Origin: Escherichia phage TrudiRoth
Reading direction: 5' to 3' (one strand)
Sequence record: MZ501109
Length of the DNA: 64,000 nucleotides
Shown here piece by piece: positions 1 through 64,000 of this stretch (the first letter of the stretch is position 1; every line of letters starts with the position of its first letter). Under the pieces are notes generated by a model. The model had not been told where the DNA came from. It saw only the letters and a list, made by a program, of their open reading frames with translations, and made no database searches. The position numbers and the translations under genes were made by a program.

Positions 1-84
1 ATAAGCATATCCAAACCAGCAATACAGGTAGCTACTCCAGCATTATACCCAGCATTCCACTGCTCCATGAGCATATTTTCTAAA

Positions 85-288
85 TTACTTTTTAGATTCT
101 GATTCAAGAAGTCCATAAAGTTTTTCCTCCAATTCCATAATACGATTTTCGTAAGAAGCACGCAGCTTCTCGATGGACAAAGCACGAACTGTAACTTCAT
201 CTGAATTGATCGCTAGCTGAGCTAGATCTTCTGTTTCCATACGTCCGTTGTAAATTAAGCGATATTTAAGATGTTTTACGTTTTTCAT
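85..288 (-). CDS. hypothetical protein
   Basis: 67-aa ORF downstream of nrdD on the same strand; no recognisable motif. Confidence 0.35.
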   Translation of the reverse strand: MKNVKHLKYRLIYNGRMETEDLAQLAINSDEVTVRALSIEKLRASYENRIMELEEKLYGLLESESKK

Positions 289-297
289 TCTTGTTCC

Positions 298-579
298 TTA
301 GTTCTGTACTGTAAATTCATTCTTATCACAGTGAGCATAATAATACCCATACATACGATAAATTTTCACAGCCTTAGTAGACCCCTTCGATTCTTCATAA
401 TCAATCCAGAGCCACTTGTCTTTACCTACATAATGTACCCGAAACTTCTTAACTTTCTTATCATTCCATGTTGCAACAACACGACGATAATCAAATCCGC
501 CCAACCAATCTAGAGCCTTACGTTCTTCACTAGGCTCTCCAAGATGGGAAACATCTACTTTTGGAAGCAATTCGCTCAT
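298..579 (-). CDS. hypothetical protein
   Basis: 93-aa ORF co-oriented with nrdD; no radical-SAM CxxxCxxC motif, so not an NrdG activase. Confidence 0.4.
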   Translation of the reverse strand: MSELLPKVDVSHLGEPSEERKALDWLGGFDYRRVVATWNDKKVKKFRVHYVGKDKWLWIDYEESKGSTKAVKIYRMYGYYYAHCDKNEFTVQN

Positions 580-677
580 AGCTTTCTCCTCTCAAATTTA
601 TAAATCAATTATACATAAGTTTTAGTTCGAAAGCAAATAAAATAAAAGCCAGGTCGACTAGCAACCTGGCTGATTCA

Positions 678-2552
678 TTATTTAGCGCGAATGTCTTGAT
701 GTTTCACTCGACCCATAACCTCATGTTGTTTACCTGGGTTAAACGGACGAGCACCTGGATTTCCAAGATATCCACAAACTCGACGAGTTACCTCAAGAGT
801 CTCAGGATCATGGTTGCCACAAATAGGGCATTTGAAACCATCCTCAGAAGCTATAGTTTCACCCAAGAACCCACATTCCCCACAAGAGTCTACTGGAGTA
901 TTAATACCGAAGTAATGAACTTTACTTGCAGCATAGTTAATAACCCATTCCAGTGCATCAGGGAATCGTTTCATATCCGGTAATTCCACATAGGAAATGC
1001 ACCCACCAGAAGCAATAGGAGTAAAGTTAGACTCATAATCAAACTTCACATTTGGAGCAACCTTACGTTCTACATCAAGGTGATGGGAATTAGTGTAATA
1101 TCCTTTAGCCAGAATATCTTCATGCTCTGGGAAATACTCACGGTCTAGGCGACAGAAGCGATCACATAGAGATTCAGATGGTGTAGCATACAGACTATAC
1201 CCTAATTGAGTCTCTTCCTTCTTCTGATCAGCACGATCACGCATGTATTGTAGCACACGTTGAACGAACTTGATACAAGACTCAGACATTGTATCTACAT
1301 CTTTACCAAACATGAGTTGCAACATTTCGTGGCAGCCAATATATCCTAGGGATACAGAAGCACGCTTGTAGAAATGATCAAACACATATTCATCTGGCCC
1401 CAGACGTAATCCAAAGGCTCCTGACGTATAGAGGATGGGCGCAGCTTTAGCTTGAATGTATTTTAAGCGATCAACCCTCCACTCCAATGCTTTTAACGCG
1501 GTATCCACACGCAGCTCAAGCAGATCGAAGAATAGATCAATATTTCCTTCCGCTTCGATAGCGATTCGAGGAAGGTTTACGGAAACAACGCCTAAGTTGT
1601 TACGACCAGAAGTTTCACCATCTTCCGCAGCAGCCAGGAATGAACGACAGCCCATAGAGACTTTGTAGTCCCCCGTAACTTCTACAACCTTATCATAACT
1701 GATGTAGTCAGGATACATACGTTCAGCAGTACATTTCATAGCTAACTTCTTGATATCATAGTTAACATCACCAGGTTTCATGTTTACGCCCTCACGCAAA
1801 ACAAATACCAGTTTAGGGAAGATAGCTGTACGTTTATTGATACCCAAACCATCCATACGTACTTCTAGTATTGCTTTCTGTACAAGACGTGCTTCCCAAG
1901 AAGTTCCTAGACCAAAACCAAAGGTAATAAACGGACTTTGACCATTAGAGTTGAACATCGTATTGATTTCATACTCCAGGCCCTGACAGGCATCGTAAAC
2001 TTCTTTCTCAGTCATTTCCGTAGCCATTACAGATGCTTTAGCTTCATCCTTAGTCCAACGCTTTGCAAACGCATGATTCTTATCATAAGACTTACGAACA
2101 TAAGGAGCCAATACTTCATCTAATCGGTCTACAGAAGTACCCCCATATTGATGTGAACTAACCTGAGTGATAATCTGAGCTGTGATAGCAGCCGCAGTAG
2201 TAATAGAGTTTGGTGTACTGATTTCAGCATTACCAACCTTCATACCATTCTTCAACATATCTTCCAAAGCAACCAGGCAACAGTTAGTCATACCTAACGC
2301 AGCGTAATCAGCATCATGGAAGTGAATATCACCAATCATGTGAGCATTTCGAATCTGGATTGGCATTTCTTCCAGAATCAGATATTTACTCAATTCCCCT
2401 GCAAGCATATCCCTTTGTGTAGGGAAACGTTCTGAGGGCTTATTGGCATTATTAAACAGCAGCTCTTCATCTGCTGAACCTTCGATAATTTCTTTGCAGT
2501 TTCGAATCAAGGACTGCATTCCTTTATACTTTAGTTCTTCATTGCGATTCAT
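678..2552 (-). CDS. nrdD: anaerobic ribonucleoside-triphosphate reductase (class III, glycyl-radical enzyme)
   Basis: 624 aa; C-terminal glycyl-radical motif RVCGYLG and Cys-rich zinc ribbon (CGECG...CPICG). Confidence 0.9.
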   Translation of the reverse strand: MNRNEELKYKGMQSLIRNCKEIIEGSADEELLFNNANKPSERFPTQRDMLAGELSKYLILEEMPIQIRNAHMIGDIHFHDADYAALGMTNCCLVALEDMLKNGMKVGNAEISTPNSITTAAAITAQIITQVSSHQYGGTSVDRLDEVLAPYVRKSYDKNHAFAKRWTKDEAKASVMATEMTEKEVYDACQGLEYEINTMFNSNGQSPFITFGFGLGTSWEARLVQKAILEVRMDGLGINKRTAIFPKLVFVLREGVNMKPGDVNYDIKKLAMKCTAERMYPDYISYDKVVEVTGDYKVSMGCRSFLAAAEDGETSGRNNLGVVSVNLPRIAIEAEGNIDLFFDLLELRVDTALKALEWRVDRLKYIQAKAAPILYTSGAFGLRLGPDEYVFDHFYKRASVSLGYIGCHEMLQLMFGKDVDTMSESCIKFVQRVLQYMRDRADQKKEETQLGYSLYATPSESLCDRFCRLDREYFPEHEDILAKGYYTNSHHLDVERKVAPNVKFDYESNFTPIASGGCISYVELPDMKRFPDALEWVINYAASKVHYFGINTPVDSCGECGFLGETIASEDGFKCPICGNHDPETLEVTRRVCGYLGNPGARPFNPGKQHEVMGRVKHQDIRAK

Positions 2553-2802
2553 TATACCCTCCTTCTCTAACTAAGACTACTATTATAACTCATTCGAAGG
2601 CGGATGTCAACAATATTTTACTATAAAGTTCTGTAACATGATCTGAGTCAAAAAATTTTATTTGCCAACCTCTACTAAAAATAGTATAATCACGCATCCG
2701 TGTACGCGATATAAAATGATTATCTAGTACCATACATCTCCCAATAAAAGCAAGCAAATTTTTTATTTAAATGCAATATCATAGGCTTATTTAAAATTGT
2801 AG

Positions 2803-2831
2803 TTGCTTTCTCCCGTATATATTGGTATAAT
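2803..2831 (+). promoter_or_regulatory. sigma70-type early promoter
   Basis: -35 TTGCTT, 17-bp spacer, -10 TATAAT upstream of phoH. Confidence 0.6.
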
Positions 2832-2904
2832 ATATTTGTAAGTTGATAAACAAGATCTTTTTGTTGATCCTCTGTTAGCGAAGTACACTATAGGAGTGTT
2901 ATTT

Positions 2905-3657
2905 ATGGGAAAAGCACGTCAAAAAAGAGAGAACCGCAATGGTTCAAGAAAGCGTGGCAACAAGTATGAGAGTAACGTAATTCAAGCAGATTTCTCTGGT
3001 GATTACGCCAATCCAGTTGCTAAATCCCTAGTTGGTAAAAACCGTGAGCAAAAATCATATATCAATATGATCAAGAACAACACAGTGACTGTGGGTATTG
3101 GTGAACCAGGTACTGGTAAAACCTTTATTCCGTCCGTTCTTGCAGCTCAGGAACTCGTAGACATTCACTCAGATATTGAGCAAGTGATCCTCGTGCGTCC
3201 GAACGAACCTCTAGGTAAATCTCTTGGTATGCTCCCAGGTGATCTGGCAGAAAAGCTAGAGCCTTGGTTGGAACCAATAACCGATGGTATGAAATGGGCA
3301 ATCGGTGATCACGCCTACAAAGGATATGTCGAACGTCAGAAAATTAAATTCCTGGCTATCGAACATGCCCGTGGCCGAACTTTCAACAACTCCTATGTAA
3401 TTGTCGATGAAGCTCAGAATATCTCCGTTGAAGCAATGATCTGTCTCCTGACTCGTGTAGGACAAGATTGTCGTTTAATTATCTGTGGGGATATAGCTCA
3501 GAAAGACATCAAGGGTGATTCAGGTCTAGCACTTCTTATGGAAGTCTATGAGAAGTACGAAAACTCTCCTTTCTCTATGATCGAACTGATCGACAACGTT
3601 CGCTCACCAGAGTCTAAAGCATTCTACGATATCTTTAAGGATATGGGGAAGGTGTAA
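2905..3657 (+). CDS. phoH: PhoH-like ATPase
   Basis: Walker A GEPGTGKTF and Walker B VIVDEAQN; ORF opens at GTG 2896, ATG 2905 follows RBS TAGGAG. Confidence 0.85.
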   Translation: MGKARQKRENRNGSRKRGNKYESNVIQADFSGDYANPVAKSLVGKNREQKSYINMIKNNTVTVGIGEPGTGKTFIPSVLAAQELVDIHSDIEQVILVRPNEPLGKSLGMLPGDLAEKLEPWLEPITDGMKWAIGDHAYKGYVERQKIKFLAIEHARGRTFNNSYVIVDEAQNISVEAMICLLTRVGQDCRLIICGDIAQKDIKGDSGLALLMEVYEKYENSPFSMIELIDNVRSPESKAFYDIFKDMGKV

Positions 3658-3658
3658 T

Positions 3659-3901
3659 ATGGGAAACGTCGTACATCTGCACCGCAAAACTAAGATCCAC
3701 CGTACTTCACTGAGCGCTGCTAATATGATTACACGTAAGGAAGGGGAAGAAAGTCCTAAGACTACCCTAGCGTGGAAAATTGTAGCCTCTAATCCAAATC
3801 GGCCTTTCAACTATAATGAACTGAGTACTTCTATAGACATTCTTATGGCTAAGGAAATACAACAGAAACTAACTGATATGACCGATAAACTTAAATGGTA
3901 A
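3659..3901 (+). CDS. hypothetical protein
   Basis: 80-aa ORF start-coupled to phoH stop, followed by terminator hairpin. Confidence 0.4.
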   Translation: MGNVVHLHRKTKIHRTSLSAANMITRKEGEESPKTTLAWKIVASNPNRPFNYNELSTSIDILMAKEIQQKLTDMTDKLKW

Positions 3902-3908
3902 GACAGAC

Positions 3909-3941
3909 GAGCCTGGGTATGAAAATATCCGGGCTCTTTTT
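3909..3941 (+). terminator. rho-independent terminator
   Basis: Stem GAGCCUGG/CCGGGCUC followed by UUUUU. Confidence 0.65.
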
Positions 3942-4024
3942 ATCTGTAAAATTGTACTTGCAAAATGACCCAAAACAAAGTAGAATATTTCCTAAATCCT
4001 GATAACTACAAAAAGGAAAGCCAA

Positions 4025-6358
4025 ATGAGCCATCGTATCGAAAAAGTAATTAAACGTGACGGTACTGTTCAGGACTTTGCTCCTGAAAAACTCAATGATT
4101 GGGCTGCATGGGCATGTAAAGATACTGACGTAAGTTGGTCTGCCGTAGTTATGGCTGCCCTGAAAAATCTACCCAAAGGTGTTGTAGACTCCGATACACT
4201 CCAAGATGTGTTAATTAAAGCCGCTGAAGGTCTTATCAAAGACAACCCAGCATATGATACTGTAGCAAAGGAATTACGTCTTGCGCAGATGCGTAAACGC
4301 CTATATGATTCTTTTGAACCTCCTTCTCTGCGTTTCTTCCACGATCATATGGTTCGTGTCGGCGCTTGGGAAGACATGAGTGCATGGATTAGCGATGATC
4401 AGTTTGAAGCTCTGAACCAAGTTATTGATCATGATCGTGATCGTTTATTCACCAGTGGTGGACTGAAACAGTTCTTCGACAAGTATTCCCGTCGTAATAT
4501 TGCAACTGGTGAAATTTATGAAACCCCGCAGTTTGCCTACATGGGTATGGCAATGGCGATGTTATCTCAACCTAACTGGACAATTCTCGATGCAATCGAC
4601 CTCTACAACGCAATGTCACTCCATAAAATCAACGTGCCGACTCCACCTCTCGTGGGTCTTAGGAGCAGCGACCGCGGTTTTGCTTCTTGTTGTCTTGTTG
4701 ATAGTACTGATACCCTCGATTCAATCGACACAGCCGAGCACATCGTCTTCAAAATGGTCGCAGCCAGAGCGGGAATCGGGTATCATCTTGAAAGCCGATC
4801 AATTGCTGATCCGGTGCGAAATGGGGCATTCCCGCATTCCGGAAAACTGCCATATTATCGACACATTGACCGATCAGTAAAAGCTAACACTCAGCAAACC
4901 CGTGGTGGTTCTGCTACTGTGTCTTACCCATACTTCGATCCTGAAATCATTCAGTTGATGCAGGTTAAGCAGCAACGTGCTACAGACGAGAATAAAATCG
5001 ATAAGATGGATTACTCTCTGAGCTTTAACAACCTTCTGTTAAAACGTTACCTGAAAAATGAAGATATTACGCTAATGTCCTACTTCTACGCACCAGAAGT
5101 TCATGAAGCGTTTTATGGCGAAGATGAGGCTAAGTTTGAAGAAATCTACGTGGCAGCGGAGAAACGTGTGGCATCTCTTACAAAGATCGACCACGAAGGA
5201 AAAACAATTCCAGCAGCTCCTAGAATCTCTGCAAAAGAAATCCTAGATACTTGGTTACGTATCCGTATGGAAACAGGGCGTATGTATGCTCATCACATTG
5301 GTGAATCTAACCGTCATGGTAACTTCCTTGACCCGATTCGTATGACCAACCTTTGTGTTGAAATTACTCAGCCAACCCGTCCATTCCATCACATTACGGA
5401 GCTGTATAAGACCCAAGATCAGTTAGACGATATGCGTCCAGAGGACATTGGTGAAGTATCTCTGTGTAACTTAGGTGGTGTTGTACTAGGTCGCATGGAA
5501 TCTCTGGCTGAATGGGAGAAAACTTGCTACATCCTTCTGAAATTCGTTGATACAATCATCGAGATTCAGGATTATCCATTCCCAACCATGGAATACACGG
5601 CTAAGAAACGTCGTAACGTTGGTATTGGTCTGATGAACGCAGCAGGTGCAATGGCAGCAGAAGGTTTGGCTTACGAAGGTGTTGAAGCACGTAACTGGAT
5701 TCACCGTGAAGCTGAAAAGCTGTCCTACTTCCTGCACAAAGCCTCTGTACGTCTGGCCAAAGAACAGGGTGCATGTGACTGGTTTAATCGTACTAAGCCT
5801 TCACAAGGAACTCTGGTAATCGACACGTATAAGAAAACTGTTGATGAACTGGTAACTGTAGGTCTAGAAATGGATTGGGAATCTCTACGTGCAGATATCC
5901 TGAAATATGGTATGCGTAACTCCGTTCTGACTGCTCAGATGCCGGGTGAAAGTTCCTCTGTACTGCTAGGTGTTACTAACTCTATTGAACCGCCTCGTAA
6001 GATTGTATCTATCAAGGGTAGTGCAGTGAATAAAGTAATTGCAATTGCTCCAGGTGCAACTGATTGGGATACATTAATGAGCTATAAACTGGCTTATGAT
6101 GTAGATCGTATCGAGTGGATCAAATGGGTAGCAACCATGCAGAAATTCTTCAGTCAGTCTATAAGTACGAATATGTACTATGACTACACCAAGTTTGAGA
6201 ATGAAATTATTCCTGGCCCAGTAGTAGTTCGTGACTTCATGACTGCTGTTAAGTACGGTTGGAAAACTTTCTACTATGCAAACTTTAACACCGAGAATGG
6301 TGGTGGTGCAGGGGAAGAAACTGCTGCTGGATGCGCATCAGGTGGTTGTAACCTGTAA
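4025..6358 (+). CDS. nrdA: ribonucleotide reductase class Ia large subunit
   Basis: ATP-cone-like N-terminus (KRDGTVQDF), NLCVEI active-site loop, C-terminal Cys pair; ORF opens at 3965 but ATG 4025 has RBS AAGGAAA and matches the NrdA N-terminus. Confidence 0.9.
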   Translation: MSHRIEKVIKRDGTVQDFAPEKLNDWAAWACKDTDVSWSAVVMAALKNLPKGVVDSDTLQDVLIKAAEGLIKDNPAYDTVAKELRLAQMRKRLYDSFEPPSLRFFHDHMVRVGAWEDMSAWISDDQFEALNQVIDHDRDRLFTSGGLKQFFDKYSRRNIATGEIYETPQFAYMGMAMAMLSQPNWTILDAIDLYNAMSLHKINVPTPPLVGLRSSDRGFASCCLVDSTDTLDSIDTAEHIVFKMVAARAGIGYHLESRSIADPVRNGAFPHSGKLPYYRHIDRSVKANTQQTRGGSATVSYPYFDPEIIQLMQVKQQRATDENKIDKMDYSLSFNNLLLKRYLKNEDITLMSYFYAPEVHEAFYGEDEAKFEEIYVAAEKRVASLTKIDHEGKTIPAAPRISAKEILDTWLRIRMETGRMYAHHIGESNRHGNFLDPIRMTNLCVEITQPTRPFHHITELYKTQDQLDDMRPEDIGEVSLCNLGGVVLGRMESLAEWEKTCYILLKFVDTIIEIQDYPFPTMEYTAKKRRNVGIGLMNAAGAMAAEGLAYEGVEARNWIHREAEKLSYFLHKASVRLAKEQGACDWFNRTKPSQGTLVIDTYKKTVDELVTVGLEMDWESLRADILKYGMRNSVLTAQMPGESSSVLLGVTNSIEPPRKIVSIKGSAVNKVIAIAPGATDWDTLMSYKLAYDVDRIEWIKWVATMQKFFSQSISTNMYYDYTKFENEIIPGPVVVRDFMTAVKYGWKTFYYANFNTENGGGAGEETAAGCASGGCNL

Positions 6359-6366
6359 TAAAAACA

Positions 6367-6392
6367 AGGAGATCTTCGGGTCTCCTTTTTCT
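6367..6392 (+). terminator. rho-independent terminator after nrdA
   Basis: Stem AGGAGAUC/GGUCUCCU, loop UUCG, U-run. Confidence 0.7.
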
Positions 6393-6404
6393 TTGAAATT
6401 TTAC

Positions 6405-6433
6405 TTGCTAATCGCTACCAGATTTGCTATAAT
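6405..6433 (+). promoter_or_regulatory. sigma70-type early promoter
   Basis: -35 TTGCTA, 17 bp, -10 TATAAT upstream of the HNH gene at 6460. Confidence 0.55.
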
Positions 6434-6459
6434 ATCTCCATTAGTTAAGGAGATTAGTT

Positions 6460-6975
6460 TTGATAACACAAGATGAATTAAAAAGGATTCTGGAGTATAA
6501 TCCAGATGAAGGAACATTTACTTGGTTAAATAACCAAGAAGTACACAATAAAGTAAGAGGACTACCTGCTGGTTGTTTAAAACCCCACTCAGTAGATCCT
6601 AACCGAAAAGACTTAGTAATACAAATCAATGGTAAGAAATATCCTGCACAAAATATTGCTTTCCTGTACATGACAGGAAACTTACCTAAAGTTATGGTTG
6701 ATCATATAGATGGAGATTCACTAAACTATAAGTGGACTAATCTAAGAGAAGCAGACTGGCAGTTAAATAGTCAAAATAGAAAAACCAGTAAAAACAATAT
6801 ATTGGGTACTAAGAATATTCGGAAGAAAGGGTCTGGATTTCAAGTTAGAAAATCCATTAACGGAAAAGAATACGTGAAAACTCTTCCAACTCTCGAAGAG
6901 GCGATAGAGTATCGAGATTCTTTAATCCTCTCTATAACCAAAGACCCAACACTACTTAGAAACACAGATAAATAG
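6460..6975 (+). CDS. HNH homing endonuclease with AP2-like DNA-binding domain
   Basis: TTG start after AAGGAG; motifs AFLYMTG, DHIDGD, NLREA and GSGFQVRKSINGKEY; free-standing between nrdA and nrdB; paralog of 28736, 39902 and 42058. Confidence 0.7.
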   Translation: MITQDELKRILEYNPDEGTFTWLNNQEVHNKVRGLPAGCLKPHSVDPNRKDLVIQINGKKYPAQNIAFLYMTGNLPKVMVDHIDGDSLNYKWTNLREADWQLNSQNRKTSKNNILGTKNIRKKGSGFQVRKSINGKEYVKTLPTLEEAIEYRDSLILSITKDPTLLRNTDK

Positions 6976-6983
6976 GAGAACTA

Positions 6984-8129
6984 ATGACAACTTTACTTAA
7001 CTTAAACTGGGATCATACCAATAAAGATCTATTTCTCGGTGATTCTCTTGGTATTGCAGATTATGTACGAGTAGCTCATCCAGAGCTAGAAAGGCTGGCG
7101 TTATTAGCTCGCTCTCAATTCTGGACTGAAACTGAAATCAGTCTGGAAGCTGATAAGAAACAATGGCCAAACCTTCCGCGTGATATTCAGGAAATTACTC
7201 TCCTGAACTTAGCATGGCAGACCCAAACAGATTCTTTCATTAGCCGTGCTCCTGAAGCAGCTATTATGCCGCTTGTAAGCCGTCCTGAATTGGAGGGTAT
7301 GCTCAAGCAGTGGAGCTACTTCGAAGATCTGCATAGCCGTGCATATAGTAACATTATTCGTAACGTTCTGACTGATCCAGCAGAATTTATTGATTCTGTA
7401 ACTAAAAACCAAGAAGCATTTGCACGTATCGCAGATTCTGTTGAACTGTTTGATGAATTGTATCTGTTAGGTCAGTATTTCCTTGCAGTACGTGATCATC
7501 GTGGTGATAATACTTATCCAGAAACTGAGTTCCCTGAAGTTAAACGTGAAACTCAGGCTAAGCTGTTAGATGCTTACTTTGCAATCTACGGTCTGGAAGC
7601 AATGCAGTTCTACGCATCCTTTGCATGTACCTTTGCTCTAGCAGAGAACGATATTCTGCAAGGTATTGCCAAGAACCTGCAACTAATCGCTAAAGATGAA
7701 GCTCTACATACTCAAATGTCTAAAGCTATCATCCAGATTATGTTCCAGCAGTTTGATAAAGATCTGGTAGACGAAGCATTAGCTAAAGCACCAGCACAAC
7801 TCCTAAAAACTCTGAAAACTGAGATTGAATGGGGCCACTTTATCTTTAAAGGCCGCAGTCTGATTGGTTTGAACGCAGAATTGCTTGAAGAATACCTTTA
7901 CTTTGTAGGACGTAACGCATTTATGCACATTGGTGTAGAATGGCCAAGCCACTTACCTGTAATTACTAAGAACCCTATTCCGTGGATTATGAACTGGCTG
8001 GATACTACTTCCTTACAGCCTGCCCCACAAGAAATCCAGATTGGTGCAGCATATCGTGTGGGTCAGGTAACTGAAACTTCTGCTGATACCCTGAAAGATC
8101 TGGGTAACGAATTTGAGGGCATGTTCTAA
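6984..8129 (+). CDS. nrdB: ribonucleotide reductase class Ia small subunit
   Basis: 381 aa, helical di-iron fold signature, adjacent to nrdA, RBS AGGAGA. Confidence 0.85.
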   Translation: MTTLLNLNWDHTNKDLFLGDSLGIADYVRVAHPELERLALLARSQFWTETEISLEADKKQWPNLPRDIQEITLLNLAWQTQTDSFISRAPEAAIMPLVSRPELEGMLKQWSYFEDLHSRAYSNIIRNVLTDPAEFIDSVTKNQEAFARIADSVELFDELYLLGQYFLAVRDHRGDNTYPETEFPEVKRETQAKLLDAYFAIYGLEAMQFYASFACTFALAENDILQGIAKNLQLIAKDEALHTQMSKAIIQIMFQQFDKDLVDEALAKAPAQLLKTLKTEIEWGHFIFKGRSLIGLNAELLEEYLYFVGRNAFMHIGVEWPSHLPVITKNPIPWIMNWLDTTSLQPAPQEIQIGAAYRVGQVTETSADTLKDLGNEFEGMF

Positions 8130-8659
8130 TGATAGCAGCAATCTATGCAACTGGGCCGAATGGGGAGTTCGGCCTCAATGGTAAGCTCCCCTGGGGTTCT
8201 TTCAAAGAAGAACTAGATATCTTCTATACTACTTTGGATTCTCTAGCACCTGATAATATTATTGTAGGTGCAGGAACTTGGTTAGCCTTCCCTGAGACTC
8301 TGCAAAAAAGAATACTAGGAGATTCTGACCTATTTATTTATGCAAATAGATCACTACCTAACTCTGTAGGATCAGCTACACGCATAAGCAACATTGGATA
8401 CCGTCTGCCTGATTTTCTCAAGGAAGAGGTAACTGTAGTATTAGGGGGAGCAACTCTGCTTCTTGAAATGTATGTCAAAAATCATCTAGATATGGCGTAT
8501 ATCTCTACTATTACTTCAGCCACACCATTATCTGCTGATGTACATCTGCATCATCATATTACTTTAACTAATTCAATGGCAACTAGAATGGACTATGTGG
8601 CAGGACAGAATGCAGATAAAACGCTTTCATTCTTACAAGAATTGGTGATATTTAAATGA
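8129..8659 (+). CDS. frd: dihydrofolate reductase
   Basis: N-terminal [22 protein letters not shown] motif; start-coupled to nrdB and thyA. Confidence 0.8.
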
Positions 8660-9510
8660 AGCAATATATTGAAACTGGAAAACGTATTCTTGAAGAGGGT
8701 GTATGGGTAACGAATCCTAGAACAGGGGTTCGTTGCCTAACCATTATTGATGCAGACTTTACCTTTAACGTAGGAGCAGGAGAACTGCCGCTAGTAACTA
8801 CTCGTAAAGCATTTGCTAAACAAGCAATAATGGAAATGATCGGATATCTCCGTGGGTACGACTCAGCAGCACAATTCCGCGCTATTGGTGTTAATACATG
8901 GAATGCTAATGCAAATGAAAATATTGCCTGGCTAGGTAATCCATTCCGTAAAGGCGAGGATGATATGGGACGAGTCTATGGTGTTCAAGGACGTCATTGG
9001 ACTAATTCTGATGGTATGGTATTTGATCAGTTAGCCAAAGTCTATCATAATTTGAAAAGAGGGATTGACGATCGTGGAGAAATTTTAACTTTTTGGAACC
9101 CTGGGGAATTTCGTAAAGGATGCCTACGTCCGTGTATGCATACCCATCAATTCTCTATTTTAGGTGATACACTATACCTAAACTCTTTCCAGAGGTCTAA
9201 TGATTTCTTGCTGGGCCAAGTATTTAATATGGTGCAATGCTATGCACTTCTAGCTATTATGGCACAGATTACAGGTCTTAAGCCAGGTATTGCTCGTCAA
9301 AAGATTATTAATCTTCATATCTATGAAGATCAGTATAATGTTCTGATGGAGCACAAGCAATTCGATCGTGAACCTTTTGCACCTCCTACTTTAGAAATCA
9401 ATCCAAATATTAGAACTTTGGATGATGTATTAACGTGGGTAAGTAAGGATGATTTTACTGTTCGTGGCTATGAACACCATCCTGCTATTGCATATCCATT
9501 TACGGTGTAA
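8656..9510 (+). CDS. thyA: thymidylate synthase
   Basis: 284 aa, catalytic [10 protein letters not shown] (PCH) motif, no intron interruption visible. Confidence 0.85.
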
Positions 9511-9558
9511 CATATATTAATTATACTATTATTTGTCATATTCTTTCTAAAACATTTT

Positions 9559-9867
9559 ATGGCCGATTATCCACTCCAAACACCATATATGCTAAAAAAG
9601 ACGCATAAAATAGGGTGGAAACTTCCATTATTAACCCATTCGCTAGTACATGCTGGATTAACATTTGCAATTCTAATCCTATTCACATCACCAGGAATGT
9701 CTATAGCTTTAGCTATTATGGAATTAATTCTACACTTTATTATAGATTATTGGAAAGCACAACGCTGTAAATACGCTATAAGCGATGCTAAGTTTTGGAT
9801 AGCTTTAGGATTTGATCAGTTACTGCATTATCTGACATACGCCCTAATAATCTTGATTATAATCTAA
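9559..9867 (+). CDS. small membrane protein
   Basis: 102 aa with three hydrophobic segments; terminator follows. Confidence 0.5.
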   Translation: MADYPLQTPYMLKKTHKIGWKLPLLTHSLVHAGLTFAILILFTSPGMSIALAIMELILHFIIDYWKAQRCKYAISDAKFWIALGFDQLLHYLTYALIILIII

Positions 9868-9872
9868 TTCAA

Positions 9873-9895
9873 ATAGCCCTTCGGGGCTATTATAT
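9873..9895 (+). terminator. terminator-like hairpin
   Basis: AUAGCCC-UUCG-GGGCUAU followed by AU-rich tract. Confidence 0.5.
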
Positions 9896-9965
9896 TTAAA
9901 TTTCATTTGCTTACTGAGTGAAATTCAAATATAATATACTTCTAATTTGACAGAAGGATTTAATA

Positions 9966-10544
9966 ATGACAGCCATAGTAGCATTTAAATATAAAGATAA
10001 AGTATACTTAGCCGGTGATCGTATGGGTTCTAATGGCTATACGAAACTGCTGGTTAAAAATCCGAAAGTATTCAAAATCTCTGATGATTTGTGCTTCGGA
10101 TACACTAGTTCCTTCTACATGGGACAATTACTAGAGCATAGCTTTACTGTACCACCACGTTTAGCAGATATTTCTGATGATAAATATTTATATACGGAAA
10201 TAGTACCTAAATTACGTGATATGTTTAACCAGAAAGATTTTGGCGAAAAGAAAAATGAAAAATATGCTGAACCTAATCTGGGACAATTTATTATGCTCTA
10301 CAAAGGAAGAATCTTTATTTTCCAATCTAATGCTTCTATTCTAGAAGTTGAATATGCCGGTGTAGGCTGTGGAGGAGAAGATGTACTTTCCAGTATTCGT
10401 ACAGGTTTAGCTATTGCGGATTGTCGAGCCACAGATTTAGATGTAGATGATATATTTGAAATCATTGATCTGGCTTTTACGCATTGTGCAGATTATATGT
10501 GTGGTGTATCTTCTCAACATGATATTTTAGTAATTGGAGAATAA
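9966..10544 (+). CDS. HslV/proteasome-like Ntn-hydrolase family protein (putative)
   Basis: N-terminus MTAIVAFKYKDKVYLAGDRMGSNG resembles HslV TTIV..AGD; AGVGCGG resembles the GSGG loop; RBS present. Confidence 0.5.
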   Translation: MTAIVAFKYKDKVYLAGDRMGSNGYTKLLVKNPKVFKISDDLCFGYTSSFYMGQLLEHSFTVPPRLADISDDKYLYTEIVPKLRDMFNQKDFGEKKNEKYAEPNLGQFIMLYKGRIFIFQSNASILEVEYAGVGCGGEDVLSSIRTGLAIADCRATDLDVDDIFEIIDLAFTHCADYMCGVSSQHDILVIGE

Positions 10545-10546
10545 AT

Positions 10547-10816
10547 ATGTCTATTCTTTTATCTGCTTTAGAAGCAAAACAAAATACTATTGCTAGCATT
10601 AAAAAGGAAGTAATTGACCTAGAATCACTTATTGCCGTAGAGATTGACAAAGCTATTAAAGATAAAGAATTTAATTGTCACATCCAGGGATTAACTGAAT
10701 ACTCAGAAAACGCTAGAAATAGCGTCATGCAAAAACTTAGCAAACTAGGTTATGTTGTAGAAGCTAAGTATGAACAGCGTGAAGGTTTTTGGCTTGAAAT
10801 TGATTGGAGCAAATAA
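10547..10816 (+). CDS. hypothetical protein
   Basis: 89-aa ORF start-coupled between neighbours. Confidence 0.45.
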   Translation: MSILLSALEAKQNTIASIKKEVIDLESLIAVEIDKAIKDKEFNCHIQGLTEYSENARNSVMQKLSKLGYVVEAKYEQREGFWLEIDWSK

Positions 10817-11292
10817 TGTCGGTTTTCCACATATATACAGATGGTGCATGTAAAGGCAATCCTGGTTTAGGTGCGTGGGGATTCGTTGTCTATAATGATA
10901 ATGATGATCGTATTGGCTCTAAATCTGGCTTCAGCCCTAAAACTACTAATAACGAAATGGAACTTACTGCAATTGTAGAAGTTCTTCGTTGGTCTACTAA
11001 GAAAGATAATCGTCCAGTAATTATCTACACTGATTCTGCTTACTGCAAAAATGGTATGGAAAGCTGGATGTGGTCTTGGCAGAAGAAAGGCTGGAAGAAG
11101 GGAGATGGTGAAACCCCTCTTAATCTAGAACTCTGGCAAGAAGCATTTAAACTAACCCAACAGTACATTAACTTCCATGATACCAATCCAACCTTTGTTA
11201 AGGTTAAAGGTCACTCAGGTATTCGTGGTAATGAAGAAGTTGATGCTCTATGCAATACTGTAATTACTGAGCAAGAACTTGCTGAGATGTAA
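10816..11292 (+). CDS. rnhA: ribonuclease H
   Basis: RNase HI motifs HIYTDGACKGNPG, ELTAIVE, IYTDSAY, HSGIRGNEEVDAL; ORF opens at TTG 10804, ATG 10816 follows GGAG. Confidence 0.85.
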   Translation: MSVFHIYTDGACKGNPGLGAWGFVVYNDNDDRIGSKSGFSPKTTNNEMELTAIVEVLRWSTKKDNRPVIIYTDSAYCKNGMESWMWSWQKKGWKKGDGETPLNLELWQEAFKLTQQYINFHDTNPTFVKVKGHSGIRGNEEVDALCNTVITEQELAEM

Positions 11293-11312
11293 TAAATAAA
11301 TTAAAAATTCAC

Positions 11313-11341
11313 TTGCTTAAAGCCCTCGAATTTAGTATAAT
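11313..11341 (+). promoter_or_regulatory. sigma70-type early promoter
   Basis: -35 TTGCTT, 17 bp, -10 TATAAT inside the conserved AAAAATTCA-TTGCT cassette. Confidence 0.65.
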
Positions 11342-11368
11342 ATTCGTATTGAAAGTGAGGAGGGCTTT

Positions 11369-11647
11369 ATGCGAATTTACAACTCAAATTCATTAGGATT
11401 TAAACCTTTGAGAAAACGCGCACAATCTCCGCGTCAGATCAGAAAGGCAAATATTGGTGAGCCAGAAACTAGGCTTCCACCACCTCCGGAGCAACGTCTA
11501 GTTTACCTAGATGAAGAGTTAGCCGAAAGGGAACGCAAAGCTCAAGAAGAAATTGAGCGTAAGAAACTGTGTACTGCTCCTGCGTATAACAAGGGTGGTT
11601 ATCAATACGTTTCCAGTGAGGAACAAGCTAAGATGATCGGCAGATAA
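11369..11647 (+). CDS. hypothetical protein
   Basis: 92-aa ORF behind promoter 11313-11341 and RBS GAGGAGGG. Confidence 0.45.
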   Translation: MRIYNSNSLGFKPLRKRAQSPRQIRKANIGEPETRLPPPPEQRLVYLDEELAERERKAQEEIERKKLCTAPAYNKGGYQYVSSEEQAKMIGR

Positions 11648-11663
11648 TTTTTAAAAAATTCAT

Positions 11664-11692
11664 TTGCTAAACGCTTCAAAATTTAGTATAAT
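11664..11692 (+). promoter_or_regulatory. sigma70-type early promoter
   Basis: -35 TTGCTA, 17 bp, -10 TATAAT. Confidence 0.65.
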
Positions 11693-11730
11693 ATATCTCA
11701 TAAATTGATCAACAAAAAGGAAAACAAATA

Positions 11731-12246
11731 ATGGCTAAGCAGAAAAACGCAAAAACTCAGGCAGCTCCGGCAGTTAAAACTTTCGCTCAGACCGAAGCCA
11801 ATCGTAAGGCTCGTCTGGAACGTCATCTGCGTAAGCATCCTAGCGATGCTCAGGCTCAGACTGCTCTGAAGTCTCCGGTTCCGATTCGTCAGAAGCCGAA
11901 GGCTAAGAACTCCACTCGCGCAACTGCTAAGCAGGTTGTGTTCATCAAGGGTGAAGGTCATAAGTCTGTACCGGTAACTCTGAGCTTTAACGGAGGTGCT
12001 GAGATGTTCGCCCGCAACGGTATGGCTCTGAAAGATTACGAAAAAGCAGTCAATCAGAAGCGTAAGCCAATGGCTGACGTAATGCGTGAATCCCGTGGAC
12101 AGTTTGGCTCCGTTAAACCGAATATCTTCGGGGTAGAGTATAGCCGTGACAACGTTCGCGCTCTGTGCTATGGTATCGGTATTAAGTTTACTGGTGCTTC
12201 TGATCGTAAATCCACTAAACCTGCTCGTAAGCGTAAAGCGAAGTAA
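11731..12246 (+). CDS. hypothetical basic protein
   Basis: 171 aa, Lys/Arg-rich, own promoter and RBS, terminator follows; the overlapping - strand ORF is treated as a shadow. Confidence 0.5.
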   Translation: MAKQKNAKTQAAPAVKTFAQTEANRKARLERHLRKHPSDAQAQTALKSPVPIRQKPKAKNSTRATAKQVVFIKGEGHKSVPVTLSFNGGAEMFARNGMALKDYEKAVNQKRKPMADVMRESRGQFGSVKPNIFGVEYSRDNVRALCYGIGIKFTGASDRKSTKPARKRKAK

Positions 12247-12252
12247 TGATTG

Positions 12253-12270
12253 ATGGGGCGAAAGCCCCAT
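12253..12270 (+). terminator. GAAA-tetraloop hairpin (weak terminator or RNA-end element)
   Basis: AUGGGGC-GAAA-GCCCCAU with no clear U-tract. Confidence 0.4.
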
Positions 12271-12307
12271 ATACTAACTCTTTCTCTGACTAATTAAGGA
12301 TATTTTT

Positions 12308-12523
12308 ATGTTCTCTAAGAAACCACGTTCCGTTACTGAAATCGTTGCTTCCTTTACCACTATTACTGATGAACTTCAAGCTCGTATTGAAGCTGACCAG
12401 AAAACTGCTGCTGATATTCAGAAACAGCAGGAAGAACTCGCTCTGAAACTGGCTGAAACCAATAAGAGTGAAAAATCTGCTCAAACTATTAAGGAAAATA
12501 TCCTTAAACTGCTGGGCAAGTAA
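12308..12523 (+). CDS. hypothetical protein
   Basis: 71 aa, coiled-coil-like, flanked by two GGGGCGAAAGCCCC hairpins. Confidence 0.45.
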   Translation: MFSKKPRSVTEIVASFTTITDELQARIEADQKTAADIQKQQEELALKLAETNKSEKSAQTIKENILKLLGK

Positions 12524-12532
12524 TTTAAATCA

Positions 12533-12556
12533 GGGGGCGAAAGCCCCTCTTATTTG
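12533..12556 (+). terminator. rho-independent terminator
   Basis: GGGGGC-GAAA-GCCCCU followed by CUUAUUU. Confidence 0.55.
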
Positions 12557-12564
12557 GAGAAACT

Positions 12565-12777
12565 ATGCGTAACTTCGTTGCAAAGAATGATTTTAACCGT
12601 GCTAGCACTCACAAGTCTGCTAGAGACTACACTCGTCTTTCTAAACATGAGCTTCTAGAAGAAATCATGGAAGAAAACTGGGATGTTAGTGAAAATGGAA
12701 CAGACCTGTTTGAAGAAGGGGAACTTCCTCTGAAAGACCCCAAACAGTGGGAGTCTATTAAAGAGACAGCTCTTTAA
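12565..12777 (+). CDS. hypothetical acidic protein
   Basis: 70-aa ORF. Confidence 0.45.
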   Translation: MRNFVAKNDFNRASTHKSARDYTRLSKHELLEEIMEENWDVSENGTDLFEEGELPLKDPKQWESIKETAL

Positions 12778-12807
12778 TAGTTTTCTACAACAATAAAGGA
12801 CATAATT

Positions 12808-13509
12808 ATGAAATTCAAGCCCTTTGGTATGCTGGACATTGAATCTCTAGGTACTCCAGGAAATTGCGGTACTACTCATATTGCAATGCCTTCTTTCGCT
12901 TTTGTAGCGATGCACGGAATTGATAAAGATCCTGATCTGGTATTCGTTACTCTAGACGTTCAAGATCAGCTTAATGCGGGTGCTAAGGTAACTGCCTCTA
13001 CTATTGCATTCTGGATGGATCAAGCTAAAAACAGTCCATCTGCGCTCCATATTATGGAGGCTCTAAATGGTCGTAATCCTAAACTGATTGCCTTCCGTGA
13101 TGGTAAGCATCACTGCACTAATGACGTAGGCTCTAATTATGCTGCCTTCTCTATGGCTCAGAACATTATGGAATTGTCTCTAGGAGATAATGCTCTGTAT
13201 TACGGCAATGGCCCAGAGTTTGATATGACTATCTACTCTGCAAATACGTTCCATGCCGGAACCCATGAAGAAGTAGTTCCGTGGAAATTCTGGAACTTAG
13301 GTAATGTTCGATCTTTCCGTAATCAATGGATGCAAGCTGGTTATAGTTATAAAGATCTAGAAGCCGAAGGTGCTAGCTGGGCAAAAGCTAAAATGGAAAA
13401 GATGGATACCATTCGTTATGGAATCTATCCAGTTAAACATGATCCAGCATTCGATGCTTTAGTTGAAAGTTATTGTGTAGCCATCATGATCGAAAAAATC
13501 AAAATTTGA
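12808..13509 (+). CDS. DEDDh-type 3'-5' exonuclease-like protein (putative)
   Basis: Exo I-like LDIESLG, Exo II-like GNGPEFD, Exo III-like KHDPAFDAL. Confidence 0.5.
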   Translation: MKFKPFGMLDIESLGTPGNCGTTHIAMPSFAFVAMHGIDKDPDLVFVTLDVQDQLNAGAKVTASTIAFWMDQAKNSPSALHIMEALNGRNPKLIAFRDGKHHCTNDVGSNYAAFSMAQNIMELSLGDNALYYGNGPEFDMTIYSANTFHAGTHEEVVPWKFWNLGNVRSFRNQWMQAGYSYKDLEAEGASWAKAKMEKMDTIRYGIYPVKHDPAFDALVESYCVAIMIEKIKI

Positions 13510-13510
13510 T

Positions 13511-13539
13511 TTGCTTTCAGCTCCAAAATTCTGTATAAT
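13511..13539 (+). promoter_or_regulatory. sigma70-type early promoter
   Basis: -35 TTGCTT, 17 bp, -10 TATAAT. Confidence 0.65.
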
Positions 13540-13579
13540 ATATTCATAAATTTGAGAGAACAACAAAAGGAAAATAATT

Positions 13580-13762
13580 ATGCCAGTATCTAAAAACGTC
13601 CGTAAAAATGGTAAAGTAGCAAAACGTAACCTGGGTCTGCGTCGTATGGCTGAGCGTCAGTCCGGCATCCAGAAAATCTTTAATGTACTGAATCGCACCA
13701 ACCCGAATATTGATAACAGTTCTGATACTGTTCTGCGCACTCTGCTCGCAATCGGTCTGTAA
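13580..13762 (+). CDS. hypothetical protein
   Basis: 60-aa basic ORF behind promoter 13511-13539. Confidence 0.4.
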   Translation: MPVSKNVRKNGKVAKRNLGLRRMAERQSGIQKIFNVLNRTNPNIDNSSDTVLRTLLAIGL

Positions 13763-13816
13763 TAGACCGTTTTTAAAACAAGTTCAAATCTCAAACTTCA
13801 TATAAGGAAGCAAATA

Positions 13817-14455
13817 ATGACTACTCGTATCTCTAAAACTCGTGCTCTGGCAACTATCAAGTCTCTGGAAGCTAAAATCCGTAAAGCTACTGAACAACAG
13901 CTTTTGATTGCTGTTGGTGAAGGTAAAGACAAGAATCAAGTTGTCGTTGGTGCTGCAATCGAAGTAGATGCTCTGTCTACTCGTATTAAAACTGATTTCC
14001 AGTCTCTGCTGGATATGATGACCCAGCGTGATCATCTGAAAGCAGCGCTGATCAAGAGCAATGCTGAAACTGTTGTAGAGATCGGTTCCCGCTCTATGAC
14101 TGTTGCGGAAGCAATCGAAGCTAAGCGTTCTATGGAACTCAAAGCTCAGTTGCTGGCTAACATGCGTAAGCAGTTCCATGCTGCTACTGTTAAGTTTAAC
14201 ACTCAAAAGGCTCAGTTTGATGCCAAGTATGAGCGTTTGCAGGATACCATGGCTACCCGTGACAAGAAGACTTCCGAGGATGAAGTTAAGATGCAGCTTA
14301 ACCTGCTGGAACTCAAGAACACTCCGTTCCTGATCGATCCGCTGGAGCTGGAAAAGCTGATCAAGCAACACGACGAAGAGTACCAGGACTTTGCAACCAA
14401 CGTTGACTTTGTTCTGTCTGAGTCCAACGCCTCTACTTTTATCGAAGTAGAGTAA
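13817..14455 (+). CDS. hypothetical coiled-coil protein
   Basis: 212 aa with RBS; the overlapping - strand ORF is treated as a shadow. Confidence 0.5.
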   Translation: MTTRISKTRALATIKSLEAKIRKATEQQLLIAVGEGKDKNQVVVGAAIEVDALSTRIKTDFQSLLDMMTQRDHLKAALIKSNAETVVEIGSRSMTVAEAIEAKRSMELKAQLLANMRKQFHAATVKFNTQKAQFDAKYERLQDTMATRDKKTSEDEVKMQLNLLELKNTPFLIDPLELEKLIKQHDEEYQDFATNVDFVLSESNASTFIEVE

Positions 14456-14838
14456 TAATTTAAAAGACTAGTAAATCGGTAGACGAAAGCCCAAGCATCT
14501 TACCTCGCAGCAGCGGTTGAAATACGAGGTTAAATAAGACCGCTGACCATACTATAAAGTATAATCTATTGGAGATTATGTTTATTACATCAGACATTTA
14601 ATCTGACACGTAAAAACAAAAGGTCGTTGGTAGTACCAACACAACTTCAAAGATCAACGCTCAAGTATGAAAGCTGAAAAGTTAAAAGCACTCAAACTTC
14701 TAACCTTCTAAAGCTAAAAGATGCAAAGTATTCGTTGATGATTCAAACCCTAGATCAAAGGTACATGGCTCATAAGATATGGCCTGTGGCGCCTCTAGGC
14801 TGTTTATCGGTTTACTAGTCTCTCAATTTAAAAATGTA

Positions 14839-14867
14839 TTTGCTAATTAGTTTAGTTTTCTATATAA
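14839..14867 (+). promoter_or_regulatory. sigma70-type early promoter
   Basis: -35 TTGCTA, 17 bp, -10 TATAAT. Confidence 0.6.
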
Positions 14868-14898
14868 TATATTTTTAAATTGATGAGACGAGGCTATT

Positions 14899-15216
14899 AT
14901 GATTTTTCATATTCTGATTGATGATGTGCGTAACCTTCATGGAATGGACATTATCATTCGAACCCCCGAAGCCGCTGTTGAGTTTCTGAATAAAACCGAT
15001 ACCACAGGTCATTTCGTTTATATGGATAACGATCTGGCTGTAGATGGTATGGAAGGTTATCAAATTCTTCGTTTACTCCTAGAATTTGGTCAGAGACCCA
15101 AGAAAGTGGTACTAGTAACCTCGAACCCAGTAGCTAAAGAGACCATGCGTAATGATCTCTTAGACGAAGGGTATCAAGAAAGCCCTAATCGTATTGAGTA
15201 CGATTGGCCGGAGTAA
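14899..15216 (+). CDS. hypothetical protein
   Basis: 105-aa ORF behind promoter 14839-14867. Confidence 0.45.
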   Translation: MIFHILIDDVRNLHGMDIIIRTPEAAVEFLNKTDTTGHFVYMDNDLAVDGMEGYQILRLLLEFGQRPKKVVLVTSNPVAKETMRNDLLDEGYQESPNRIEYDWPE

Positions 15217-15221
15217 ATAAA

Positions 15222-15671
15222 ATGAAGGCAGCTTTGCTTTTAATAGCTGCCCTAACCTATAGCTTCAATAGTCATGCGACCTACGACTCAAAGCAGATTG
15301 ATTGCATTGCAAAAAATATCTACTTCGAAGCACGAGGTGAGGGCACTAAAGGAATGATCGCAGTTGCACAGGTTACTAAAAACCGTGTTAACTCTGGTAC
15401 TTTTCCTAATTCTTACTGTAAAGTAGTATATCAGTCTAACCAGTTCTCTTGGGTGGCCAAGAGACCAAAAGTTGATAAAACCGATGAGGCTTGGCAAGTT
15501 GCTAAGAATTTAGCTAGAGTGATATACTACGTTGATTTACCACAAGATCCAACACATGGAGCGTTATACTTCCATAGTGGTAAAGATAAACCGTACTGGA
15601 CAAAGAAGTTTAAGAAAACAACGAAGATTCAAGGCCATACGTTCTACAAGCCTGTGGTTAAGAAAACTTAA
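15222..15671 (+). CDS. SleB-like cell wall hydrolase with signal peptide
   Basis: Signal peptide MKAALLLIAALTYSFNSHA and hydrolase motif NIYFEARGEG...VAQVTKNRV; ATG 15222 preferred over TTG 15204. Confidence 0.65.
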   Translation: MKAALLLIAALTYSFNSHATYDSKQIDCIAKNIYFEARGEGTKGMIAVAQVTKNRVNSGTFPNSYCKVVYQSNQFSWVAKRPKVDKTDEAWQVAKNLARVIYYVDLPQDPTHGALYFHSGKDKPYWTKKFKKTTKIQGHTFYKPVVKKT

Positions 15672-15680
15672 AAATTCGAT

Positions 15681-15709
15681 TGCTTAAAGCCTTAAATTTC
15701 TGTATAATA
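15681..15709 (+). promoter_or_regulatory. sigma70-type early promoter
   Basis: -35 TTGCTT, 17 bp, -10 TATAAT. Confidence 0.65.
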
Positions 15710-15739
15710 CTTTCATAAATTAATGAGAGGAAGCGAAAT

Positions 15740-15910
15740 ATGAAATCAGTTGTAATTATTGGTGTTAATACTCGTGGTATCCGTACTACGAAAACAGTTA
15801 AAACTACTAACGTTGCTGAAATTACTACAAACCCTAAGAAGTTTGATTTCGCTAAAGTCTCGGCAGTTATGACAGAACAATCTTTTAACCAAGCACTGGG
15901 AATTAAATAA
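15740..15910 (+). CDS. small hypothetical protein
   Basis: 56-aa ORF (below the track cutoff) behind promoter 15681-15709. Confidence 0.3.
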   Translation: MKSVVIIGVNTRGIRTTKTVKTTNVAEITTNPKKFDFAKVSAVMTEQSFNQALGIK

Positions 15911-16353
15911 TGGAAGAGAATATTCTAGATGTTTTGCGTAGGGCTTTGCAGGAATCTAAGGTTGATGGTTCTGATAAAGAAGTAGCTAAAAGCTACCAGA
16001 CCATAATCGGAGATCTTCAGCGTGTTGATAAAGACTTCATTACTTCTGAACAGTTTGTATCTTATATAAAAGCTCAACTGAAAAGCATTAATCAGACGAA
16101 AGCTAAACTTCACGGTCAAGACCTTGATAATTATAGCTTGCAGTCTGCTCAGTATGAGTATATACTGAACAAATGGCTACAACAGTATCTGCCGCCTCAG
16201 TTATCTGATTCTGAGATTCGCAAATACTTTGCAGAATTAGTTAAGTTGAACCCTGGGATTACAAAAGGTATGCTGATGAAAGCGATTAAGGAAGAGTTTC
16301 CTGGTCGTTACGACGGTGGCATTGCTGCTCAGGTTGCTGGCGAATTTAATTAA
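15910..16353 (+). CDS. GatB/YqeY-domain-like protein (putative)
   Basis: C-terminal SDSEIRKYFAELVKLNPGITKGMLMKAIKEEFPGRYDG resembles the YqeY domain. Confidence 0.45.
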   Translation: MEENILDVLRRALQESKVDGSDKEVAKSYQTIIGDLQRVDKDFITSEQFVSYIKAQLKSINQTKAKLHGQDLDNYSLQSAQYEYILNKWLQQYLPPQLSDSEIRKYFAELVKLNPGITKGMLMKAIKEEFPGRYDGGIAAQVAGEFN

Positions 16354-16361
16354 AAATTGAT

Positions 16362-16390
16362 TTGCTAAACGCCTCAAAATTCTGTATAAT
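16362..16390 (+). promoter_or_regulatory. sigma70-type early promoter driving an ORF-free region
   Basis: -35 TTGCTA, 17 bp, -10 TATAAT; no ORF of 60 aa or more for about 880 nt downstream. Confidence 0.65.
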
Positions 16391-17276
16391 AGATTCATAA
16401 ATTAGAGAACAGCGAGCCGATTACGCTGAGTGAGTTTAGTGATTCCTACTAGGATAGCTATTCCACTGAATAGAGTCGGTGAGTTTAGAATGATCACCTG
16501 TTAGAGTTCCGAGTCCAGTCCGGTATATCCGGCCAAGTGACTAGAGTAACGAATATAGGTTCGAGACTTCTTGTAAAACTCGGGAGCTGTCCCGAAATCT
16601 CGTAAACTCTTCTCTAGTTTATGTTAGTGGGGTGTCGAACTGACTTATGTGATAACACTGCCGTCCTAGTATAAACGGTAATATCAAACCGTAACTGGTG
16701 GAAGATGCAGGTTCGAATCCTGCGGTCGGAAAGAATCAGATAACTCGGGCTTATACCGGATAAGCATTCGCTGCTGGAGTACATACTATGACGGTTCAGG
16801 AGGTACGCCACCTGATCAGTATTAGGTTAGAATCGAAACAGCTAAACCACGAGGAAACCTGACGGCCTCAACCAAACTCGGAACTCGGGATCACTGCCTA
16901 GTGTGTGCCCCGTTTAACCTGAGACTAGGCATCCAGCTTCGCATCGAAAATCGGAGGTGCGATTCTAACAGACCGCGTGAATATGAGAGTGGGAAACGCT
17001 GACATGAGAGATGTCACTAATGGTGCCCAATAGTACAGGTAATTCGCGATAATTCCTGTTGAGCGGCAGCAGTAGGCTGGGAGTCATGACCTAAGCCTAA
17101 CCGAGTTCTTCACATACGGAGAACATAACCACAAAGTCACCCTGACTTAAACTGGAAGATATTGTCTGACGGAAGGGCTGCAGAGCTTAATCTGAGGGGG
17201 CTGACCCTACCTACCATCGGGTATCTTTAAGAGCTTTTTCGAGAGTTCTTAAAAATACCTAACAAAAGGAATCAAT

Positions 17277-17786
17277 ATGAATCTAGGAACAACTTGTATC
17301 TTTGATCATCAAGAAATGTGTTGCCCTCGTATTCTGCATATAGCACATTTCTCTGAACGATTGACACTTGATCAAGCTCGCGAGAAAATGAGTGAGATTA
17401 CAGGATATAATTTTCGAGAAGGTGAATACTTTAGCGTAGCTTTGGATTACATCGACAATACTCGTCTTTATCACCTAGTTCAGCTTGGTGAAGAAACTGA
17501 TGAAGTAAAAATGGCGAAAGATACATTACGTCGTTATCGCCCGCAGATTCTAGAGAGTACACTTCGCGGAGAGCCTAGTGATTACTTCTATATGCGCTGT
17601 TATGACGCAGATGCACAAGAATACATGGCACATCAACGTTTCTACCACGATATTAAAGAGTTCGTTAATATCAAGTATGACAAGCTATTGATTGACTCTA
17701 AAGCACAACGTGCAGCTAAAAATGCTGAGAAATCTGCTAAAGAAGCTGTTGAAAGTCAAACTAAATTGAATAAAGTCATTAAATGA
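17277..17786 (+). CDS. hypothetical protein
   Basis: 169-aa ORF with RBS AAGGAA after the ORF-free region. Confidence 0.5.
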   Translation: MNLGTTCIFDHQEMCCPRILHIAHFSERLTLDQAREKMSEITGYNFREGEYFSVALDYIDNTRLYHLVQLGEETDEVKMAKDTLRRYRPQILESTLRGEPSDYFYMRCYDADAQEYMAHQRFYHDIKEFVNIKYDKLLIDSKAQRAAKNAEKSAKEAVESQTKLNKVIK

Positions 17787-17794
17787 TTAACTTT

Positions 17795-17869
17795 CGGGGT
17801 GTAGTCTAAGGGATAGGCAGGAGTCTTCTAAATTCCTTTATGCAGGTTCGAATCCTGTCACCTCGGCCA
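17795..17869 (+). tRNA. tRNA-Arg (anticodon UCU)
   Basis: Hand-folded: acceptor CGGGGUG/CACCUCG, anticodon loop CUUCUAA, T-arm GCAGG-UUCGAAU-CCUGU, encoded CCA. Confidence 0.7.
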
Positions 17870-17895
17870 ATTTTATTAACTGCTAGGAAAATAAA

Positions 17896-18096
17896 GTGAA
17901 AACACGATATATAGTAAAAGTAGTAGGTGAACATTCACAAGTAAATACCACCGATGTTACAGCGCTAGCATTTGAAGTAGTCTCCGGTATAGTCATATTT
18001 CATAACGGAGATATCAAAGCTCCTGAATTTGCTGTGGATGCTAGCCTGTTTATTTCTGCAACTAAAGTAACTGTAGTAGCTAACTCTTCTAAATAA
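17896..18096 (+). CDS. hypothetical protein
   Basis: 66-aa ORF with GTG start after tRNA-Arg. Confidence 0.3.
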   Translation: MKTRYIVKVVGEHSQVNTTDVTALAFEVVSGIVIFHNGDIKAPEFAVDASLFISATKVTVVANSSK

Positions 18097-18107
18097 TAAG
18101 GAAATAT

Positions 18108-19052
18108 ATGTTTACTAAAAACACTAAAGAACTGACTTCCGATCAAAAAGTAATTCGTACTATTAAACGTTGGGGCGTTGGTGCTGTAGTTGGTCTTGGC
18201 GCTCTTATTCTGGCTCTCAATTCCTATACAGTTGTTCAGGACGGTACGGTTAAAACTCAGACTTTCCTGGGTAAAGTTAGTCCTAATCCTGTATTGCCGG
18301 GGTTCCATATTGTCAACCCATTCGCCTCTTTTGATACTTTTAGTACGAAAGATATTTCTATGAAACTGGATAAACTTCAGGTTCCTAGCCAGGATAAGTT
18401 TAAGTCCACTGTTGACATTACCGTTATGTTGCAGTTTGATGGTGCTAAAGCTCCTATGAACCGTGTTAACGCAGGTACTCAGGATCAAGCTCTGAACAAG
18501 TACGTTGAAGAGAAGATGCTATCTACGATTCGTGAGTTTGGTAAGTCTGTACCAAAAGCACAAGATCTGTTCGACGCTAAGATTCAGGCTCAACTGCAAA
18601 CTGCTATTCAGCAAGAAGTAGAAGAGTACGCGCGTCCTTATGGTTACACGGTTAAGCAAGTATTCCTTCAGGATATTACTCTGCCACCTGTAATCATGGA
18701 ACAGGTACAAAACACAAAAGTTCGTGAAGAACAAGTTAACGCCGCTAAAGCTGAATTGGCTCGTGTTGAACAAGAAGCACAGCAGAAAGTTAAGCAAGCT
18801 GAAGCTGATCGTTCTGCTCGTGAAAACATGGCAGTAGCTAACGAACGTGACGCAGATGCTAAACTGTACGCAGCTAAGAAAGAAGCTGAAGCTAACGCCG
18901 CGCTGCAACGTACCATTACTCCTGAAATGATTCGTTGGAAGCAGCTGGAAGTTGAAATGCTTCGTGCTGAAAAATACCAAGGTGGTGTACCGCAGACTGT
19001 TGTTGGTACTGGCTACGATGGTCAAATGATCATGGATATGCGTAACAAGTAA
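18108..19052 (+). CDS. SPFH/band-7 (prohibitin/HflK-like) membrane protein
   Basis: N-terminal TM segment, SPFH core and long Ala/Glu/Gln-rich coiled coil; strong terminator follows. Confidence 0.75.
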   Translation: MFTKNTKELTSDQKVIRTIKRWGVGAVVGLGALILALNSYTVVQDGTVKTQTFLGKVSPNPVLPGFHIVNPFASFDTFSTKDISMKLDKLQVPSQDKFKSTVDITVMLQFDGAKAPMNRVNAGTQDQALNKYVEEKMLSTIREFGKSVPKAQDLFDAKIQAQLQTAIQQEVEEYARPYGYTVKQVFLQDITLPPVIMEQVQNTKVREEQVNAAKAELARVEQEAQQKVKQAEADRSARENMAVANERDADAKLYAAKKEAEANAALQRTITPEMIRWKQLEVEMLRAEKYQGGVPQTVVGTGYDGQMIMDMRNK

Positions 19053-19075
19053 TAGTTACACGTAATCTTCGAACC

Positions 19076-19110
19076 AAGCCCGCGTTTCCTCTGAGAGCGC
19101 GGGCTTTTCT
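19076..19110 (+). terminator. rho-independent terminator after the SPFH gene
   Basis: 9-bp stem AAGCCCGCG/CGCGGGCUU then UUUU. Confidence 0.75.
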
Positions 19111-19255
19111 GTATTTAAGGCAAAAGAAAAGCCCATAAGTTATTCAACTAAGGTCTTTAGTATTTAATTCTTTAGAATCATATACTATTATTTCAGCAAC
19201 AACGTGCTGCCCTTAAGTGCCCTGCGATTTTCCTCTAAAAAGTTAAAAAATTCGA

Positions 19256-19284
19256 TTGCTTGAATGCTAAATTCTCTGTATAAT
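19256..19284 (+). promoter_or_regulatory. sigma70-type early promoter
   Basis: -35 TTGCTT, 17 bp, -10 TATAAT upstream of nadR. Confidence 0.65.
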
Positions 19285-19314
19285 ATATTTATAAATTTGA
19301 GAGAGGAATCAAAT

Positions 19315-20370
19315 ATGATTAAGACTGGTCTAGTAATTGGTAAGTTCGCACCATTAACACGTGGTCATATTAACCTAATAAACACAGCAGCAACTATGTG
19401 TGAACGAGTTATAGTTGTAGTTAGTCATGATAATCGCTGGCTGGATAAACAAAACACACGTGATCAGGAAGTCTTACAGTTAAAGAACCGACTTCGTTGG
19501 TTAGAACAAACTTACGCGGATATTGAGCACATTTCGGTAGAGTACATTATTGAAGATGATATTCCTGAATATCCGAATGGTTGGCCGGAATATGCTAGAA
19601 TACTTAATGAAAATTATGGACATTTGCCTGAGATCACCATTTTCTCTAGCGAACTAGACTATGATGCAGAATATAAGAAATATCTGCCGAAGTTTGGTCA
19701 TTATATTGTAGATTCTGATCGGACTCGTGTTCCAATCTCAGCTACAATGATTCGTAATGATCTTATGAAGTATTGGGAGTTTCTTCCTAGCGTAGTTCGT
19801 AAAGATTACGTGCGTAAGGTTGTAATCATTGGGACTGAAAGCTCGGGAAAGACTACTTTAACAAAATACCTTGCGAAGCTATACAACACTTCGTGGGTAG
19901 AAGAATATGGTCGAACGTATTGTGAAGTTGATCTAGTTGGTAACGAAAATCTGCTTACCAGCGAAGATTATAGTAAAATTGCGTTCAGACACAAAGAGCT
20001 AGAGTTTGAAGCAGAACGTACTGCAAATAAGATCATGTTTGTGGATACAAATGCTTTTATTACTGAGTTCTACCACAGACTTTATGAACATAGTAAGAAT
20101 CCTGTGGTTACAGCAATTGCAAAAGAAGAACATTATGATTTAGTAATTGTTCTAGCGCCTACTGTCAAGTGGGTAGATGATGGTTTACGTATTAACTCCG
20201 ATCGTTCAATTACTTCTGAACTGTTCGAGCAGATGAAGAAAGAATTTCCAAATCAGTTCCCTGAAGGGCGTACTGTTTACATCGACTCTCCGGACTACAA
20301 AGTTCGTATGGACGAAGCAGTAAACGCAGTAGACTGGCTGATTCATCACTTTAACGTTGGAGAGTTTTAA
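19315..20370 (+). CDS. nadR: NadR-like bifunctional NMN adenylyltransferase / ribosylnicotinamide kinase
   Basis: Nucleotidyltransferase motif GKFAPLTRGHINLI and P-loop kinase domain GTESSGKTTL; ATG 19315 after promoter 19256-19284. Confidence 0.75.
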   Translation: MIKTGLVIGKFAPLTRGHINLINTAATMCERVIVVVSHDNRWLDKQNTRDQEVLQLKNRLRWLEQTYADIEHISVEYIIEDDIPEYPNGWPEYARILNENYGHLPEITIFSSELDYDAEYKKYLPKFGHYIVDSDRTRVPISATMIRNDLMKYWEFLPSVVRKDYVRKVVIIGTESSGKTTLTKYLAKLYNTSWVEEYGRTYCEVDLVGNENLLTSEDYSKIAFRHKELEFEAERTANKIMFVDTNAFITEFYHRLYEHSKNPVVTAIAKEEHYDLVIVLAPTVKWVDDGLRINSDRSITSELFEQMKKEFPNQFPEGRTVYIDSPDYKVRMDEAVNAVDWLIHHFNVGEF

Positions 20371-20371
20371 T

Positions 20372-21049
20372 ATGACTAACTATCTCGTAAATGACTTTAA
20401 AAACTGGAAACCTCTGGAATATCTGTGGCTGTTCATAGCGGTTGTCTTCATTAGTTTAGCAAACTATAATGGTACAGCTCTAGATTGGGCTACTGCAATA
20501 ACCAATGTGGTTTGTGTTATTCTGGTTGCAAAAGGACGTGTTTCCAACTATATTTGGGGCTTAGTGGGTGTTCTTACATATGGTATTACAGCTTTAAACG
20601 CAGATCTTTATGGTAACGCTGCACTAAACCTGCTATACTACGTTCCTATGCAGTTTTATGGAATGTACTTATGGCATAAAAATAAGCCAAGTAATCTGCC
20701 GGATGTTCCAACTAAGGTTCTGACTAAAGCCCAAGCTCTGCTGACTCTAGGGATTCTAGCAGTAGCCACGTTAGGGTATGGTAGTTTCTTAGCTACTACG
20801 GCTGATCCATTTCCAATGTTGGATGCATTTACTGCGGTAGGTAGTGTGATCGCTATGTGGCTTATGGTTAAGCAGTATGCCGAGCAGTGGCTGATCTGGA
20901 TTGCTATTAACATTGGTACTGTGTACATTTGGCTTGTAACTGCTCAATCTACAGGTGCATCTTATGCAATCCTAGCAATGTGGCTAGTATTCTTAGGTAA
21001 CTCTATTATGGGAGCCTATAAAGGATACTTTGTACGCGTTAACAAATAA
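20372..21049 (+). CDS. pnuC: nicotinamide riboside transporter PnuC
   Basis: About 7 TM segments, PnuC-like WxxxY-rich profile; overlaps nadR stop; ORF opens at TTG 20357. Confidence 0.75.
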   Translation: MTNYLVNDFKNWKPLEYLWLFIAVVFISLANYNGTALDWATAITNVVCVILVAKGRVSNYIWGLVGVLTYGITALNADLYGNAALNLLYYVPMQFYGMYLWHKNKPSNLPDVPTKVLTKAQALLTLGILAVATLGYGSFLATTADPFPMLDAFTAVGSVIAMWLMVKQYAEQWLIWIAINIGTVYIWLVTAQSTGASYAILAMWLVFLGNSIMGAYKGYFVRVNK

Positions 21050-21058
21050 AGTAGTTAT

Positions 21059-21082
21059 AGCCCTCGCTTAGAGGGCTATTAT
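21059..21082 (+). terminator. terminator-like hairpin after pnuC
   Basis: AGCCCUC-GCUUA-GAGGGCU followed by AUUAUA. Confidence 0.5.
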
Positions 21083-21096
21083 ACAGAAATTTTCAC

Positions 21097-21125
21097 TTGC
21101 TTAATATAGAAAATTTCTGTATAAT
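21097..21125 (+). promoter_or_regulatory. sigma70-type early promoter
   Basis: -35 TTGCTT, 17 bp, -10 TATAAT. Confidence 0.65.
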
Positions 21126-21155
21126 ATATTTATAAATTTGAGAGAGGAATCAAAT

Positions 21156-21452
21156 ATGAAACGCATTGTACTTGCATTGACTCTAGTATCTACTTCTGTA
21201 TTTGCTGCTCCACAACAGGAACTTTGTCAAGTTCAAGTTTGTAATAAGCTAGAACGATTTACTCTAGACATTTGGTCACATATTAAAGATAATATGGGTG
21301 AACAGTGTTTTGATATTGTTCTGCCAAAAGAACAAGCTGTTCCTGGTGCTGTTCTCAGTTCAGAATCACGTTGGTGGCAGGGTTCTTCTATCAATCCAAC
21401 TAAGAAGTCAGTGACACGTATCAAACAAGTATATCAGTGCAATGTTCAGTAA
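21156..21452 (+). CDS. secreted small protein
   Basis: Signal peptide MKRIVLALTLVSTSVFAAP and six Cys. Confidence 0.5.
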   Translation: MKRIVLALTLVSTSVFAAPQQELCQVQVCNKLERFTLDIWSHIKDNMGEQCFDIVLPKEQAVPGAVLSSESRWWQGSSINPTKKSVTRIKQVYQCNVQ

Positions 21453-21460
21453 AATTTCAC

Positions 21461-21489
21461 TTGCTTAATGCCGAAATTTTCTGTATAAT
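21461..21489 (+). promoter_or_regulatory. sigma70-type early promoter (tRNA-Ser/tRNA-Met unit)
   Basis: -35 TTGCTT, 17 bp, -10 TATAAT directly upstream of the tRNA at 21504. Confidence 0.65.
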
Positions 21490-21503
21490 ATATTCATAAT
21501 TTC

Positions 21504-21597
21504 GGAAGATTAACCCTAAAGGTAAGGGAGCTGTTTGCTAAACAGCTAGTAGCTGTGGAAACACGGTGTGCCAGTTCGAGTCTGGCATCTTCCTCCA
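21504..21597 (+). tRNA. tRNA-Ser (anticodon GCU)
   Basis: Acceptor GGAAGAU/AUCUUCC, anticodon stem GCUGU/ACAGC with loop UUGCUAA, long variable arm, T-arm GCCAG-UUCGAGU-CUGGC, CCA. Confidence 0.75.
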
Positions 21598-21602
21598 AAT
21601 TT

Positions 21603-21680
21603 GGTTCTCAAGCTCATTTGGTATGAGCCGTCGCCTCATAAGCGAAAGGTAGGTAGGTTCGAATCCTCCGGGAGCCACCA
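21603..21680 (+). tRNA. tRNA-Met/Ile2 (anticodon CAU)
   Basis: D-stem GCUC/GAGC, anticodon loop CUCAUAA, T-loop UUCGAAU, CCA. Confidence 0.65.
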
Positions 21681-21697
21681 ATTAACTAGGAGACGAT

Positions 21698-21883
21698 ATG
21701 TCTAAGTTTCAGGAATTGAAGCAGGAACTAGAAGAGTGTGCCTGCCCAAAATGCTTCGGAGCAGGTGAATGGAACGATGCTGAACCTGGTGATACATGGT
21801 ATAATACATACGTTTGTACACATTGTAATGGTTCTGGTATTAATCCTGAATGCGGTATTTCTCTAGGTATTGAGCGAGGCTAA
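21698..21883 (+). CDS. zinc-ribbon protein
   Basis: 61 aa with CACPKC...CTHCNGSG. Confidence 0.45.
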   Translation: MSKFQELKQELEECACPKCFGAGEWNDAEPGDTWYNTYVCTHCNGSGINPECGISLGIERG

Positions 21884-22217
21884 GATGGATATTTACACTA
21901 CACCAGCAGTAAACCTGATTGGCTCTTGCCTTGTGCATTTCCGCTTCTTCCAAACGGATGATAGCAAAGAGGAGTATACCTATCCTCTGATGGATTTTCA
22001 GATTGAGGACTTCTTCCGTGAAGTGCGTAATATCTCTGAGAACTTCTATTATGGCATGGATAAGGAAGACTTTGACATTGAGTTCCCTATAATCTCTCGT
22101 TATTTCCTAGAGCAGTCCGACGCTCGGTTTGAGAAGATTGAACACATGGAAGTAGCCTGGGCTATCCAGTTCGAAATTACTGGCTTTGCTCGATACATTC
22201 AAGGTTACGAACTATGA
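21870..22217 (+). CDS. hypothetical protein
   Basis: 115-aa ORF overlapping the previous stop. Confidence 0.45.
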   Translation: MSEAKMDIYTTPAVNLIGSCLVHFRFFQTDDSKEEYTYPLMDFQIEDFFREVRNISENFYYGMDKEDFDIEFPIISRYFLEQSDARFEKIEHMEVAWAIQFEITGFARYIQGYEL

Positions 22218-22309
22218 AATTAAAAGATTATTATATTGGTTGGTTTGTAGGACTAATAGTAGGATTTTCACTGGGCTACAACTTGTATCAACTGATAAAC
22301 TGATTACAT

Positions 22310-22386
22310 GGGGGTGTAATCGAATTGGCATAGGTACTGGACTTAAAATTCAGGTTTTGTGGGTTCGAATCCCACCACCCCTACCA
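22310..22386 (+). tRNA. tRNA with anticodon UAA (Leu?), class I geometry
   Basis: Acceptor GGGGGUG/CACCCCU, anticodon stem CUGGA/UUCAG with loop CUUAAAA, T-arm GUGGG-UUCGAAU-CCCAC, A73, CCA; D-arm poorly paired. Confidence 0.45.
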
Positions 22387-22537
22387 AATTAAGGAAATAA
22401 AATGAAAGCTATTAAGAAAGCACTGCGTAAATTTATGTATTGTCGTTTTCATAGCATCAAGGCTTCAACTAATGGTACTACTTACGATCGCTATGATCCT
22501 AAGTTTGGCTTACATTCTAAATAACTGGAGAAAACAA

Positions 22538-22744
22538 ATGGCTAATCCTGAAATTACGGCACAACGCTTTATGCTGAAAGGAATTATTGCTGAAGCAGGC
22601 ATGACAGAAGAAGTTGCAGATTTTCAAAAGCAATTCCTCAATATTCTCACTCAAGCCAAAGAGCTAGGAGAGAAAGAACATGGCGCGGCTATTATGGCAA
22701 TCACATTGGTTGGGCTTGATCTGGCTGAAGAATCAGGAGTTTAA
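22538..22744 (+). CDS. hypothetical protein
   Basis: ORF opens at 22472; ATG 22538 has RBS GGAG. Confidence 0.4.
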   Translation: MANPEITAQRFMLKGIIAEAGMTEEVADFQKQFLNILTQAKELGEKEHGAAIMAITLVGLDLAEESGV

Positions 22745-22774
22745 CTCCTCCAAGCAGAAATTTTAAAAATGTAC

Positions 22775-22804
22775 TTGCTTTTTACTTAAGATTTCTGCTA
22801 TAAT
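22775..22804 (+). promoter_or_regulatory. sigma70-type early promoter
   Basis: -35 TTGCTT, 18 bp, -10 TATAAT. Confidence 0.6.
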
Positions 22805-22833
22805 AGTTATATAAGTTGATGAGAGGAATCAGA

Positions 22834-23100
22834 ATGTTAAAACGTTTTGCAGCAACTGGTATTGAAAGCTCAGTATGTAAATCCTGGGGTGGTTGGGAAG
22901 GTGAGATCGAGTGGCTTTATTTCTACAATGTAGAACTTCTTCCAGAGATCAAAGCTCAATGTATTGAGGCTGGTATGGCTCCTGATGCTACGGCTGATGT
23001 TGAAATCAGCATGAATAAGCTAGAGGGTCGAGTAGTCACTGTTACTGATGAAGGTGAAGAGGTATTCGAACTTCCATTCACTTTGAAAGTCACTCCTTAA
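22834..23100 (+). CDS. hypothetical protein
   Basis: 88 aa behind promoter 22775-22804 and the conserved leader GATGAGAGGAATCA. Confidence 0.5.
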   Translation: MLKRFAATGIESSVCKSWGGWEGEIEWLYFYNVELLPEIKAQCIEAGMAPDATADVEISMNKLEGRVVTVTDEGEEVFELPFTLKVTP

Positions 23101-23145
23101 TTTGATTAACTGATACAGCACTGAGCAAGTTCTTTAAAATTTGAC

Positions 23146-23174
23146 TTGCTCAGTCCTTCAAAACTTGATATAAT
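23146..23174 (+). promoter_or_regulatory. sigma70-type early promoter (tRNA cluster)
   Basis: -35 TTGCTC, 17 bp, -10 TATAAT; -35 lies inside a 10-bp inverted repeat. Confidence 0.55.
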
Positions 23175-23238
23175 AGTTATCTAATTTGGAAAACATATTT
23201 AAAAGTGTTTAAACTAGTATTTGAATATTTCTAAATAT

Positions 23239-23329
23239 GTTGGATTAGTATCGTAGAGGTAGCGAAGCAGACTGTAAATCTGCCGACTCGGAAGGGTCTC
23301 GGGTGGTTCGACTCCATCATCCAACACCA
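23239..23329 (+). tRNA. tRNA-Tyr (anticodon GUA)
   Basis: Acceptor GUUGGAU/AUCCAAC, anticodon stem GCAGA/UCUGC with loop CUGUAAA, long variable arm, CCA. Confidence 0.75.
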
Positions 23330-23336
23330 AATTTAA

Positions 23337-23413
23337 GTCCTGTTAGACAAACTGGTAAAGTCACTACCCTTTCAAGGTAGGATTTGCGGGTTCGATCCCC
23401 GCACAGGACGCCA
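23337..23413 (+). tRNA. tRNA-Glu (anticodon UUC)
   Basis: Acceptor GUCCUGU/ACAGGAC, anticodon stem CUACC/GGUAG with loop CUUUCAA, T-arm GCGGG-UUCGAUC-CCCGC, CCA. Confidence 0.75.
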
Positions 23414-23421
23414 ATTTCTGC

Positions 23422-23498
23422 ATTCCTAGAGTGTTACTGGACAGCATGTCGGTCTCCAAAACCGTACGGTCTAGGTTCGAGTCCTAGTAGGTTTGCCA
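23422..23498 (+). tRNA. tRNA-like, anticodon CCA (Trp?), poorly paired
   Basis: T-arm CUAGG-UUCGAGU-CCUAG and CCA end are good; anticodon loop CUCCAAA; acceptor and D stems have mismatches. Confidence 0.3.
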
Positions 23499-23504
23499 AT
23501 ATTT

Positions 23505-23579
23505 GCACCTTTAGCTGAGATGGATTAGCGCTTGCCTGAAGAGCTTGAGAGGTTCGTTCGATACGAACAGGGTGCACCA
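23505..23579 (+). tRNA. tRNA-like, anticodon GAA (Phe?)
   Basis: Acceptor GCACCUU/AGGGUGC, T-arm GUUCG-UUCGAUA-CGAAC, CCA; anticodon loop CUGAAGA with two U-U mismatches in the stem. Confidence 0.4.
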
Positions 23580-23596
23580 ATTTGAAGGAGATGCTG

Positions 23597-23869
23597 ATGC
23601 ATCCTGAAAACTTCTTTATTTACTGTGCGGATAAGTCACTGAAACGCAGAATTAACAAAGTCTATCATTATCGTGCTAGTCAACAGCCTTATGTTTATGC
23701 TTTTGATGGAGATTACATCCCACTAGAACAGTTGGCCTGTGATTACATGGTTTTGAAGAACTTTGACGAGACAAAGATCTCAAGCGTTCATAATCGACAG
23801 AACCCGTTAACGTGGAAATATAAGAAGAAAAAGAAAGGCATCAAATTCTTAAAAAATGTAGTTGCTTAA
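23597..23869 (+). CDS. hypothetical protein
   Basis: RBS GAAGGAG then ATG 23597; ORF opens at 23582. Confidence 0.45.
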   Translation: MHPENFFIYCADKSLKRRINKVYHYRASQQPYVYAFDGDYIPLEQLACDYMVLKNFDETKISSVHNRQNPLTWKYKKKKKGIKFLKNVVA

Positions 23870-23890
23870 CCGCTTAAAGTTCTGTATAAT
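23862..23890 (+). promoter_or_regulatory. sigma70-type early promoter
   Basis: -35 TTGCTT, 17 bp, -10 TATAAT. Confidence 0.65.
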
Positions 23891-23919
23891 TATTACATAA
23901 ATTGAACTGGAGAAGCAAC

Positions 23920-24144
23920 ATGACAGAACAAGAATTGAAAGAACGTAAGCTGGTAATGCTTCGCTTACTAAACATTTTCTCTGGTATGGATGGTGGTATT
24001 GACTTCATTCAACTACGCACTTTTGTAGAAGAAGCAGAAGGCGAGGCTATCACTAGGATTCTTAAACATATGGGTTTGTTACTAGATGCTGCTAATGTGG
24101 CTACTCAATATAAACTCGAAGATTTACCGGAGCGTGTTAAATGA
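23920..24144 (+). CDS. hypothetical protein
   Basis: ATG 23920 behind promoter 23862-23890. Confidence 0.45.
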   Translation: MTEQELKERKLVMLRLLNIFSGMDGGIDFIQLRTFVEEAEGEAITRILKHMGLLLDAANVATQYKLEDLPERVK

Positions 24145-24332
24145 AAATGTTAGTTAAATTTAAGTGTTGTGGTTCTGAACATATTTTCACTCGTTATAGA
24201 GAGTTTAAGATGTGTGAGTGCGGTAAATCAGGCTACGATGCTGGAGATGGCTATTATGCTAGATCTATAGGACATTCTAAAGATCTAGAGTTTACTAATC
24301 TCGAAAAGCAAGATAAATCGACCGTTGGCTGA
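24141..24332 (+). CDS. zinc-ribbon protein
   Basis: 63 aa with CCGSEH...CECG; its stop overlaps the 5' end of a tRNA. Confidence 0.4.
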   Translation: MKMLVKFKCCGSEHIFTRYREFKMCECGKSGYDAGDGYYARSIGHSKDLEFTNLEKQDKSTVG

Positions 24333-24394
24333 ATGGCTTAGGCGGAGGCCTGCAAAACCTCCTTATGTGAGTTCGAATCTCATGCGGTCGTCCA
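24319..24394 (+). tRNA. tRNA-Cys (anticodon GCA)
   Basis: Acceptor CGACCGU/GCGGUCG, anticodon loop CUGCAAA, T-arm GUGAG-UUCGAAU-CUCAU, CCA; 5' end overlaps the stop of ORF 24141..24332. Confidence 0.5.
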
Positions 24395-24401
24395 AATTTT
24401 A

Positions 24402-24484
24402 GGGTCGTTAGCCAAGCGGTTTGGCGGTGGACTGTTAATCCATGTCGAAAGACAACGTAGGTTCGAATCCTACACGGCCCGCCA
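24402..24484 (+). tRNA. tRNA-Asn (anticodon GUU) with 13-nt variable region
   Basis: Acceptor GGGUCGU/ACGGCCC, D-stem GCCA/UGGC, anticodon loop CUGUUAA, variable GUCGAAAGACAAC, T-arm GUAGG-UUCGAAU-CCUAC, CCA. Confidence 0.5.
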
Positions 24485-24587
24485 TATTCTGTGTAGAGTT
24501 AAGTAAACCGGTAGCCAACCAGCTATCATTGCTGATATCGAATTCAGTCACAGATACCATTTTTCATTAACAACTGAGGAAATAGAT

Positions 24588-24773
24588 ATGACAACTCGTG
24601 CAATTGCTCGACTAGAAGCTGATCGTGATAATCTGATTAATAATATTAAGGTTCGTGGTAATATTATTAAGGCTCTGAAAGCTGAACTTCTTGAAGAACT
24701 TCAAGGTCAAGTAGAGCGTCGTGAAGCTCTAAAAGAGGTTGAGGAAGCTATCGAAAAACTCAAAACTGAGTAA
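24588..24773 (+). CDS. hypothetical coiled-coil protein
   Basis: 61-aa ORF. Confidence 0.4.
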   Translation: MTTRAIARLEADRDNLINNIKVRGNIIKALKAELLEELQGQVERREALKEVEEAIEKLKTE

Positions 24774-24776
24774 ATT

Positions 24777-25358
24777 ATGCACGGAATATCCTTACCCATT
24801 CCAGGGTTTGAGGAGTACTTAGTAAGTTTGGATGGGTTAGTATTTAGTATCAAATCAAACAAAATACTAACCCAAATAACCAGTAATTACGGATACTTAT
24901 CTATACGTCTCCATAAAAATGGTCAACAGAGAAATACCGGTGTACATAGGATTTTAGCATGTGCATTTAAGAAATTACCAAGTCTAGACTCTGAACTAGA
25001 AGTTGACCATATTAACACAGACATTACTTATTGGGGTCTTAATAACTTACAAGTGCTCACAAAAGAGCAGCATCTAGAAAAGACTTTAAAAGATAAAGGA
25101 TTTAGTAAACTAAACCATGATAATTGTTGTAAGGATTGTGGTAAAGCTATTTCTTTAAAAGCTGAAAAATGTCAGGAGTGCTCTTCACATAAACCAAAAG
25201 ATATCTCTATAACTAAAGAAATAATCGAGGTTACAGTAAGAGAGCTAGGCTGGTCAGGTGCAGGGAGAAAGTTAAGTTATTCAGATAATGGGTTGCGTAA
25301 AAGATACACTTCTTTAGGAGGCAATCCTAAAGAACTTAAAAAGTTAAAGGTACTATAG
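24777..25358 (+). CDS. HNH homing endonuclease (second family)
   Basis: N-terminal GFEEYLVSLDGLVFS, HNH core HRILACAF...VDHINTD...NL and C-terminal Cys cluster; sits inside the tRNA array. Confidence 0.65.
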   Translation: MHGISLPIPGFEEYLVSLDGLVFSIKSNKILTQITSNYGYLSIRLHKNGQQRNTGVHRILACAFKKLPSLDSELEVDHINTDITYWGLNNLQVLTKEQHLEKTLKDKGFSKLNHDNCCKDCGKAISLKAEKCQECSSHKPKDISITKEIIEVTVRELGWSGAGRKLSYSDNGLRKRYTSLGGNPKELKKLKVL

Positions 25359-25423
25359 TCTAACGGTTAGGATACTCCCCTGTCACGGGAGAGGTAGGGT
25401 TTCGATTACCCTTAGTACCGCCA
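25349..25423 (+). tRNA. tRNA-Asp (anticodon GUC)
   Basis: Acceptor GGUACUA/UAGUACC, anticodon stem CUCCC/GGGAG with loop CUGUCAC, T-arm AGGGU-UUCGAUU-ACCCU, CCA; 5' end overlaps the HNH gene stop. Confidence 0.75.
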
Positions 25424-25429
25424 AATTAT

Positions 25430-25506
25430 ACATCCATAGCTCAATTGGTTAGAGCTACCGCCTCTTAAGCGGTAGGTTCTAGGTTCAAGTCCTAGTGGGT
25501 GTACCA
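25430..25506 (+). tRNA. tRNA-Lys (anticodon CUU)
   Basis: Acceptor ACAUCCA/UGGGUGU, D-stem GCUC/GAGC, anticodon stem ACCGC/GCGGU with loop CUCUUAA, T-arm CUAGG-UUCAAGU-CCUAG, CCA. Confidence 0.75.
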
Positions 25507-25719
25507 AACATCAGAGCAGCGTGATGTACTGCAAAGACCCAAAGTCCGGGGTGGACTTCTTGATTCAAAGGAGCAGGCACTAATTATCATTCTAGCGTGG
25601 TGGAGAGGGGACACCAGCTTGCCGAGGGTAGAAGCTCGTTCGATTCGAGTGAAAGAATGGTTCTCGTAAATCCGCACAAGTGATAGCAGGTTCAAGTCCT
25701 GCCTAGATTGACTTATTAT

Positions 25720-25793
25720 GCGTTCGTAGTTAAAAGGTATAATTTTTGGTTGCCAACCAGAAGTTGAGGGTTCGATTCCCTCCGACCGCACCA
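25720..25793 (+). tRNA. tRNA-Gly (anticodon GCC)
   Basis: Acceptor GCGUUCG/CGACCGC (one mismatch), D-stem GUUA/UAAU, anticodon loop UUGCCAA, T-arm GAGGG-UUCGAUU-CCCUC, CCA. Confidence 0.7.
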
Positions 25794-26102
25794 AATCTAT
25801 CAAACCAAGCCTGCGCATTCGTGTAACAACTTGTGCGTCTGTAAGGTGATAGTAAACAAGCCACGGAGTTCCGGCCGTTCAACGTGGTAAAATCTTCTGA
25901 ATAACAGGTCGTGGATACCTCTTTGGAGGCTCAACGGAAACGCAGGAGTGTAAGTAAACGAAAGTTTACTTATTATGTAGGTTCCGATAGATCGGCGGGT
26001 CTATTCTGGCATTTAAGAGAAGTCTCGCAAACTTCTTTGTCAGCCGTGGGGTTGGTAGCCTCCAGGTGGCCTACACAATAAGTAAATTTATTAAAAATTA
26101 AT

Positions 26103-26131
26103 TTGCTATTCTGCTTAATTATCTGTATAAT
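26103..26131 (+). promoter_or_regulatory. sigma70-type early promoter
   Basis: -35 TTGCTA, 17 bp, -10 TATAAT. Confidence 0.6.
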
Positions 26132-26165
26132 ATATTTTATAAAGTGAATAGAAGGAAGTTAACAA

Positions 26166-26405
26166 ATGAAAAAATATTCAGAAGAATTTCTAGAAGATAT
26201 GGATTTACATTACCTGTTAACTTTGGTTTTAGAAGAAAAAATCTATGACCAATTTGATCTAGAAGGTCTTACAAAAGTAGATTGTATTCGTGCCCTTCTC
26301 ACTGTTGAAACTCGCTATTTCGAATGTCAACAGTGTGGTGAAGTTAATGAGTGCTCTTGGGAATGTCCAGAGTGTGGATATGACGATCTGCTTGAAACAG
26401 AATAA
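26166..26405 (+). CDS. zinc-ribbon protein
   Basis: 79 aa with CQQCG...CPECG; flanked by two near-identical tRNA-Lys(CUU) cores. Confidence 0.5.
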   Translation: MKKYSEEFLEDMDLHYLLTLVLEEKIYDQFDLEGLTKVDCIRALLTVETRYFECQQCGEVNECSWECPECGYDDLLETE

Positions 26406-26408
26406 TAT

Positions 26409-26485
26409 CTCCGATTAGCTCAATTGGTTAGAGCTACCGCCTCTTAAGCGGTAGGTTCTAGGTTCAAGTCCTTCATTGGAGACCA
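26409..26485 (+). tRNA. tRNA-Lys (anticodon CUU)-like second copy with degenerate T-stem
   Basis: 58-nt core identical to the tRNA at 25430-25506, but T-stem 3' strand is CCUUC (3 bp only) and the acceptor differs; CCA present. Confidence 0.45.
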
Positions 26486-26491
26486 AACAAT

Positions 26492-26569
26492 TGCGGGTTA
26501 GATCTTTGGTAGAGATCGCTAGTCTCATAAGCTAGAAAGAGGTAGGTTCGATTCCTGCACCCGCTTCCA
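26492..26569 (+). tRNA. tRNA-Met/Ile2 (anticodon CAU), unpaired 1-72
   Basis: D-stem GAUC/GAUC, anticodon stem CUAGU/GCUAG with loop CUCAUAA, T-arm GUAGG-UUCGAUU-CCUGC, U1-U72 mismatch, CCA. Confidence 0.65.
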
Positions 26570-26590
26570 ATTTAATAGAAGGATTTCGAA

Positions 26591-26755
26591 ATGAAATTAT
26601 TTCGTTTAAAAGTAAGTGATTTACGTTCTAGCAAAGATCGTAAGAAGTATCCACTAGCCCATTACGGTAAAGATGAAAACGAAGTGATGGCGGAATTTGG
26701 TATTAATCACCCTTACTTAAAAGTTTATTCTATTAAGGAAGTCTATGCTAATTAA
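26591..26755 (+). CDS. small hypothetical protein
   Basis: 54-aa ORF (below the track cutoff) translated by hand; RBS AAGGA. Confidence 0.3.
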   Translation: MKLFRLKVSDLRSSKDRKKYPLAHYGKDENEVMAEFGINHPYLKVYSIKEVYAN

Positions 26756-27218
26756 TAAAGTTTTAGCTGCCTTAAACCTTCCTGATAACTTCATTATAGA
26801 TGATAAGCTCATAAGAGCTTATATGAGCAAATATAACGAAATTTCAGGTAAAGAAGGTAAGTTAAAAACTTCAGAGTTTAGATTCTGTTATCGAATGGCA
26901 GCCTTAAATCTCTTAAAATATAAAAGGGAGCATAAAATACCTATAACGGAAGGTTTTGTATATGTAATTGGTAATCCAGCATGGCCAGGCATGTATAAAA
27001 TAGGTATGACTATAGATGTGAATGAGAGGTTAACAAGTTATCAAACTTATTCACCTAATAGAGACTACAAGCTATACCATTTCAGATTTTCGTCGGATAA
27101 AAGACGTACAGAGAAAGAATTACATAATCTTCTTAAAGATTATAGAGTATCTGGAGAATGGTTTGAAGTACCTGTACTAGATGCTTTTAAATTATTAGTA
27201 GAAAAATTGGATTGCTAG
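26745..27218 (+). CDS. T5orf172-domain (GIY-YIG superfamily) protein
   Basis: GFVYVIGNPAWPGMYKIGMTIDVNERL matches the GIY..YIG..R pattern. Confidence 0.65.
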   Translation: MLINKVLAALNLPDNFIIDDKLIRAYMSKYNEISGKEGKLKTSEFRFCYRMAALNLLKYKREHKIPITEGFVYVIGNPAWPGMYKIGMTIDVNERLTSYQTYSPNRDYKLYHFRFSSDKRRTEKELHNLLKDYRVSGEWFEVPVLDAFKLLVEKLDC

Positions 27219-27286
27219 CTCAACTGGATAAGAGTAGCGGACCTTTAATCCGTCAGTTCTGGGTTCGAATCCCAGGCAATCCACCA
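27209..27286 (+). tRNA. tRNA-Lys (anticodon UUU) with C at position 33
   Basis: Acceptor GGAUUGC/GCAAUCC, anticodon stem GCGGA/UCCGU with loop CCUUUAA, T-arm CUGGG-UUCGAAU-CCCAG, CCA; 5' end overlaps the T5orf172 gene stop. Confidence 0.7.
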
Positions 27287-27290
27287 AATT

Positions 27291-27364
27291 GCTCGGTTAG
27301 TTTAATGGGAGAACCCCGTCTTTACACGGCGGTTGCGATAGTTCGATTCTATCACCGAGTACCA
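27291..27364 (+). tRNA. tRNA-Val (anticodon UAC)
   Basis: Acceptor GCUCGGU/ACCGAGU, D-stem GUUU/GAAC, anticodon stem CCGUC/GGCGG with loop UUUACAC, T-arm GAUAG-UUCGAUU-CUAUC, CCA. Confidence 0.75.
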
Positions 27365-27382
27365 CTCAACTAAAATAAGGAA

Positions 27383-27625
27383 TTGCAAATGCAATTATCA
27401 TCTAAAGTTCAAGGTTTCTTCGCACATGCAACAGCAGAATTTGCTATTAGCAAGGGTTGGGATTTTGAGCAAGAACTTTCTGAGTTCTATAAAGATATAG
27501 ATATGAATACGCCATACATGGGACTCTCCACTGGTCAAGAGATCACAGAAGGCGATGTGTTCAAGGCAAGTCAAGGTGAGGTAACACCTAGTTTTGCCGC
27601 TTTTTTGGAGTGGCTTCACAATTAA
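27383..27625 (+). CDS. hypothetical protein
   Basis: 80-aa ORF with RBS AAGGAA. Confidence 0.45.
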   Translation: MQMQLSSKVQGFFAHATAEFAISKGWDFEQELSEFYKDIDMNTPYMGLSTGQEITEGDVFKASQGEVTPSFAAFLEWLHN

Positions 27626-27734
27626 AGAAGAAGCTCCAGATGATGATGTATTTATGCAAAGCATGCACTCTGGGAGTTCTGATATGTTATTTGTTAAAGA
27701 TGTACGACATATCCAAGAAGTGGTAAAAACGCAG

Positions 27735-27763
27735 TTGCTTAATGCTTAATTTCTTGTTATAAT
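27735..27763 (+). promoter_or_regulatory. sigma70-type early promoter driving an ORF-free leader
   Basis: -35 TTGCTT, 17 bp, -10 TATAAT; about 320 nt without an ORF before the next tRNA. Confidence 0.6.
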
Positions 27764-28097
27764 ATTTATATAAATTGATGCGAAAATAGCTGCCTAGATA
27801 CCAGGTGTATGACGTCTACACTAGCAGAGCTACCGAAAAAGAGATCCTCAGGATAAACGTCGTAGCAAAATTAGTCTGGTATCCATTAATTTAGTTCACT
27901 AAGGTATTAGCTCGACCTAGGACTGGCTGCCAAAAAGCACGATCCCTACGATTTGGGAGAAGTTCTAGATTAGTCCACTAGATTCAGCGGCAACTGAATA
28001 GTGTATCGGGTTTGTGAAGAGCAGCTATTCTCTACTGGCTAATGTCTGAGGTTAGTACGCACACCGAGCTAATAGCCTTAGTAAACTTAAAGAATTT

Positions 28098-28173
28098 GGG
28101 CGAATAGTGTCAGCGGGAGCACACCAGACTTGCAAGTCTGGTAGGGAGGGTTCGAGTCTCTCTTTGTCCACCA
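28098..28173 (+). tRNA. tRNA, isotype unresolved (Ala-UGC or Cys-GCA)
   Basis: Acceptor GGGCGAA/UUUGUCC, D-stem GUGU/ACAC, T-arm GAGGG-UUCGAGU-CUCUC, CCA; perfect anticodon stem CAGAC/GUCUG encloses only 6 nt (UUGCAA). Confidence 0.45.
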
Positions 28174-28188
28174 AATTAAAAAGAATGC

Positions 28189-28265
28189 GCGCGATTGACG
28201 GAATAGGTATACGTGTCAGCCTTAGAAGTTGAATTTTGAGGGTTCGAATCCCTTGTCGCGCACCA
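28189..28265 (+). tRNA. tRNA with anticodon UAG (Leu?), class I geometry
   Basis: Acceptor GCGCGAU/GUCGCGC, anticodon stem UCAGC/GUUGA with loop CUUAGAA, 5-nt variable loop, T-arm GAGGG-UUCGAAU-CCCUU, A73, CCA. Confidence 0.5.
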
Positions 28266-28390
28266 AATTTGATGGTCAGAGTAAATTAAACCTACTATCT
28301 CGGTTGAGCTGTTTTAATGGATTCGAATCCCAGCGAGGCGTAACTGCCTGGCGTGATAGAGGCATCATTCCACTAACATTGGAAAAACTA

Positions 28391-28621
28391 ATGAAACGAA
28401 AATTAAAAAAGTCTTATATAATTAAGATAAATAAGCTACGAAGTAGGGCAAAAGGATGGCCACTTCGAATATTAATTGCGGATAACCATATTAGATACCA
28501 TGCGGAACAACATCATTACAAACAGTGGGAGTCATACTGTCGCTCAAAAGCAGGTCGTTTAGATGGATCTTATGAGCTTCTATTTGGTAAGAAGCCTACT
28601 AGATTAGCTTTAGGTAAGTAA
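28391..28621 (+). CDS. small basic protein
   Basis: First in-frame ATG of track ORF 28229..28621; the upstream part overlaps a tRNA. Confidence 0.35.
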   Translation: MKRKLKKSYIIKINKLRSRAKGWPLRILIADNHIRYHAEQHHYKQWESYCRSKAGRLDGSYELLFGKKPTRLALGK

Positions 28622-28626
28622 TACTT

Positions 28627-28720
28627 GGAAAAGCAAATAGACTGGCGACTAAACCCGATTGGAAATCGGTTGAGTAATAGCAATATTGCCTTATGGGTTC
28701 AACTCCCATCTTTTCCGCCA
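28627..28720 (+). tRNA. tRNA-Ser (anticodon GGA)
   Basis: Acceptor GGAAAAG/CUUUUCC, anticodon loop UUGGAAA, long variable arm with GCAAUAUUGC hairpin, T-arm AUGGG-UUCAACU-CCCAU, G73, CCA. Confidence 0.7.
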
Positions 28721-28735
28721 AATATTGGAGTATAG

Positions 28736-29251
28736 ATGCTAACACAACAAGAATTAAAATCCGTGTTGTTATATAAACCAGATACTGGAGAGTTTTTCTG
28801 GAAATATAGATCTGATTTAGATAGTCAATGGAATAGTAAATATGCTGGAACTAGGGCAGGATTTATTAATGAACTAGGCTATTGGAAGATAACTCTAGGA
28901 AATACTAGCTGGTTAGCACATCGTCTAGCATTCTTATACATGACTGGGGAAATACCAGATCTAATTGACCACAAGGATCAAGATAAGTCCAATACTAAAT
29001 GGGATAACTTACGAATAGCCACTGTATCACAGAATCAGGCTAATGCTAAATTAAGGGTAGATAATACCTCTGGGTACAAAAATGTAACTTGGCATAAGCA
29101 AAGAAATAAGTGGAAAGTAGAAGTACGTAAAGATGGCAAACTCCATTATGGTGGACTTTTTACAGAACTAGATAAAGCTGTAAATAAAGCTAATAATCTT
29201 AGACGTGAGTTATTCGGGGAATTTGCAGTATATGAAGAGTTTATGGGGTAG
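28736..29251 (+). CDS. HNH homing endonuclease with AP2-like domain
   Basis: Shares AHRLAFLYMTGE, DHKDQDK, NLR and GYKNV motifs with 6460, 39902 and 42058. Confidence 0.7.
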   Translation: MLTQQELKSVLLYKPDTGEFFWKYRSDLDSQWNSKYAGTRAGFINELGYWKITLGNTSWLAHRLAFLYMTGEIPDLIDHKDQDKSNTKWDNLRIATVSQNQANAKLRVDNTSGYKNVTWHKQRNKWKVEVRKDGKLHYGGLFTELDKAVNKANNLRRELFGEFAVYEEFMG

Positions 29252-29341
29252 GTCAATCCAACGGCTGGCGCTGGACTCCGACTTGAAATCGGTTGATCGT
29301 AGTGATACGGTGTAAGGGTTCGATCCCCTTACCTACCTCCA
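29247..29341 (+). tRNA. tRNA-Ser (anticodon UGA)
   Basis: Acceptor GGUAGGU/ACCUACC, anticodon loop CUUGAAA, long variable arm, T-arm AAGGG-UUCGAUC-CCCUU, CCA; 5' end overlaps the HNH gene stop. Confidence 0.7.
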
Positions 29342-29361
29342 ATTAACTATAAGGAATCCTT

Positions 29362-29535
29362 ATGAGCAAAACAGCTACTGTAACAATGAAGGATGGTACA
29401 AAATTTAAAGCATGTCTTCATGAAACAGATAATGGATGGAAGGCTTATTTGCCACACCTAGATTCCACTGGGTATGGAATGACCCAACGTGAAGCTATTG
29501 TTGATGCTTTAAATGAGGCTTCCGCTGGTTTATAA
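29362..29535 (+). CDS. small hypothetical protein
   Basis: 57-aa ORF translated by hand; RBS AAGGAA. Confidence 0.35.
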   Translation: MSKTATVTMKDGTKFKACLHETDNGWKAYLPHLDSTGYGMTQREAIVDALNEASAGL

Positions 29536-29794
29536 AAATTCTTGGAATATGCCGGAATTGGTAGACGGGACTGCCGAATAGGTTTACTAGGAACATCCAC
29601 TCCTAGAAATATACCTTAAAAGCGGTTGAGTTAAATGGTATAACTCATGAAGGTTCAAGTCCTTCTATTCCTTGATACATCAATGGCTCAAAGTGTAACG
29701 GTGCTATTTGATGCTCTTGGCAAGACTTCCCCGACATGCGTTCGGGAGTAAGCTGCTAAGACTAGAGTAGAAGAGTTTCAACAAGACAACGATA

Positions 29795-29869
29795 GCTCTT
29801 AAAGCATTGCTGGCGATGCAGTTGCCTTGTAAGCATCTGAACCGGGTTCGATTCCTAGTGGGAGCACCA
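29795..29869 (+). tRNA. tRNA-Thr (anticodon UGU)
   Basis: Acceptor GCUCUUA/UGGGAGC (two G-U pairs), D-stem GCAU/AUGC, anticodon loop CUUGUAA, T-loop UUCGAUU, CCA. Confidence 0.65.
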
Positions 29870-29885
29870 AAATTAAAAAATTCAT

Positions 29886-29914
29886 TTGCCTTCTCTCTTA
29901 TTTCTTGTTATTAT
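29886..29914 (+). promoter_or_regulatory. sigma70-type early promoter
   Basis: -35 TTGCCT, 17 bp, -10 TATTAT. Confidence 0.5.
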
Positions 29915-29944
29915 ATTTATATAAATTAATGAGAGGGAAACCAA

Positions 29945-30238
29945 ATGAAACGTTATCTTTCTGTTATGTTCCAAACTGGTGGTCAACGCTATACTTATGA
30001 ATTTCCATCTTCTTGGAAGATCAAAGAAGGTGATCAAGTAGTAGTGTTAACACCGCGTGATGGTTTCAAGGTAGTAACGGTTAAGCAAGTATTTCCAAAA
30101 GATCACGAACCATCTAAGGCTATTCAGTACAAGATGATTCATGGTCTGGTACGAAAAGTACCTAGAACAGAAGTCGAAGTAGATAAAACTGGGGAAGCTA
30201 AATACCAGTATACCTCTTACTTAGACGAGTTGTTATAA
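29945..30238 (+). CDS. hypothetical protein
   Basis: 97 aa behind promoter 29886-29914. Confidence 0.5.
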   Translation: MKRYLSVMFQTGGQRYTYEFPSSWKIKEGDQVVVLTPRDGFKVVTVKQVFPKDHEPSKAIQYKMIHGLVRKVPRTEVEVDKTGEAKYQYTSYLDELL

Positions 30239-30444
30239 TGGGAATTACTTTCACAGAAAAGATTATGGGCAATGGTGTTATGATCATTACCGCATGGGAT
30301 GGTAATCAGTGGTGTAGTGTTTCAGGTATTAAGCCTGAAGAACAAACACTAGAAAATATCTCAAAGATTAAGCGAAGAATGGCAGAACGTGCACGACTTC
30401 CAGGTGCGCCTAGAAATGGTAAACGTTCTGCAATTAAATGTTAA
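30238..30444 (+). CDS. hypothetical protein
   Basis: 68 aa, start-coupled. Confidence 0.45.
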   Translation: MGITFTEKIMGNGVMIITAWDGNQWCSVSGIKPEEQTLENISKIKRRMAERARLPGAPRNGKRSAIKC

Positions 30445-30445
30445 T

Positions 30446-30522
30446 GCTTCGGTAGCTTAGCGATCTAAAGCACTCGGCTGATAACCGAGAGATCGGGGGT
30501 TTAAATCCCTCCCGGAGTACCA
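30446..30522 (+). tRNA. tRNA-Ile (anticodon GAU) with UUUAAAU T-loop
   Basis: Acceptor GCUUCGG/CCGGAGU, D-stem GCUU/AAGC, anticodon stem CUCGG/CCGAG with loop CUGAUAA, T-arm GGGGG-UUUAAAU-CCCUC, CCA. Confidence 0.7.
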
Positions 30523-30558
30523 AATTTAGGAAGTAAGACTATGCGTCCAGGAAAGTTT

Positions 30559-30572
30559 AAAAAAAAAAAAAA
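30559..30572 (+). repeat. A14 homopolymer tract
   Basis: 14 consecutive A between tRNA-Ile and the third CAU tRNA, inside a 15-codon ORF (MRPGKFKKKKKLIGL). Confidence 0.9.
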
Positions 30573-30626
30573 GCTAATTGGTCTAAAGAGTATAAAGAAT
30601 ATTTACTTAGTCTAGTAAAACATAAT

Positions 30627-30702
30627 AGTTAGTTGGCAGAGTGGTTATGCACCTCCTTCATACGGAGCGACTACAGTGGTTCAAATCCACTACTAACTAC
30701 CA
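30627..30702 (+). tRNA. tRNA-Met/Ile2 (anticodon CAU)
   Basis: Acceptor AGUUAGU/ACUAACU, anticodon loop UUCAUAC, T-arm AGUGG-UUCAAAU-CCACU, CCA. Confidence 0.7.
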
Positions 30703-30740
30703 TAAAAAAGAGCTAGAGATAGCTAAATATAGGAGCAAGT

Positions 30741-30935
30741 GTGTTAACTGTTAAAATAATGTCTGCAAATGGTGGTGAAGAAATTCATGATGGTAATAGC
30801 GTAGGATTTAATCCTAAAAATAAGAGTATTCATGTCTCGGGATTAGATCAAGCCATATTCCTAAAAGAGGATGAAGTCGCCTACGTTATGAATCAGAACG
30901 GTAAAACAGTTTCTGTTTACTACGGTAAGCTGTAA
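30741..30935 (+). CDS. hypothetical protein
   Basis: 64 aa, GTG start after AGGAG. Confidence 0.4.
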   Translation: MLTVKIMSANGGEEIHDGNSVGFNPKNKSIHVSGLDQAIFLKEDEVAYVMNQNGKTVSVYYGKL

Positions 30936-31302
30936 AGAACAGAGGATCAGGTCATTGTACCAGATCCTGCTGAGAAGAGAGTCCACATTCTATAAATGGC
31001 CGGGCGTGACAGCAGGAAGTAGACTGCAACTCCATGCTATCCAGGAGTATAAATGTAGAAGCTAAGACTTTAGATAGCCATTGTCTTAGCGTGAGCAATC
31101 ACGTAGTTGCAACAGACCTGGAAGATCGCAACGTTAAAATCAAAGCTCCTGTGCTTATTAAACTGAATGGGACTATCAATCCACAAGCCGGACTACGAGC
31201 GATTATCGGGTATTCACTTAATAAGCAAGCCTGCCTTCCAGTTTTTATCTTGCTTCTGGGTTAACAAAAAGCTGAGCCAAATTCTAACATCAGGGAGATC
31301 TA

Positions 31303-31671
31303 ATGAAAGCATATCAAAGTCTTAAGTCTGGCGTAATTAACATTGTTCATAACAATCAGATCATTCAACTATATTCTAAAGATGGTGAACTTAAACAGAA
31401 AGTTCTAGTCGAAGATCTAGAAGGTATCACACCTCACTTTGACCCTGAGGCCTTTCGCATTGTAGATGTGGAAGTGGTTCCTCAAGTCGAGGGTGGTCAG
31501 CACCTAAATGTCAATGTGTTAAGCCGTGATCAGCTTTTGGATGCACAGAAACATCCTGAAAAATATCCTCAGTTGACCATCCGTGTCTCTGGCTATGCTG
31601 TTCGATTTAACGCATTGACGCGTGAACAACAGAACGACGTTATTAGTCGTACATTTACTCAGGCGATATAA
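31303..31671 (+). CDS. grcA: autonomous glycyl-radical cofactor GrcA/YfiD-like
   Basis: [12 protein letters not shown]...[37 protein letters not shown] closely matches the C-terminal glycyl-radical domain of GrcA/PFL; RVSGY radical site. Confidence 0.8.
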
Positions 31672-31752
31672 TGGGGTTTGGATACGATTTCTCCCAGCTA
31701 CGCAAGGTAGTCGAGCAAACTCCATTTATCTCCCAAGTTTTAGGAGAAATGT

Positions 31753-32052
31753 GTGGATCGAGCATTAAGACGCCATCACCGGCAACGTGTGAAAAACAAT
31801 CGCAAAAAGTATTGGACAGTCTTCCCACATGAAGAAAGTCCTAAGCGGTTAGGCATTATCACTACCACTCCTTGCATCTGTTCTTGTTGGATGTGTGGGA
31901 ATCCTCGCAAATACTATAAGAATAGTAAAGCAGGCATGAAAATCTCGGAGATTAAAAAGATGGATGCAATGATTATGGGCATCACCTTTACAGGTGGTAT
32001 CTCTGATGAATTCGACGGTTTTGTAACTCAGGATATTGTCGAAATTATCTAA
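31753..32052 (+). CDS. hypothetical protein
   Basis: 99 aa, GTG start; terminator follows. Confidence 0.35.
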   Translation: MDRALRRHHRQRVKNNRKKYWTVFPHEESPKRLGIITTTPCICSCWMCGNPRKYYKNSKAGMKISEIKKMDAMIMGITFTGGISDEFDGFVTQDIVEII

Positions 32053-32062
32053 TTAATAATAA

Positions 32063-32098
32063 ACCCCAGCTATTGAATAGGTAGTCTGGGGTTTTCTT
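32063..32098 (+). terminator. rho-independent terminator
   Basis: Stem ACCCCAG/CUGGGGU followed by UUUUCUU. Confidence 0.65.
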
Positions 32099-32116
32099 GT
32101 ATGTAGGATTTTCGAA

Positions 32117-32302
32117 ATGAAAATTTTTAAAGTGAACTATAGCGGCCTGTGGTTAGGTGGTACAGCTATTGTCGTTGCAGAAACTGCAGAAGAAGCAATC
32201 GAACTGACTAGAAACCATAGAAGTTCTATAGAATTCGAGGATGTGACAGTAGAAGAACTCCCGAGCAGTGGGGTAGTATACAACAACAACGGAGATTACT
32301 GA
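32117..32302 (+). CDS. hypothetical protein
   Basis: 61-aa ORF. Confidence 0.4.
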   Translation: MKIFKVNYSGLWLGGTAIVVAETAEEAIELTRNHRSSIEFEDVTVEELPSSGVVYNNNGDY

Positions 32303-32360
32303 TGTTATATTTTGAAGTTCGCCCACATTAAGTTAATTTAAAAGACTTAATGGAGGTAAT

Positions 32361-32756
32361 ATGAGCCGTACATATCGTAAACAATCTGGTGATCGTCACT
32401 GGCGTGATGCACATCGTTCTACTTATAATTTTCATAGCACTAATATCCGTATTCCGTATACCTACACGGATAGGGATGGTAAGCAGTGGAAGTATTATCA
32501 AGTTCGATCCAATGAAGCATGGGCTAAAACTTGGGATGAAATTGAGAAGGAGATTCAGGAAAATATCATCCGTAACGAGAAGAAAGATGGGCACTGGTGG
32601 GATTCTGTTAGTAGGAATGTTAAGTGGCATTCTAACAAAATGGTTCGTCAGGGAAACCGTCGCGAACTTCATCGTGTGATGAAAGATCCAGAAAATTACG
32701 ACTATAATCGCGATCATGATCTGCGTAAGCGTGGGTTATGGTGGTGCTACGACTAA
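32361..32756 (+). CDS. hypothetical protein
   Basis: 131 aa, Trp/His/Arg-rich, RBS GGAGG. Confidence 0.5.
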   Translation: MSRTYRKQSGDRHWRDAHRSTYNFHSTNIRIPYTYTDRDGKQWKYYQVRSNEAWAKTWDEIEKEIQENIIRNEKKDGHWWDSVSRNVKWHSNKMVRQGNRRELHRVMKDPENYDYNRDHDLRKRGLWWCYD

Positions 32757-32773
32757 TTTCGTAAATAATTCAT

Positions 32774-32802
32774 TTGCTAAAACCCTCTCCTTTTGATATA
32801 AT
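32774..32802 (+). promoter_or_regulatory. sigma70-type early promoter
   Basis: -35 TTGCTA, 17 bp, -10 TATAAT. Confidence 0.65.
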
Positions 32803-32832
32803 ATTTATATAAATTGATGAGAGGGCTTTGAA

Positions 32833-33105
32833 ATGAAAGAAGCAGAAATTAATGAAATGGCTAGAATATTCATCGTTTCCTATATGCAAGGCAGTTGCAA
32901 TAGTTTATTCGAGTCTGCTATAGTATTTCAGGAAATGTTAGCCGAGAAAGGCGTACATATGGAAGATACTGAAATTGAAGATCTTCTAATGGAAACTTGT
33001 AGTAGTGCTGAAGTCTTCCAGTGTGGTAACTGTAATTGGTGGTGTCCAGAGCATGATCGTTCTGAAGAAGGTTCCTACTGTTCCGATTGTGAAGGAGAAG
33101 AATAA
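32833..33105 (+). CDS. Cys-rich small protein
   Basis: 90 aa with CGNCNWWC...CSDC behind promoter 32774-32802. Confidence 0.5.
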   Translation: MKEAEINEMARIFIVSYMQGSCNSLFESAIVFQEMLAEKGVHMEDTEIEDLLMETCSSAEVFQCGNCNWWCPEHDRSEEGSYCSDCEGEE

Positions 33106-33404
33106 TGAATAAGTTTATTATTGCTCTAGTAATTTCAGCAGTTAGTTTCGGTTCTCTGGCATCTACCAAAGTTTCTATGAAAAATGGTAATGTTAAAGTT
33201 CAGCAGAATGGCATTACCACCGAATATGGTAAAGTACGTGATGTAAAAGAACGTAATGGCAAAGTAGAAATATATACTAATAAAAACTTCTCTACTCCGG
33301 CTGTTACTGTTAGTAAACGTGGTGAAATCACTACTCAACGTACTAATAGTTCTGATTCTTTTACTTGCCGTTATGACTGCGGCTTTGAAGGTGAAGATGA
33401 GTAA
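33105..33404 (+). CDS. secreted protein
   Basis: 99 aa with signal peptide MNKFIIALVISAVSFGSLAS. Confidence 0.5.
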   Translation: MNKFIIALVISAVSFGSLASTKVSMKNGNVKVQQNGITTEYGKVRDVKERNGKVEIYTNKNFSTPAVTVSKRGEITTQRTNSSDSFTCRYDCGFEGEDE

Positions 33405-33816
33405 TTTAGACCCTAGAATTAAACATGCAGTCGAAGAAATCCAAGATCAGATAGATGAGGACTTCACTGTTTGGTCAAGATTTGGCAATGGTGAAGGCTG
33501 TCAGCTTTATAGCATGAAAATGGGCATCTCGATTGAACTTAGTATCAATCCAGAGGGCAACGTAGAAGCCCAACCCATGTTCAGTGTTCCAGGCTTCTCT
33601 GGATTTGTTATGGGCATGAAACTATGTCTACCAAATAAACATCTTTACCGTGTTATCTGTCAGCTAGAAACAATTAAACATTTCTTGCCAGAAGATAACA
33701 TTAATGACTACTATCATGAAGTTGTAGCAGCTTACATGATGAAAGAACGCAAACGTCGGAGAGAAGAACGTGAAAGAGCTAAATCTCAACAGTCTAGTAC
33801 AGATTCCAGCAACTGA
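33397..33816 (+). CDS. hypothetical protein
   Basis: ATG 33397 overlaps the previous stop; track ORF opens at 33319. Confidence 0.45.
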   Translation: MSNLDPRIKHAVEEIQDQIDEDFTVWSRFGNGEGCQLYSMKMGISIELSINPEGNVEAQPMFSVPGFSGFVMGMKLCLPNKHLYRVICQLETIKHFLPEDNINDYYHEVVAAYMMKERKRRREERERAKSQQSSTDSSN

Positions 33817-34063
33817 TGCTGTACTAGAATATCTTAGAAAGGATCATGTTAAATTCTGGACTGATTATAGCTACGAGCATAACTCAGATTTAGCTACTGA
33901 TTTTGCAAATAAACGAATAGCTGAGTATACAGATCCTAGAGTTAAGAATGGTGTGATTACTTTACCACTTTGGGATGTGATGGAAAAGTTTGGTAAAGAT
34001 TTGTGCCCAGGTTGTGTACCATTGTTTGTTACTATTCTAATTGATGAAAAGGATCTTAAATGA
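33770..34063 (+). CDS. hypothetical protein
   Basis: 97 aa, GTG start overlapping the upstream ORF. Confidence 0.35.
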   Translation: MKELNLNSLVQIPATDAVLEYLRKDHVKFWTDYSYEHNSDLATDFANKRIAEYTDPRVKNGVITLPLWDVMEKFGKDLCPGCVPLFVTILIDEKDLK

Positions 34064-34344
34064 TTATCTCTCCATTTGCTTTGTGGTTTGTTATTGGTGC
34101 AGTTGTCGCGATTTACAGCCTGATTGATGATCTGTATATCTCTAAAAATAAAGATGTTATTCTTTATGTTATAAACAAATATCGTCCACCAGAATTAGCA
34201 GAATTTGACAATGAAAAGATGTTCAAATTCATTATGTCAGGTATGCTTATCATGGACACCTTGTTCGGGCCAGTAGCTACTTACTTCTTCTTCCGTAAAA
34301 CTCGTAAGATGAAAAAGTTTCGCGCTGAAATGCAGAGCAAGTAA
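34060..34344 (+). CDS. membrane protein
   Basis: 94 aa with two hydrophobic segments. Confidence 0.45.
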   Translation: MIISPFALWFVIGAVVAIYSLIDDLYISKNKDVILYVINKYRPPELAEFDNEKMFKFIMSGMLIMDTLFGPVATYFFFRKTRKMKKFRAEMQSK

Positions 34345-34461
34345 AGAACTCGCGTAGGACCGAGTTGCGTCACCTGCAACTGTTACGGATAAGGGAGTCG
34401 TGCCCCTTTAGTGCGGTAAGTGGTGAGTTGGTCGCTGACCTCAACTTTAACTGGAGATATC

Positions 34462-34809
34462 ATGAGCTTTATTTTATTCAGTGTAGCAGCATGGTTTATT
34501 ATTGGTTTAGGCTATGCTATTGCAGTTATTCGTCATCTGGATGAATATTCTGCTGAATGGTTTATTAAGTACCTACGTTTAGACGATCGAGAACACGAGT
34601 TCGACAGTGCTGAGGAAAGACAGGCTGTCCAGTCAATGACTCCCAAAGAATGCTTGCTTTACATGCGTGTAATTGGTTTCTTTGGACTGTTGGTAGTGGG
34701 GCCGCTAGGTCTTACTATTGCTCCCTACAAAGAAGTTGTTGACGACATTAAACTATGGAGAACCGCTGGATCGCTACGTCGTGCTAGAGAATTAAGTAAA
34801 CAAGAGTGA
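34462..34809 (+). CDS. membrane protein
   Basis: ATG 34462 after GGAGAT; track ORF opens at 34420. Confidence 0.45.
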   Translation: MSFILFSVAAWFIIGLGYAIAVIRHLDEYSAEWFIKYLRLDDREHEFDSAEERQAVQSMTPKECLLYMRVIGFFGLLVVGPLGLTIAPYKEVVDDIKLWRTAGSLRRARELSKQE

Positions 34810-34844
34810 TGATAATCACCTCCTAGCAAGAATAATAATGACAA

Positions 34845-34880
34845 AGCCCAGCCTGCAATTTTGCGACTGGGCTATTTTTG
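34845..34880 (+). terminator. rho-independent terminator
   Basis: Stem AGCCCAG/CUGGGCU followed by AUUUUUG. Confidence 0.6.
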
Positions 34881-34894
34881 TAATAAAATTTCAG

Positions 34895-34923
34895 TTGCTC
34901 AGATGCCACAAGTATTGTATAAT
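34895..34923 (+). promoter_or_regulatory. sigma70-type early promoter
   Basis: -35 TTGCTC, 17 bp, -10 TATAAT. Confidence 0.6.
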
Positions 34924-34954
34924 ATGTTTATAGATTGAGGCAAAAGGATAATTT

Positions 34955-35653
34955 ATGAGAATCATTTCAAAGTTCAATGATGTATACGATTTGCAGAATA
35001 GTTTATTTGATCCAGATCGTGTCTGGGAGCGTAAAACTGAAGAGCTGCGAGTAAAAGTAACTGACGATGTAGAAAAGAATATCGTTCATAATCGTCAGGT
35101 GTTTCGTGAGGGTTCCTTATCCTTCCGTGGTGACTTCGAATACTCAGTAAATCCACTGTTTATTGCAGGCGAAGTTTACTGGTTACATGAACTGTCCTGC
35201 TGGCATCCAGCATTCAGTTTCAAAACGTTCAACATCGATGCTGTGTTCGATAAAATGGAAGAAATGGGATTACATGCCCGTTCTTACTTACTAGATAAGA
35301 ATCGTGGTGATGTTCGTGAAACCATGCGAGATATGTTGGTTGAAGCAAAACCTAAAGCAGAACGTATCTTATCTGAACTGCGCGTACCAATTGCATATGT
35401 GAAAGGTATTAAGAAGAACGATAACGATGATGTTCGTAACTTCGTAATTCAGACAAACATTCGTTTCCATCAGTCAGGTATTCCGTGGCAGGAAATTGAA
35501 AGTAACTTATACCGTTTACACCAAGTTCTCGAACAGTATATCTTCGGTGTACTAGGAACTGGTGAGCCTGATATGATTACCGTATCAGATAAAGACAGGT
35601 TAGCAGCACATGGATTTGATACAAAAACTTCTTTCAGGAATATGGCAAGGTAA
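34955..35653 (+). CDS. hypothetical protein
   Basis: 232 aa behind promoter 34895-34923. Confidence 0.5.
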   Translation: MRIISKFNDVYDLQNSLFDPDRVWERKTEELRVKVTDDVEKNIVHNRQVFREGSLSFRGDFEYSVNPLFIAGEVYWLHELSCWHPAFSFKTFNIDAVFDKMEEMGLHARSYLLDKNRGDVRETMRDMLVEAKPKAERILSELRVPIAYVKGIKKNDNDDVRNFVIQTNIRFHQSGIPWQEIESNLYRLHQVLEQYIFGVLGTGEPDMITVSDKDRLAAHGFDTKTSFRNMAR

Positions 35654-36059
35654 GTGGTATATCCTGGGAGCTGGTCTTGCGATAGGTATCGGATTCGGTG
35701 CTTATCACTTAGTTAATAAGGTTGAGACTCTAGCAGGTGATCTTGCAGTTGCGACTAAAAAGATCTCCACTCTAGAGACTTCTCTTAATAAAGTGAAAAC
35801 TGAGAGTGAACTTCGTGAGACTCGAATGAACCAGTATTTCACAATGAATAATATTTCGCAAGCAGATCTAGACAAAAAGATTAAGCAGTTAGATAAAGCT
35901 CTTAGTCGTCAAGATGTTATCGCTGCAAAGCCTGGATTGGTAACATTAATTGCTAAAAAGCAGAATAAAGAGTTCGAGGAAAGATTAGCGTGTTTAACTG
36001 GAAACTTGGAGTACTGCTCGCAGCCGCAATCACAATCACAGGCTGTGCAGAAGAAATAA
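35610..36059 (+). CDS. i-spanin-like protein (putative)
   Basis: N-terminal TM segment (WYILGAGLAIGIGFGAY) followed by coiled coil. Confidence 0.45.
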   Translation: MDLIQKLLSGIWQGKWYILGAGLAIGIGFGAYHLVNKVETLAGDLAVATKKISTLETSLNKVKTESELRETRMNQYFTMNNISQADLDKKIKQLDKALSRQDVIAAKPGLVTLIAKKQNKEFEERLACLTGNLEYCSQPQSQSQAVQKK

Positions 36060-36343
36060 AACCGGAGCCATCCCATGAGTTAAAGCAAGCTCATATAGAT
36101 TGGCCTAAAGGACTTCAGCCGTGTAGCTTTGATTTCAAATTCGAAAAGAAATTAGCTACAAATGGTGAAGATGGCGTAGTAGTTGTTGTACCTTACAAAG
36201 ATTGGAATGCAAAAGCAAAATGCGAGGAAGCAGTTTACTCTTACATTTCACGACTGACCGGTATGGTTTGCTTCTATCGTCAAGATTTACAAGAAAAACG
36301 TTGCTTAGTTTATTATCCACCCATTACAAATAGGAAAGATTAA
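35990..36343 (+). CDS. o-spanin-like lipoprotein (putative)
   Basis: Signal peptide with lipobox ITGC; start lies in the +1 frame inside the end of the i-spanin-like ORF. Confidence 0.5.
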   Translation: MFNWKLGVLLAAAITITGCAEEIKPEPSHELKQAHIDWPKGLQPCSFDFKFEKKLATNGEDGVVVVVPYKDWNAKAKCEEAVYSYISRLTGMVCFYRQDLQEKRCLVYYPPITNRKD

Positions 36344-37095
36344 TGTCAGTATTAGTCGGTTTACACGGTGAGGCTGGTGCGGGAAAAGATACCGTTGCAG
36401 AATTAATGATTGACTGGTGTAATGACACGTTCCCAACGTGTTTATCCCGTCGTTACAGTTTTGCTAAACCCGTTTACGAACTTGCATCCGTAATCCTCGG
36501 GGTAACTCCAGAGTTTCTGGGAGAGCGCAGGGGGAAAGAGATTGACCAATGGTTTACAGTCACACAATCTCAATTGGAGCGAGCTAGAGACATATGGTTT
36601 AAGTATGGTATCGATAAGTTTGAGGACTTCTCGTACGTTTGGCCTATTTTTGAAGGAAAATACCTTGATCCTCAGCAGTTAATTGGGCAAGCTGATGATG
36701 CGCTGTATAGCGTGTTTATCTCCCCAAGAAAAATGCTACAGCTTGTAGGTACTGAGTTAGGAAGGCAGCTGGTGCATGAACGCATTTGGCTCATAATTCT
36801 GGAGCAATCCATCGATAAAGACGACCCAGACGTCGCAATCGTTACCGATGTGCGTTTTCCCAATGAGGGAGAGCTAATCATGGAAACCAATACTCTAGAT
36901 ATGGATTCCATACTTATTAAGGTTGAATCTGGTATTACTAATAAGTATCGCATCGAGACAGATCATCCGTCTGAAAGCGGTATTCCTGAAAAATACATTT
37001 CTCATAAATTTGAGAATACCTTCAACGGACTTGATGCACTTCGTACCGATGTGTACCACTTCTGTGACTTAGAGCTAGAACCACTAGTTGGATAA
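36343..37095 (+). CDS. dnk: deoxynucleoside monophosphate kinase
   Basis: P-loop GLHGEAGAGKDT; 250 aa as for T5 Dnk. Confidence 0.7.
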   Translation: MSVLVGLHGEAGAGKDTVAELMIDWCNDTFPTCLSRRYSFAKPVYELASVILGVTPEFLGERRGKEIDQWFTVTQSQLERARDIWFKYGIDKFEDFSYVWPIFEGKYLDPQQLIGQADDALYSVFISPRKMLQLVGTELGRQLVHERIWLIILEQSIDKDDPDVAIVTDVRFPNEGELIMETNTLDMDSILIKVESGITNKYRIETDHPSESGIPEKYISHKFENTFNGLDALRTDVYHFCDLELEPLVG

Positions 37096-37107
37096 TTAAG
37101 GATCACT

Positions 37108-37707
37108 ATGACTAACAAGAAAGAAGAAAAGACTAACCTGTTTCACACTGTTCGCCAATCTAATGAGTATACCTTTTTCTTTGACGAAGAGTTAGGCTCA
37201 CCGGATGAGTATCGTGATCTATCAATGATACTGATGCAGGCTGGTGAAGATGATGAAATTAATCTGATGATTAATGGGCCTGGTGGTTACGTTGATACTG
37301 CTGCACAGCTATCTAACCTAATAGCTAACTGTCGTGGAACGGTTATTGGGCACCTGCTCGGTCCTAGTGCTTCTGCTTACTGCACAATCTTCCTATCTTG
37401 CCACGGTTGGGTTGTACATCCACATGCTACGCTTATGGGACATACGTTCTCTGGCGGATTCTGCGAGAAAGGTCAAGAAATCAAGAAAGCCTATGAATCC
37501 TACAACCAGTTTGTAGAAGATATGATGCTAGATATTTACTTTCCGTTCTTCTCTGTCGACGAAATCGAGGACATGGTAAAAGAGAATAAGAATATCTATC
37601 TCAACAGCAAAGAAATCAATAAGCGTATTGAAATTTTGGCGAATTATCGTAAAGAGCAGTGTAGTAAAGCTCAAGCCCCACATCCAGAAGAACATGGAGA
37701 AGTGTAA
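37108..37707 (+). CDS. ClpP-family serine peptidase-like protein
   Basis: INLMINGPGGYVDTAAQL resembles ClpP IYLYINSPGG; candidate catalytic Ser in GPSASAY and His in HPHATLMGH. Confidence 0.6.
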   Translation: MTNKKEEKTNLFHTVRQSNEYTFFFDEELGSPDEYRDLSMILMQAGEDDEINLMINGPGGYVDTAAQLSNLIANCRGTVIGHLLGPSASAYCTIFLSCHGWVVHPHATLMGHTFSGGFCEKGQEIKKAYESYNQFVEDMMLDIYFPFFSVDEIEDMVKENKNIYLNSKEINKRIEILANYRKEQCSKAQAPHPEEHGEV

Positions 37708-37715
37708 GTAGTTTT

Positions 37716-37750
37716 AAGCCAGAGTTTAACGACTCTGGCTTTTCTTTTGC
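37716..37750 (+). terminator. rho-independent terminator after the ClpP-like gene
   Basis: 10-bp stem AAGCCAGAGU/ACUCUGGCUU followed by UUUCUUUUG. Confidence 0.75.
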
Positions 37751-37863
37751 CTAAAATTCTTCTTGACAACGACAAAAAATTGTGCTCCAGAAGTGATCTT
37801 AAAAAACACATTGTAATTTTACTCTAGAATTAGTATAATGGTAGTGGTTAGAGGAGGTTACAA

Positions 37864-38520
37864 GTGGAAAAGTTTATACAACTATTAACGATACTGCTAC
37901 AAGAAGCGAAAGATCCAGCTTCACTACTAAAACGTCTGCTAACTATCTTAGTTGCTGTCATTATTTTCTTGTTTGTAAGTAACACTAGCGAGGTGATGTC
38001 ATTTTTAAAGACTTTCTCCACGTCTTCGGTTTTACAGGATGTTCAAACCCAAAGGATAGATAACTTTCCTAATGTAGCACGAGAAAAGAGTATGGTTCTT
38101 TTCTCCCAGACTGGTGCGGATGCCGTTTTTGTAGTAAAGTATAAACCAGATGCTATAAATGATTATTCAAACATTATTGCATGGGAAAGCAATGCGCAAT
38201 TGGATAGGGCTGACTTGGCCGATAAAGCAGTAAATAAGACGTCTGAACTTTATAGACGTCACCTGGAAGGCTTTAACTACGCTGCGGATTTAAGTGTAAA
38301 AGTAAATAAATATACGGGGTCAAATATACCAGCGTTTAAGAACATTACTTTTAATTACGTCTACACTTGTCCATATTTCAACCTAAATAATATCTATGCT
38401 GGATACATAGGTATTGCATGGAAGGATAAACCCGTAGATACAGCTGATTCGGAACAATTTAATGAGTACTTAGCAAAGCTCTGTTCCCCACAACGGAGAT
38501 CATTAGGTAGATCTATATGA
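37864..38520 (+). CDS. holin-like membrane protein (putative)
   Basis: 218 aa with one strong TM segment, immediately upstream of and overlapping the endolysin gene; GTG start after GGAGG. Confidence 0.5.
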   Translation: MEKFIQLLTILLQEAKDPASLLKRLLTILVAVIIFLFVSNTSEVMSFLKTFSTSSVLQDVQTQRIDNFPNVAREKSMVLFSQTGADAVFVVKYKPDAINDYSNIIAWESNAQLDRADLADKAVNKTSELYRRHLEGFNYAADLSVKVNKYTGSNIPAFKNITFNYVYTCPYFNLNNIYAGYIGIAWKDKPVDTADSEQFNEYLAKLCSPQRRSLGRSI

Positions 38521-38930
38521 GTTTTAAATTTGGTAAAAATAGCGAAAAACAATTAGCAACTGTTAAGCCCGAGCTACAGAAGGTAGCTCGTAGGGCTTTA
38601 GAATTATCTCCATATGATTTCATAATCGTACAGGGTATTCGTACAGTAGCACAAAGTGCCCAAAACATTGCTAATGGTACTTCATTTTTGAAAGACCCTA
38701 GCAAGAGTAAGCATGTAACTGGAGACGCTATCGATTTTGCACCATATATTAATGGAAAGATTGATTGGAAAGATCTGGAAGCATTTTGGGCTGTTAAGAA
38801 GGCTTTTGAACAAGCCGGTAAGGAACTTGGTGTCAAACTTCGTTTTGGTGCCGACTGGAATAGTTCTGGTGATTATCATGATGAGATCGATCGTGGTACT
38901 TACGACGGTGGTCACGTAGAATTAGTCTGA
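38517..38930 (+). CDS. lys: endolysin, L-alanyl-D-glutamate peptidase (T5-type)
   Basis: 137 aa with zinc-site motifs HVTGDAIDF and DGGHVEL; matches the T5 endolysin as I recall it. Confidence 0.85.
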   Translation: MSFKFGKNSEKQLATVKPELQKVARRALELSPYDFIIVQGIRTVAQSAQNIANGTSFLKDPSKSKHVTGDAIDFAPYINGKIDWKDLEAFWAVKKAFEQAGKELGVKLRFGADWNSSGDYHDEIDRGTYDGGHVELV

Positions 38931-38940
38931 TAATAAATCA

Positions 38941-38964
38941 AGGCGGGGTAATTCCCGCCTTTTA
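38941..38964 (+). terminator. rho-independent terminator after the endolysin gene
   Basis: AGGCGGG-GUAAUU-CCCGCCU then UUU. Confidence 0.7.
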
Positions 38965-39005
38965 AAGCAAAGGGGGCTTTAAAAACTTAATGATAGGAGA
39001 AAGCC

Positions 39006-39422
39006 ATGTTTGCAGAACTATTCACCATGATATTACTAGGAATATGGAAAATAAGCCTAGTAATTTTCATCTTAATGATAATTCTCACTGTTGTCGCACT
39101 AGTTACCCAAAATGATACATTAAAGAAAGTCGTTCATGGGCTAGAGTATATAATTATGGGCACATTCGGCGTTTGCAAATGCAACTGTCAGAGGAATACG
39201 AAATATTGTTGGCTTTGGATGGAGTTAGAGAACTGCATCACAGTAGCCCTGGCTGTCTCATTCGGTATGATTCTTATGGCCCTAACTCTAGCATTGATAC
39301 CACTAATGTTAGCTGGGGGAGTCACGGCTTATTTCACCCTTTTCTCCCCTATACTTATGTATTCAATATATCCAATAACTATGTACTTAGTTAGGAAGAG
39401 ATTCCCACATCAAGCACACTAA
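39006..39422 (+). CDS. polytopic membrane protein
   Basis: 138 aa with about four hydrophobic segments. Confidence 0.5.
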   Translation: MFAELFTMILLGIWKISLVIFILMIILTVVALVTQNDTLKKVVHGLEYIIMGTFGVCKCNCQRNTKYCWLWMELENCITVALAVSFGMILMALTLALIPLMLAGGVTAYFTLFSPILMYSIYPITMYLVRKRFPHQAH

Positions 39423-39435
39423 TATAAAAAAGTAG

Positions 39436-39464
39436 TTGACTTTCCGCTGAAATTTTTATATAAT
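39436..39464 (+). promoter_or_regulatory. sigma70-type early promoter
   Basis: -35 TTGACT, 17 bp, -10 TATAAT. Confidence 0.65.
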
Positions 39465-39497
39465 ATTTGTATAAATTGAATCAGAGGAGTTTCACAA

Positions 39498-39905
39498 ATG
39501 TCAGATCGTTACTATACTCAGATGGCTAACCATTACAATATGGCTCCGTATGAATTGAACATCGCATTACGTGACCTCGATTCACCAGAGCGTGCAAAAC
39601 TTGAGAAAAAGGCGGGAATTCGTATGTCTAGCAAGGGCAAGAAACTTACTCGTATTGACTTAAATACCATGTTAATGGAAGAGCTTGGCGTGAATATTGA
39701 AGGTCAGAAGTTGCCTCTCAATGTTCTTGAAACGATGCTGGATAAAGTCAAAAAGAAAACCTATAAGAAAGTACAAGTACCGGAAGGCAGGCTAAAAGCC
39801 CCTTATCAGGCTGCTGTATCTGAGTGCTTAGGTGCTACCTTAGATCTTAGCACTGCAACTGTTAAAGTGATGCGTGCGTTTTTAGAGGCAGTTAATAAAT
39901 TGTGA
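39498..39905 (+). CDS. hypothetical protein
   Basis: 135 aa behind promoter 39436-39464. Confidence 0.5.
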   Translation: MSDRYYTQMANHYNMAPYELNIALRDLDSPERAKLEKKAGIRMSSKGKKLTRIDLNTMLMEELGVNIEGQKLPLNVLETMLDKVKKKTYKKVQVPEGRLKAPYQAAVSECLGATLDLSTATVKVMRAFLEAVNKL

Positions 39906-40429
39906 TTACCCAAGAAAGATTGAAGGAGCTTCTAGAGTACAATCCAGATACAGGGATATTTATATGGAAGAGCCGAAAGATAGATAGAAGTGGTTTTAAC
40001 AAGCAATTCGCAGGAAAAGTTGCTGGCAATCCTCAAAATAACGGTTATATCAATATTACTGTTGATTCCGAAGTTCATGGGGCACATAGATTAGCTTTTC
40101 TTTACATGGAAGGCTATATGCCTGCAAGGGTAGACCACGAAAACATGGTTAGGTCTGATAACAAATGGCTTAACCTACGAGAAGCTACAGTCTCTCAAAA
40201 TGGTGCTAATGCGTTAAAGTATTCTAACAATAGTTCTGGATATAAGAACGTATACTGGACAAAGAAAACGTGTAAATGGCAAGTACAGGTTATGAAAGAT
40301 GGTAAATCCTACTCGGGAGGATACTTCACAAACCTCAAAGATGCTGTAGAAACTGCCAATGAGTTAAGATTTGAATTATTTGGGGAATTTGCCCTATATG
40401 AACCATTTAAAGGAGATAAACATGAGTAA
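39902..40429 (+). CDS. HNH homing endonuclease with AP2-like domain
   Basis: AHRLAFLYMEGYMP, DHENMVRSDNKWLNLREAT and GYKNVYW; paralog of 6460, 28736 and 42058. Confidence 0.7.
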   Translation: MITQERLKELLEYNPDTGIFIWKSRKIDRSGFNKQFAGKVAGNPQNNGYINITVDSEVHGAHRLAFLYMEGYMPARVDHENMVRSDNKWLNLREATVSQNGANALKYSNNSSGYKNVYWTKKTCKWQVQVMKDGKSYSGGYFTNLKDAVETANELRFELFGEFALYEPFKGDKHE

Positions 40430-40712
40430 ATTAGTATATCTATTAAAGGGATCTACCTGCAATCCGTGCAAAATGTTCGAGCCTGTATTCGATAAAGTAG
40501 TACAGGACTACAGTCTAGAAGTTCATAAAGAGACTGATAACACAGAACTTATGCAGAAATTTGGCGTTCGTCAGGTTCCTGTAGTAGTTCTAGCAGATCG
40601 TCTCCCTAATGGTCGTGTGGAAGCCAACCACATTCTGATTGGTCGTCAGCTTCGTAAAGAAACTATGCACGATGCAATCAAAAACTTCCTGGAAGATAAT
40701 CCAGAAGATTAA
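40422..40712 (+). CDS. thioredoxin-like protein
   Basis: CNPCKMFEPV redox motif; ATG 40422 after AGGAG; track ORF opens at 40371. Confidence 0.6.
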   Translation: MSKLVYLLKGSTCNPCKMFEPVFDKVVQDYSLEVHKETDNTELMQKFGVRQVPVVVLADRLPNGRVEANHILIGRQLRKETMHDAIKNFLEDNPED

Positions 40713-40720
40713 TAAATCCA

Positions 40721-40750
40721 ACCCAGATCTTAGCTGATCTGGGTTTTTTA
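40721..40750 (+). terminator. rho-independent terminator
   Basis: 9-bp stem ACCCAGAUC/GAUCUGGGU then UUUUUUAUU. Confidence 0.75.
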
Positions 40751-40754
40751 TTAC

Positions 40755-40783
40755 TTGCTTTCTGCTAAAAATTTTGATATAAT
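40755..40783 (+). promoter_or_regulatory. sigma70-type early promoter
   Basis: -35 TTGCTT, 17 bp, -10 TATAAT. Confidence 0.65.
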
Positions 40784-40814
40784 ATATTTATAAATTGATG
40801 AGAGGAGTATCACA

Positions 40815-41195
40815 TTGAATTACGCATATCTTATAATACATAACAACGTGGTCTGTGGTACTCGTGCTGTAGAAATGGGAATCACAGAAGAAAAATATAA
40901 GTCACTACCTGAAAAAGAGCAAGAATATTACGTTGAGCAAGCTGCTTGGGAATATGCTGAAGTTTATCCCGAAGAACGTGAAGGTCGTGTTACTATTGTT
41001 GTTGCTCTGGGGCTGGTGGGCTGTGATACCGAAGTTGATACAGATCTAGAAACACTTGAAGAATGGGAAGAGCTGGATATTGCAGAGCAAAATGCTATTA
41101 TCCGTGAATCTTTCTGGGAAGCAGTAGACTGTCACGTTGTCTTTGAGCCAAACGATACAGAAGCTGAAAAACATACTAATTGGATGACTCGATAA
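40815..41195 (+). CDS. hypothetical acidic protein
   Basis: 126 aa, TTG start behind promoter 40755-40783. Confidence 0.4.
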   Translation: MNYAYLIIHNNVVCGTRAVEMGITEEKYKSLPEKEQEYYVEQAAWEYAEVYPEEREGRVTIVVALGLVGCDTEVDTDLETLEEWEELDIAEQNAIIRESFWEAVDCHVVFEPNDTEAEKHTNWMTR

Positions 41196-42058
41196 TGAAA
41201 AAAGAATTTAACCTGCATGAAATGTTAGTAGTACCAGACGATGTTAACCTGTTCTTCGTAGGAGATATTCACGGCTGTAATGATATGCTGGAAGATGCTC
41301 TTAAACTAGCAGGATATAAAGAAAAGCGTGACTATGTTGTCTGTGTTGGCGACTTAATTGACCGTGGCCCGCAGAACTTACAGGTTCTAGCCAAATTCTT
41401 ATATAACCCACGTTTCCGTAGCGTTCGTGGCAACCATGATCAGTTTATGATTGCCGGGGATTATGCCAACTGGATGTATAATGGTGGAATGTGGGCAATG
41501 AATGATCTGGATACCGATACAATTAAAGGTATCGCAGAAGATATGGCAGTTAAAATGCCAGTATTCATGACTGTACTCCATCGTGGCAAGAAATACGGTA
41601 TTGTTCATGGTGGAATACCATTCCAGTATAAAGATGCGGGATTCGATGTACATACACCTAATTGGGACGATATTATTGATCATATCGCTGCAAGTGAAAA
41701 TGATCCTAATGATCATCCTAGTTATTACATTGAGCCATATCTATGGGATCGTGATGTAATTCAGGAAATTGGGTTCATCCTAGCACGTGGAGGAGCTACT
41801 CATGAGTACTTCAATCGTTATGCTAGCTTTAAGAATCAGTTAGTAGTTGAAGTACCTCCAGTTAAAGGTGTGGACTATGTATTCCATGGGCACACAGGTG
41901 TACCATACCCAATCCTGTACCAGAACCGCGTATACCTAGATACTGGCGGTGTGTTCAACGGGAAGTTGACGGTTGCGCAAGTTAATGATGAAGCCGGTAA
42001 GATTATGACATTTACCACAGATAAAAATGATAGCTGTGGTGTACAGAGGATTCTGTAA
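41195..42058 (+). CDS. Ser/Thr protein phosphatase (PPP family)
   Basis: Motifs GDIHG, GDLIDRG and RGNHD; ATG 41195 overlaps the previous stop. Confidence 0.75.
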   Translation: MKKEFNLHEMLVVPDDVNLFFVGDIHGCNDMLEDALKLAGYKEKRDYVVCVGDLIDRGPQNLQVLAKFLYNPRFRSVRGNHDQFMIAGDYANWMYNGGMWAMNDLDTDTIKGIAEDMAVKMPVFMTVLHRGKKYGIVHGGIPFQYKDAGFDVHTPNWDDIIDHIAASENDPNDHPSYYIEPYLWDRDVIQEIGFILARGGATHEYFNRYASFKNQLVVEVPPVKGVDYVFHGHTGVPYPILYQNRVYLDTGGVFNGKLTVAQVNDEAGKIMTFTTDKNDSCGVQRIL

Positions 42059-42570
42059 TGGCCGGTATTTCTCAGGAATACCTGAAGAGTAGACTAACCT
42101 ATAATCCTGAAACATGGGAGTTTCGGTGGAAGCCTAACCCAAATGCTAGTAAAACATGGAATACTAGGTTTGCTGGTAAAGAAGCAGGTACTCTAAATAA
42201 AACTACCGGATATATCAATTTAACAATTGATGGGGTTAAGCATGGTGCACATAGAATGGCTTTCTTATACATGGAGGGCTATTTACCTACTAAAGTGGAT
42301 CACAAAGATACAATAAGAACAAATAATGCTTGGAGTAACCTTAGGGCTGCTGATAATGCTCAGAATACTTGGAATGCTGGTATGAAAAGCTCCAATACTT
42401 CAGGATTTAAAGGTGTTTACTTAGATAAGCGTATAAATAAATATGTAGGTAGAGTTCGCTTTAGAGACAAAAGGTTCTCTACTAAATATTATGAAAATGC
42501 TGAGGATGCAGCTAAAGAGTTGGAAATCCTTAGAGAACAGTTACATAAAGAATTTGCGAGGAATGAATAA
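42058..42570 (+). CDS. HNH homing endonuclease with AP2-like domain
   Basis: AHRMAFLYMEGYLP, DHKDTIRTNNAWSNLR and GFKGVY. Confidence 0.7.
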   Translation: MAGISQEYLKSRLTYNPETWEFRWKPNPNASKTWNTRFAGKEAGTLNKTTGYINLTIDGVKHGAHRMAFLYMEGYLPTKVDHKDTIRTNNAWSNLRAADNAQNTWNAGMKSSNTSGFKGVYLDKRINKYVGRVRFRDKRFSTKYYENAEDAAKELEILREQLHKEFARNE

Positions 42571-43168
42571 TGCGTGTTAAATTCTGGTCGGATTTGCACT
42601 TAGACCACCCTGGAACTCTTCGCTTCCGTCCGTGGTTTAAGAATATGAAAGAACATGATGAATATATCCTAGATACTTTGTCCAAGCACATTGGCAAGCG
42701 TACTAAGCTCGTCTTGCTAGGGGATATTGCCGTGGGGCGTGAAGGGTTGGCTAAATTAAAGTCGGTTATCCACAATGTGCCTAACCAGTTAATCATGGGC
42801 AACCACGATGCTGAACGTCAGGGTCTGCATATTAAAGATCTTGTAGACGTTTATGATGATATTCAGGCTCTAGGTAAGCAAACAGGTGGTGGCAAGAAGT
42901 TTTGGCTGTCACACTGTCACACTGTCCATTGCACGAAGCAGAACTTCGTGGTAAGCTAAACATTCACGGACATGTGCACACCAATTCTGTGCGCGACCCA
43001 CGTTATATCAACATCTCTTTTGAGATGAGTAAGACTCCTATTCCTCTAGAAGATATTGTATCTGGCAAGTTCACAAGCTATGATAGAGTAGTTAACTGCA
43101 CTACTGGTGAAGTACTCCAAATCGATGAAGATGTGGCAGCAGTATTGAGGGGAGATATCAATGTTTGA
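42570..43168 (+). pseudogene. calcineurin-like metallophosphoesterase interrupted by an 8-bp tandem duplication
   Basis: Frame 1 (42570..42959) carries DLHLD, GDIAVG and GNHD; frame 2 (42902..43168) carries HGHVH; removing one GTCACACT copy at 42908-42923 fuses them into ...FWLSHCPLHEAELRGKLNIHGHVHT... Confidence 0.6.
42908..42923 (+). repeat. 8-bp tandem duplication GTCACACT x2 inside the metallophosphoesterase reading frame
   Basis: GTCACACTGTCACACTGTCC read directly; accounts for the +2 frame change. Confidence 0.85.
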
Positions 43169-43270
43169 TTTTGATGGTATGGCTCGTGAGATATTTATAG
43201 CAATAGGGGTAGTAGTTCTTATCTCTTTCTTTACGGGCCTAGGCTTAGGCCTTTTATTTTAAAACTTCAT

Positions 43271-43299
43271 TTGCTAAAATGCTTAGTTTTCTGTATAAT
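43271..43299 (+). promoter_or_regulatory. sigma70-type early promoter
   Basis: -35 TTGCTA, 17 bp, -10 TATAAT. Confidence 0.65.
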
Positions 43300-43329
43300 T
43301 ACTTTATAAATTGATGAGAAGGAATCAAA

Positions 43330-43761
43330 ATGCAAAAGATTGATAAAGCACTTTTAATCGCAACAGCAGATAAGTTTGAGCAAGTTAAAGCTACTTTTAA
43401 GGCAGTCTTTCAGTCCTATGTTCAAGACAAATCGAACCCGATTTCTGAGCGTTTGATGATGTGGGAATGTTTTGCTTGCAATGCTCTGCTAATTTCCGAT
43501 TATAAGGGAGAAGTATCTGAGGAATTGCATGAGATCTTTATTAATGAGGATACTCCACGCTATCAGTTAGTGAACTTCCAAGATCTAGCTGAGCAAGTTA
43601 TTCCTGATGATCTTTGGGACAAGTATTACGGTGATCCTGAAGAAGATGGTATGGAACCTGAGAAGTGCATTGAACTGATCTGTAAAGATCATCCTGAAAT
43701 TGCTGAGAAATTTGAGTTGGTATTTGCTTCGGAGTTCTCAGGTTTCGTTAACGATTGGTAA
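43330..43761 (+). CDS. hypothetical acidic protein
   Basis: 143 aa behind promoter 43271-43299. Confidence 0.5.
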   Translation: MQKIDKALLIATADKFEQVKATFKAVFQSYVQDKSNPISERLMMWECFACNALLISDYKGEVSEELHEIFINEDTPRYQLVNFQDLAEQVIPDDLWDKYYGDPEEDGMEPEKCIELICKDHPEIAEKFELVFASEFSGFVNDW

Positions 43762-43774
43762 ATAAATAATTTAC

Positions 43775-43803
43775 TTGCTAAATGTCCAGAAATCTTATAT
43801 AAT
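43775..43803 (+). promoter_or_regulatory. sigma70-type early promoter
   Basis: -35 TTGCTA, 17 bp, -10 TATAAT. Confidence 0.65.
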
Positions 43804-43835
43804 ATATTTATAAATTAATGAGAGAGGAAGTTCAA

Positions 43836-44087
43836 ATGGAAAACATGACTAAAACTGAAATGGCAAACGTATTGGCTATCCTGCTGGACATGCAAGGGTT
43901 TGAAGGTCAGCTCATGAAGATGTCTATTCCGGCAATGAAAAAGATGTACGATTCTCTGAACAAGAATGCTATGGCATTCAACCTCGCAAAACAGGAAGCA
44001 CGTTTTGCGAAAGAGCATCAAGCAACTGCCGAACGTCGTGCAGCATCTTTTGAGCGTGAAGTTAAGCAACTAAAAGGTAAGAAATAA
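43836..44087 (+). CDS. hypothetical protein
   Basis: ATG 43836 behind promoter 43775-43803. Confidence 0.45.
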   Translation: MENMTKTEMANVLAILLDMQGFEGQLMKMSIPAMKKMYDSLNKNAMAFNLAKQEARFAKEHQATAERRAASFEREVKQLKGKK

Positions 44088-44461
44088 TGACTAACGGAAA
44101 ATTCTTACTTGTACTAGGGCTGAATGCCCTAGTTTCCCTGGCTATCACGCTTGGTGTTACCGATTTCACGCTCAACCAGCGTGAGAAGATGGAGGACTTA
44201 CCTTTATCCTTCTCAGCGGTTGAATATACTAACCAAGAAGCAGATGTTATACGTTACCAAGCTAACCTAGACGAGGGTCTTTCGAAGTATTCTGGTGTGG
44301 AAGTTTTTGATGCGTATAAACTGAATGATATCGCTGAAGCTAAGCTTCAGATTGAAGAAGGTAAACTCTTCTGTAAAGCAAGTAACTCATCCCTAGTAAA
44401 AATTAAGTTTTATGAAACTATAAGCCCCTACATTAAATGTAGTAATGGAGTAACGGATTAA
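44087..44461 (+). CDS. hypothetical protein with N-terminal TM segment
   Basis: 124-aa ORF. Confidence 0.45.
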   Translation: MTNGKFLLVLGLNALVSLAITLGVTDFTLNQREKMEDLPLSFSAVEYTNQEADVIRYQANLDEGLSKYSGVEVFDAYKLNDIAEAKLQIEEGKLFCKASNSSLVKIKFYETISPYIKCSNGVTD

Positions 44462-44742
44462 TGATTACAGAAATTTTAATTGGATTGCTGGTTCTCACGA
44501 CTTTAGCAGCAATTGGCGGAATCATTGGCATTATTAATGCTAATAAAAATATGGATAGGATGCGCCTCACTAATGATGGGCTAGTTAAACGTCTCGTTGA
44601 ACAGGAAGAAGATATCGAATTAGCACAAAGACGCTCAGATCTTCTTAAAGAAAAGCTAACGAATATTGAAACTCTTGTTGGTAACACTAAACTTCCTATT
44701 AAAGTCCTGCGCGCTCAGGTAATCACGGAGATTAAGAAATGA
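44461..44742 (+). CDS. membrane-anchored coiled-coil protein
   Basis: 93-aa ORF. Confidence 0.45.
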   Translation: MITEILIGLLVLTTLAAIGGIIGIINANKNMDRMRLTNDGLVKRLVEQEEDIELAQRRSDLLKEKLTNIETLVGNTKLPIKVLRAQVITEIKK

Positions 44743-44984
44743 TGTTAATTATCTTAGCTTTTTATCTGGTTATTGTTGGTGTTCTGGTTACTAAGTATCA
44801 TACCTGGATCCCGAAGAACGTTGCTAAAGTAGCACTGTTTGTTCTGCCAGTTCCTATCATCATCGTTGCAATGCTGTTCACGATGTTGGCTGGTAAAGTG
44901 ACAAAAACCGACGTTAAACGCATTGTAGATGAACTACAGCAATCTTCTGACCTGATCGAGGATATTCTGAAAGATGAAGCTTAA
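44739..44984 (+). CDS. membrane protein
   Basis: 81 aa with two TM segments. Confidence 0.45.
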   Translation: MMLIILAFYLVIVGVLVTKYHTWIPKNVAKVALFVLPVPIIIVAMLFTMLAGKVTKTDVKRIVDELQQSSDLIEDILKDEA

Positions 44985-45306
44985 TTTTAGTGAATTAACC
45001 CTGCTGGACGAGTTTCTAGGTTTTGTTACTGAACGTGGGTTTATTAATGTAGATCCTCAGACACTAGAAGTTCTGCAATCTATCCAGAATAAAACTAGAA
45101 CAGATCTAGAAGACTTATGGCGACCGCTTTCTGAGCTAACTCCTCTTAACATGAAAGTGATTGTTAAAAATATTGAAACTGGTGAAGAACGCGAAATGGT
45201 TCGTAAAGAACTGGCTAATAGTTATTCTCCAGAGTCCTTAGTAATGCATCATGACGATGAACCAGAAACACTTTGGACAGCCCATTACGTTTGGCGTCTG
45301 CCTTGA
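44974..45306 (+). CDS. hypothetical protein
   Basis: 110-aa ORF. Confidence 0.45.
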   Translation: MKLNFSELTLLDEFLGFVTERGFINVDPQTLEVLQSIQNKTRTDLEDLWRPLSELTPLNMKVIVKNIETGEEREMVRKELANSYSPESLVMHHDDEPETLWTAHYVWRLP

Positions 45307-45406
45307 TTGATTTAACAACTGTTACGGCAATCCTAGTCTTCGGTTTAGTGGTTGCCGTTTTCATAATAGTTGAGCAGGCCAAAGTAATACGGAGACTTAA
45401 AAATAG

Positions 45407-45607
45407 ATGATTAATTTTTATAACCCTAAATTGCAGAAAGCAACGTGGGATTACTTTATAATTCTACCAGCTTTTATGTTAAGTTGTGCAATCATTAACA
45501 TTATGTATCAAGAAGCTGGTTGGACAGTCCAAGATTTCCACATTTCACAAGTTCTTCCTTTCATGTATGAAGGCGTTATCGCAGCAATAAATGGAGTTTG
45601 TAAATGA
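45407..45607 (+). CDS. small membrane protein
   Basis: 66-aa ORF. Confidence 0.35.
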   Translation: MINFYNPKLQKATWDYFIILPAFMLSCAIINIMYQEAGWTVQDFHISQVLPFMYEGVIAAINGVCK

Positions 45608-46071
45608 CAGCACTGCAAAGATTACAGAATTACTGGTTTGATGGCCAATTTAATGATTTATTCATCCAGTTGTTTGTCGAAACGAACGGACGTTTTAATT
45701 ACCGCTTCTTTAATACTTTCCATGAAACGAAGTTCTCGCATACAGAGATTAACGCAGCGATTCAAGATCTCACTGGTTCTAAGGTAATTCCTTATCGTGA
45801 TGTAGATTTTGCACCTGACTGTTTTGGTTTTGAACTGTTTAAGAAAGCATATAAGTTCGGTAAGTTCGAAGATGCACGACATTGGGTTCATGACTTCTGG
45901 TATAATACCGATATCGTCCCTAGCCGTGTACTGATCCTCAACTGGATTGCTAAACAACATCCGCCGAAGGCACAATCGGCATTCCTTCCAACTGATACAG
46001 GAAATCTTTACCATGACACAAAAGAAAAATCCAGTGCTAGAGCAGATGAAGCAGTTGGAGAAGCAGATTGA
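45604..46071 (+). CDS. hypothetical protein
   Basis: 155-aa ORF. Confidence 0.45.
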   Translation: MTALQRLQNYWFDGQFNDLFIQLFVETNGRFNYRFFNTFHETKFSHTEINAAIQDLTGSKVIPYRDVDFAPDCFGFELFKKAYKFGKFEDARHWVHDFWYNTDIVPSRVLILNWIAKQHPPKAQSAFLPTDTGNLYHDTKEKSSARADEAVGEAD

Positions 46072-46396
46072 GGAAGGAAGCGTTGATGGACAGTCAATTG
46101 TCAATCATGCTTTTGATCTTACAGTAGGATGTGCTAATCCGCTGGTGGCAGGTGAAACAGCAGATATTCTTGGGCTTTTAATGGCAGTTGGCCAGTTAAT
46201 CGAGATTACCCAAGAAGAGCTAGACAATGATGAAGAAGTAATTGTTCATGATGTTCTTGGTGCTCTAGATCTGATTGTTAATGCTTATGCCTATAAACGC
46301 CGCCACTCAATTGATGAATATCGAGTTTCTCGTGAGATTACCGAATCTATTCTGGAAACTGCTGATATGGCCTTAAACGGCAAGCAACTTCACTAA
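46013..46396 (+). CDS. hypothetical protein
   Basis: First ATG of track ORF 45947..46396; terminator follows. Confidence 0.4.
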   Translation: MTQKKNPVLEQMKQLEKQIEEGSVDGQSIVNHAFDLTVGCANPLVAGETADILGLLMAVGQLIEITQEELDNDEEVIVHDVLGALDLIVNAYAYKRRHSIDEYRVSREITESILETADMALNGKQLH

Positions 46397-46402
46397 TCCT
46401 AG

Positions 46403-46431
46403 AGGCCAGGACTTAATTGTTCTGGCCTTTC
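46403..46431 (+). terminator. terminator-like hairpin
   Basis: AGGCCAG/CUGGCCU stem followed by UUUCG. Confidence 0.55.
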
Positions 46432-46450
46432 GTGTATCAAGGAATATAAT

Positions 46451-46648
46451 ATGAAATCACTAGATAATTACTTAAAAGCTAAATACAGTCCTATAGAAGA
46501 TCAATCCGCTGTAACTTGTGAAATAAGTCAAAATAATACATTACGATTAGCTCAAAAAGGTGGAGGAGCATCCGCCAGCATTATTTGGCTATCCGAAGAA
46601 CAAGCAAAAGACTTGTACCATAAGCTAGACAAGTTATTTAATAAGTAA
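46451..46648 (+). CDS. hypothetical protein
   Basis: 65-aa ORF. Confidence 0.4.
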   Translation: MKSLDNYLKAKYSPIEDQSAVTCEISQNNTLRLAQKGGGASASIIWLSEEQAKDLYHKLDKLFNK

Positions 46649-46649
46649 T

Positions 46650-47168
46650 ATGAGAGATAAAATAAACGAATTACTTTATGAGGAAGCATTACAATTCCCC
46701 ATAAATAGATTCACTAAATCAGATGGATCTATTAATAGAACTAAGCTCAAACAACTTCATCCAGATTTCCAGCAAGATGCACTTAATCTAATCTTTATTA
46801 GAAGAGCTGTAGAAGCACATGGTAAGTTCTTTGGGTATGAAAGAGTTAAGTATAGAACTATGCAACAGCAAGTTGAGATCTATTGTCCAGATCATGATGG
46901 TTACTTCTTGCAAACTGCACGGTCTCACTTAGAAGGACATGGTTGCCGATTATGTGCACATAAAGTTGTGACACGCTTAACAGAATATGGAGTGTACACC
47001 GTACCAGCACCTTTCCACAAATTTATAGTTGACGGTGAGCACATAATTTGGTATAATAAAGATCAAAAGTTAAAACAGGAGTTAAAGAAAGATGGAGTAC
47101 GTAGTCTGGTCAAACCCCTTAGCTCTACTCTCCCACAAACTGTTCAAGACGACGTGGGGAAAGAATGA
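46650..47168 (+). CDS. zinc-finger protein, paralog of 49190 (possibly truncated)
   Basis: Shares LHPDFQQ.ALNLIFI, YGYERV and ARSHLEGHGC..CA with ORF 49190. Confidence 0.45.
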   Translation: MRDKINELLYEEALQFPINRFTKSDGSINRTKLKQLHPDFQQDALNLIFIRRAVEAHGKFFGYERVKYRTMQQQVEIYCPDHDGYFLQTARSHLEGHGCRLCAHKVVTRLTEYGVYTVPAPFHKFIVDGEHIIWYNKDQKLKQELKKDGVRSLVKPLSSTLPQTVQDDVGKE

Positions 47169-47376
47169 GATAATTGTTAACGAGAGTCCTCTTAATCATC
47201 AACATCCTTTAGTCCCAGCTCTCTACAAGATTATTATAAATGGTACAGAATACCTAGTAGATGATTTCGGTAAAGAGTTTGTACAAGAAGCCATAGACAA
47301 CAATAACATTTCTATGGGCGAATTAATTAATAGAGCATCTAATTTTGATAAGAGTTGGATGCTAATCTGGGGTTGA
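47092..47376 (+). CDS. hypothetical protein
   Basis: Overlaps the 3' end of 46650 in another frame; may be the frameshifted remainder of a 49190-like gene. Confidence 0.3.
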   Translation: MEYVVWSNPLALLSHKLFKTTWGKNEIIVNESPLNHQHPLVPALYKIIINGTEYLVDDFGKEFVQEAIDNNNISMGELINRASNFDKSWMLIWG

Positions 47377-47561
47377 TATGGAAACATTACTTCTTGTACT
47401 ACTAGGCGGTTCACTCTTAACCATTCTAGGCTTGATAATTATATGTAGTCGCCTCAATGTTAAGAATCTAGAATTAGATAGTGAGAATCAGATTCTTAAC
47501 CGAGAAATTAAACAACATAATACACAGCTCGTAAGCTGTTAGATAAACTGGAGAATAGATA

Positions 47562-48167
47562 ATGTTTACACAACAAACCATTAAAGTAGTTGCAGATCAT
47601 GAACTCGACACATGGGATTACAGCTTTAAAGATCTGACTGCTACAGTACAGTTTAAATCTATGCAACTGTCGTTTTTGCACATTGATCTTCAGGCTTGCA
47701 AAGAGTTTCAGGCTAAGCTCATGAATGCTCGTAAGATCTTTGGCACAGCTCGCATCCCGGCTGATAATCTGATTAATGCACTGATCGATGCAGGATACAA
47801 ACTCGTGAAGACTGAAGTGAACCGCCCGAGTACTACAACTATTCCTCGTAATGACCCTTGGCATATTACTGCACTAACTAATTCTGATAAAAGATTAATG
47901 TCGGATATGCACAATGTTCCGTGTGGTGGCGTGGTAAGCAATACGCAATCATATAAATTTGGGGAAACATCTAGCGTAGACGAGTGGAATAAAGCTGGCG
48001 TTGCAATGATGGGCTTTGCAAAAGATCGCGGAGCACAAGAAGACTCCGGAGTTTCTAGGAACTCATATACTATCCGTTTGAGCAATCCTAGAAAAGAGGG
48101 AGAGCTTGAAGAAATGTTAACGAAAGTATTCGAAGCTATTGATGCAGATAAAGCTAGAGGTCGTTAA
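47562..48167 (+). CDS. hypothetical protein
   Basis: 201 aa with RBS. Confidence 0.5.
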   Translation: MFTQQTIKVVADHELDTWDYSFKDLTATVQFKSMQLSFLHIDLQACKEFQAKLMNARKIFGTARIPADNLINALIDAGYKLVKTEVNRPSTTTIPRNDPWHITALTNSDKRLMSDMHNVPCGGVVSNTQSYKFGETSSVDEWNKAGVAMMGFAKDRGAQEDSGVSRNSYTIRLSNPRKEGELEEMLTKVFEAIDADKARGR

Positions 48168-48475
48168 TGGATATAATTACTCAGTTTACTGTAGGCCGCT
48201 GTAAGGTGGCCACACTCAATAAACATACAGTCGGAGTTAGTACATTATCTGAAAACGAATATGAACAAAAAGAAGATATGCAGTATATTCTCTTCATTGG
48301 TTCAGATGATATGAAGTTACTTAAAGACCTAGTATTTAAGTTACCTCCAAATATAAAAATAACACCTAGAAATATATCTCACTTATCTAAGCAGCTAGGG
48401 TTTACGTGGATTAAGTTAGATCCTTCAGTGAAATCAGTAACAAAAACTAAACCAAAACCGGATGATTATATATGA
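48167..48475 (+). CDS. hypothetical protein
   Basis: 102-aa ORF. Confidence 0.45.
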   Translation: MDIITQFTVGRCKVATLNKHTVGVSTLSENEYEQKEDMQYILFIGSDDMKLLKDLVFKLPPNIKITPRNISHLSKQLGFTWIKLDPSVKSVTKTKPKPDDYI

Positions 48476-49197
48476 GTATAAAAAAGAATTTAGCAGAGAT
48501 TATTAAGTTAGCTAGAGCTTGTAATGGAAAGAATGTTTCCGAACTTAATGAGTTAGAAGCTCATGCAGTAGCATTTTGTGCAGAGTTTTATCCAGCATAT
48601 ATTAATGCTAGTGGGCAACCTAAATATAATAAAGATGCAGAAGAAGTCACATTAGCCCCTTCATACATTAGCTTACGTCGTCTAATTCAAACTATTGATC
48701 CGACTATTAAAGGATTCTCAGCGGATTCATTCCATGTGTTTGCAGATGTAGAACTTCCACATTTTAAGGAAGCAAATGCAAAGTCAGCATTAGAATGTTA
48801 TCCAAATATTTTAATGGTTCCACAAAAGCAATGTAAATACGATCATCTTCCTAGACTTATTAAAAAGGTAGAACCTCCTTATTCTTCCTTATCTGAATTA
48901 AAGCTAGGGATTGTATCTACTCTTACGCAAGTTCATCTAAGTTTAGTTGATGACAATGTTACTTCTAATCCTATTCTAGATGCCGCACATTATGAAATTC
49001 TACGTGACCCTGAGCAAGCTAGAAAAGTTGCAAAGTCAGTTAAGTTTGATATCTCAACAATTCTTGACATTGAACAAGAAACGAGACCTAGAGGAAGTGT
49101 GGATTATTCTGCGCTTAATTCTGAAGCATCTTATTTAGCGACATTCCTTTTTATGGCATCGAAAGGAGTTATTCTAAAGGTTAACAAAGATGGATGA
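48472..49197 (+). CDS. hypothetical protein
   Basis: 241-aa ORF. Confidence 0.5.
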   Translation: MSIKKNLAEIIKLARACNGKNVSELNELEAHAVAFCAEFYPAYINASGQPKYNKDAEEVTLAPSYISLRRLIQTIDPTIKGFSADSFHVFADVELPHFKEANAKSALECYPNILMVPQKQCKYDHLPRLIKKVEPPYSSLSELKLGIVSTLTQVHLSLVDDNVTSNPILDAAHYEILRDPEQARKVAKSVKFDISTILDIEQETRPRGSVDYSALNSEASYLATFLFMASKGVILKVNKDG

Positions 49198-49918
49198 TTT
49201 ACGTAGTGAAATTAATAAAAACCTAAGAGAGGAAGCCAGGAGGTTTCCTCTCAAAAACTTTTTAAAGTCAAACGGTTCTACTAATATTACAAAGATTAGG
49301 CAGCTTCATCCAGACTTCCAACAAGAGGCATTAAATCTTATCTTTATTAAGAAAGCATTGAAAGTCCAAAAGGAAGAGTATGGGTATGAAAGAGTTAACT
49401 ATAAAACAGCTACTCAATTAGTAGAGATTTGGTGTTACAAACATCAAGGCTATTTTATGCAAACAGCTAGATCCCATCTAGAAGGGCACGGTTGTTTACA
49501 ATGTGCTAGAGAAAGCAATCTCAATACACCTATCGAGAAACCGGAAATAGATGAGGATGTTCAGTTTCCCACCTATCTCTATATCTTCTCTAATAAGGAT
49601 CAGTCTAGGAAGAAATTAAAGACGAAGATTGGAGTTTCTAGAGAGCCACATCAAAGGTTTAAGAATCTAGAATATGATAAACTGCGTGTGCCGGGTTTCG
49701 AAGATATGGAAGTATTTGGTATATATCAGTATAAGAAAGGATCTAAAGAACTTGCTTATAAAATGGAACATCAAGCACATAAATTTTTCGAGAGCAGATT
49801 TGCTAATCATTATAAATTCGATGGAGCAAAAGAGATATTCAACGTTAAGGCTGTGGAGGCAGAAGAATATTTATTAAGTCAAGGATGCATAAAAATTTAC
49901 CCAACTCCAAACTCATGA
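49190..49918 (+). CDS. zinc-finger plus GIY-YIG/T5orf172-like protein
   Basis: N-terminal Cys/His cluster (HQGYF...HLEGHGCLQCA) and C-terminal TYLYIFSN...KIGVSREPHQR. Confidence 0.5.
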   Translation: MDDLRSEINKNLREEARRFPLKNFLKSNGSTNITKIRQLHPDFQQEALNLIFIKKALKVQKEEYGYERVNYKTATQLVEIWCYKHQGYFMQTARSHLEGHGCLQCARESNLNTPIEKPEIDEDVQFPTYLYIFSNKDQSRKKLKTKIGVSREPHQRFKNLEYDKLRVPGFEDMEVFGIYQYKKGSKELAYKMEHQAHKFFESRFANHYKFDGAKEIFNVKAVEAEEYLLSQGCIKIYPTPNS

Positions 49919-49945
49919 TAAAAATTTAAAAGTAACGAAATCTGC

Positions 49946-49975
49946 TTGACATTCGTGAGAATAATGTGTTATAAT
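49946..49975 (+). promoter_or_regulatory. near-consensus sigma70 promoter with no downstream ORF
   Basis: -35 TTGACA, 18-bp spacer, -10 TATAAT; opens into the repeat region. Confidence 0.55.
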
Positions 49976-50378
49976 AATCTCATAGATTAAAAACATCAAC
50001 TTGTTTTTACCTCTAGGCCGTAGATTTACATCATTCCTCGTAGGAAAACACTTGATGACGGTTCTGCTTGCAGGTTCTCGTCAATTGTTCTTCCTCCCCG
50101 AGACTCAGGAGGATGTATCAAATCGCGCGCGCCTAGAGGGGCTAACTCTCATGAAATGGGGGTATATTAACTTTTAAATAACTAAAAATATTTAAAGGCA
50201 ATATTTATGTTCAAGATGATACACCTGTTGCCGCTCATCTGCTAGGATGGCACAACACTTTCTTCTAGGCTCCTAAGTTTCTAGGAATAGTTAAGCACTA
50301 ACTCTAGAGTTTACACTAAACTTTAAATCTGTTTCTCACACATTCTAGGGCAGTTTCTCTCCAACGTTACATATCCTA

Positions 50379-50418
50379 GGGCGGTTTCCTATACAGGGCG
50401 GTTATAGGGAGGGCGGTT
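50379..50418. repeat. three close copies of GGGCGGTT
   Basis: Copies at 50379, 50396 and 50411, each preceded by TAGG/CAGG. Confidence 0.7.
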
Positions 50419-50462
50419 ATTTCTAGGAGACATTTTTTGAAAACACATTTCTGGAAATTACT

Positions 50463-51062
50463 GTCGGATTTGCACATTACATTTCTAGAAATTTATGGTC
50501 GGATTTGCACATTGATAGGAGTCTCCAAAGTTTTTAGGAACACTGAAAATAGCAGCATTATTTCGGGCCGAAGGCCCATATTTGCCTGAGTTTTTAGAGC
50601 CACAGGAATTTTCACTTGTCAAGCGATTTTGCCCCATTTTGCTAATAAAATTTCGCTTTATCTCCCCTAATCTCAATTCTAGCCAAAACATCCCGCATTA
50701 TCCTCAAAAATGCAGCAAACCGGTGCTAAAGCACCATCACCGCTGCTCCTTCCGTAGTTCCTCCCAAAATCTCATCGGATTCGCACTTCTCCCCAAACTC
50801 ACACAATCACACACCCTCTCATCGAAGTCACAAAAATCTTGTCGGATTTGCACACCTTAACACTTGTCGGATTTGCACATACTCTAGTAAACCCAGCTGG
50901 ATTGCATCGCAGTTGCGGATTGCTGGAGTTTTTAGGAAAATTCATTGTCGGATTTGCACACTATAAAAATTTTTCGGGTAGGATTTGCACATTACCAAAA
51001 ATTGTCGGATTCGCACATACACGCCAGCACGTAACCCATGGAGCAAATGTCGGATTTGCACA
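50463..51062. repeat. about nine dispersed direct copies of a GTCGGATTTGCACA-like 14-mer
   Basis: Exact copies at 50463, 50498, 50841, 50866, 50947 and 51049; variants at 50774 (ATCGGATTCGCAC), 50978 (GTAGGATTTGCACA) and 51004 (GTCGGATTCGCACA). Confidence 0.85.
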
Positions 51063-51090
51063 AAAGCGCAGGGCAATTTGCCCTGCCTGC

Positions 51091-51250
51091 CGAAATGCGA
51101 ATGATAATGAGAATGATTCGCATTTGAGAAGTTGAATGCGAATGAGAACAGTTATCATTTGACTACCGGAATACGAATGAGAATGATTTGCATTTAGGAA
51201 GGGAAACGCTAATAATAATGAGAATGACTCGCATTTACAAAGCGAAGTGA
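51091..51250. repeat. four degenerate tandem units of about 36-42 bp
   Basis: AATGAGAATGA cores at 51106, about 51141 (variant), 51175 and 51217, each followed by (T)CGCATTT. Confidence 0.75.
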
Positions 51251-51268
51251 GAAACACTGTTATTTAAG

Positions 51269-51351
51269 TTATCCACAGGTTTATTAACAGCACGATCTGA
51301 CTTGACAAAATCCTAGTGATTTTGAGGCGTTATCCACAGACTTATCAACAG
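51269..51351 (+). promoter_or_regulatory. two iteron-like 22-bp repeats each containing a consensus DnaA box
   Basis: TTATCCACAGGTTTATTAACAG at 51269 and TTATCCACAGACTTATCAACAG at 51330. Confidence 0.6.
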
Positions 51352-51360
51352 GTTATTCTA

Positions 51361-51378
51361 CTGTATATTTATACAGTA
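51361..51378. repeat. 18-bp near-palindrome CTGTATATTTATACAGTA, copy 1
   Basis: Identical 18-mer recurs at 55075-55092 on the other side of the - strand block. Confidence 0.8.
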
Positions 51379-51494
51379 TTCCTGCGTAGTGAATAACTCT
51401 AATATAGCTCTAAAACGCTCTCAAACGCGTTCTAACGCGTTTATTTTTGGGGGAGGTATTTTAATAAGGGGAAATTTGAGGAAGGCCAGAAAAG

Positions 51495-51518
51495 ACGGGG
51501 CCGATAGTTGCGCCCCGT
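51495..51518 (-). terminator. terminator closing the - strand block
   Basis: Stem ACGGGGC/GCCCCGU; on the - strand it is followed by CUUUUCU, directly downstream of ORF 51524..51718. Confidence 0.6.
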
Positions 51519-51523
51519 TATTA

Positions 51524-51718
51524 TTAGTCTGGTAGTCGATGTGTGATCTTTTCGCTTTCGCCGTAGGAGTCTACCAAATGTTGATAGTAACCATCGTTAT
51601 CATAAATCACTTTATCATAATCGCCACGCTCCACCGCTTGCCGATTTTCCAGCGTATCAGGCACAAAGAAAGTATCAACGGTAACAGTAGTTTTAGTTAC
51701 AACAATTTTATCACTCAT
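51524..51718 (-). CDS. hypothetical protein
   Basis: 64-aa ORF, last gene of the - strand block; terminator hairpin 51495-51518 follows. Confidence 0.4.
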   Translation of the reverse strand: MSDKIVVTKTTVTVDTFFVPDTLENRQAVERGDYDKVIYDNDGYYQHLVDSYGESEKITHRLPD

Positions 51719-51848
51719 AACGCCATTGCTCCTAGAATGAGAATGATTATCAATATCATTGTGAAGCCATTACCAAATCGTAAACGCTGGGAATGTTTCC
51801 CAGCGGTATTATTAGATTTATGGCTTTGTGTTTTTCGCCACCAGCTAT

Positions 51849-52061
51849 TCACGGTTTTAAATTCTCTATAGTTAATTTTGCGCGAATAGTGATTCCATAT
51901 AATTCGCCTCCCTTGTTTCTTACATCAGGTAGCCAGTCCCACAATTCATGGTATCCGCTTAAAATTCCTAGCGATGCAAGATTAGCAATAAAACCGGCTA
52001 TAGTAACCGCTTCCAGTGAAATAGTTACACGATTATTAATAACTAAAGTAAACTTTTTCAT
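51849..52061 (-). CDS. hypothetical protein
   Basis: 70-aa ORF. Confidence 0.4.
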   Translation of the reverse strand: MKKFTLVINNRVTISLEAVTIAGFIANLASLGILSGYHELWDWLPDVRNKGGELYGITIRAKLTIENLKP

Positions 52062-52402
52062 TGCGCCACCTTTCGAAACGCTGTTTCGATACTTTCAGCG
52101 GTTGATTGAATATACGCGCCTTTCATAATTAGACGCTCCGTACATACTTTGCGGAAAATGAAAATGAATTCATTTTCATTTTCCGCTATTAACGCTTCCC
52201 CCATAACCTGAACGTCACAAGACCCAAAAGTTAAAAATTGAAACGCTAGTTCACGGGCGACAACGGCAGAAATTTTATAATGTGCTTTGCCCTCATAGAT
52301 ATTAACCACGCCTTTATAAACAGGGGAAAGCTGATTTAAATAGTTTGCTAATAATGCCGGACGGCAATTAGTTACAAAGCGATTGCCCTCATAAATAACC
52401 AT
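52058..52402 (-). CDS. hypothetical protein
   Basis: 114-aa ORF. Confidence 0.45.
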   Translation of the reverse strand: MVIYEGNRFVTNCRPALLANYLNQLSPVYKGVVNIYEGKAHYKISAVVARELAFQFLTFGSCDVQVMGEALIAENENEFIFIFRKVCTERLIMKGAYIQSTAESIETAFRKVAQ

Positions 52403-52508
52403 TAAATGATCCTCGCATCACGGATAACCATAATCACTAGCGTGATCAACATTGCAGCACTAGACACGCCACAAACAAAAGTTAGCATTTTAACAATTGC
52501 CCCTTCCA

Positions 52509-52721
52509 TTATAACACCCCACGAAAAGCAGCGTAAAAAGTAGCAAAGTGTTTAACCGTTTCGGCTATCAAATTGCCGCGCTTGTCAAATTTCTTTTCTG
52601 TAACACGGAAAGCGTTTTTGTTGCGTGCTACATATTCTATTTTACAATCTGGACGCTCGAAGGTGTTAACATCCACCAGCTTAAAACCTTTAGAACGGGC
52701 AAGGGAAACATTTTTTAACAT
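52509..52721 (-). CDS. hypothetical protein
   Basis: 70-aa ORF. Confidence 0.4.
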   Translation of the reverse strand: MLKNVSLARSKGFKLVDVNTFERPDCKIEYVARNKNAFRVTEKKFDKRGNLIAETVKHFATFYAAFRGVL

Positions 52722-52919
52722 TTTTATTCCCCTTTACCAGTCATACAGCCCAACAAGTAAGAAAACCCCGCGATACCTGCTCCAATAATAACCACGTGAA
52801 CGCCGAAAGCTATTACAAACAGCGATAAAATAGCGCCCAAGATACTAGCCAGAATAGATCGAAAAATAACCATTTTATTAGCTCCTAGAAATTAGGGGAT
52901 AATATATCCCCTTTAATAA

Positions 52920-53147
52920 TTACATTAAAACAATTTTTACCGCTTGCTTTTTGGTGCAGTGGTTAGTTTTCAATTCATCCAACAAAAAGCCCGCCGTTTG
53001 CTGGTCAATCTTGTCATTGTCATAAAGTTCCTGAATGGTAACATAAGTTTTACCTATGCCGAACTCAGAAACCATAACGCTGACAATAGCGGGAACGGAT
53101 ACCCATTCCATACCGTTAAAAATTGCAGAAGATGATGAATGTACCAT
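52920..53147 (-). CDS. hypothetical protein
   Basis: 75-aa ORF. Confidence 0.4.
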   Translation of the reverse strand: MVHSSSSAIFNGMEWVSVPAIVSVMVSEFGIGKTYVTIQELYDNDKIDQQTAGFLLDELKTNHCTKKQAVKIVLM

Positions 53148-53254
53148 TTTAACGCCTCCTAGAAATCAGGGAAAATTTTCAATCCACCGTTTCGGTGTAA
53201 AGGCATTATAACAAAAAAGGCCACCATAATAGGCGACCTTTACAAAACTTTACA

Positions 53255-53776
53255 TTAGACTATTTCTAATGCTTCCACACCGAAACAGCGTTTTAGTTCT
53301 TTCTGTAAAACTGCATATTCATCCCAACGGGAATTATCAGGAATATAAACAAGCTGTTTTAATCGATTTGCATATAATAACGCCTTGTTACCAATTATTT
53401 CCGCGCCACCGTGTTTAATAATTAGTTTCATAACGGTATTAATAGGATCGCCGCCATTTACATAAGTACCGGACTTACTCAATTGATAATGATAAATACT
53501 CGCATATACATTATCATTTTCAATCCATTCCCCTGTTTCTTCATCTTCTTCCCCATCGCTACCGAAACGAGAAGCATTATCATATGCGTGTTCGTTTGCG
53601 AAAGCGTCCAGATCACAGCCAGCGGGAACAAAATGTTCCTCCGTCCAGCCCTCCCCGCAATAGCCAGTATGACAATCAACTAAAACGATCATATCGTGCT
53701 TAGCTTCATTCACACTTTCTAGTGAAAATCCATACTTGCAAACACTATCACGCTCAATAATTAATTTACTAAACAT
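53255..53776 (-). CDS. hypothetical protein
   Basis: 173 aa with central acidic stretch GSDGEEDEETGEW. Confidence 0.5.
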   Translation of the reverse strand: MFSKLIIERDSVCKYGFSLESVNEAKHDMIVLVDCHTGYCGEGWTEEHFVPAGCDLDAFANEHAYDNASRFGSDGEEDEETGEWIENDNVYASIYHYQLSKSGTYVNGGDPINTVMKLIIKHGGAEIIGNKALLYANRLKQLVYIPDNSRWDEYAVLQKELKRCFGVEALEIV

Positions 53777-53804
53777 AATTAGTCTCCTAACTAAAAGGGA
53801 AAGC

Positions 53805-53818
53805 GGGGATTATTCCCC
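53805..53818 (-). terminator. GGGGA-UUAU-UCCCC hairpin, member of a recurring motif
   Basis: Same motif as 57277-57294, in the sense orientation of the local genes, between - strand ORFs. Confidence 0.4.
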
Positions 53819-53829
53819 ACTAGTAATTA

Positions 53830-54825
53830 TTATTCACTTTCGGTGTTAGTGGTAAAGGTAGAAATGTCAATACCTTTTACCATTTCGTCGATCATTTCAG
53901 CAATATTGAAACTCTGTACCATTTCCAACATTGCCGCTTCCATTGCCGCGCCTGCTACCGCTTTCGCTTTCTGATTAGTCGGGGCGTACTGGTCAACTGC
54001 TACGCTTAACAGGTTAGCGATCACTATACGACCAATCGGCGTATCGATATAACCTTTAATCATAAACGGCGCTTTTTTCGCCGCTACTTTCGTGATTTGA
54101 GTTAATGCAATTTTACCCGCTTCCAGTTTTGCAGCATTTACAACAGCGGATTTATTAGCAGCAACGATAGAAGATACTTTAGTCATGATATTTCCTTTAT
54201 TTTCAGTAGTTTGCGCATTTGCGCTTGAAGTTTGAGAGTTTACAGCCTGTTTTGCTACGTTGTCAACTGGTTTTAGTGTAAATCCAGCGTTTGCAACGTT
54301 TGATTCATTCCCATACTCTAAATAATCGTTAGGGATCAACATGTTACCGCTAGCGCGTTCAAAACACAATACGCCAGTTGTTTCGATTGCGTCACTATCC
54401 GCACGTTTAATGGCGCTTGTCAATTCGCCCCAAATGCTAGACAGTAAATCTTCTACATCTCTGGAATTAATACCATTTACGCGAGTAGCGAAAACCATTT
54501 CTTTTTCTTGTACATTGTAACCACGGGCAATATAGCTTTTTTCGTCGTGACCTACAATGATAAAATCAATATCGCTTCCCCGCTGATTTCGTATGATGTG
54601 ATAGTCACGGTTGTAAAGCACTAGAACGCGGCTAGGGTCTAGTAATAGCGTGAAATCATCGACTGAATAATGAGTATCATTATTATCTAAAATATCATCG
54701 TGAATCTTTTCAACCATTGCCACCGTATGTTGTAGGCTTGCTGGACTTGATCCGTCTAGCAGGTTGCGCAAAATACCCTTAATAATAGTGGCGTTTGCTG
54801 GTACTGCAATTCTTACAGTAGACAT
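53830..54825 (-). CDS. hypothetical protein
   Basis: 331 aa, first and largest gene of the - strand block; Ala/Val/Asn-rich central region. Confidence 0.55.
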   Translation of the reverse strand: MSTVRIAVPANATIIKGILRNLLDGSSPASLQHTVAMVEKIHDDILDNNDTHYSVDDFTLLLDPSRVLVLYNRDYHIIRNQRGSDIDFIIVGHDEKSYIARGYNVQEKEMVFATRVNGINSRDVEDLLSSIWGELTSAIKRADSDAIETTGVLCFERASGNMLIPNDYLEYGNESNVANAGFTLKPVDNVAKQAVNSQTSSANAQTTENKGNIMTKVSSIVAANKSAVVNAAKLEAGKIALTQITKVAAKKAPFMIKGYIDTPIGRIVIANLLSVAVDQYAPTNQKAKAVAGAAMEAAMLEMVQSFNIAEMIDEMVKGIDISTFTTNTESE

Positions 54826-55074
54826 TTCTTTGTCTCCCTCGTTAATCGGTGAGTGAATGATATAGATAATTGTTCGCTATGGGCAAGAAAAAAGAAAAGG
54901 TTTTTTATTCCTTGCCTAACGCTTGTTTTTATGATACCCGCGTGTTTTCTATTTCTAGCTCTCTGTAAGCGTACACAAGGCTTTATTATAATAAGGGTAG
55001 CAGTGAGAAAACGCCGTGTAGCGTGTTCTAGACCTCTTAAATTTGATTGCGGTTGTTACTGCTACCATTCTACC

Positions 55075-55092
55075 CTGTATATTTATACAGTA
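55075..55092. repeat. 18-bp near-palindrome CTGTATATTTATACAGTA, copy 2
   Basis: Identical to 51361-51378. Confidence 0.8.
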
Positions 55093-55112
55093 GGATAACC
55101 TGTATATAAGTC

Positions 55113-55170
55113 TGTGGATAAGTCGCCAAATCGTCGCCTATTACGTCAAGTTATTTTGTGCTGTGGATAA
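55113..55170 (-). promoter_or_regulatory. two consensus DnaA boxes in inverted orientation
   Basis: TGTGGATAA at 55113-55121 and 55162-55170; an 8/9 box AGTGGATAA at 55447-55455. Confidence 0.6.
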
Positions 55171-55831
55171 CTTTGGGGATAAGTTAAATGATAGTGGTTC
55201 TCACTTAGCCCGATAGTTTCTCATAGTTATTATTTCTCTTTAATTTATAAGTATATTATATAATATGAAATAGTTAGTTGGCTAATAGGTTTTTAGAGTA
55301 TTAATAGTCTGCTAATAATAACGCATGTTACAATCCACCAGCGTGATTATCATCCTAGCGACTATTAGCGTGCTAATGACCTGATACACGTCCAGACTTA
55401 TTTGTCAATGAAAAATAATAGCAGAAAATACTTTTTTGAAAAATCAAGTGGATAACTCATTAAATTTCATTTTTGCTTTTTGTATAAGTTATTAACAGGG
55501 TCTAAAACGCTCTGTAACGCATTCTAAGCGCCTCAAAGGAAAAGATAGGCAATCATAAGGAGTACACCGAGAAAACCTCACCACTAGCGAAATAAGTTTT
55601 GTCAAGTACCCCAAAGCAGATATAAATGAAAAAATTACTTGCTAAAATGGTTGTTTTGATGTTATTCGCGCGCCCGTTTCATTTAATTTTAGGCAGTCGC
55701 TGGACGTGGTGCGGTGGCGTTTGTCCTTACGTTTCTTTACAAAAATAAGGTTGCGCCCTTCTCGGTATTCTCCTATTATTTATCACGTAGGGCGGCAATG
55801 ACGAACTACACGGCGGAGAAGTTTACCACCG

Positions 55832-55870
55832 CGCTCTTTAAAAACTAGGGAACATCTTAAAGCCTATCGG
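55832..55870. repeat. left arm of a ~40-bp inverted repeat
   Basis: CGCTCTTTAAAAACTAGGGAACATCTTAAAGCCTATCGG; its reverse complement occurs at 56277-56315 with one mismatch. Confidence 0.85.
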
Positions 55871-55903
55871 CGGTAAACTTATATAATATAAGGAATCGAC
55901 GAT

Positions 55904-56062
55904 ATGACAACAATATTTAACGATCATCCAGCTACCCACGACACGATCGAAAAAATCGAACAATGGGTAAAGACTGCAAATGAATACTATGCTAATCATT
56001 CGGAAGCGGTAATAATCTGCAATGATGGGAATGGTTTATATGCTTTGGAGGATCTCAAATGA
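55904..56062 (+). CDS. small hypothetical protein
   Basis: 52-aa ORF translated by hand; RBS AAGGAA; stop overlaps the next start (ATGA). Confidence 0.35.
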   Translation: MTTIFNDHPATHDTIEKIEQWVKTANEYYANHSEAVIICNDGNGLYALEDLK

Positions 56063-56268
56063 AACAAACGCTTTTGATCACTGGCAAGCCTATCAAGTCA
56101 CTTGATAGCAGAACAAAAAATTTGTTGATAGTAGCGCAAAAATCGGTAAAATACCGATTCAAGCAGTACAAGAAAGGAAGGCAGCAAGGTCTGGAAATGG
56201 TGTGGCGTAATATAATGATTGATTTATATAACTCCCATCAAATCGAAAAAAGTTTAAAAAACGCTTGA
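56059..56268 (+). CDS. small basic protein
   Basis: 69-aa ORF coupled to the previous one; the pair is flanked by a ~40-bp inverted repeat. Confidence 0.4.
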   Translation: MKQTLLITGKPIKSLDSRTKNLLIVAQKSVKYRFKQYKKGRQQGLEMVWRNIMIDLYNSHQIEKSLKNA

Positions 56269-56276
56269 TACGCTAG

Positions 56277-56315
56277 CCGATAGGTTTTAAGATGTTCCCT
56301 AGTTTTTAAAGAGCG
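56277..56315. repeat. right arm of a ~40-bp inverted repeat
   Basis: CCGATAGGTTTTAAGATGTTCCCTAGTTTTTAAAGAGCG. Confidence 0.85.
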
Positions 56316-56499
56316 ATAACTTGATAAAATTTGACGGTCGGCACTTACCATAATGTGCCCCGCCCCCTAACTGGGATATAGCGGCCCGCGTGGAGTTCTT
56401 TAAATTTATTATACTGGCGAGCGGATTATAATCTAATAGCGTTTCAACGTATCGAGGCGCTATTGTGGAATAATCCCCCAATAAACCGGAGTATTAAAA

Positions 56500-56751
56500 A
56501 TGCAAAACGTTATTACCGCGCCGAAAGTAGGTCAATCTGTTTTCATTCCTTTTGTAACTAAAACGGATGAATTAACCGGAAAAGCCGAACGTATTAAAGG
56601 TGTGGCGCTTGATCCTTTCGATAAAATCGAAGCGGTATACGCGGAAACGGAACGGAGTAACAACGGCAAGCCAATTTATAACGTTCGCGTTAAATCCGGC
56701 GACGTTGTAAAGATCATTCAGAAAGATGATAAATGGCAAGCTATTAGCTAA
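56500..56751 (+). CDS. hypothetical protein
   Basis: 83-aa ORF with RBS; hairpin follows. Confidence 0.45.
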   Translation: MQNVITAPKVGQSVFIPFVTKTDELTGKAERIKGVALDPFDKIEAVYAETERSNNGKPIYNVRVKSGDVVKIIQKDDKWQAIS

Positions 56752-56850
56752 TTAGTGCTAACTTTATATTCCCCTGAAATATGGGGAATATATGGATTAA
56801 CATTAGTTAATCATAATCCCTTAATTAATAATTGAATGGAGTATTAAATT

Positions 56851-57267
56851 ATGTCTAACGTTAAAACCGAAAAAGCCGCAAAATTCGCATGGAATGAAGA
56901 AAACACTGAAAAAGCCGTTTCTATGTATTCTGAAATGGTCGCTAAAAGCGGAATTGAATTTGCTAACACTGACGGCTTAAAAGAAATCGCCGCCGCCGTT
57001 GGCGCGGCTTCTCCCGTGTCTGTTCGCTCAAAATTGACCAGCGCAAAAGCCTACCAGAAAAGCGATAAACCTCGCAAAGTTGGCGGTGGTAGCTCAATCC
57101 GTAAAGCTCACTATGTGCGCGTCATTGCTAAACATGCCATTGATAGCGGCATTGTAAAAGACGCCGACGATCTGGCAAGTCTGGAAAGCGCAAAATTGGA
57201 AACGCTGGACGCCGTAGCGCAATTGTTAGGCGTAGCGGAGGAAGTAAAACAGGCCGCAGGCGAATAA
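56851..57267 (+). CDS. pre-early protein, possible A2-like
   Basis: 138 aa immediately upstream of the A1-like gene; assignment is positional only. Confidence 0.4.
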   Translation: MSNVKTEKAAKFAWNEENTEKAVSMYSEMVAKSGIEFANTDGLKEIAAAVGAASPVSVRSKLTSAKAYQKSDKPRKVGGGSSIRKAHYVRVIAKHAIDSGIVKDADDLASLESAKLETLDAVAQLLGVAEEVKQAAGE

Positions 57268-57276
57268 ATTTAATCA

Positions 57277-57294
57277 GTGGGGAATAATCCCCAC
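57277..57294 (+). terminator. GUGGGGA-AUAA-UCCCCAC hairpin, member of a recurring motif
   Basis: 7-bp perfect stem 10 nt after the stop of ORF 56851..57267; related hairpin at 56768-56786. Confidence 0.45.
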
Positions 57295-57316
57295 TATCCC
57301 TTAAAGGAGAATAATT

Positions 57317-57541
57317 TTGATCTTTTATCCTAGCGAAGCGTTTATTTTGGGCTTATTTATAGTTGCCGCCGCTTTTATTCTGAATTATACGCGGTCAATT
57401 CTGGCAATAATCGGAATTAATAACGTTTACGCCGCAAATAATTTCCGCAAAAACGCGAATATTCAAAAATATATGTCAATCATCTTTCTTACAATTGGCA
57501 TTGTATTTGGCTTTTGTTCTAGTTTAACGCCGATTAATTAA
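57317..57541 (+). CDS. small membrane protein
   Basis: 74 aa with two hydrophobic segments. Confidence 0.35.
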   Translation: MIFYPSEAFILGLFIVAAAFILNYTRSILAIIGINNVYAANNFRKNANIQKYMSIIFLTIGIVFGFCSSLTPIN

Positions 57542-57653
57542 ATGTTGCAAATTATAACGCCTTTAAAAGTCCTCACTTCAGGCAAGGCGTTATATTTGGC
57601 AATATTGCCAGCTTTAAAATGTTTTAAATCCCTTTAATGGAGTTACTTAACTT

Positions 57654-59318
57654 ATGAATATTTCCGCAGAAAAACAGTCTCAGATCAATAAACTTGCCGC
57701 CGACTTTAATTTCTACGGTAAGCGTTTACGCGCTACCAAACTTGAAGTTTGCGACGATATTTCAAAAGCTGTATATGATACGCCGAAACATTCAACGGCA
57801 ATTTGTGACTGGTTGGAAGCAAATAAGCCAGCGAAACCGAAGGCAGCGAAAGCTGTAAAAGCCATTAAAAACGATGATCGCCCCGAAGCGGCGGGGATCG
57901 TTTCTAGCACGGTTGAGCAATGGGAAGTTAAATCCGGTCGCCGTTTTATTCTAACGTCGATTCAAAATAATACTTTCCCGCACAAAAACTTTTTGAAAGC
58001 GCTTGAGCAATACGCTAGTTATTATGGCGCTGAATTGCTTGTTAGCAAATTCATTTACAACAAAAACGGATTTCAGAATGGGGAAGGCGGCGAAAAAATC
58101 AAATATGATCCCGCATTTGATAAATATATTTGTGAGAAAAACGTATTTTTAAATAATCGCCGCTTTGCTTTCATGGCTGAAATTAACGTATTACCAACGG
58201 CAGATTATCCGCTTTCAGGATTCGCAGAAACTGCCACCGCTTTAAATATTGAAGGTCTGGCAATTGGTCACGCAAAAATTACCGCTGAAAGTGTGCCAGC
58301 GTTAAAAGGTGAAGTAGTGCGCCGTATGTACTCCACCGGAACGGCTACGCTTAAAAACTACATTCAGCAGAAAGCAGGTCAAAAAGCTGAGGCGCTGCAT
58401 AATTACGGCGCTTTGCTGGTAGAATTTGACGACGACGGCGAATTTTTTGTTCGCCAGCTTGAGACAATGGATGAAAGCGGGATGTTTTATGATTTGAATA
58501 TTTGCGCTATACCAACCGGATGTTTCAAAACATCTGATCATGTTTTAGGTTTGCAATATGGCGATATTCACGCCGAAAAATTAGATGATGATTGCGCTGT
58601 TGCATCATGGGTGGGCGAAAATAGCTTGCTTGATATTCTTAAACCAAAATATCAGTTTATCCATGATGTGCATGATTTTACATCGCGTAACCATCATAAT
58701 CGCGCCTCTGGTGTATTCCTAGCTAAACAGTACGCCGCCGGACGTGATAAAGTTATTGATGATCTTATCGATACTGGACGTGTATTAGAATCAATGGAGC
58801 GCGATTTTTCTCAAACAATCATCGTGGAATCCAATCATGATTTGGCGTTATCCCGTTGGCTTGACGATCGCAACGCTAATATTAAAGACGATCCCGCAAA
58901 CGCCGAACTGTATCACAGCCTAAACGCCGCTATTTATGCAGCTATTGCAAAACAAGATGATACCTTTAACGTATTGGATTACGCGCTTAGAAACGTTGCA
59001 GGTTGCGAATTTAACGCTATTTTTCTGACTACTGACCAATCTTTCAAGATTGCAGGAATTGAATGCGGCGTACACGGTCACAATGGCATTAACGGCAGTC
59101 GGGGCAATCCTAAGCAGTTTAAGAAACTTGGACGCCTCAACACTGGCCATACTCACACGGCGAGCATTTACGGTGGCGTGTATACCGCTGGCGTTGCTGG
59201 TAGTCTCGATATGGGTTACAACGTGGGCGCGTCAAGCTGGACGCAAACGCATTTAATTACCTATGCAAACGGGCAACGTACTTTGATTGATTTCAAAAAC
59301 GGTAAATTCTTTGCATAG
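57654..59318 (+). CDS. A1: A1-like pre-early protein (metallophosphoesterase fold)
   Basis: 554 aa with GDIH, SNHD and GHTH phosphoesterase motifs; size and position next to dmp match T5 A1 as I recall it. Confidence 0.7.
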   Translation: MNISAEKQSQINKLAADFNFYGKRLRATKLEVCDDISKAVYDTPKHSTAICDWLEANKPAKPKAAKAVKAIKNDDRPEAAGIVSSTVEQWEVKSGRRFILTSIQNNTFPHKNFLKALEQYASYYGAELLVSKFIYNKNGFQNGEGGEKIKYDPAFDKYICEKNVFLNNRRFAFMAEINVLPTADYPLSGFAETATALNIEGLAIGHAKITAESVPALKGEVVRRMYSTGTATLKNYIQQKAGQKAEALHNYGALLVEFDDDGEFFVRQLETMDESGMFYDLNICAIPTGCFKTSDHVLGLQYGDIHAEKLDDDCAVASWVGENSLLDILKPKYQFIHDVHDFTSRNHHNRASGVFLAKQYAAGRDKVIDDLIDTGRVLESMERDFSQTIIVESNHDLALSRWLDDRNANIKDDPANAELYHSLNAAIYAAIAKQDDTFNVLDYALRNVAGCEFNAIFLTTDQSFKIAGIECGVHGHNGINGSRGNPKQFKKLGRLNTGHTHTASIYGGVYTAGVAGSLDMGYNVGASSWTQTHLITYANGQRTLIDFKNGKFFA

Positions 59319-59370
59319 TTAAATTTAATCGGCGGTTGAAATATACCGCCATTAATAAAAGGTTTATTAA

Positions 59371-59628
59371 ATGAATATTGTATTACCTAAAACGCTGGAT
59401 AAAAAGCAGTATATAACGCCGGATGATATGGAGTGCGGCAAGGTATACCAATTCGATTATATGTTGGCTAGTCCGACAAATACAGGTTGTATTATTGCAG
59501 TTGATACCCGCGATAATGACGTATTAACGTTTAATGATTATTCTGACTTTATGGAATGGTTAGATGATCAAAGTATCACTAATAATGGCGAATTAACGCC
59601 CTATCAATTAACGCTCACAATTAAATAG
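59371..59628 (+). CDS. hypothetical protein
   Basis: 85-aa ORF. Confidence 0.4.
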   Translation: MNIVLPKTLDKKQYITPDDMECGKVYQFDYMLASPTNTGCIIAVDTRDNDVLTFNDYSDFMEWLDDQSITNNGELTPYQLTLTIK

Positions 59629-59666
59629 TTTAATCCCGTAAATATAAATAATCAGGAGTTATAAAC

Positions 59667-60059
59667 ATGAAACAACAAAATATTCCTTTTGACGCTGCAA
59701 AATCTTCCATCGTTCTAGTTTATTCTAATGGTGAACGTTATCACGTCGAGGCGGGGCAAGTTAATTTTGATTTGCTGAATTATAACGACGCTTTGCAGGT
59801 TACTACCTTTGCTTATGATACCGGCAAAGTGGCAAGCCATACGAAAGCAAAAGGCGTTTACGCTGATACTTTGACAGTGCAAACAATTATTATTGATGCG
59901 CTTAAATCCGGTCTAGCGTTTGCAGTTGTTAAGCCGTGTCCGGTCTGCAATCCAGAAGCTAGCGCGATGGTTTACATTTGCGCGGGAATCCGTTCTAGTG
60001 TATCCGGTGAAGATCTTAGCTTTATTGGTGACGCGCTAGCGTACGGCCTCACTAATTAA
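59667..60059 (+). CDS. hypothetical protein
   Basis: 130-aa ORF. Confidence 0.45.
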   Translation: MKQQNIPFDAAKSSIVLVYSNGERYHVEAGQVNFDLLNYNDALQVTTFAYDTGKVASHTKAKGVYADTLTVQTIIIDALKSGLAFAVVKPCPVCNPEASAMVYICAGIRSSVSGEDLSFIGDALAYGLTN

Positions 60060-60147
60060 TAGTTAATTGAACATTGCCAGCTAATCTAATATAATTAGCT
60101 GGCAAGATTGAATTAACCCTAAACCCCTTAAATGGAGAATGTAGCAA

Positions 60148-60882
60148 ATGAATCAAGTTAATATGAATATTACCCGCGCTTTCCCGCATATTTCCCGCGT
60201 TATGATTTGGGATTTAGACGGGACAATCATTAATTCAATGCACCGTGTAGCGCCTTGTTTTGATGATAACGGAAATTTAAATTTAAATAAGTATTCCCGC
60301 GAAGCCTGCAAACATGATTTAATTATGCAGGATTCTTTATTGCCGTTGGTTGAATATATGCGCCAATGTATGAATGATGCAAATACTTTAAATATTATTT
60401 GTACCGCGCGCCTTATGTCTAAAAGCGATTACTTTTATTTGCGTAAACAAGGCTTGCGAGGGCGCGGAAATAGCAATATCCGCGTATTCTCCCGCGATAC
60501 ATTACACAAATACTTTGAAGCGGATAAGGTTAGCGAAATATACCACAGCAAAGACGCTGTATACAAAAGCTATTACTTTGAACTATTTAAACAGCTATAT
60601 CCGAACGCTGATTTTACGATGATTGATGATCATAAAGGCGTATTATCGGCGGCGGCAAGTGCTGGATTTAAAACGTTGGATGCTCAAGCCGTTAACGATA
60701 TCCTATCAATCGGCGTAACATTGATCGGTGAAACCTTTATTGATGAATCGCTTGATGATGATAACGATTATCAATTCCTAGCCGAACGTTTAAAAATGTG
60801 TTGGGAAGGTATGACCGAGGAAGAACGCGCGGAATATAGTACCACTCCGCAACAATTCATTGATAAATTAAAAGTTGCCTAA
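60148..60882 (+). CDS. dmp: 5'-deoxynucleotidase (HAD family)
   Basis: HAD motif I WDLDGTI; 244 aa; terminator follows. Confidence 0.7.
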   Translation: MNQVNMNITRAFPHISRVMIWDLDGTIINSMHRVAPCFDDNGNLNLNKYSREACKHDLIMQDSLLPLVEYMRQCMNDANTLNIICTARLMSKSDYFYLRKQGLRGRGNSNIRVFSRDTLHKYFEADKVSEIYHSKDAVYKSYYFELFKQLYPNADFTMIDDHKGVLSAAASAGFKTLDAQAVNDILSIGVTLIGETFIDESLDDDNDYQFLAERLKMCWEGMTEEERAEYSTTPQQFIDKLKVA

Positions 60883-60897
60883 CAATTAAAAATAAAA

Positions 60898-60935
60898 TAG
60901 TCACACTGTGTAATGATAACATGGTGTGACTATTA
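60898..60935 (+). terminator. terminator-like hairpin after dmp
   Basis: 9-bp stem UAGUCACAC/GUGUGACUA followed by UUAGCUU. Confidence 0.55.
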
Positions 60936-61045
60936 GCTTGCTAAGTACCGGGGCGGTAATGAGACTCATTCTCATCTAGGGAACCTCTGGGCACACCTTC
61001 ATGTGTAATCTTATGAGATTTCGAGAATTGGTAATTAGCGCTAAC

Positions 61046-61291
61046 TTAGGAGGAACACCGGTCTACCGGCTTGTATCCTGATTCTGACATACGAAATCTC
61101 CTCCGCGATGCCCGAGATCCATCCGACCACTCTCGCTCAAACTCCTCCCGTTTCTCCGCAAACTTCCGCTCCCTTTCCGAAAGCTCCCGCGATACTCCCG
61201 CAATATATTCACGATGCTTATTAATCGCCCCGAGTGTTCCGAAGATTCCCGCAAGCACCCCGATAATGAAGATAGCCACAAAACTAAACAT
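61046..61291 (-). CDS. small membrane protein
   Basis: 81 aa with N-terminal TM segment then Arg/Glu-rich tail. Confidence 0.3.
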   Translation of the reverse strand: MFSFVAIFIIGVLAGIFGTLGAINKHREYIAGVSRELSERERKFAEKREEFEREWSDGSRASRRRFRMSESGYKPVDRCSS

Positions 61292-61394
61292 TACTTGTCT
61301 CCCCGCAGCTTACGTTCGATACGAGCTAAGTGGTTATCTAAGATGCACTGTCCGATAATTACCACAACTAGTAAAGCAATAATTACTACTTCCA

Positions 61395-61580
61395 TTATAA
61401 CCACCCCGCCATAGCTGCTAACCAAAAGAGTACAAAGATAAAGAATAACACAGTCCCGAATCCGAAACTATTTATCCAACTTTCGTACACTTCCCCGCGT
61501 CTGTTCTTTCTTCTGTTGTCGTCTGACATCTCTTTGCTTCTCCTGTAGTCTTGGTATTTGGAATACCCTAGCAATTGCAC
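61395..61580 (-). CDS. small membrane protein
   Basis: 61 aa with C-terminal TM segment. Confidence 0.3.
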   Translation of the reverse strand: MQLLGYSKYQDYRRSKEMSDDNRRKNRRGEVYESWINSFGFGTVLFFIFVLFWLAAMAGWL

Positions 61581-61858
61581 GAACCATTATGACTGTCCCG
61601 ATAAGATCCATTACTTCATCAAAGCCGGATTCTTCTAGTAAGAAGGATGTTCCCATCACGTCTTCTATTGTATCTTCTATGACGTCTTGAATGATTTCAT
61701 CAATTGCATCATGTATTGCTTTTTATTCCTGGGATTTATTTCAAAGTTAACAGGTTCCTGAAAGGACTTTTCTTCATCTTGCATTGTGTTTGCTACCTGT
61801 ACCTCATCCCAGAAATAAAAATTTTTGTTTACTTCGAGATCTTTTTACTTTATACTAA

Positions 61859-62125
61859 TTACAAGTGACCAGATTGTTCTAGTTTAAATTTGCAATCACC
61901 ATATTTGAGATCAAACTGTGACAAATCCCACCACCCAAACTTAGTGCGTAACTGAGTTTTAGGGAATCGGTAGCCCACAGTACGTGCTTCTCGAATATCT
62001 AAAGCGTAGTGTTCTTCACCAACATGACCATAAGACTTCACATATGCCTTACAAAATGGCTCGGGAGCTGGCACACAACCCGTCAACACTACTGCTGCAA
62101 CTACGATGGCTAGTAACTTTTTCAT
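61859..62125 (-). CDS. llp: Llp-like lipoprotein (receptor-blocking, superinfection exclusion)
   Basis: Signal peptide with lipobox LTGC; divergent from and adjacent to the receptor-binding-protein gene. Confidence 0.6.
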   Translation of the reverse strand: MKKLLAIVVAAVVLTGCVPAPEPFCKAYVKSYGHVGEEHYALDIREARTVGYRFPKTQLRTKFGWWDLSQFDLKYGDCKFKLEQSGHL

Positions 62126-62208
62126 AATCGTTCCTCTGTTTAATTTATAAATATATTATAGCAAAATAGAGGGATCTAAGCAAATACATTTTTAAAGAAG
62201 GAGATTGT

Positions 62209-63990
62209 ATGAGTTTTTTCGCAGGAAAATTTAGTGATGGTAAAACTGTATTATCTCTAAACGCTGCTAATGGTGGTGATATAAATCAGCACTACTCTCC
62301 AAATACTAATAGTATCTTCCACTCAGATATGCCATTTGTCCTAGTTGATGGGACTTATGAAGCAGCCCTAGGTAACGCAGGTAATGGATACTTTGTTACT
62401 CAGATGCCTTGGGATATTATAAATATTAAATCCAATGATCCGGGTAGAGTTATATTAACTGCTATTGAGATAAACGGTACTCATCGTGGATTTCTGAATG
62501 GTACTCAATCTCAGGTTGGCCAGTTCTTATCATTCTTTGAAGACCCACCACGTGCTGGTGCTGAATTATCTGTAACATCTGCTTTTGCGATCGGTGATAG
62601 TTTAGCTCATGGTACTTATATCTATAATGGTGGTCTTGGTCATGAGGAATCTATTGCTAGGCAAGGTTCTGGAGGCAGTTTACTACAGTCCTCTGGTTTC
62701 CAGATCTTTAGACCTGGTGGTGTTTCTGCTGGTGAAGCCATTGCCAGAGCCTGGAGTCTTATGGGTTTTCCAACTGGTGTCTCTACTGTTCCTTTAGATG
62801 GTGGTAACGCAGATTATTGGGAACCTAACTGGCAGGCGCCTATTGGTTCTGCTGGTAGAGGCCATGATTGGTTTTATGTTTGTAGTTCTAATATTCGTGG
62901 CTTCGCAGGTAAAAAAGGCGTACTACCAGATAACGTAAACGTTCTTTACCAATCTCCTGCATACCCAGAAAAAATATATGTTTGTAGAGGTTCTACTTCT
63001 AATATGGCTGCTCAGTCTGCTAGAAAGGTATATGTACAGGACTGGTATAACGTTACGCCAACTAAGGTTATTTGGTATGTGCTAAATCTGCGCTATTCTA
63101 ATGGTAGTATGGGAGTTTCTGGTAATCCATTTACCGGTTCAGATATCCTAATATCTCCGTCTAATTTTACTATTAAAGGTGTTAGCCTACCAAATACAGG
63201 CTATAAATTTATTAACCAGAATGCTTTCGGAAACTTAGGCTATCGCCCTGATATGGAGTATGTTGGTAATAACGCTGCGTATACCGGAGTTTTTGGTGAT
63301 AATACTGCACGATGTGAATTTATCGGCTCTAGTAATGGCGGGTTGTGGTCTCCTGTTAACTATGGGGGTGCAGCTTCTCAAATTAGCTTATATAAATTTG
63401 GTATAGGTAAACAATGGTATGTAGATACTAATACCAACTCCATTGGTAATGAACATGGACCTGTGTGGAGTCCTAGTACTGTACCCCTCAGGTTATTCCC
63501 AGGCAACGTTGCAAGTACTTATGTAGGGGACGATATAACTCCATCCTACCCTGGTGCTGGTGACTTCTACACACCTTTGGCCACAGTTTGGTTGGGATTA
63601 CCAAATGCTCACTCTACTGTTATATTAACTACTGAAGTTATTATGGGTAATCTTAATACTGCTGGAATGCCTGTGCGTACTTACGGCGGTAGCGCTTGGC
63701 AGGTACAAGGTAGACGTCAACAAAGTTATACAGCTGGTGATGGTGTATTCCACCAGATTCTTACTCTGCCACCTGGATATCTAGTACCTTATCACAGTAC
63801 AACTTCCTATAGTTATATACAGACTTGGGCTAGTAGGCCTGATGAGTTTGCTTTCCGTAGGAACGGATATATTTATACTATTAAAAACCTTGGTAATGGC
63901 AACGTTGAGTTGGGTGTTATCATTCACGCTGCAGAAGCGGCAGCTGTTTTCTTGCCAAGACTACGTGTAACAGTTCAACGCCTAACCTAA
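62209..63990 (+). CDS. oad: receptor-binding tail protein (pb5-like)
   Basis: 593 aa, Gly/Asn/Ser/Thr-rich, paired with the llp-like lipoprotein as in T5 oad-llp. Confidence 0.6.
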   Translation: MSFFAGKFSDGKTVLSLNAANGGDINQHYSPNTNSIFHSDMPFVLVDGTYEAALGNAGNGYFVTQMPWDIINIKSNDPGRVILTAIEINGTHRGFLNGTQSQVGQFLSFFEDPPRAGAELSVTSAFAIGDSLAHGTYIYNGGLGHEESIARQGSGGSLLQSSGFQIFRPGGVSAGEAIARAWSLMGFPTGVSTVPLDGGNADYWEPNWQAPIGSAGRGHDWFYVCSSNIRGFAGKKGVLPDNVNVLYQSPAYPEKIYVCRGSTSNMAAQSARKVYVQDWYNVTPTKVIWYVLNLRYSNGSMGVSGNPFTGSDILISPSNFTIKGVSLPNTGYKFINQNAFGNLGYRPDMEYVGNNAAYTGVFGDNTARCEFIGSSNGGLWSPVNYGGAASQISLYKFGIGKQWYVDTNTNSIGNEHGPVWSPSTVPLRLFPGNVASTYVGDDITPSYPGAGDFYTPLATVWLGLPNAHSTVILTTEVIMGNLNTAGMPVRTYGGSAWQVQGRRQQSYTAGDGVFHQILTLPPGYLVPYHSTTSYSYIQTWASRPDEFAFRRNGYIYTIKNLGNGNVELGVIIHAAEAAAVFLPRLRVTVQRLT

Positions 63991-64000
63991 AGGAGGATAT

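What the first reader, a model, noticed from the sequence alone, without database searches (positions are those of the whole stretch)
57654..59318. A1-like pre-early protein carries a complete metallophosphoesterase signature
GDIH, SNHD and GHTH motifs occur in the order expected for a calcineurin/Mre11-type nuclease or phosphatase, consistent with a role in host DNA degradation or second-step transfer. The neighbouring 138-aa ORF is a positional A2 candidate only.
Basis: partly seen in the sequence, partly recalled or inferred. Interest (0 to 1): 0.4.

Follow-up and report, generated by a model that had tools for sequence, protein, structure and literature searches.

The report
T5 A1 ortholog with metallophosphoesterase site
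This gene is the ordinary counterpart, in a T5-like Salmonella/E. coli phage, of the well-known T5 pre-early gene A1; its metal-dependent phosphoesterase signature is real and strictly conserved, and recent T5 work has already proposed that A1 is the enzyme that destroys host DNA.

Summary
ORF 57654..59318 (+) encodes 554 aa with GDIH (303-306), SNHD (393-396) and GHTH (498-501) in that order. The protein is 89% identical over its full length to T5 A1. It lies in the pre-early terminal-repeat block with dmp and A2. The 138-aa neighbour is a true A2 ortholog (86% identity), not merely a positional candidate.

A 2026 preprint already calls T5 A1 a "predicted metallo-phosphatase", necessary and sufficient for host DNA degradation. 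The finding is therefore correct but known.

One extra result: residues 86-297 also model as a metallophosphoesterase fold that lacks every metal ligand. A1 therefore appears to be a pseudo-enzyme domain fused to an enzyme domain.

The parts
57654..59318 (+). A1 gene (554 aa plus TAG stop), ortholog of T5 pre-early gene A1
   Evidence: ORF; 89% identity to T5 A1 over full length; PHROG 1745 E=1e-243; 99.5% identical to A1 of Salmonella phage 2-3
57641..57644 (+). GGAG ribosome-binding site 9 nt upstream of the ATG
   Evidence: read directly from the sequence
57654..57824 (+). N-terminal three-helix domain (aa 1-57), specific to Demerecviridae A1; replaced by helix-turn-helix domains in distant homologs
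   Evidence: helices 5-17, 26-41 and 44-56 with pLDDT about 90; no Pfam hit; distant homologs carry PF13384 or PF04218 at the N-terminus
57825..57908 (+). Lys/Ala-rich, poorly ordered linker (aa 58-85, KPAKPKAAKAVKAIK...)
   Evidence: pLDDT below 50 for residues 62-73 and 79-84; variable in alignment A1
57909..58544 (+). Degenerate metallophosphoesterase-fold domain (aa 86-297) without metal ligands. Conserved polar residues Q104 N105 N106 T107, Y135 N136 K137, P181 T182, T228 G229 T232 N235 Y236, H249, R267, D280
58545..59315 (+). Metallophosphoesterase-fold domain carrying the catalytic signature (aa 298-554)
58560..58571 (+). Motif I, G303-D304-I-H306, directly after strand 297-301
   Evidence: D304 and H306 are 161/161 conserved
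58662..58676 (+). Motif II variant, H337-D338-V-H-D341, directly after strand 333-337; followed by the conserved R-N-H347-H348-N loop (nt 58689-58697)
   Evidence: D338 161/161, H348 157/161, D341 139/161
58830..58841 (+). Motif III, S393-N394-H395-D396, after strand 386-391
   Evidence: N394 and H395 161/161
59073..59081 (+). Motif IV, H474-G-H476, after strand 469-470
   Evidence: H474 161/161; H476 is H in 109 and D in 51
59145..59156 (+). Motif V, G498-H499-T-H501, directly after strand 495-497
   Evidence: H501 161/161; H499 is H in 152 and D in 9. The GD.H variant is also the motif V form of T5 D12/SbcD
56851..57267 (+). A2 gene (138 aa), DNA-binding partner of A1 needed for second-step transfer in T5
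   Evidence: 86% identity to T5 A2; PHROG 1725 E=4e-50; annotated A2 in Seafire
57317..57541 (+). 74-aa two-pass membrane protein, homolog of T5.005, between A2 and A1
   Evidence: PHROG 4820 E=4e-32; synteny with T5
60148..60882 (+). dmp, deoxynucleoside-5'-monophosphatase, last gene of the pre-early operon
   Evidence: 91% identity to T5 Dmp

Best explanation
The ORF is the ortholog of bacteriophage T5 pre-early protein A1 in a T5-like phage (genus Epseptimavirus or close to it). It has four parts. The first is a short N-terminal helical domain. The second is a basic flexible linker. The third is a domain with a metallophosphoesterase (MPE) fold that has lost all metal-binding residues. The fourth is a C-terminal MPE-fold domain that keeps the full two-metal site. 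The predicted ligands are D304, H306, D338, N394, H474, H499 and H501, with H395 as the catalytic histidine. The most likely mechanism is as follows. After first-step transfer the protein is made from the terminal-repeat DNA. It binds two divalent cations (probably Mn2+ or Mg2+) and directly hydrolyses phosphodiester bonds of the host chromosome through a metal-activated water, as Mre11/SbcD and the PolD DP1 exonuclease do. The nucleotides released are then dephosphorylated by the co-transcribed Dmp. A1 together with A2 is also needed for the rest of the phage genome to enter. What is shown here: orthology, gene context, invariance of the site, and the predicted fold. What comes from the literature on T5: A1 is necessary and sufficient for DNA degradation in vivo. 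What is inferred: A1 itself is the DNase, the identity of the metals, and the role of the degenerate domain.
Confidence: 0.7

Rival explanations
1. A1 is an active metallophosphoesterase, but DNA is not its substrate. It would act as a phosphatase or phosphodiesterase on a nucleotide, a signalling molecule or a protein such as RNA polymerase. Host DNA degradation would then be indirect, through activation or de-repression of a host nuclease.
Against: The single best match is a proofreading exonuclease, and SbcD and Mre11 score nearly as high. Expression of A1 alone degrades the chromosome in two E. coli strains. Homologs in other phages sit inside DNA replication or nucleotide-metabolism modules. 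No candidate host nuclease has been identified.
Confidence: 0.18
2. A1 is a sequence-specific, restriction-like endonuclease that, alone or with A2, cuts sites present in host DNA but absent from first-step-transfer DNA. RecBCD would then finish the degradation (Davison's hypothesis).
For: It would explain how unmodified T5 DNA escapes degradation (bioRxiv 10.1101/866236). The N-terminal helical domain and the helix-turn-helix domains of distant homologs could give DNA recognition.
Against: From general knowledge, characterised MPE nucleases are structure- or end-specific rather than sequence-specific, and no restriction-enzyme fold or motif was found. The N-terminal domain is not conserved across the family, whereas the two-domain core is. 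This is a special case of the best explanation, not a separate fold assignment.
Confidence: 0.08
3. A1 is a catalytically inert scaffold with a metallophosphoesterase fold, like Vps29 or the eukaryotic polymerase B-subunits. It would work only as a DNA-transfer or transcription factor.
For: Vps29 and Pol delta/alpha/epsilon B-subunits are among the top structural matches. The N-terminal MPE-like domain of A1 is indeed degenerate. The 2012 phiCbK paper favoured a transcription-factor role.
Against: Inert MPE scaffolds have lost their metal ligands. The C-domain of A1 keeps all seven plus the catalytic His in 161/161 diverse sequences, which indicates selection for catalysis.
Confidence: 0.03
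4. The three motifs are a chance coincidence in a His/Asp/Asn-rich protein.
For: No profile method detects the superfamily.
Against: 0 of 200,000 shuffles reproduce the ordered trio. The residues are invariant down to 28% identity. The predicted fold matches.
Confidence: 0.01

Closest known systems
Bacteriophage T5 protein A1 (T5.004, YP_006832; PHROG 1745 'DNA transfer protein')
   Same: 89% identical over the whole length, nearly the same size (554 vs 556 aa), and the same position in the pre-early terminal-repeat operon between the T5.005-like and T5.003-like genes, with A2 upstream and dmp downstream. All motif residues are identical.
   Different: Only conservative sequence drift and a 2-aa deletion at residues 322-323. 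The host range of the closest isolates is Salmonella/E. coli Epseptimavirus-like phages rather than Tequintavirus.
Mre11 / SbcD double-strand-break nucleases (including T5's own D12)
   Different: No detectable sequence-profile similarity (hhalign probability below 1%). Motif II is HDxxD rather than GDxxD/H, and motif III is SNHD rather than GNHD/E. No gene for a Rad50/SbcC-type partner is adjacent. A capping domain was not looked for. A1 instead carries a second, degenerate MPE-like domain upstream.
Archaeal PolD small subunit DP1 (3'-5' proofreading exonuclease) and eukaryotic polymerase B-subunits
   Different: In DP1 and the B-subunits the preceding domain is an OB fold (general knowledge). 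In A1 it models as a second MPE fold. A1 is not associated with a polymerase catalytic subunit. Sequence identity in the structural alignment is only 15%.
Small single-domain metallophosphoesterases and pseudo-enzymes (Vps29, YfcE, MJ0936)
   Different: It is fused in one chain to an intact catalytic MPE domain. It carries its own invariant polar residues (Q104, Y135, P181, H249, R267, D280), which have no counterpart in the canonical motifs.

Membership tests
T5 A1 family (PHROG 1745) | Full-length sequence similarity to T5 A1 | tested here: met
   89% identity over 554/556 aa; PHROG 1745 E=1.1e-243 covering 8-553
T5 A1 family (PHROG 1745) | Location in the pre-early (first-step-transfer) terminal-repeat block, with A2 upstream and dmp downstream on the same strand | tested here: met
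   The region is 94% identical to the annotated terminal repeat of phage Seafire. The gene order matches T5. A2 is 86% and Dmp 91% identical
T5 A1 family (PHROG 1745) | Required for host DNA degradation and second-step transfer | not testable with these tools
   Known for T5 from genetics; inferred here by orthology
Metallophosphoesterase (calcineurin-like) superfamily | Five motifs in order, D-x-H / G-D-x-x-D / G-N-H-[DE] / H / G-H-x-H, supplying seven metal ligands | tested here: met
   GD304IH306, HD338VHD341, SN394H395D, H474GH, GH499TH501. Motifs II and III have H and S in place of the usual G. All ligand positions are invariant in 161 sequences, with H499 as H or D
Metallophosphoesterase (calcineurin-like) superfamily | Alpha/beta/beta/alpha sandwich fold with the motifs at the C-terminal ends of beta-strands | tested here: met
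Metallophosphoesterase (calcineurin-like) superfamily | Motif residues superimpose on the catalytic residues of a solved member | tested here: inconclusive
Metallophosphoesterase (calcineurin-like) superfamily | Recognition by the family's sequence profiles (Pfam PF00149 / PF12850) | tested here: not met
   No hit at E<=10 for the whole protein or the isolated C-domain, whereas the control protein at 41180..42058 scores 1.4e-17. The A1 profile finds 2,479 clusters in a library of 1.84 billion representatives. All 150 listed are A1-like, and the total looks far too small to include the wider superfamily; that last judgement is mine, not a tool result
Metallophosphoesterase (calcineurin-like) superfamily | Binds two metal ions and hydrolyses phosphoester bonds | not testable with these tools
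   Requires biochemistry. The T5 preprint says in vitro activity is still to be tested
Mre11/SbcD nuclease family | Sequence-profile similarity to Mre11/SbcD | tested here: not met
   hhalign of the A1 C-domain alignment against a 121-sequence T5 D12/SbcD family alignment gives probability 0.3%
Mre11/SbcD nuclease family | Adjacent Rad50/SbcC-type ATPase partner | tested here: not met
   The neighbours are small proteins, A2 and dmp. In T5 the SbcCD-like pair D12/D13 is a separate locus
T5 A2 family (PHROG 1725), for the 138-aa neighbour | Sequence similarity to T5 A2 and position upstream of A1 | tested here: met
   86% identity and 95% positives over 138 aa; PHROG 1725 E=4e-50

The most novel reading that the evidence does not exclude
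A1 is an intramolecular pseudo-dimer of two metallophosphoesterase folds. The upstream copy (aa 86-297) has lost every metal ligand. It keeps an invariant polar patch (Q104-N-N-T107, Y135-N-K, P181-T, H249, R267, D280) at the places where the active-site loops would be. The downstream copy is the catalyst. The dead copy would serve as the DNA-, A2- or RNA-polymerase-binding module. That role could explain A1's multiple functions, and perhaps how phage DNA is spared. I found no description of this organisation in the papers I could read, and I know of no characterised MPE nuclease built this way. The two-domain core defines a large family without a Pfam model: at least 1,600 clusters at 50% identity with E<=1e-30. 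It extends well beyond Demerecviridae to phiCbK-like, Flavobacterium, Rhizobium and Shewanella phages, and to a metagenomic contig encoding T4-like baseplate proteins.
Probability: 0.4. Interest if true: 0.5.

Novelty: already known. Interest (0 to 1): 0.3.

Why it matters
Which enzyme lets T5 destroy the host chromosome within minutes has been an open question for decades. The conserved two-metal site gives eight residues to mutate: D304, H306, D338, N394, H395, H474, H499 and H501. That makes the direct-DNase hypothesis immediately testable. However, the group working on T5 has already published the genetic case and the metallo-phosphatase prediction, so this window adds an ortholog rather than a discovery. 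The modest added value has three parts. First, the site is invariant in 161 diverse sequences drawn from a family of about 2,500 clusters. Second, the family is invisible to Pfam and NCBIfam and could be given a model. Third, a second, degenerate metallophosphoesterase-like domain is a possible target for dissecting A1's other functions.

Tried and rejected
1. Pfam and NCBIfam scans of the whole protein and of three separate segments gave no relevant family.
2. phmmer and profile hmmsearch against all PDB sequences gave only chance hits, for example a dehydroquinase at E=0.004 matching SNHD by accident.
3. hhalign of the A1 alignment against the window's canonical phosphatase gave a 16-column local match at probability 1.5%.
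4. I collected 120 homologs of T5 D12/SbcD and ran hhalign against A1 C-domain and N-domain alignments. This was done first with 125 sequences and then with 161 more diverse ones. Probabilities were 0.3% or less, and the motifs were only partly in register.
5. hhalign of the N-domain against the C-domain, to test for an internal duplication, gave no signal. A duplication origin is therefore suggested only by the shared predicted fold.
6. Foldseek against PDB with the whole model gave no hit at E<=0.001, although Mre11, MPPED2, GpdQ and purple acid phosphatase were among the weak top hits.
7. The promoter and terminator scan of 55000-61300 gave counts close to the shuffled expectation and was not used.
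8. The exhaustive representative search with the A1 profile did not bridge to other metallophosphoesterases. All 150 best hits are A1-like two-domain proteins.
9. The retron Eco2 paper and a daunorubicin paper were checked for A1 biochemistry and contained none. Davison's 2015 review is not held in the library.
10. I rejected the chance-coincidence reading and the inert-scaffold reading for the C-domain, for the reasons given under the rival explanations.

Full report
OBSERVATION. The ORF listing gives an ATG-initiated ORF at exactly 57654..59318 on the + strand, 554 aa. A GGAG ribosome-binding site lies 9 nt upstream. The translation contains one GDIH (aa 303-306), one SNHD (393-396) and one GHTH (498-501), in that order. 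HDVHD (337-341) stands in for G-D-x-x-D. HGH (474-476) supplies the lone motif IV histidine.

The ordered trio appeared in 0 of 200,000 shuffles of the protein. A looser five-motif pattern appeared in 16 of 200,000. Among the 99 stop-to-stop segments of at least 100 aa in the window, the strict trio occurs only here. The loose pattern also picks out 41180..42058, a genuine lambda-phosphatase-like enzyme (Pfam PF00149, E=1.4e-17). I used that protein as an internal positive control.

WHAT THE GENE IS. Window 55500-61000 is 94% identical to the terminal repeat of Salmonella phage Seafire (Epseptimavirus, Demerecviridae). There the corresponding genes are annotated A2, A1 and deoxynucleotide 5'-monophosphatase. 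Against T5 itself (NC_005859), the ORF is 89% identical to A1 over the full length. The 138-aa ORF at 56851..57267 is 86% identical to A2. The ORF at 60148..60882 is 91% identical to Dmp. PHROGs assigns the three to families 1745, 1725 and 415. The closest isolate is Salmonella phage 2-3, at 99.5% protein identity. The window as a whole is nearly identical to E. coli phage Shin27. The gene is therefore an ordinary A1 ortholog in the pre-early (first-step-transfer) block of a T5-like phage.

IS THE SIGNATURE FUNCTIONAL? I examined conservation in four alignments:
- 30 homologs at 42-90% identity.
- 16 sequences that include Vibrio, Caulobacter, Flavobacterium and Rhizobium phage proteins at 28-35% identity.
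- 125 sequences.
- 161 sequences built mainly on the cluster representatives at 50% identity.

D304, H306, D338, N394, H395, H474 and H501 are invariant in all 161. H499 is His in 152 and Asp in 9. The resulting GD.H form is also the motif V form of T5's own SbcD-like D12. These are the seven ligand positions plus the catalytic histidine of the canonical two-metal site; that assignment rests on established knowledge of Mre11 and lambda phosphatase. Flanking positions vary more: D341, D396, H476 and H348.

FOLD. AlphaFold2 with the 30-sequence alignment gave mean pLDDT 87.9 and pTM 0.80. In the model, each motif begins at or within three residues of the C-terminal end of a beta-strand: 297-301 then GDIH, 333-337 then D338, 386-391 then SNHD, 469-470 then H474, and 495-497 then GHTH. 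This is the canonical placement.

Foldseek on the whole chain was weak, with its best hit Mre11 at E=6e-3.

WHAT DID NOT WORK. No sequence-profile method connects A1 to the superfamily. This holds for Pfam and NCBIfam, PDB phmmer and hmmsearch, and hhalign against the window's phosphatase or a 121-sequence D12/SbcD alignment. The insignificant hhalign alignments put motifs I and III in register with D12, and motifs I and II in register with the phosphatase, but misplace the rest.

An exhaustive HMMER search of 1.84 billion representatives found 2,479 clusters at E<=0.001 and 1,633 at E<=1e-30. All 150 listed are proteins of about 400-880 aa, mostly 500-620. Nearly all are matched in one stretch across profile positions of about 95 to 553. 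A1 is thus a large, self-contained family that current domain libraries do not cover. The assignment to the MPE superfamily rests on predicted fold plus an invariant motif pattern.

AN UNEXPECTED SECOND DOMAIN. Residues 86-297 are as conserved as the catalytic part, but with Gln, Asn, Thr, Tyr and Lys rather than Asp and His. The conserved residues are Q104, N105, N106, T107, Y135, N136, K137, P181, T182, T228, G229, T232, N235, Y236, H249, R267 and D280.

Those alignments must therefore involve the C-domain. This is an inference, not a direct result. The two domains show no profile similarity to each other.

DISTRIBUTION. tblastn finds A1 homologs in 1,133 phage records. They include Caulobacter phiCbK-like phages (next to a T7-like DNA polymerase), a 60-kb Flavobacterium podophage, Rhizobium RHEph10 (next to PhoH and DnaB) and Shewanella phage 1/4. 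Metagenomic homologs lie on a 153-kb contig with T4-like baseplate genes and on a 101-kb contig with a single-subunit RNA polymerase. All keep residues of about 93-554. The N-terminal 85 residues are specific to Demerecviridae, and several distant members have Pfam helix-turn-helix domains there instead. Homologs outside T5-like phages were already noted in 2012 (PMC3556154).

MECHANISM AND VERDICT. The most likely reading (confidence about 0.7) is that A1 is a two-metal phosphodiesterase that cuts host DNA directly, upstream of Dmp in the nucleotide-disposal pathway. Its helical N-terminus and dead MPE-like domain would provide binding functions. The main rival (about 0.18) is an active MPE with a non-DNA substrate that triggers a host nuclease. 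A restriction-like specificity (about 0.08) is a variant of the main idea. An inert scaffold (about 0.03) and chance (about 0.01) are excluded by the invariance of the ligands.

The only possibly new element is the tandem pseudo-enzyme/enzyme architecture, together with the size of this family, which has no Pfam or NCBIfam model.

Noticed in passing
window 41180..42058 (+): A canonical lambda/NinI-like Ser/Thr phosphatase (292 aa as listed from a TTG start). It has textbook GDIHG, GDLIDRG, GNHD and GHT motifs, Pfam PF00149 at E=1.4e-17 and PHROG 246. It is a second metallophosphoesterase in the same window and served as a positive control. Pfam detects it easily but does not detect A1.
   Followed up: partly
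window 42058..42570 (+): A 170-aa ORF immediately downstream of the phosphatase, with its start overlapping the phosphatase stop. By eye it looks like a homing-endonuclease-type insert of the kind common in T5-like phages. It was not checked with any tool.
   Followed up: no
window ~60990..64000: The window runs from dmp straight into a small membrane protein (61046..61291, -), a Cor/Llp-like lipoprotein (61859..62125, -, signal MKKLLAIVVAAVVLTGC) and the pb5/Oad-type receptor-binding tail protein (62209..63990, +, PHROG 4815). The terminal-repeat boundary of phage Seafire maps to about window 60993. The window therefore spans the junction between the late region and the repeat. It is colinear with records such as phage Shin27, which hold this region once.
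   Followed up: partly
window 57317..57541 (+); locus L001 5005..5229: The 74-aa two-pass membrane protein between A2 and A1 (T5.005 homolog, PHROG 4820) is annotated 'putative A1 protein precursor' in phage Seafire and some other records. This looks like a misnomer carried through annotation.
   Followed up: no
loci L003 (8001..9623), L004 (8001..9743), L005 (3782..5485), L006 (3770..5359), L007 (3536..5398): A1-family proteins (28-46% identity, both MPE-like domains kept) occur well outside Demerecviridae. Examples are a 153-kb contig with T4-type baseplate genes, a 101-kb contig with a single-subunit RNA polymerase, Caulobacter phiCbK-like phages, a Flavobacterium podophage and Rhizobium RHEph10. 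They usually sit among replication or nucleotide-metabolism genes. Many replace the T5-type N-terminus with a Pfam helix-turn-helix domain. The family has about 2,500 clusters at 50% identity and no Pfam or NCBIfam model.
   Followed up: partly
window 53830..54825 (-): A 331-aa homolog of T5.011 (PHROG 4263), transcribed divergently from the A2-A1-dmp operon. The T5 preprint reports gene 011 as toxic in E. coli, with no predicted function.
   Followed up: no
window 56500..56751 (+): An 83-aa ORF upstream of A2 that matches Pfam DUF7177 end to end (E=1.4e-43). It is the T5.007 homolog, one of the few pre-early genes reported as conserved in all T5-like phages, and its function is unknown.
   Followed up: no

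Follow-up and report, generated by a model that had tools for sequence, protein, structure and literature searches.

A BF23-like pair of divergent lipoprotein and receptor-binding-protein genes, predicted to target BtuB, in Escherichia phage TrudiRoth

The end of the 64,000-nucleotide stretch of Escherichia phage TrudiRoth DNA analyzed here (the window) raises the question of which outer-membrane receptor is recognized by a large tail protein, and whether the small lipoprotein encoded divergently from it blocks that same receptor. The original prediction compared the two genes to the llp-oad locus of T5 and suspected a receptor other than that of T5. We conclude, with high confidence, that the pair consists of a receptor-binding protein (RBP) of the BtuB type and a BtuB-blocking lipoprotein. 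Such a module has been characterized in BF23 (2006) and DT57C (2016), and hundreds of T5-like genome records already label one; bux, S132, Stitch and many other phages carry these very genes in annotated form, so that the locus holds nothing new of substance.

The gene pair and its control region

Both genes lie exactly where they had been predicted and diverge from an 83-bp spacer (Table 1). The translation of the shorter ORF, taken from the ORF list and the raw sequence, reads MKKLLAIVVAAVVLTGCVPAPEPFCKAY at its start, and its 88-aa product begins MKKLLAIVVAAVVLTGC. Residues L14-T15-G16-C17 form the expected LTGC lipobox. The signal peptide occupies residues 1–16 (MKK, a hydrophobic stretch and LTG), followed by the predicted lipidated Cys17, Val at position +2 and a mature domain of 71 aa. 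Profile matches to PHROG 1119 for the lipoprotein (E = 1.2e-23) and to PHROG 4815 for the 593-aa protein show that neither ORF is due to chance. The Shine-Dalgarno sequences are AAGGAG, 5 nt upstream of the RBP start codon, and GAGGA, 6 nt upstream of the llp start codon.

Table 1. Coordinates of the gene pair, its control elements and neighboring pre-early genes in the window
Feature	Position	Strand	Remarks
A1	57654-59318		pre-early region gene, upstream of the pair
5'-deoxynucleotidase (dmp)	60148-60882		pre-early region gene, upstream of the pair
llp-like lipoprotein gene	61859..62125	minus	88 aa; ORF list and raw sequence
Lipobox Cys17 codon	62077..62075	minus	
Divergent control region	62126..62208	.	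83 bp; llp promoter (minus), Shine-Dalgarno sequences of both genes
llp promoter -10	62160..62155	minus	TATAAT, extended TG
llp promoter -35	62183..62178	minus	TTGCTT
RBP gene	62209..63990	plus	593 aa; ORF list and raw sequence

Manual and regular-expression inspection of the spacer located a minus-strand promoter for llp, with its two hexamers separated by 17 nt and an extended -10 element (TGcTATAAT), from which the llp transcript would begin about 20 nt upstream of the ATG. A generic promoter scan reported no site in the intergenic region, having missed this promoter because its -35 hexamer matches the consensus at only 3 of 6 positions. Across T5, BF23, HASG4, phiR2-01 and S132, the 83-bp spacer has a mean column identity of 79% with promoter hexamers that are invariant or nearly so, and it is much better conserved than either flanking gene when T5, BF23, phiR2-01 and the window phage are compared. 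In the T5 and BF23 records, overlapping divergent promoters are marked at the corresponding site; in our spacer, the scan and the manual and regular-expression inspection identified no plus-strand (late) promoter for the RBP gene. In T5, expression of llp is early (Decker et al. 1994). The spacer could have two roles, as a shared regulatory cassette and as a point of recombination between llp and RBP genes, which would fit the occurrence of two discrete lipoprotein alleles alongside a more continuous range of RBP identities (65%–90%).

The gene order around the pair is that of T5 and BF23, and together with the conservation of the spacer in T5 it bears out the proposed likeness to the T5 llp-oad arrangement. 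In the T5 and BF23 records, which are in the opposite orientation, the terminase genes are followed by oad or hrs, the divergent llp, a few small membrane-protein genes and the terminal repeat. In bux, the pre-early genes dmp, A1 and A2 precede the pair, and those for the small terminase subunit, the large subunit, the portal and other structural proteins come after it. The annotated records of bux, T5, BF23, HASG4 and phiR2-01 all place terS directly after the RBP gene, with terL next; the window itself ends 10 bp past the RBP stop codon.

A megablast search of positions 61700-64000 against GenBank phages retrieved 237 T5-like records, the best of which was Salmonella phage bux (NC_092684; Epseptimavirus, Demerecviridae, Markadamsvirinae), with 99.8% identity over the full 2.3 kb. 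There, the two genes are annotated as bux_18 ('receptor-blocking protein') and bux_19 ('receptor-binding tail protein'). For positions 39001-64000, the best phage records are only about 93% identical at 87–90% coverage. The difference between 99.8% for the RBP/llp segment and about 93% for the 25 kb indicates that the genome is a different mosaic carrying a widely shared host-recognition cassette.

The receptor of the 593-aa protein

Along its whole length (residues 1–593), the large protein fits the profile of PHROG 4815 ('receptor binding tail protein'; E = 7.5e-282), and it also matches the T5 pb5 chains that were solved in complex with FhuA (PDB 8b14_B/8a8c_B; E = 4e-46). By blastp, it aligns with T5 pb5 from end to end (1–593 versus 1–640, 28.6% identity, E = 1e-50). 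By homology it is a true pb5/Oad/Hrs relative. It is also shorter than T5 pb5, as the original prediction stated (593 versus 640 aa).

We aligned the protein with pb5 homologues of known receptor, one of the checks named in the original prediction, and it falls with the BtuB type. Its identity is 97% to the RBP of the BASEL phage SuperGirl (Bas29), 89.9% to that of S132, 76.1% to BF23 Hrs, 65% to that of HASG4 and 59.1% to that of phiR2-01, and drops to about 28% for RBPs of other classes (GSW6 and Klebsiella phage DevonBitter). BtuB dependence has been reported for BF23, DT57C, phiR2-01, EPS7 and S132 (PMC10644984, PMC4728585, PMC8624392, PMC8594841), and the BASEL study found that T5-like RBPs form three clusters (BtuB, FepA and FhuA) in which the cluster predicts the receptor. 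The RBP in the window therefore groups with the RBPs of BtuB-dependent phages (59–90%) and away from those of T5, GSW6 and DevonBitter (28–29%). Since phiR2-01, the most distant member compared, still uses BtuB, the protein lies well inside the BtuB cluster, and its receptor is most likely BtuB. The suspicion of a receptor other than that of T5 was thus well placed.

The closest characterized counterpart is the hrs-llp locus of BF23 (Mondigler et al. 2006; OR083247), with its DT57C/DT571-2 variant. It has the same architecture and the same protein families, with an RBP of 595 aa that is 76% identical, a lipoprotein of the same 88-aa length that is 68% identical, divergent transcription and a conserved intergenic promoter region; its receptor is BtuB, and expression of its Llp excludes BF23 and DT57C. 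BF23 carries a different allele of both genes; the window has the Epseptimavirus/Salmonella-phage allele found in bux, Stitch, S132 and SuperGirl. Essentially the same genes as in the window are present in bux, S132 (orf146/orf147) and SuperGirl, where they are already annotated as receptor-blocking and receptor-binding. The oad (pb5)-llp locus of T5 (structures 8B14/8A8C for FhuA-pb5 and 8A60/7QJF for Llp) differs in that its receptor is FhuA, not BtuB, and in that its 640-aa pb5 is only 29% identical to the RBP in the window, with receptor-contacting regions that cannot be aligned.

A sliding-window comparison shows where the receptor classes part. The first 45 or so residues of the RBP are kept across classes, with 57% identity to T5 and 83% to GSW6 over the first 30, as would fit an attachment to the tail fibre that the classes have in common. 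Over residues 106-285 and 466-510, hardly any alignment with T5 is possible (7–23% identity). The loops of T5 pb5 that enter FhuA include L1 (Gln115), L2 (Phe170) and L4 (residues 570–590) (bioRxiv 10.1101/2022.06.28.497910 = PMC9586334). From these loop positions and the divergence of the two regions, we infer that residues ~106-285 and 466-510 plausibly hold the determinants of receptor specificity.

The same identities weigh on another assignment, namely that this is a T5-type pair specific for FhuA, or a FepA-specific pair like that of H8, whose lipoprotein blocks the same transporter. Such a pair would also account for an RBP homologous to pb5, and what RefSeq and PHROG call the lipoprotein, 'Cor superinfection exclusion protein', derives from FhuA-blocking proteins. 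That label is taken from the family name of PHROG 1119 and is no evidence for FhuA blocking. Against a FhuA or FepA specificity stand the identity of only 28.6% to T5 pb5, falling to 7–23% across residues 106-285, the ~28% identity to the other RBP classes (GSW6, DevonBitter) as opposed to 59–90% to phages reported to depend on BtuB, and a lipoprotein that by blastp has 68% identity to BF23 Llp and no similarity to T5 Llp. We consider it very improbable and reject it on this pattern of identities in both proteins.

The lipoprotein and its relatives

The assignment of the RBP to the BtuB type bears on the target of its neighbor. The lipoprotein is 68.2% identical to the receptor-blocking protein of BF23 over 88/88 aa (blastp, E = 2e-47), 100% identical to S132 orf146 ('T5 Llp-like') and 59% identical to phiR2-01 g145. 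The Llp of DT57C differs from BF23 Llp by one residue, and when it was expressed from a plasmid, DT57C, DT571/2 and BF23 plated more than 100-fold less well (PMC4728585). The 88-aa protein is accordingly predicted to be a BF23-type receptor blocker; the exclusion is known from these homologues, and BtuB is its probable target, given the BtuB-type RBP encoded beside it.

The family is narrow and travels with its partner. With tblastn, the lipoprotein was found in 396 phage records, all T5-like, which fall into two main alleles, one at least 95% identical to our protein (190 records) and one 60–80% identical (204 records); one allele occurs mostly in Salmonella phages and the other mostly in coliphages. 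About 398 records carry an RBP at least 59% identical to ours, i.e. of the BtuB type, and about 140 records that have only distantly related RBPs are without the lipoprotein. The nearly equal counts (396 versus ~398) indicate that the lipoprotein and RBP genes travel together, as was already proposed for BF23 and T5. A word-indexed search of 5.8 billion proteins gave 10 lipoprotein clusters, all at least 64% identical. When 1.84 billion representatives were searched exhaustively with a profile, a single credible remote relative emerged, P0014 (86 aa, E = 5.5e-4), besides three repetitive false positives. These searches thus gave no bridge in sequence from the family to Cor or to T5 Llp.

P0014 is encoded on a T5-like contig of 111 kb (Logan SRR27755633, positions 1-1116). 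It has the same three-cysteine layout and weak similarity to our lipoprotein (Smith-Waterman z = 8), and its gene points away from that of a partial RBP, which over its first 241 residues shares 45% identity with the RBP in the window. By these similarities, the locus is a further sign that llp and RBP genes diverge together. In GSW6 (positions 1062-1500), whose RBP is of another class (28%), no lipoprotein is annotated divergent from the RBP gene. We rejected the annotated gene that adjoins the GSW6 RBP as a lipoprotein candidate; it is homologous to the small frameshifted gene of the window.

An alignment of 11 homologues shows no change at residues G16, C17, C25 and C78. Pfam searches with both proteins gave nothing useful, only noise and a sub-threshold lipobox motif (LPAM_1, 18.6 bits, just below the Pfam cut-off of 20). 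Searching the PDB chains with the lipoprotein sequence gave no match. The AlphaFold2 (AF2) model (pLDDT 82.7) has five strands and a C-terminal helix, with a beta-rich fold predicted for the mature domain at pLDDT above 90. This predicted domain argues against the lipoprotein being of some other phage type, an o-spanin of the Rz1 kind or an unrelated moron, that adjoins the RBP gene by coincidence. A short ORF with a lipobox and a proline-rich VPAPEP directly after the Cys could suggest such a protein, as could weak matches of the phiR2-01 homologue to Rz-like spanin PHROGs, but the latter involve the signal peptide only (residues 1-24). Instead of an extended proline-rich domain, the mature protein has a folded, beta-rich one in the model; its gene accompanies BtuB-type RBPs at about 1:1; and the exclusion phenotype has been demonstrated for a 68%-identical homologue. 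Given the folded domain and the co-inheritance, we reject the spanin as extremely improbable and retain the receptor blocker.

The T5 analogy of the original prediction holds for the architecture and for the pb5 homology of the RBP, but not for the lipoprotein as a recognizable sequence homologue of T5 Llp, since it is of the BF23 type (68%). Blastp found no match between the lipoprotein and T5 Llp, and pairwise and profile comparisons gave no significant similarity: the mature domains score z = -0.45 against shuffles by Smith-Waterman and a probability below 1% by hhalign, with 0.05% for a global hhalign comparison to which P0014 had been added and a local match of only 4 residues (CxAY). T5 Llp was also absent from the matches of the exhaustive profile search (1.84 billion representatives) and from the Foldseek matches of the AF2 model to the PDB, which were only weak and SH3/chromo-like. 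The literature describes the BtuB-type lipoprotein and T5 Llp as non-homologous.

Two observations point the other way. Stripped of their signal peptides, our lipoprotein and T5 Llp still both match the entire PHROG 1119 profile (E = 2e-14 and 1e-11), and C25 and C78 align globally with both non-lipidated cysteines of T5 Llp, from which a C25-C78 disulphide pair is predicted, as in T5 Llp. A common fold and a remote ancestry of the two proteins are plausible. That the BtuB- and FhuA-blocking lipoproteins are divergent members of one ancient family is a tentative proposal, to which we give somewhat less than an even chance. If it were true, a common small, disulphide-stapled beta-barrel would be one scaffold retargeted between the plugs of TonB-dependent transporters, and the two Llp alleles (68% identical) together with the distant P0014 would form a natural series for how transporter-jamming specificity is encoded.

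The FhuA-blocking Cor proteins of T1, phi80, N15 and HK022 resemble our lipoprotein in being small outer-membrane lipoproteins encoded beside host-recognition genes. They inactivate a TonB-dependent transporter, and the protein in the window is named Cor in RefSeq by way of PHROG 1119. Neither tblastn nor the 5.8-billion-protein search nor the exhaustive profile search retrieved a Cor protein from outside the T5-like phages.

A model of the module and its genomic surroundings

Our model combines what was established at this locus (the gene pair, its homologies, the lipobox, the conserved promoter, the synteny and the co-inheritance) with the work of others on homologues, which supplies the BtuB dependence of BF23, S132, phiR2-01 and DT57C and the exclusion exerted by BF23 and DT57C Llp. 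The pair would serve a T5-like phage for host recognition and lytic conversion, as the BtuB-specific (BF23) version of this module. The 593-aa RBP would sit in a single copy at the tip of the central tail fibre, joined to the tail by its conserved N-terminus and probably by other conserved parts. The loops that enter BtuB, the vitamin B12 transporter of the outer membrane, most likely come from its divergent regions (~106-285 and 466-510). Attachment to BtuB would be irreversible and trigger DNA ejection.

A sigma-70 promoter of its own, with an extended -10 element, would drive early synthesis of the lipoprotein. Val at position +2 provides no Lol-avoidance signal, and the mature protein should therefore reside in the inner leaflet of the outer membrane. 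By binding BtuB, it would make the transporter unusable for the RBP, so that superinfection by phages with the same receptor is excluded and progeny are not wasted on cell debris. On the periplasmic face or plug of BtuB, the lipoprotein may act allosterically, like T5 Llp on FhuA, and close the extracellular loops into a form that the RBP is unable to bind; the FhuA-Llp crystal structure (PMC9586334) is the model for this analogy, and we regard such periplasmic plug-jamming as rather likely.

The lipoprotein might instead block infection through BtuB in a way that differs from T5 Llp, for example as a surface-exposed mask over the extracellular face of the transporter, or at a step after adsorption. 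In favor of this mechanism are the missing sequence homology to T5 Llp, the weakness of the structural matches, the statement in the PNAS/bioRxiv paper that some exclusion lipoproteins may be surface-exposed, and a set of solved structures in which we found no BtuB-Llp complex. We consider it unlikely and favor plug-jamming from the periplasm. Our search of solved structures likewise found no BtuB-type Llp or BtuB-type RBP.

The practical value of the analysis lies in annotation. BtuB is predicted as the terminal receptor of the phage, cross-exclusion is predicted with other BtuB-dependent T5-like phages, which bears on phage cocktails against Salmonella and E. coli, and loss of btuB is predicted as the main route to host resistance.

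Further observations concern the surroundings of the pair. From the early genes and tRNAs, the window continues without a break across the pre-early (terminal-repeat) genes to llp, and this continuity indicates an assembly in which the terminal repeat is collapsed or permuted. The tRNA cluster lies on the plus strand (16660-30702) and is usual for T5-like phages, with 23 tRNAs found by ARAGORN and 23 by Rfam. The two sets differ by a borderline tRNA found by Rfam only (16660-16731, 29.3 bits against a cut-off of 29) and a tRNA-Ser(gga) found by ARAGORN only (28627-28720). To the tRNA at 28098-28173 (Rfam, 40.2 bits), ARAGORN assigns no identity and a four-base anticodon, 'tgca'.

Directly downstream of llp lies a small minus-strand gene (~61468 to 61784) that is intact in S132 (orf145, 89 aa) and GSW6 (104 aa). 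Both the window and bux have a 2-bp insertion in an A-run of this gene at 61718-61733 (ggaataaaaagc versus ggact--aaagc), so that a 35-codon N-terminal part and a C-terminal part end up in different frames. The gene may be a pseudogene or be read by frameshifting on the slippery run; in bux, the same stretch carries no annotation.
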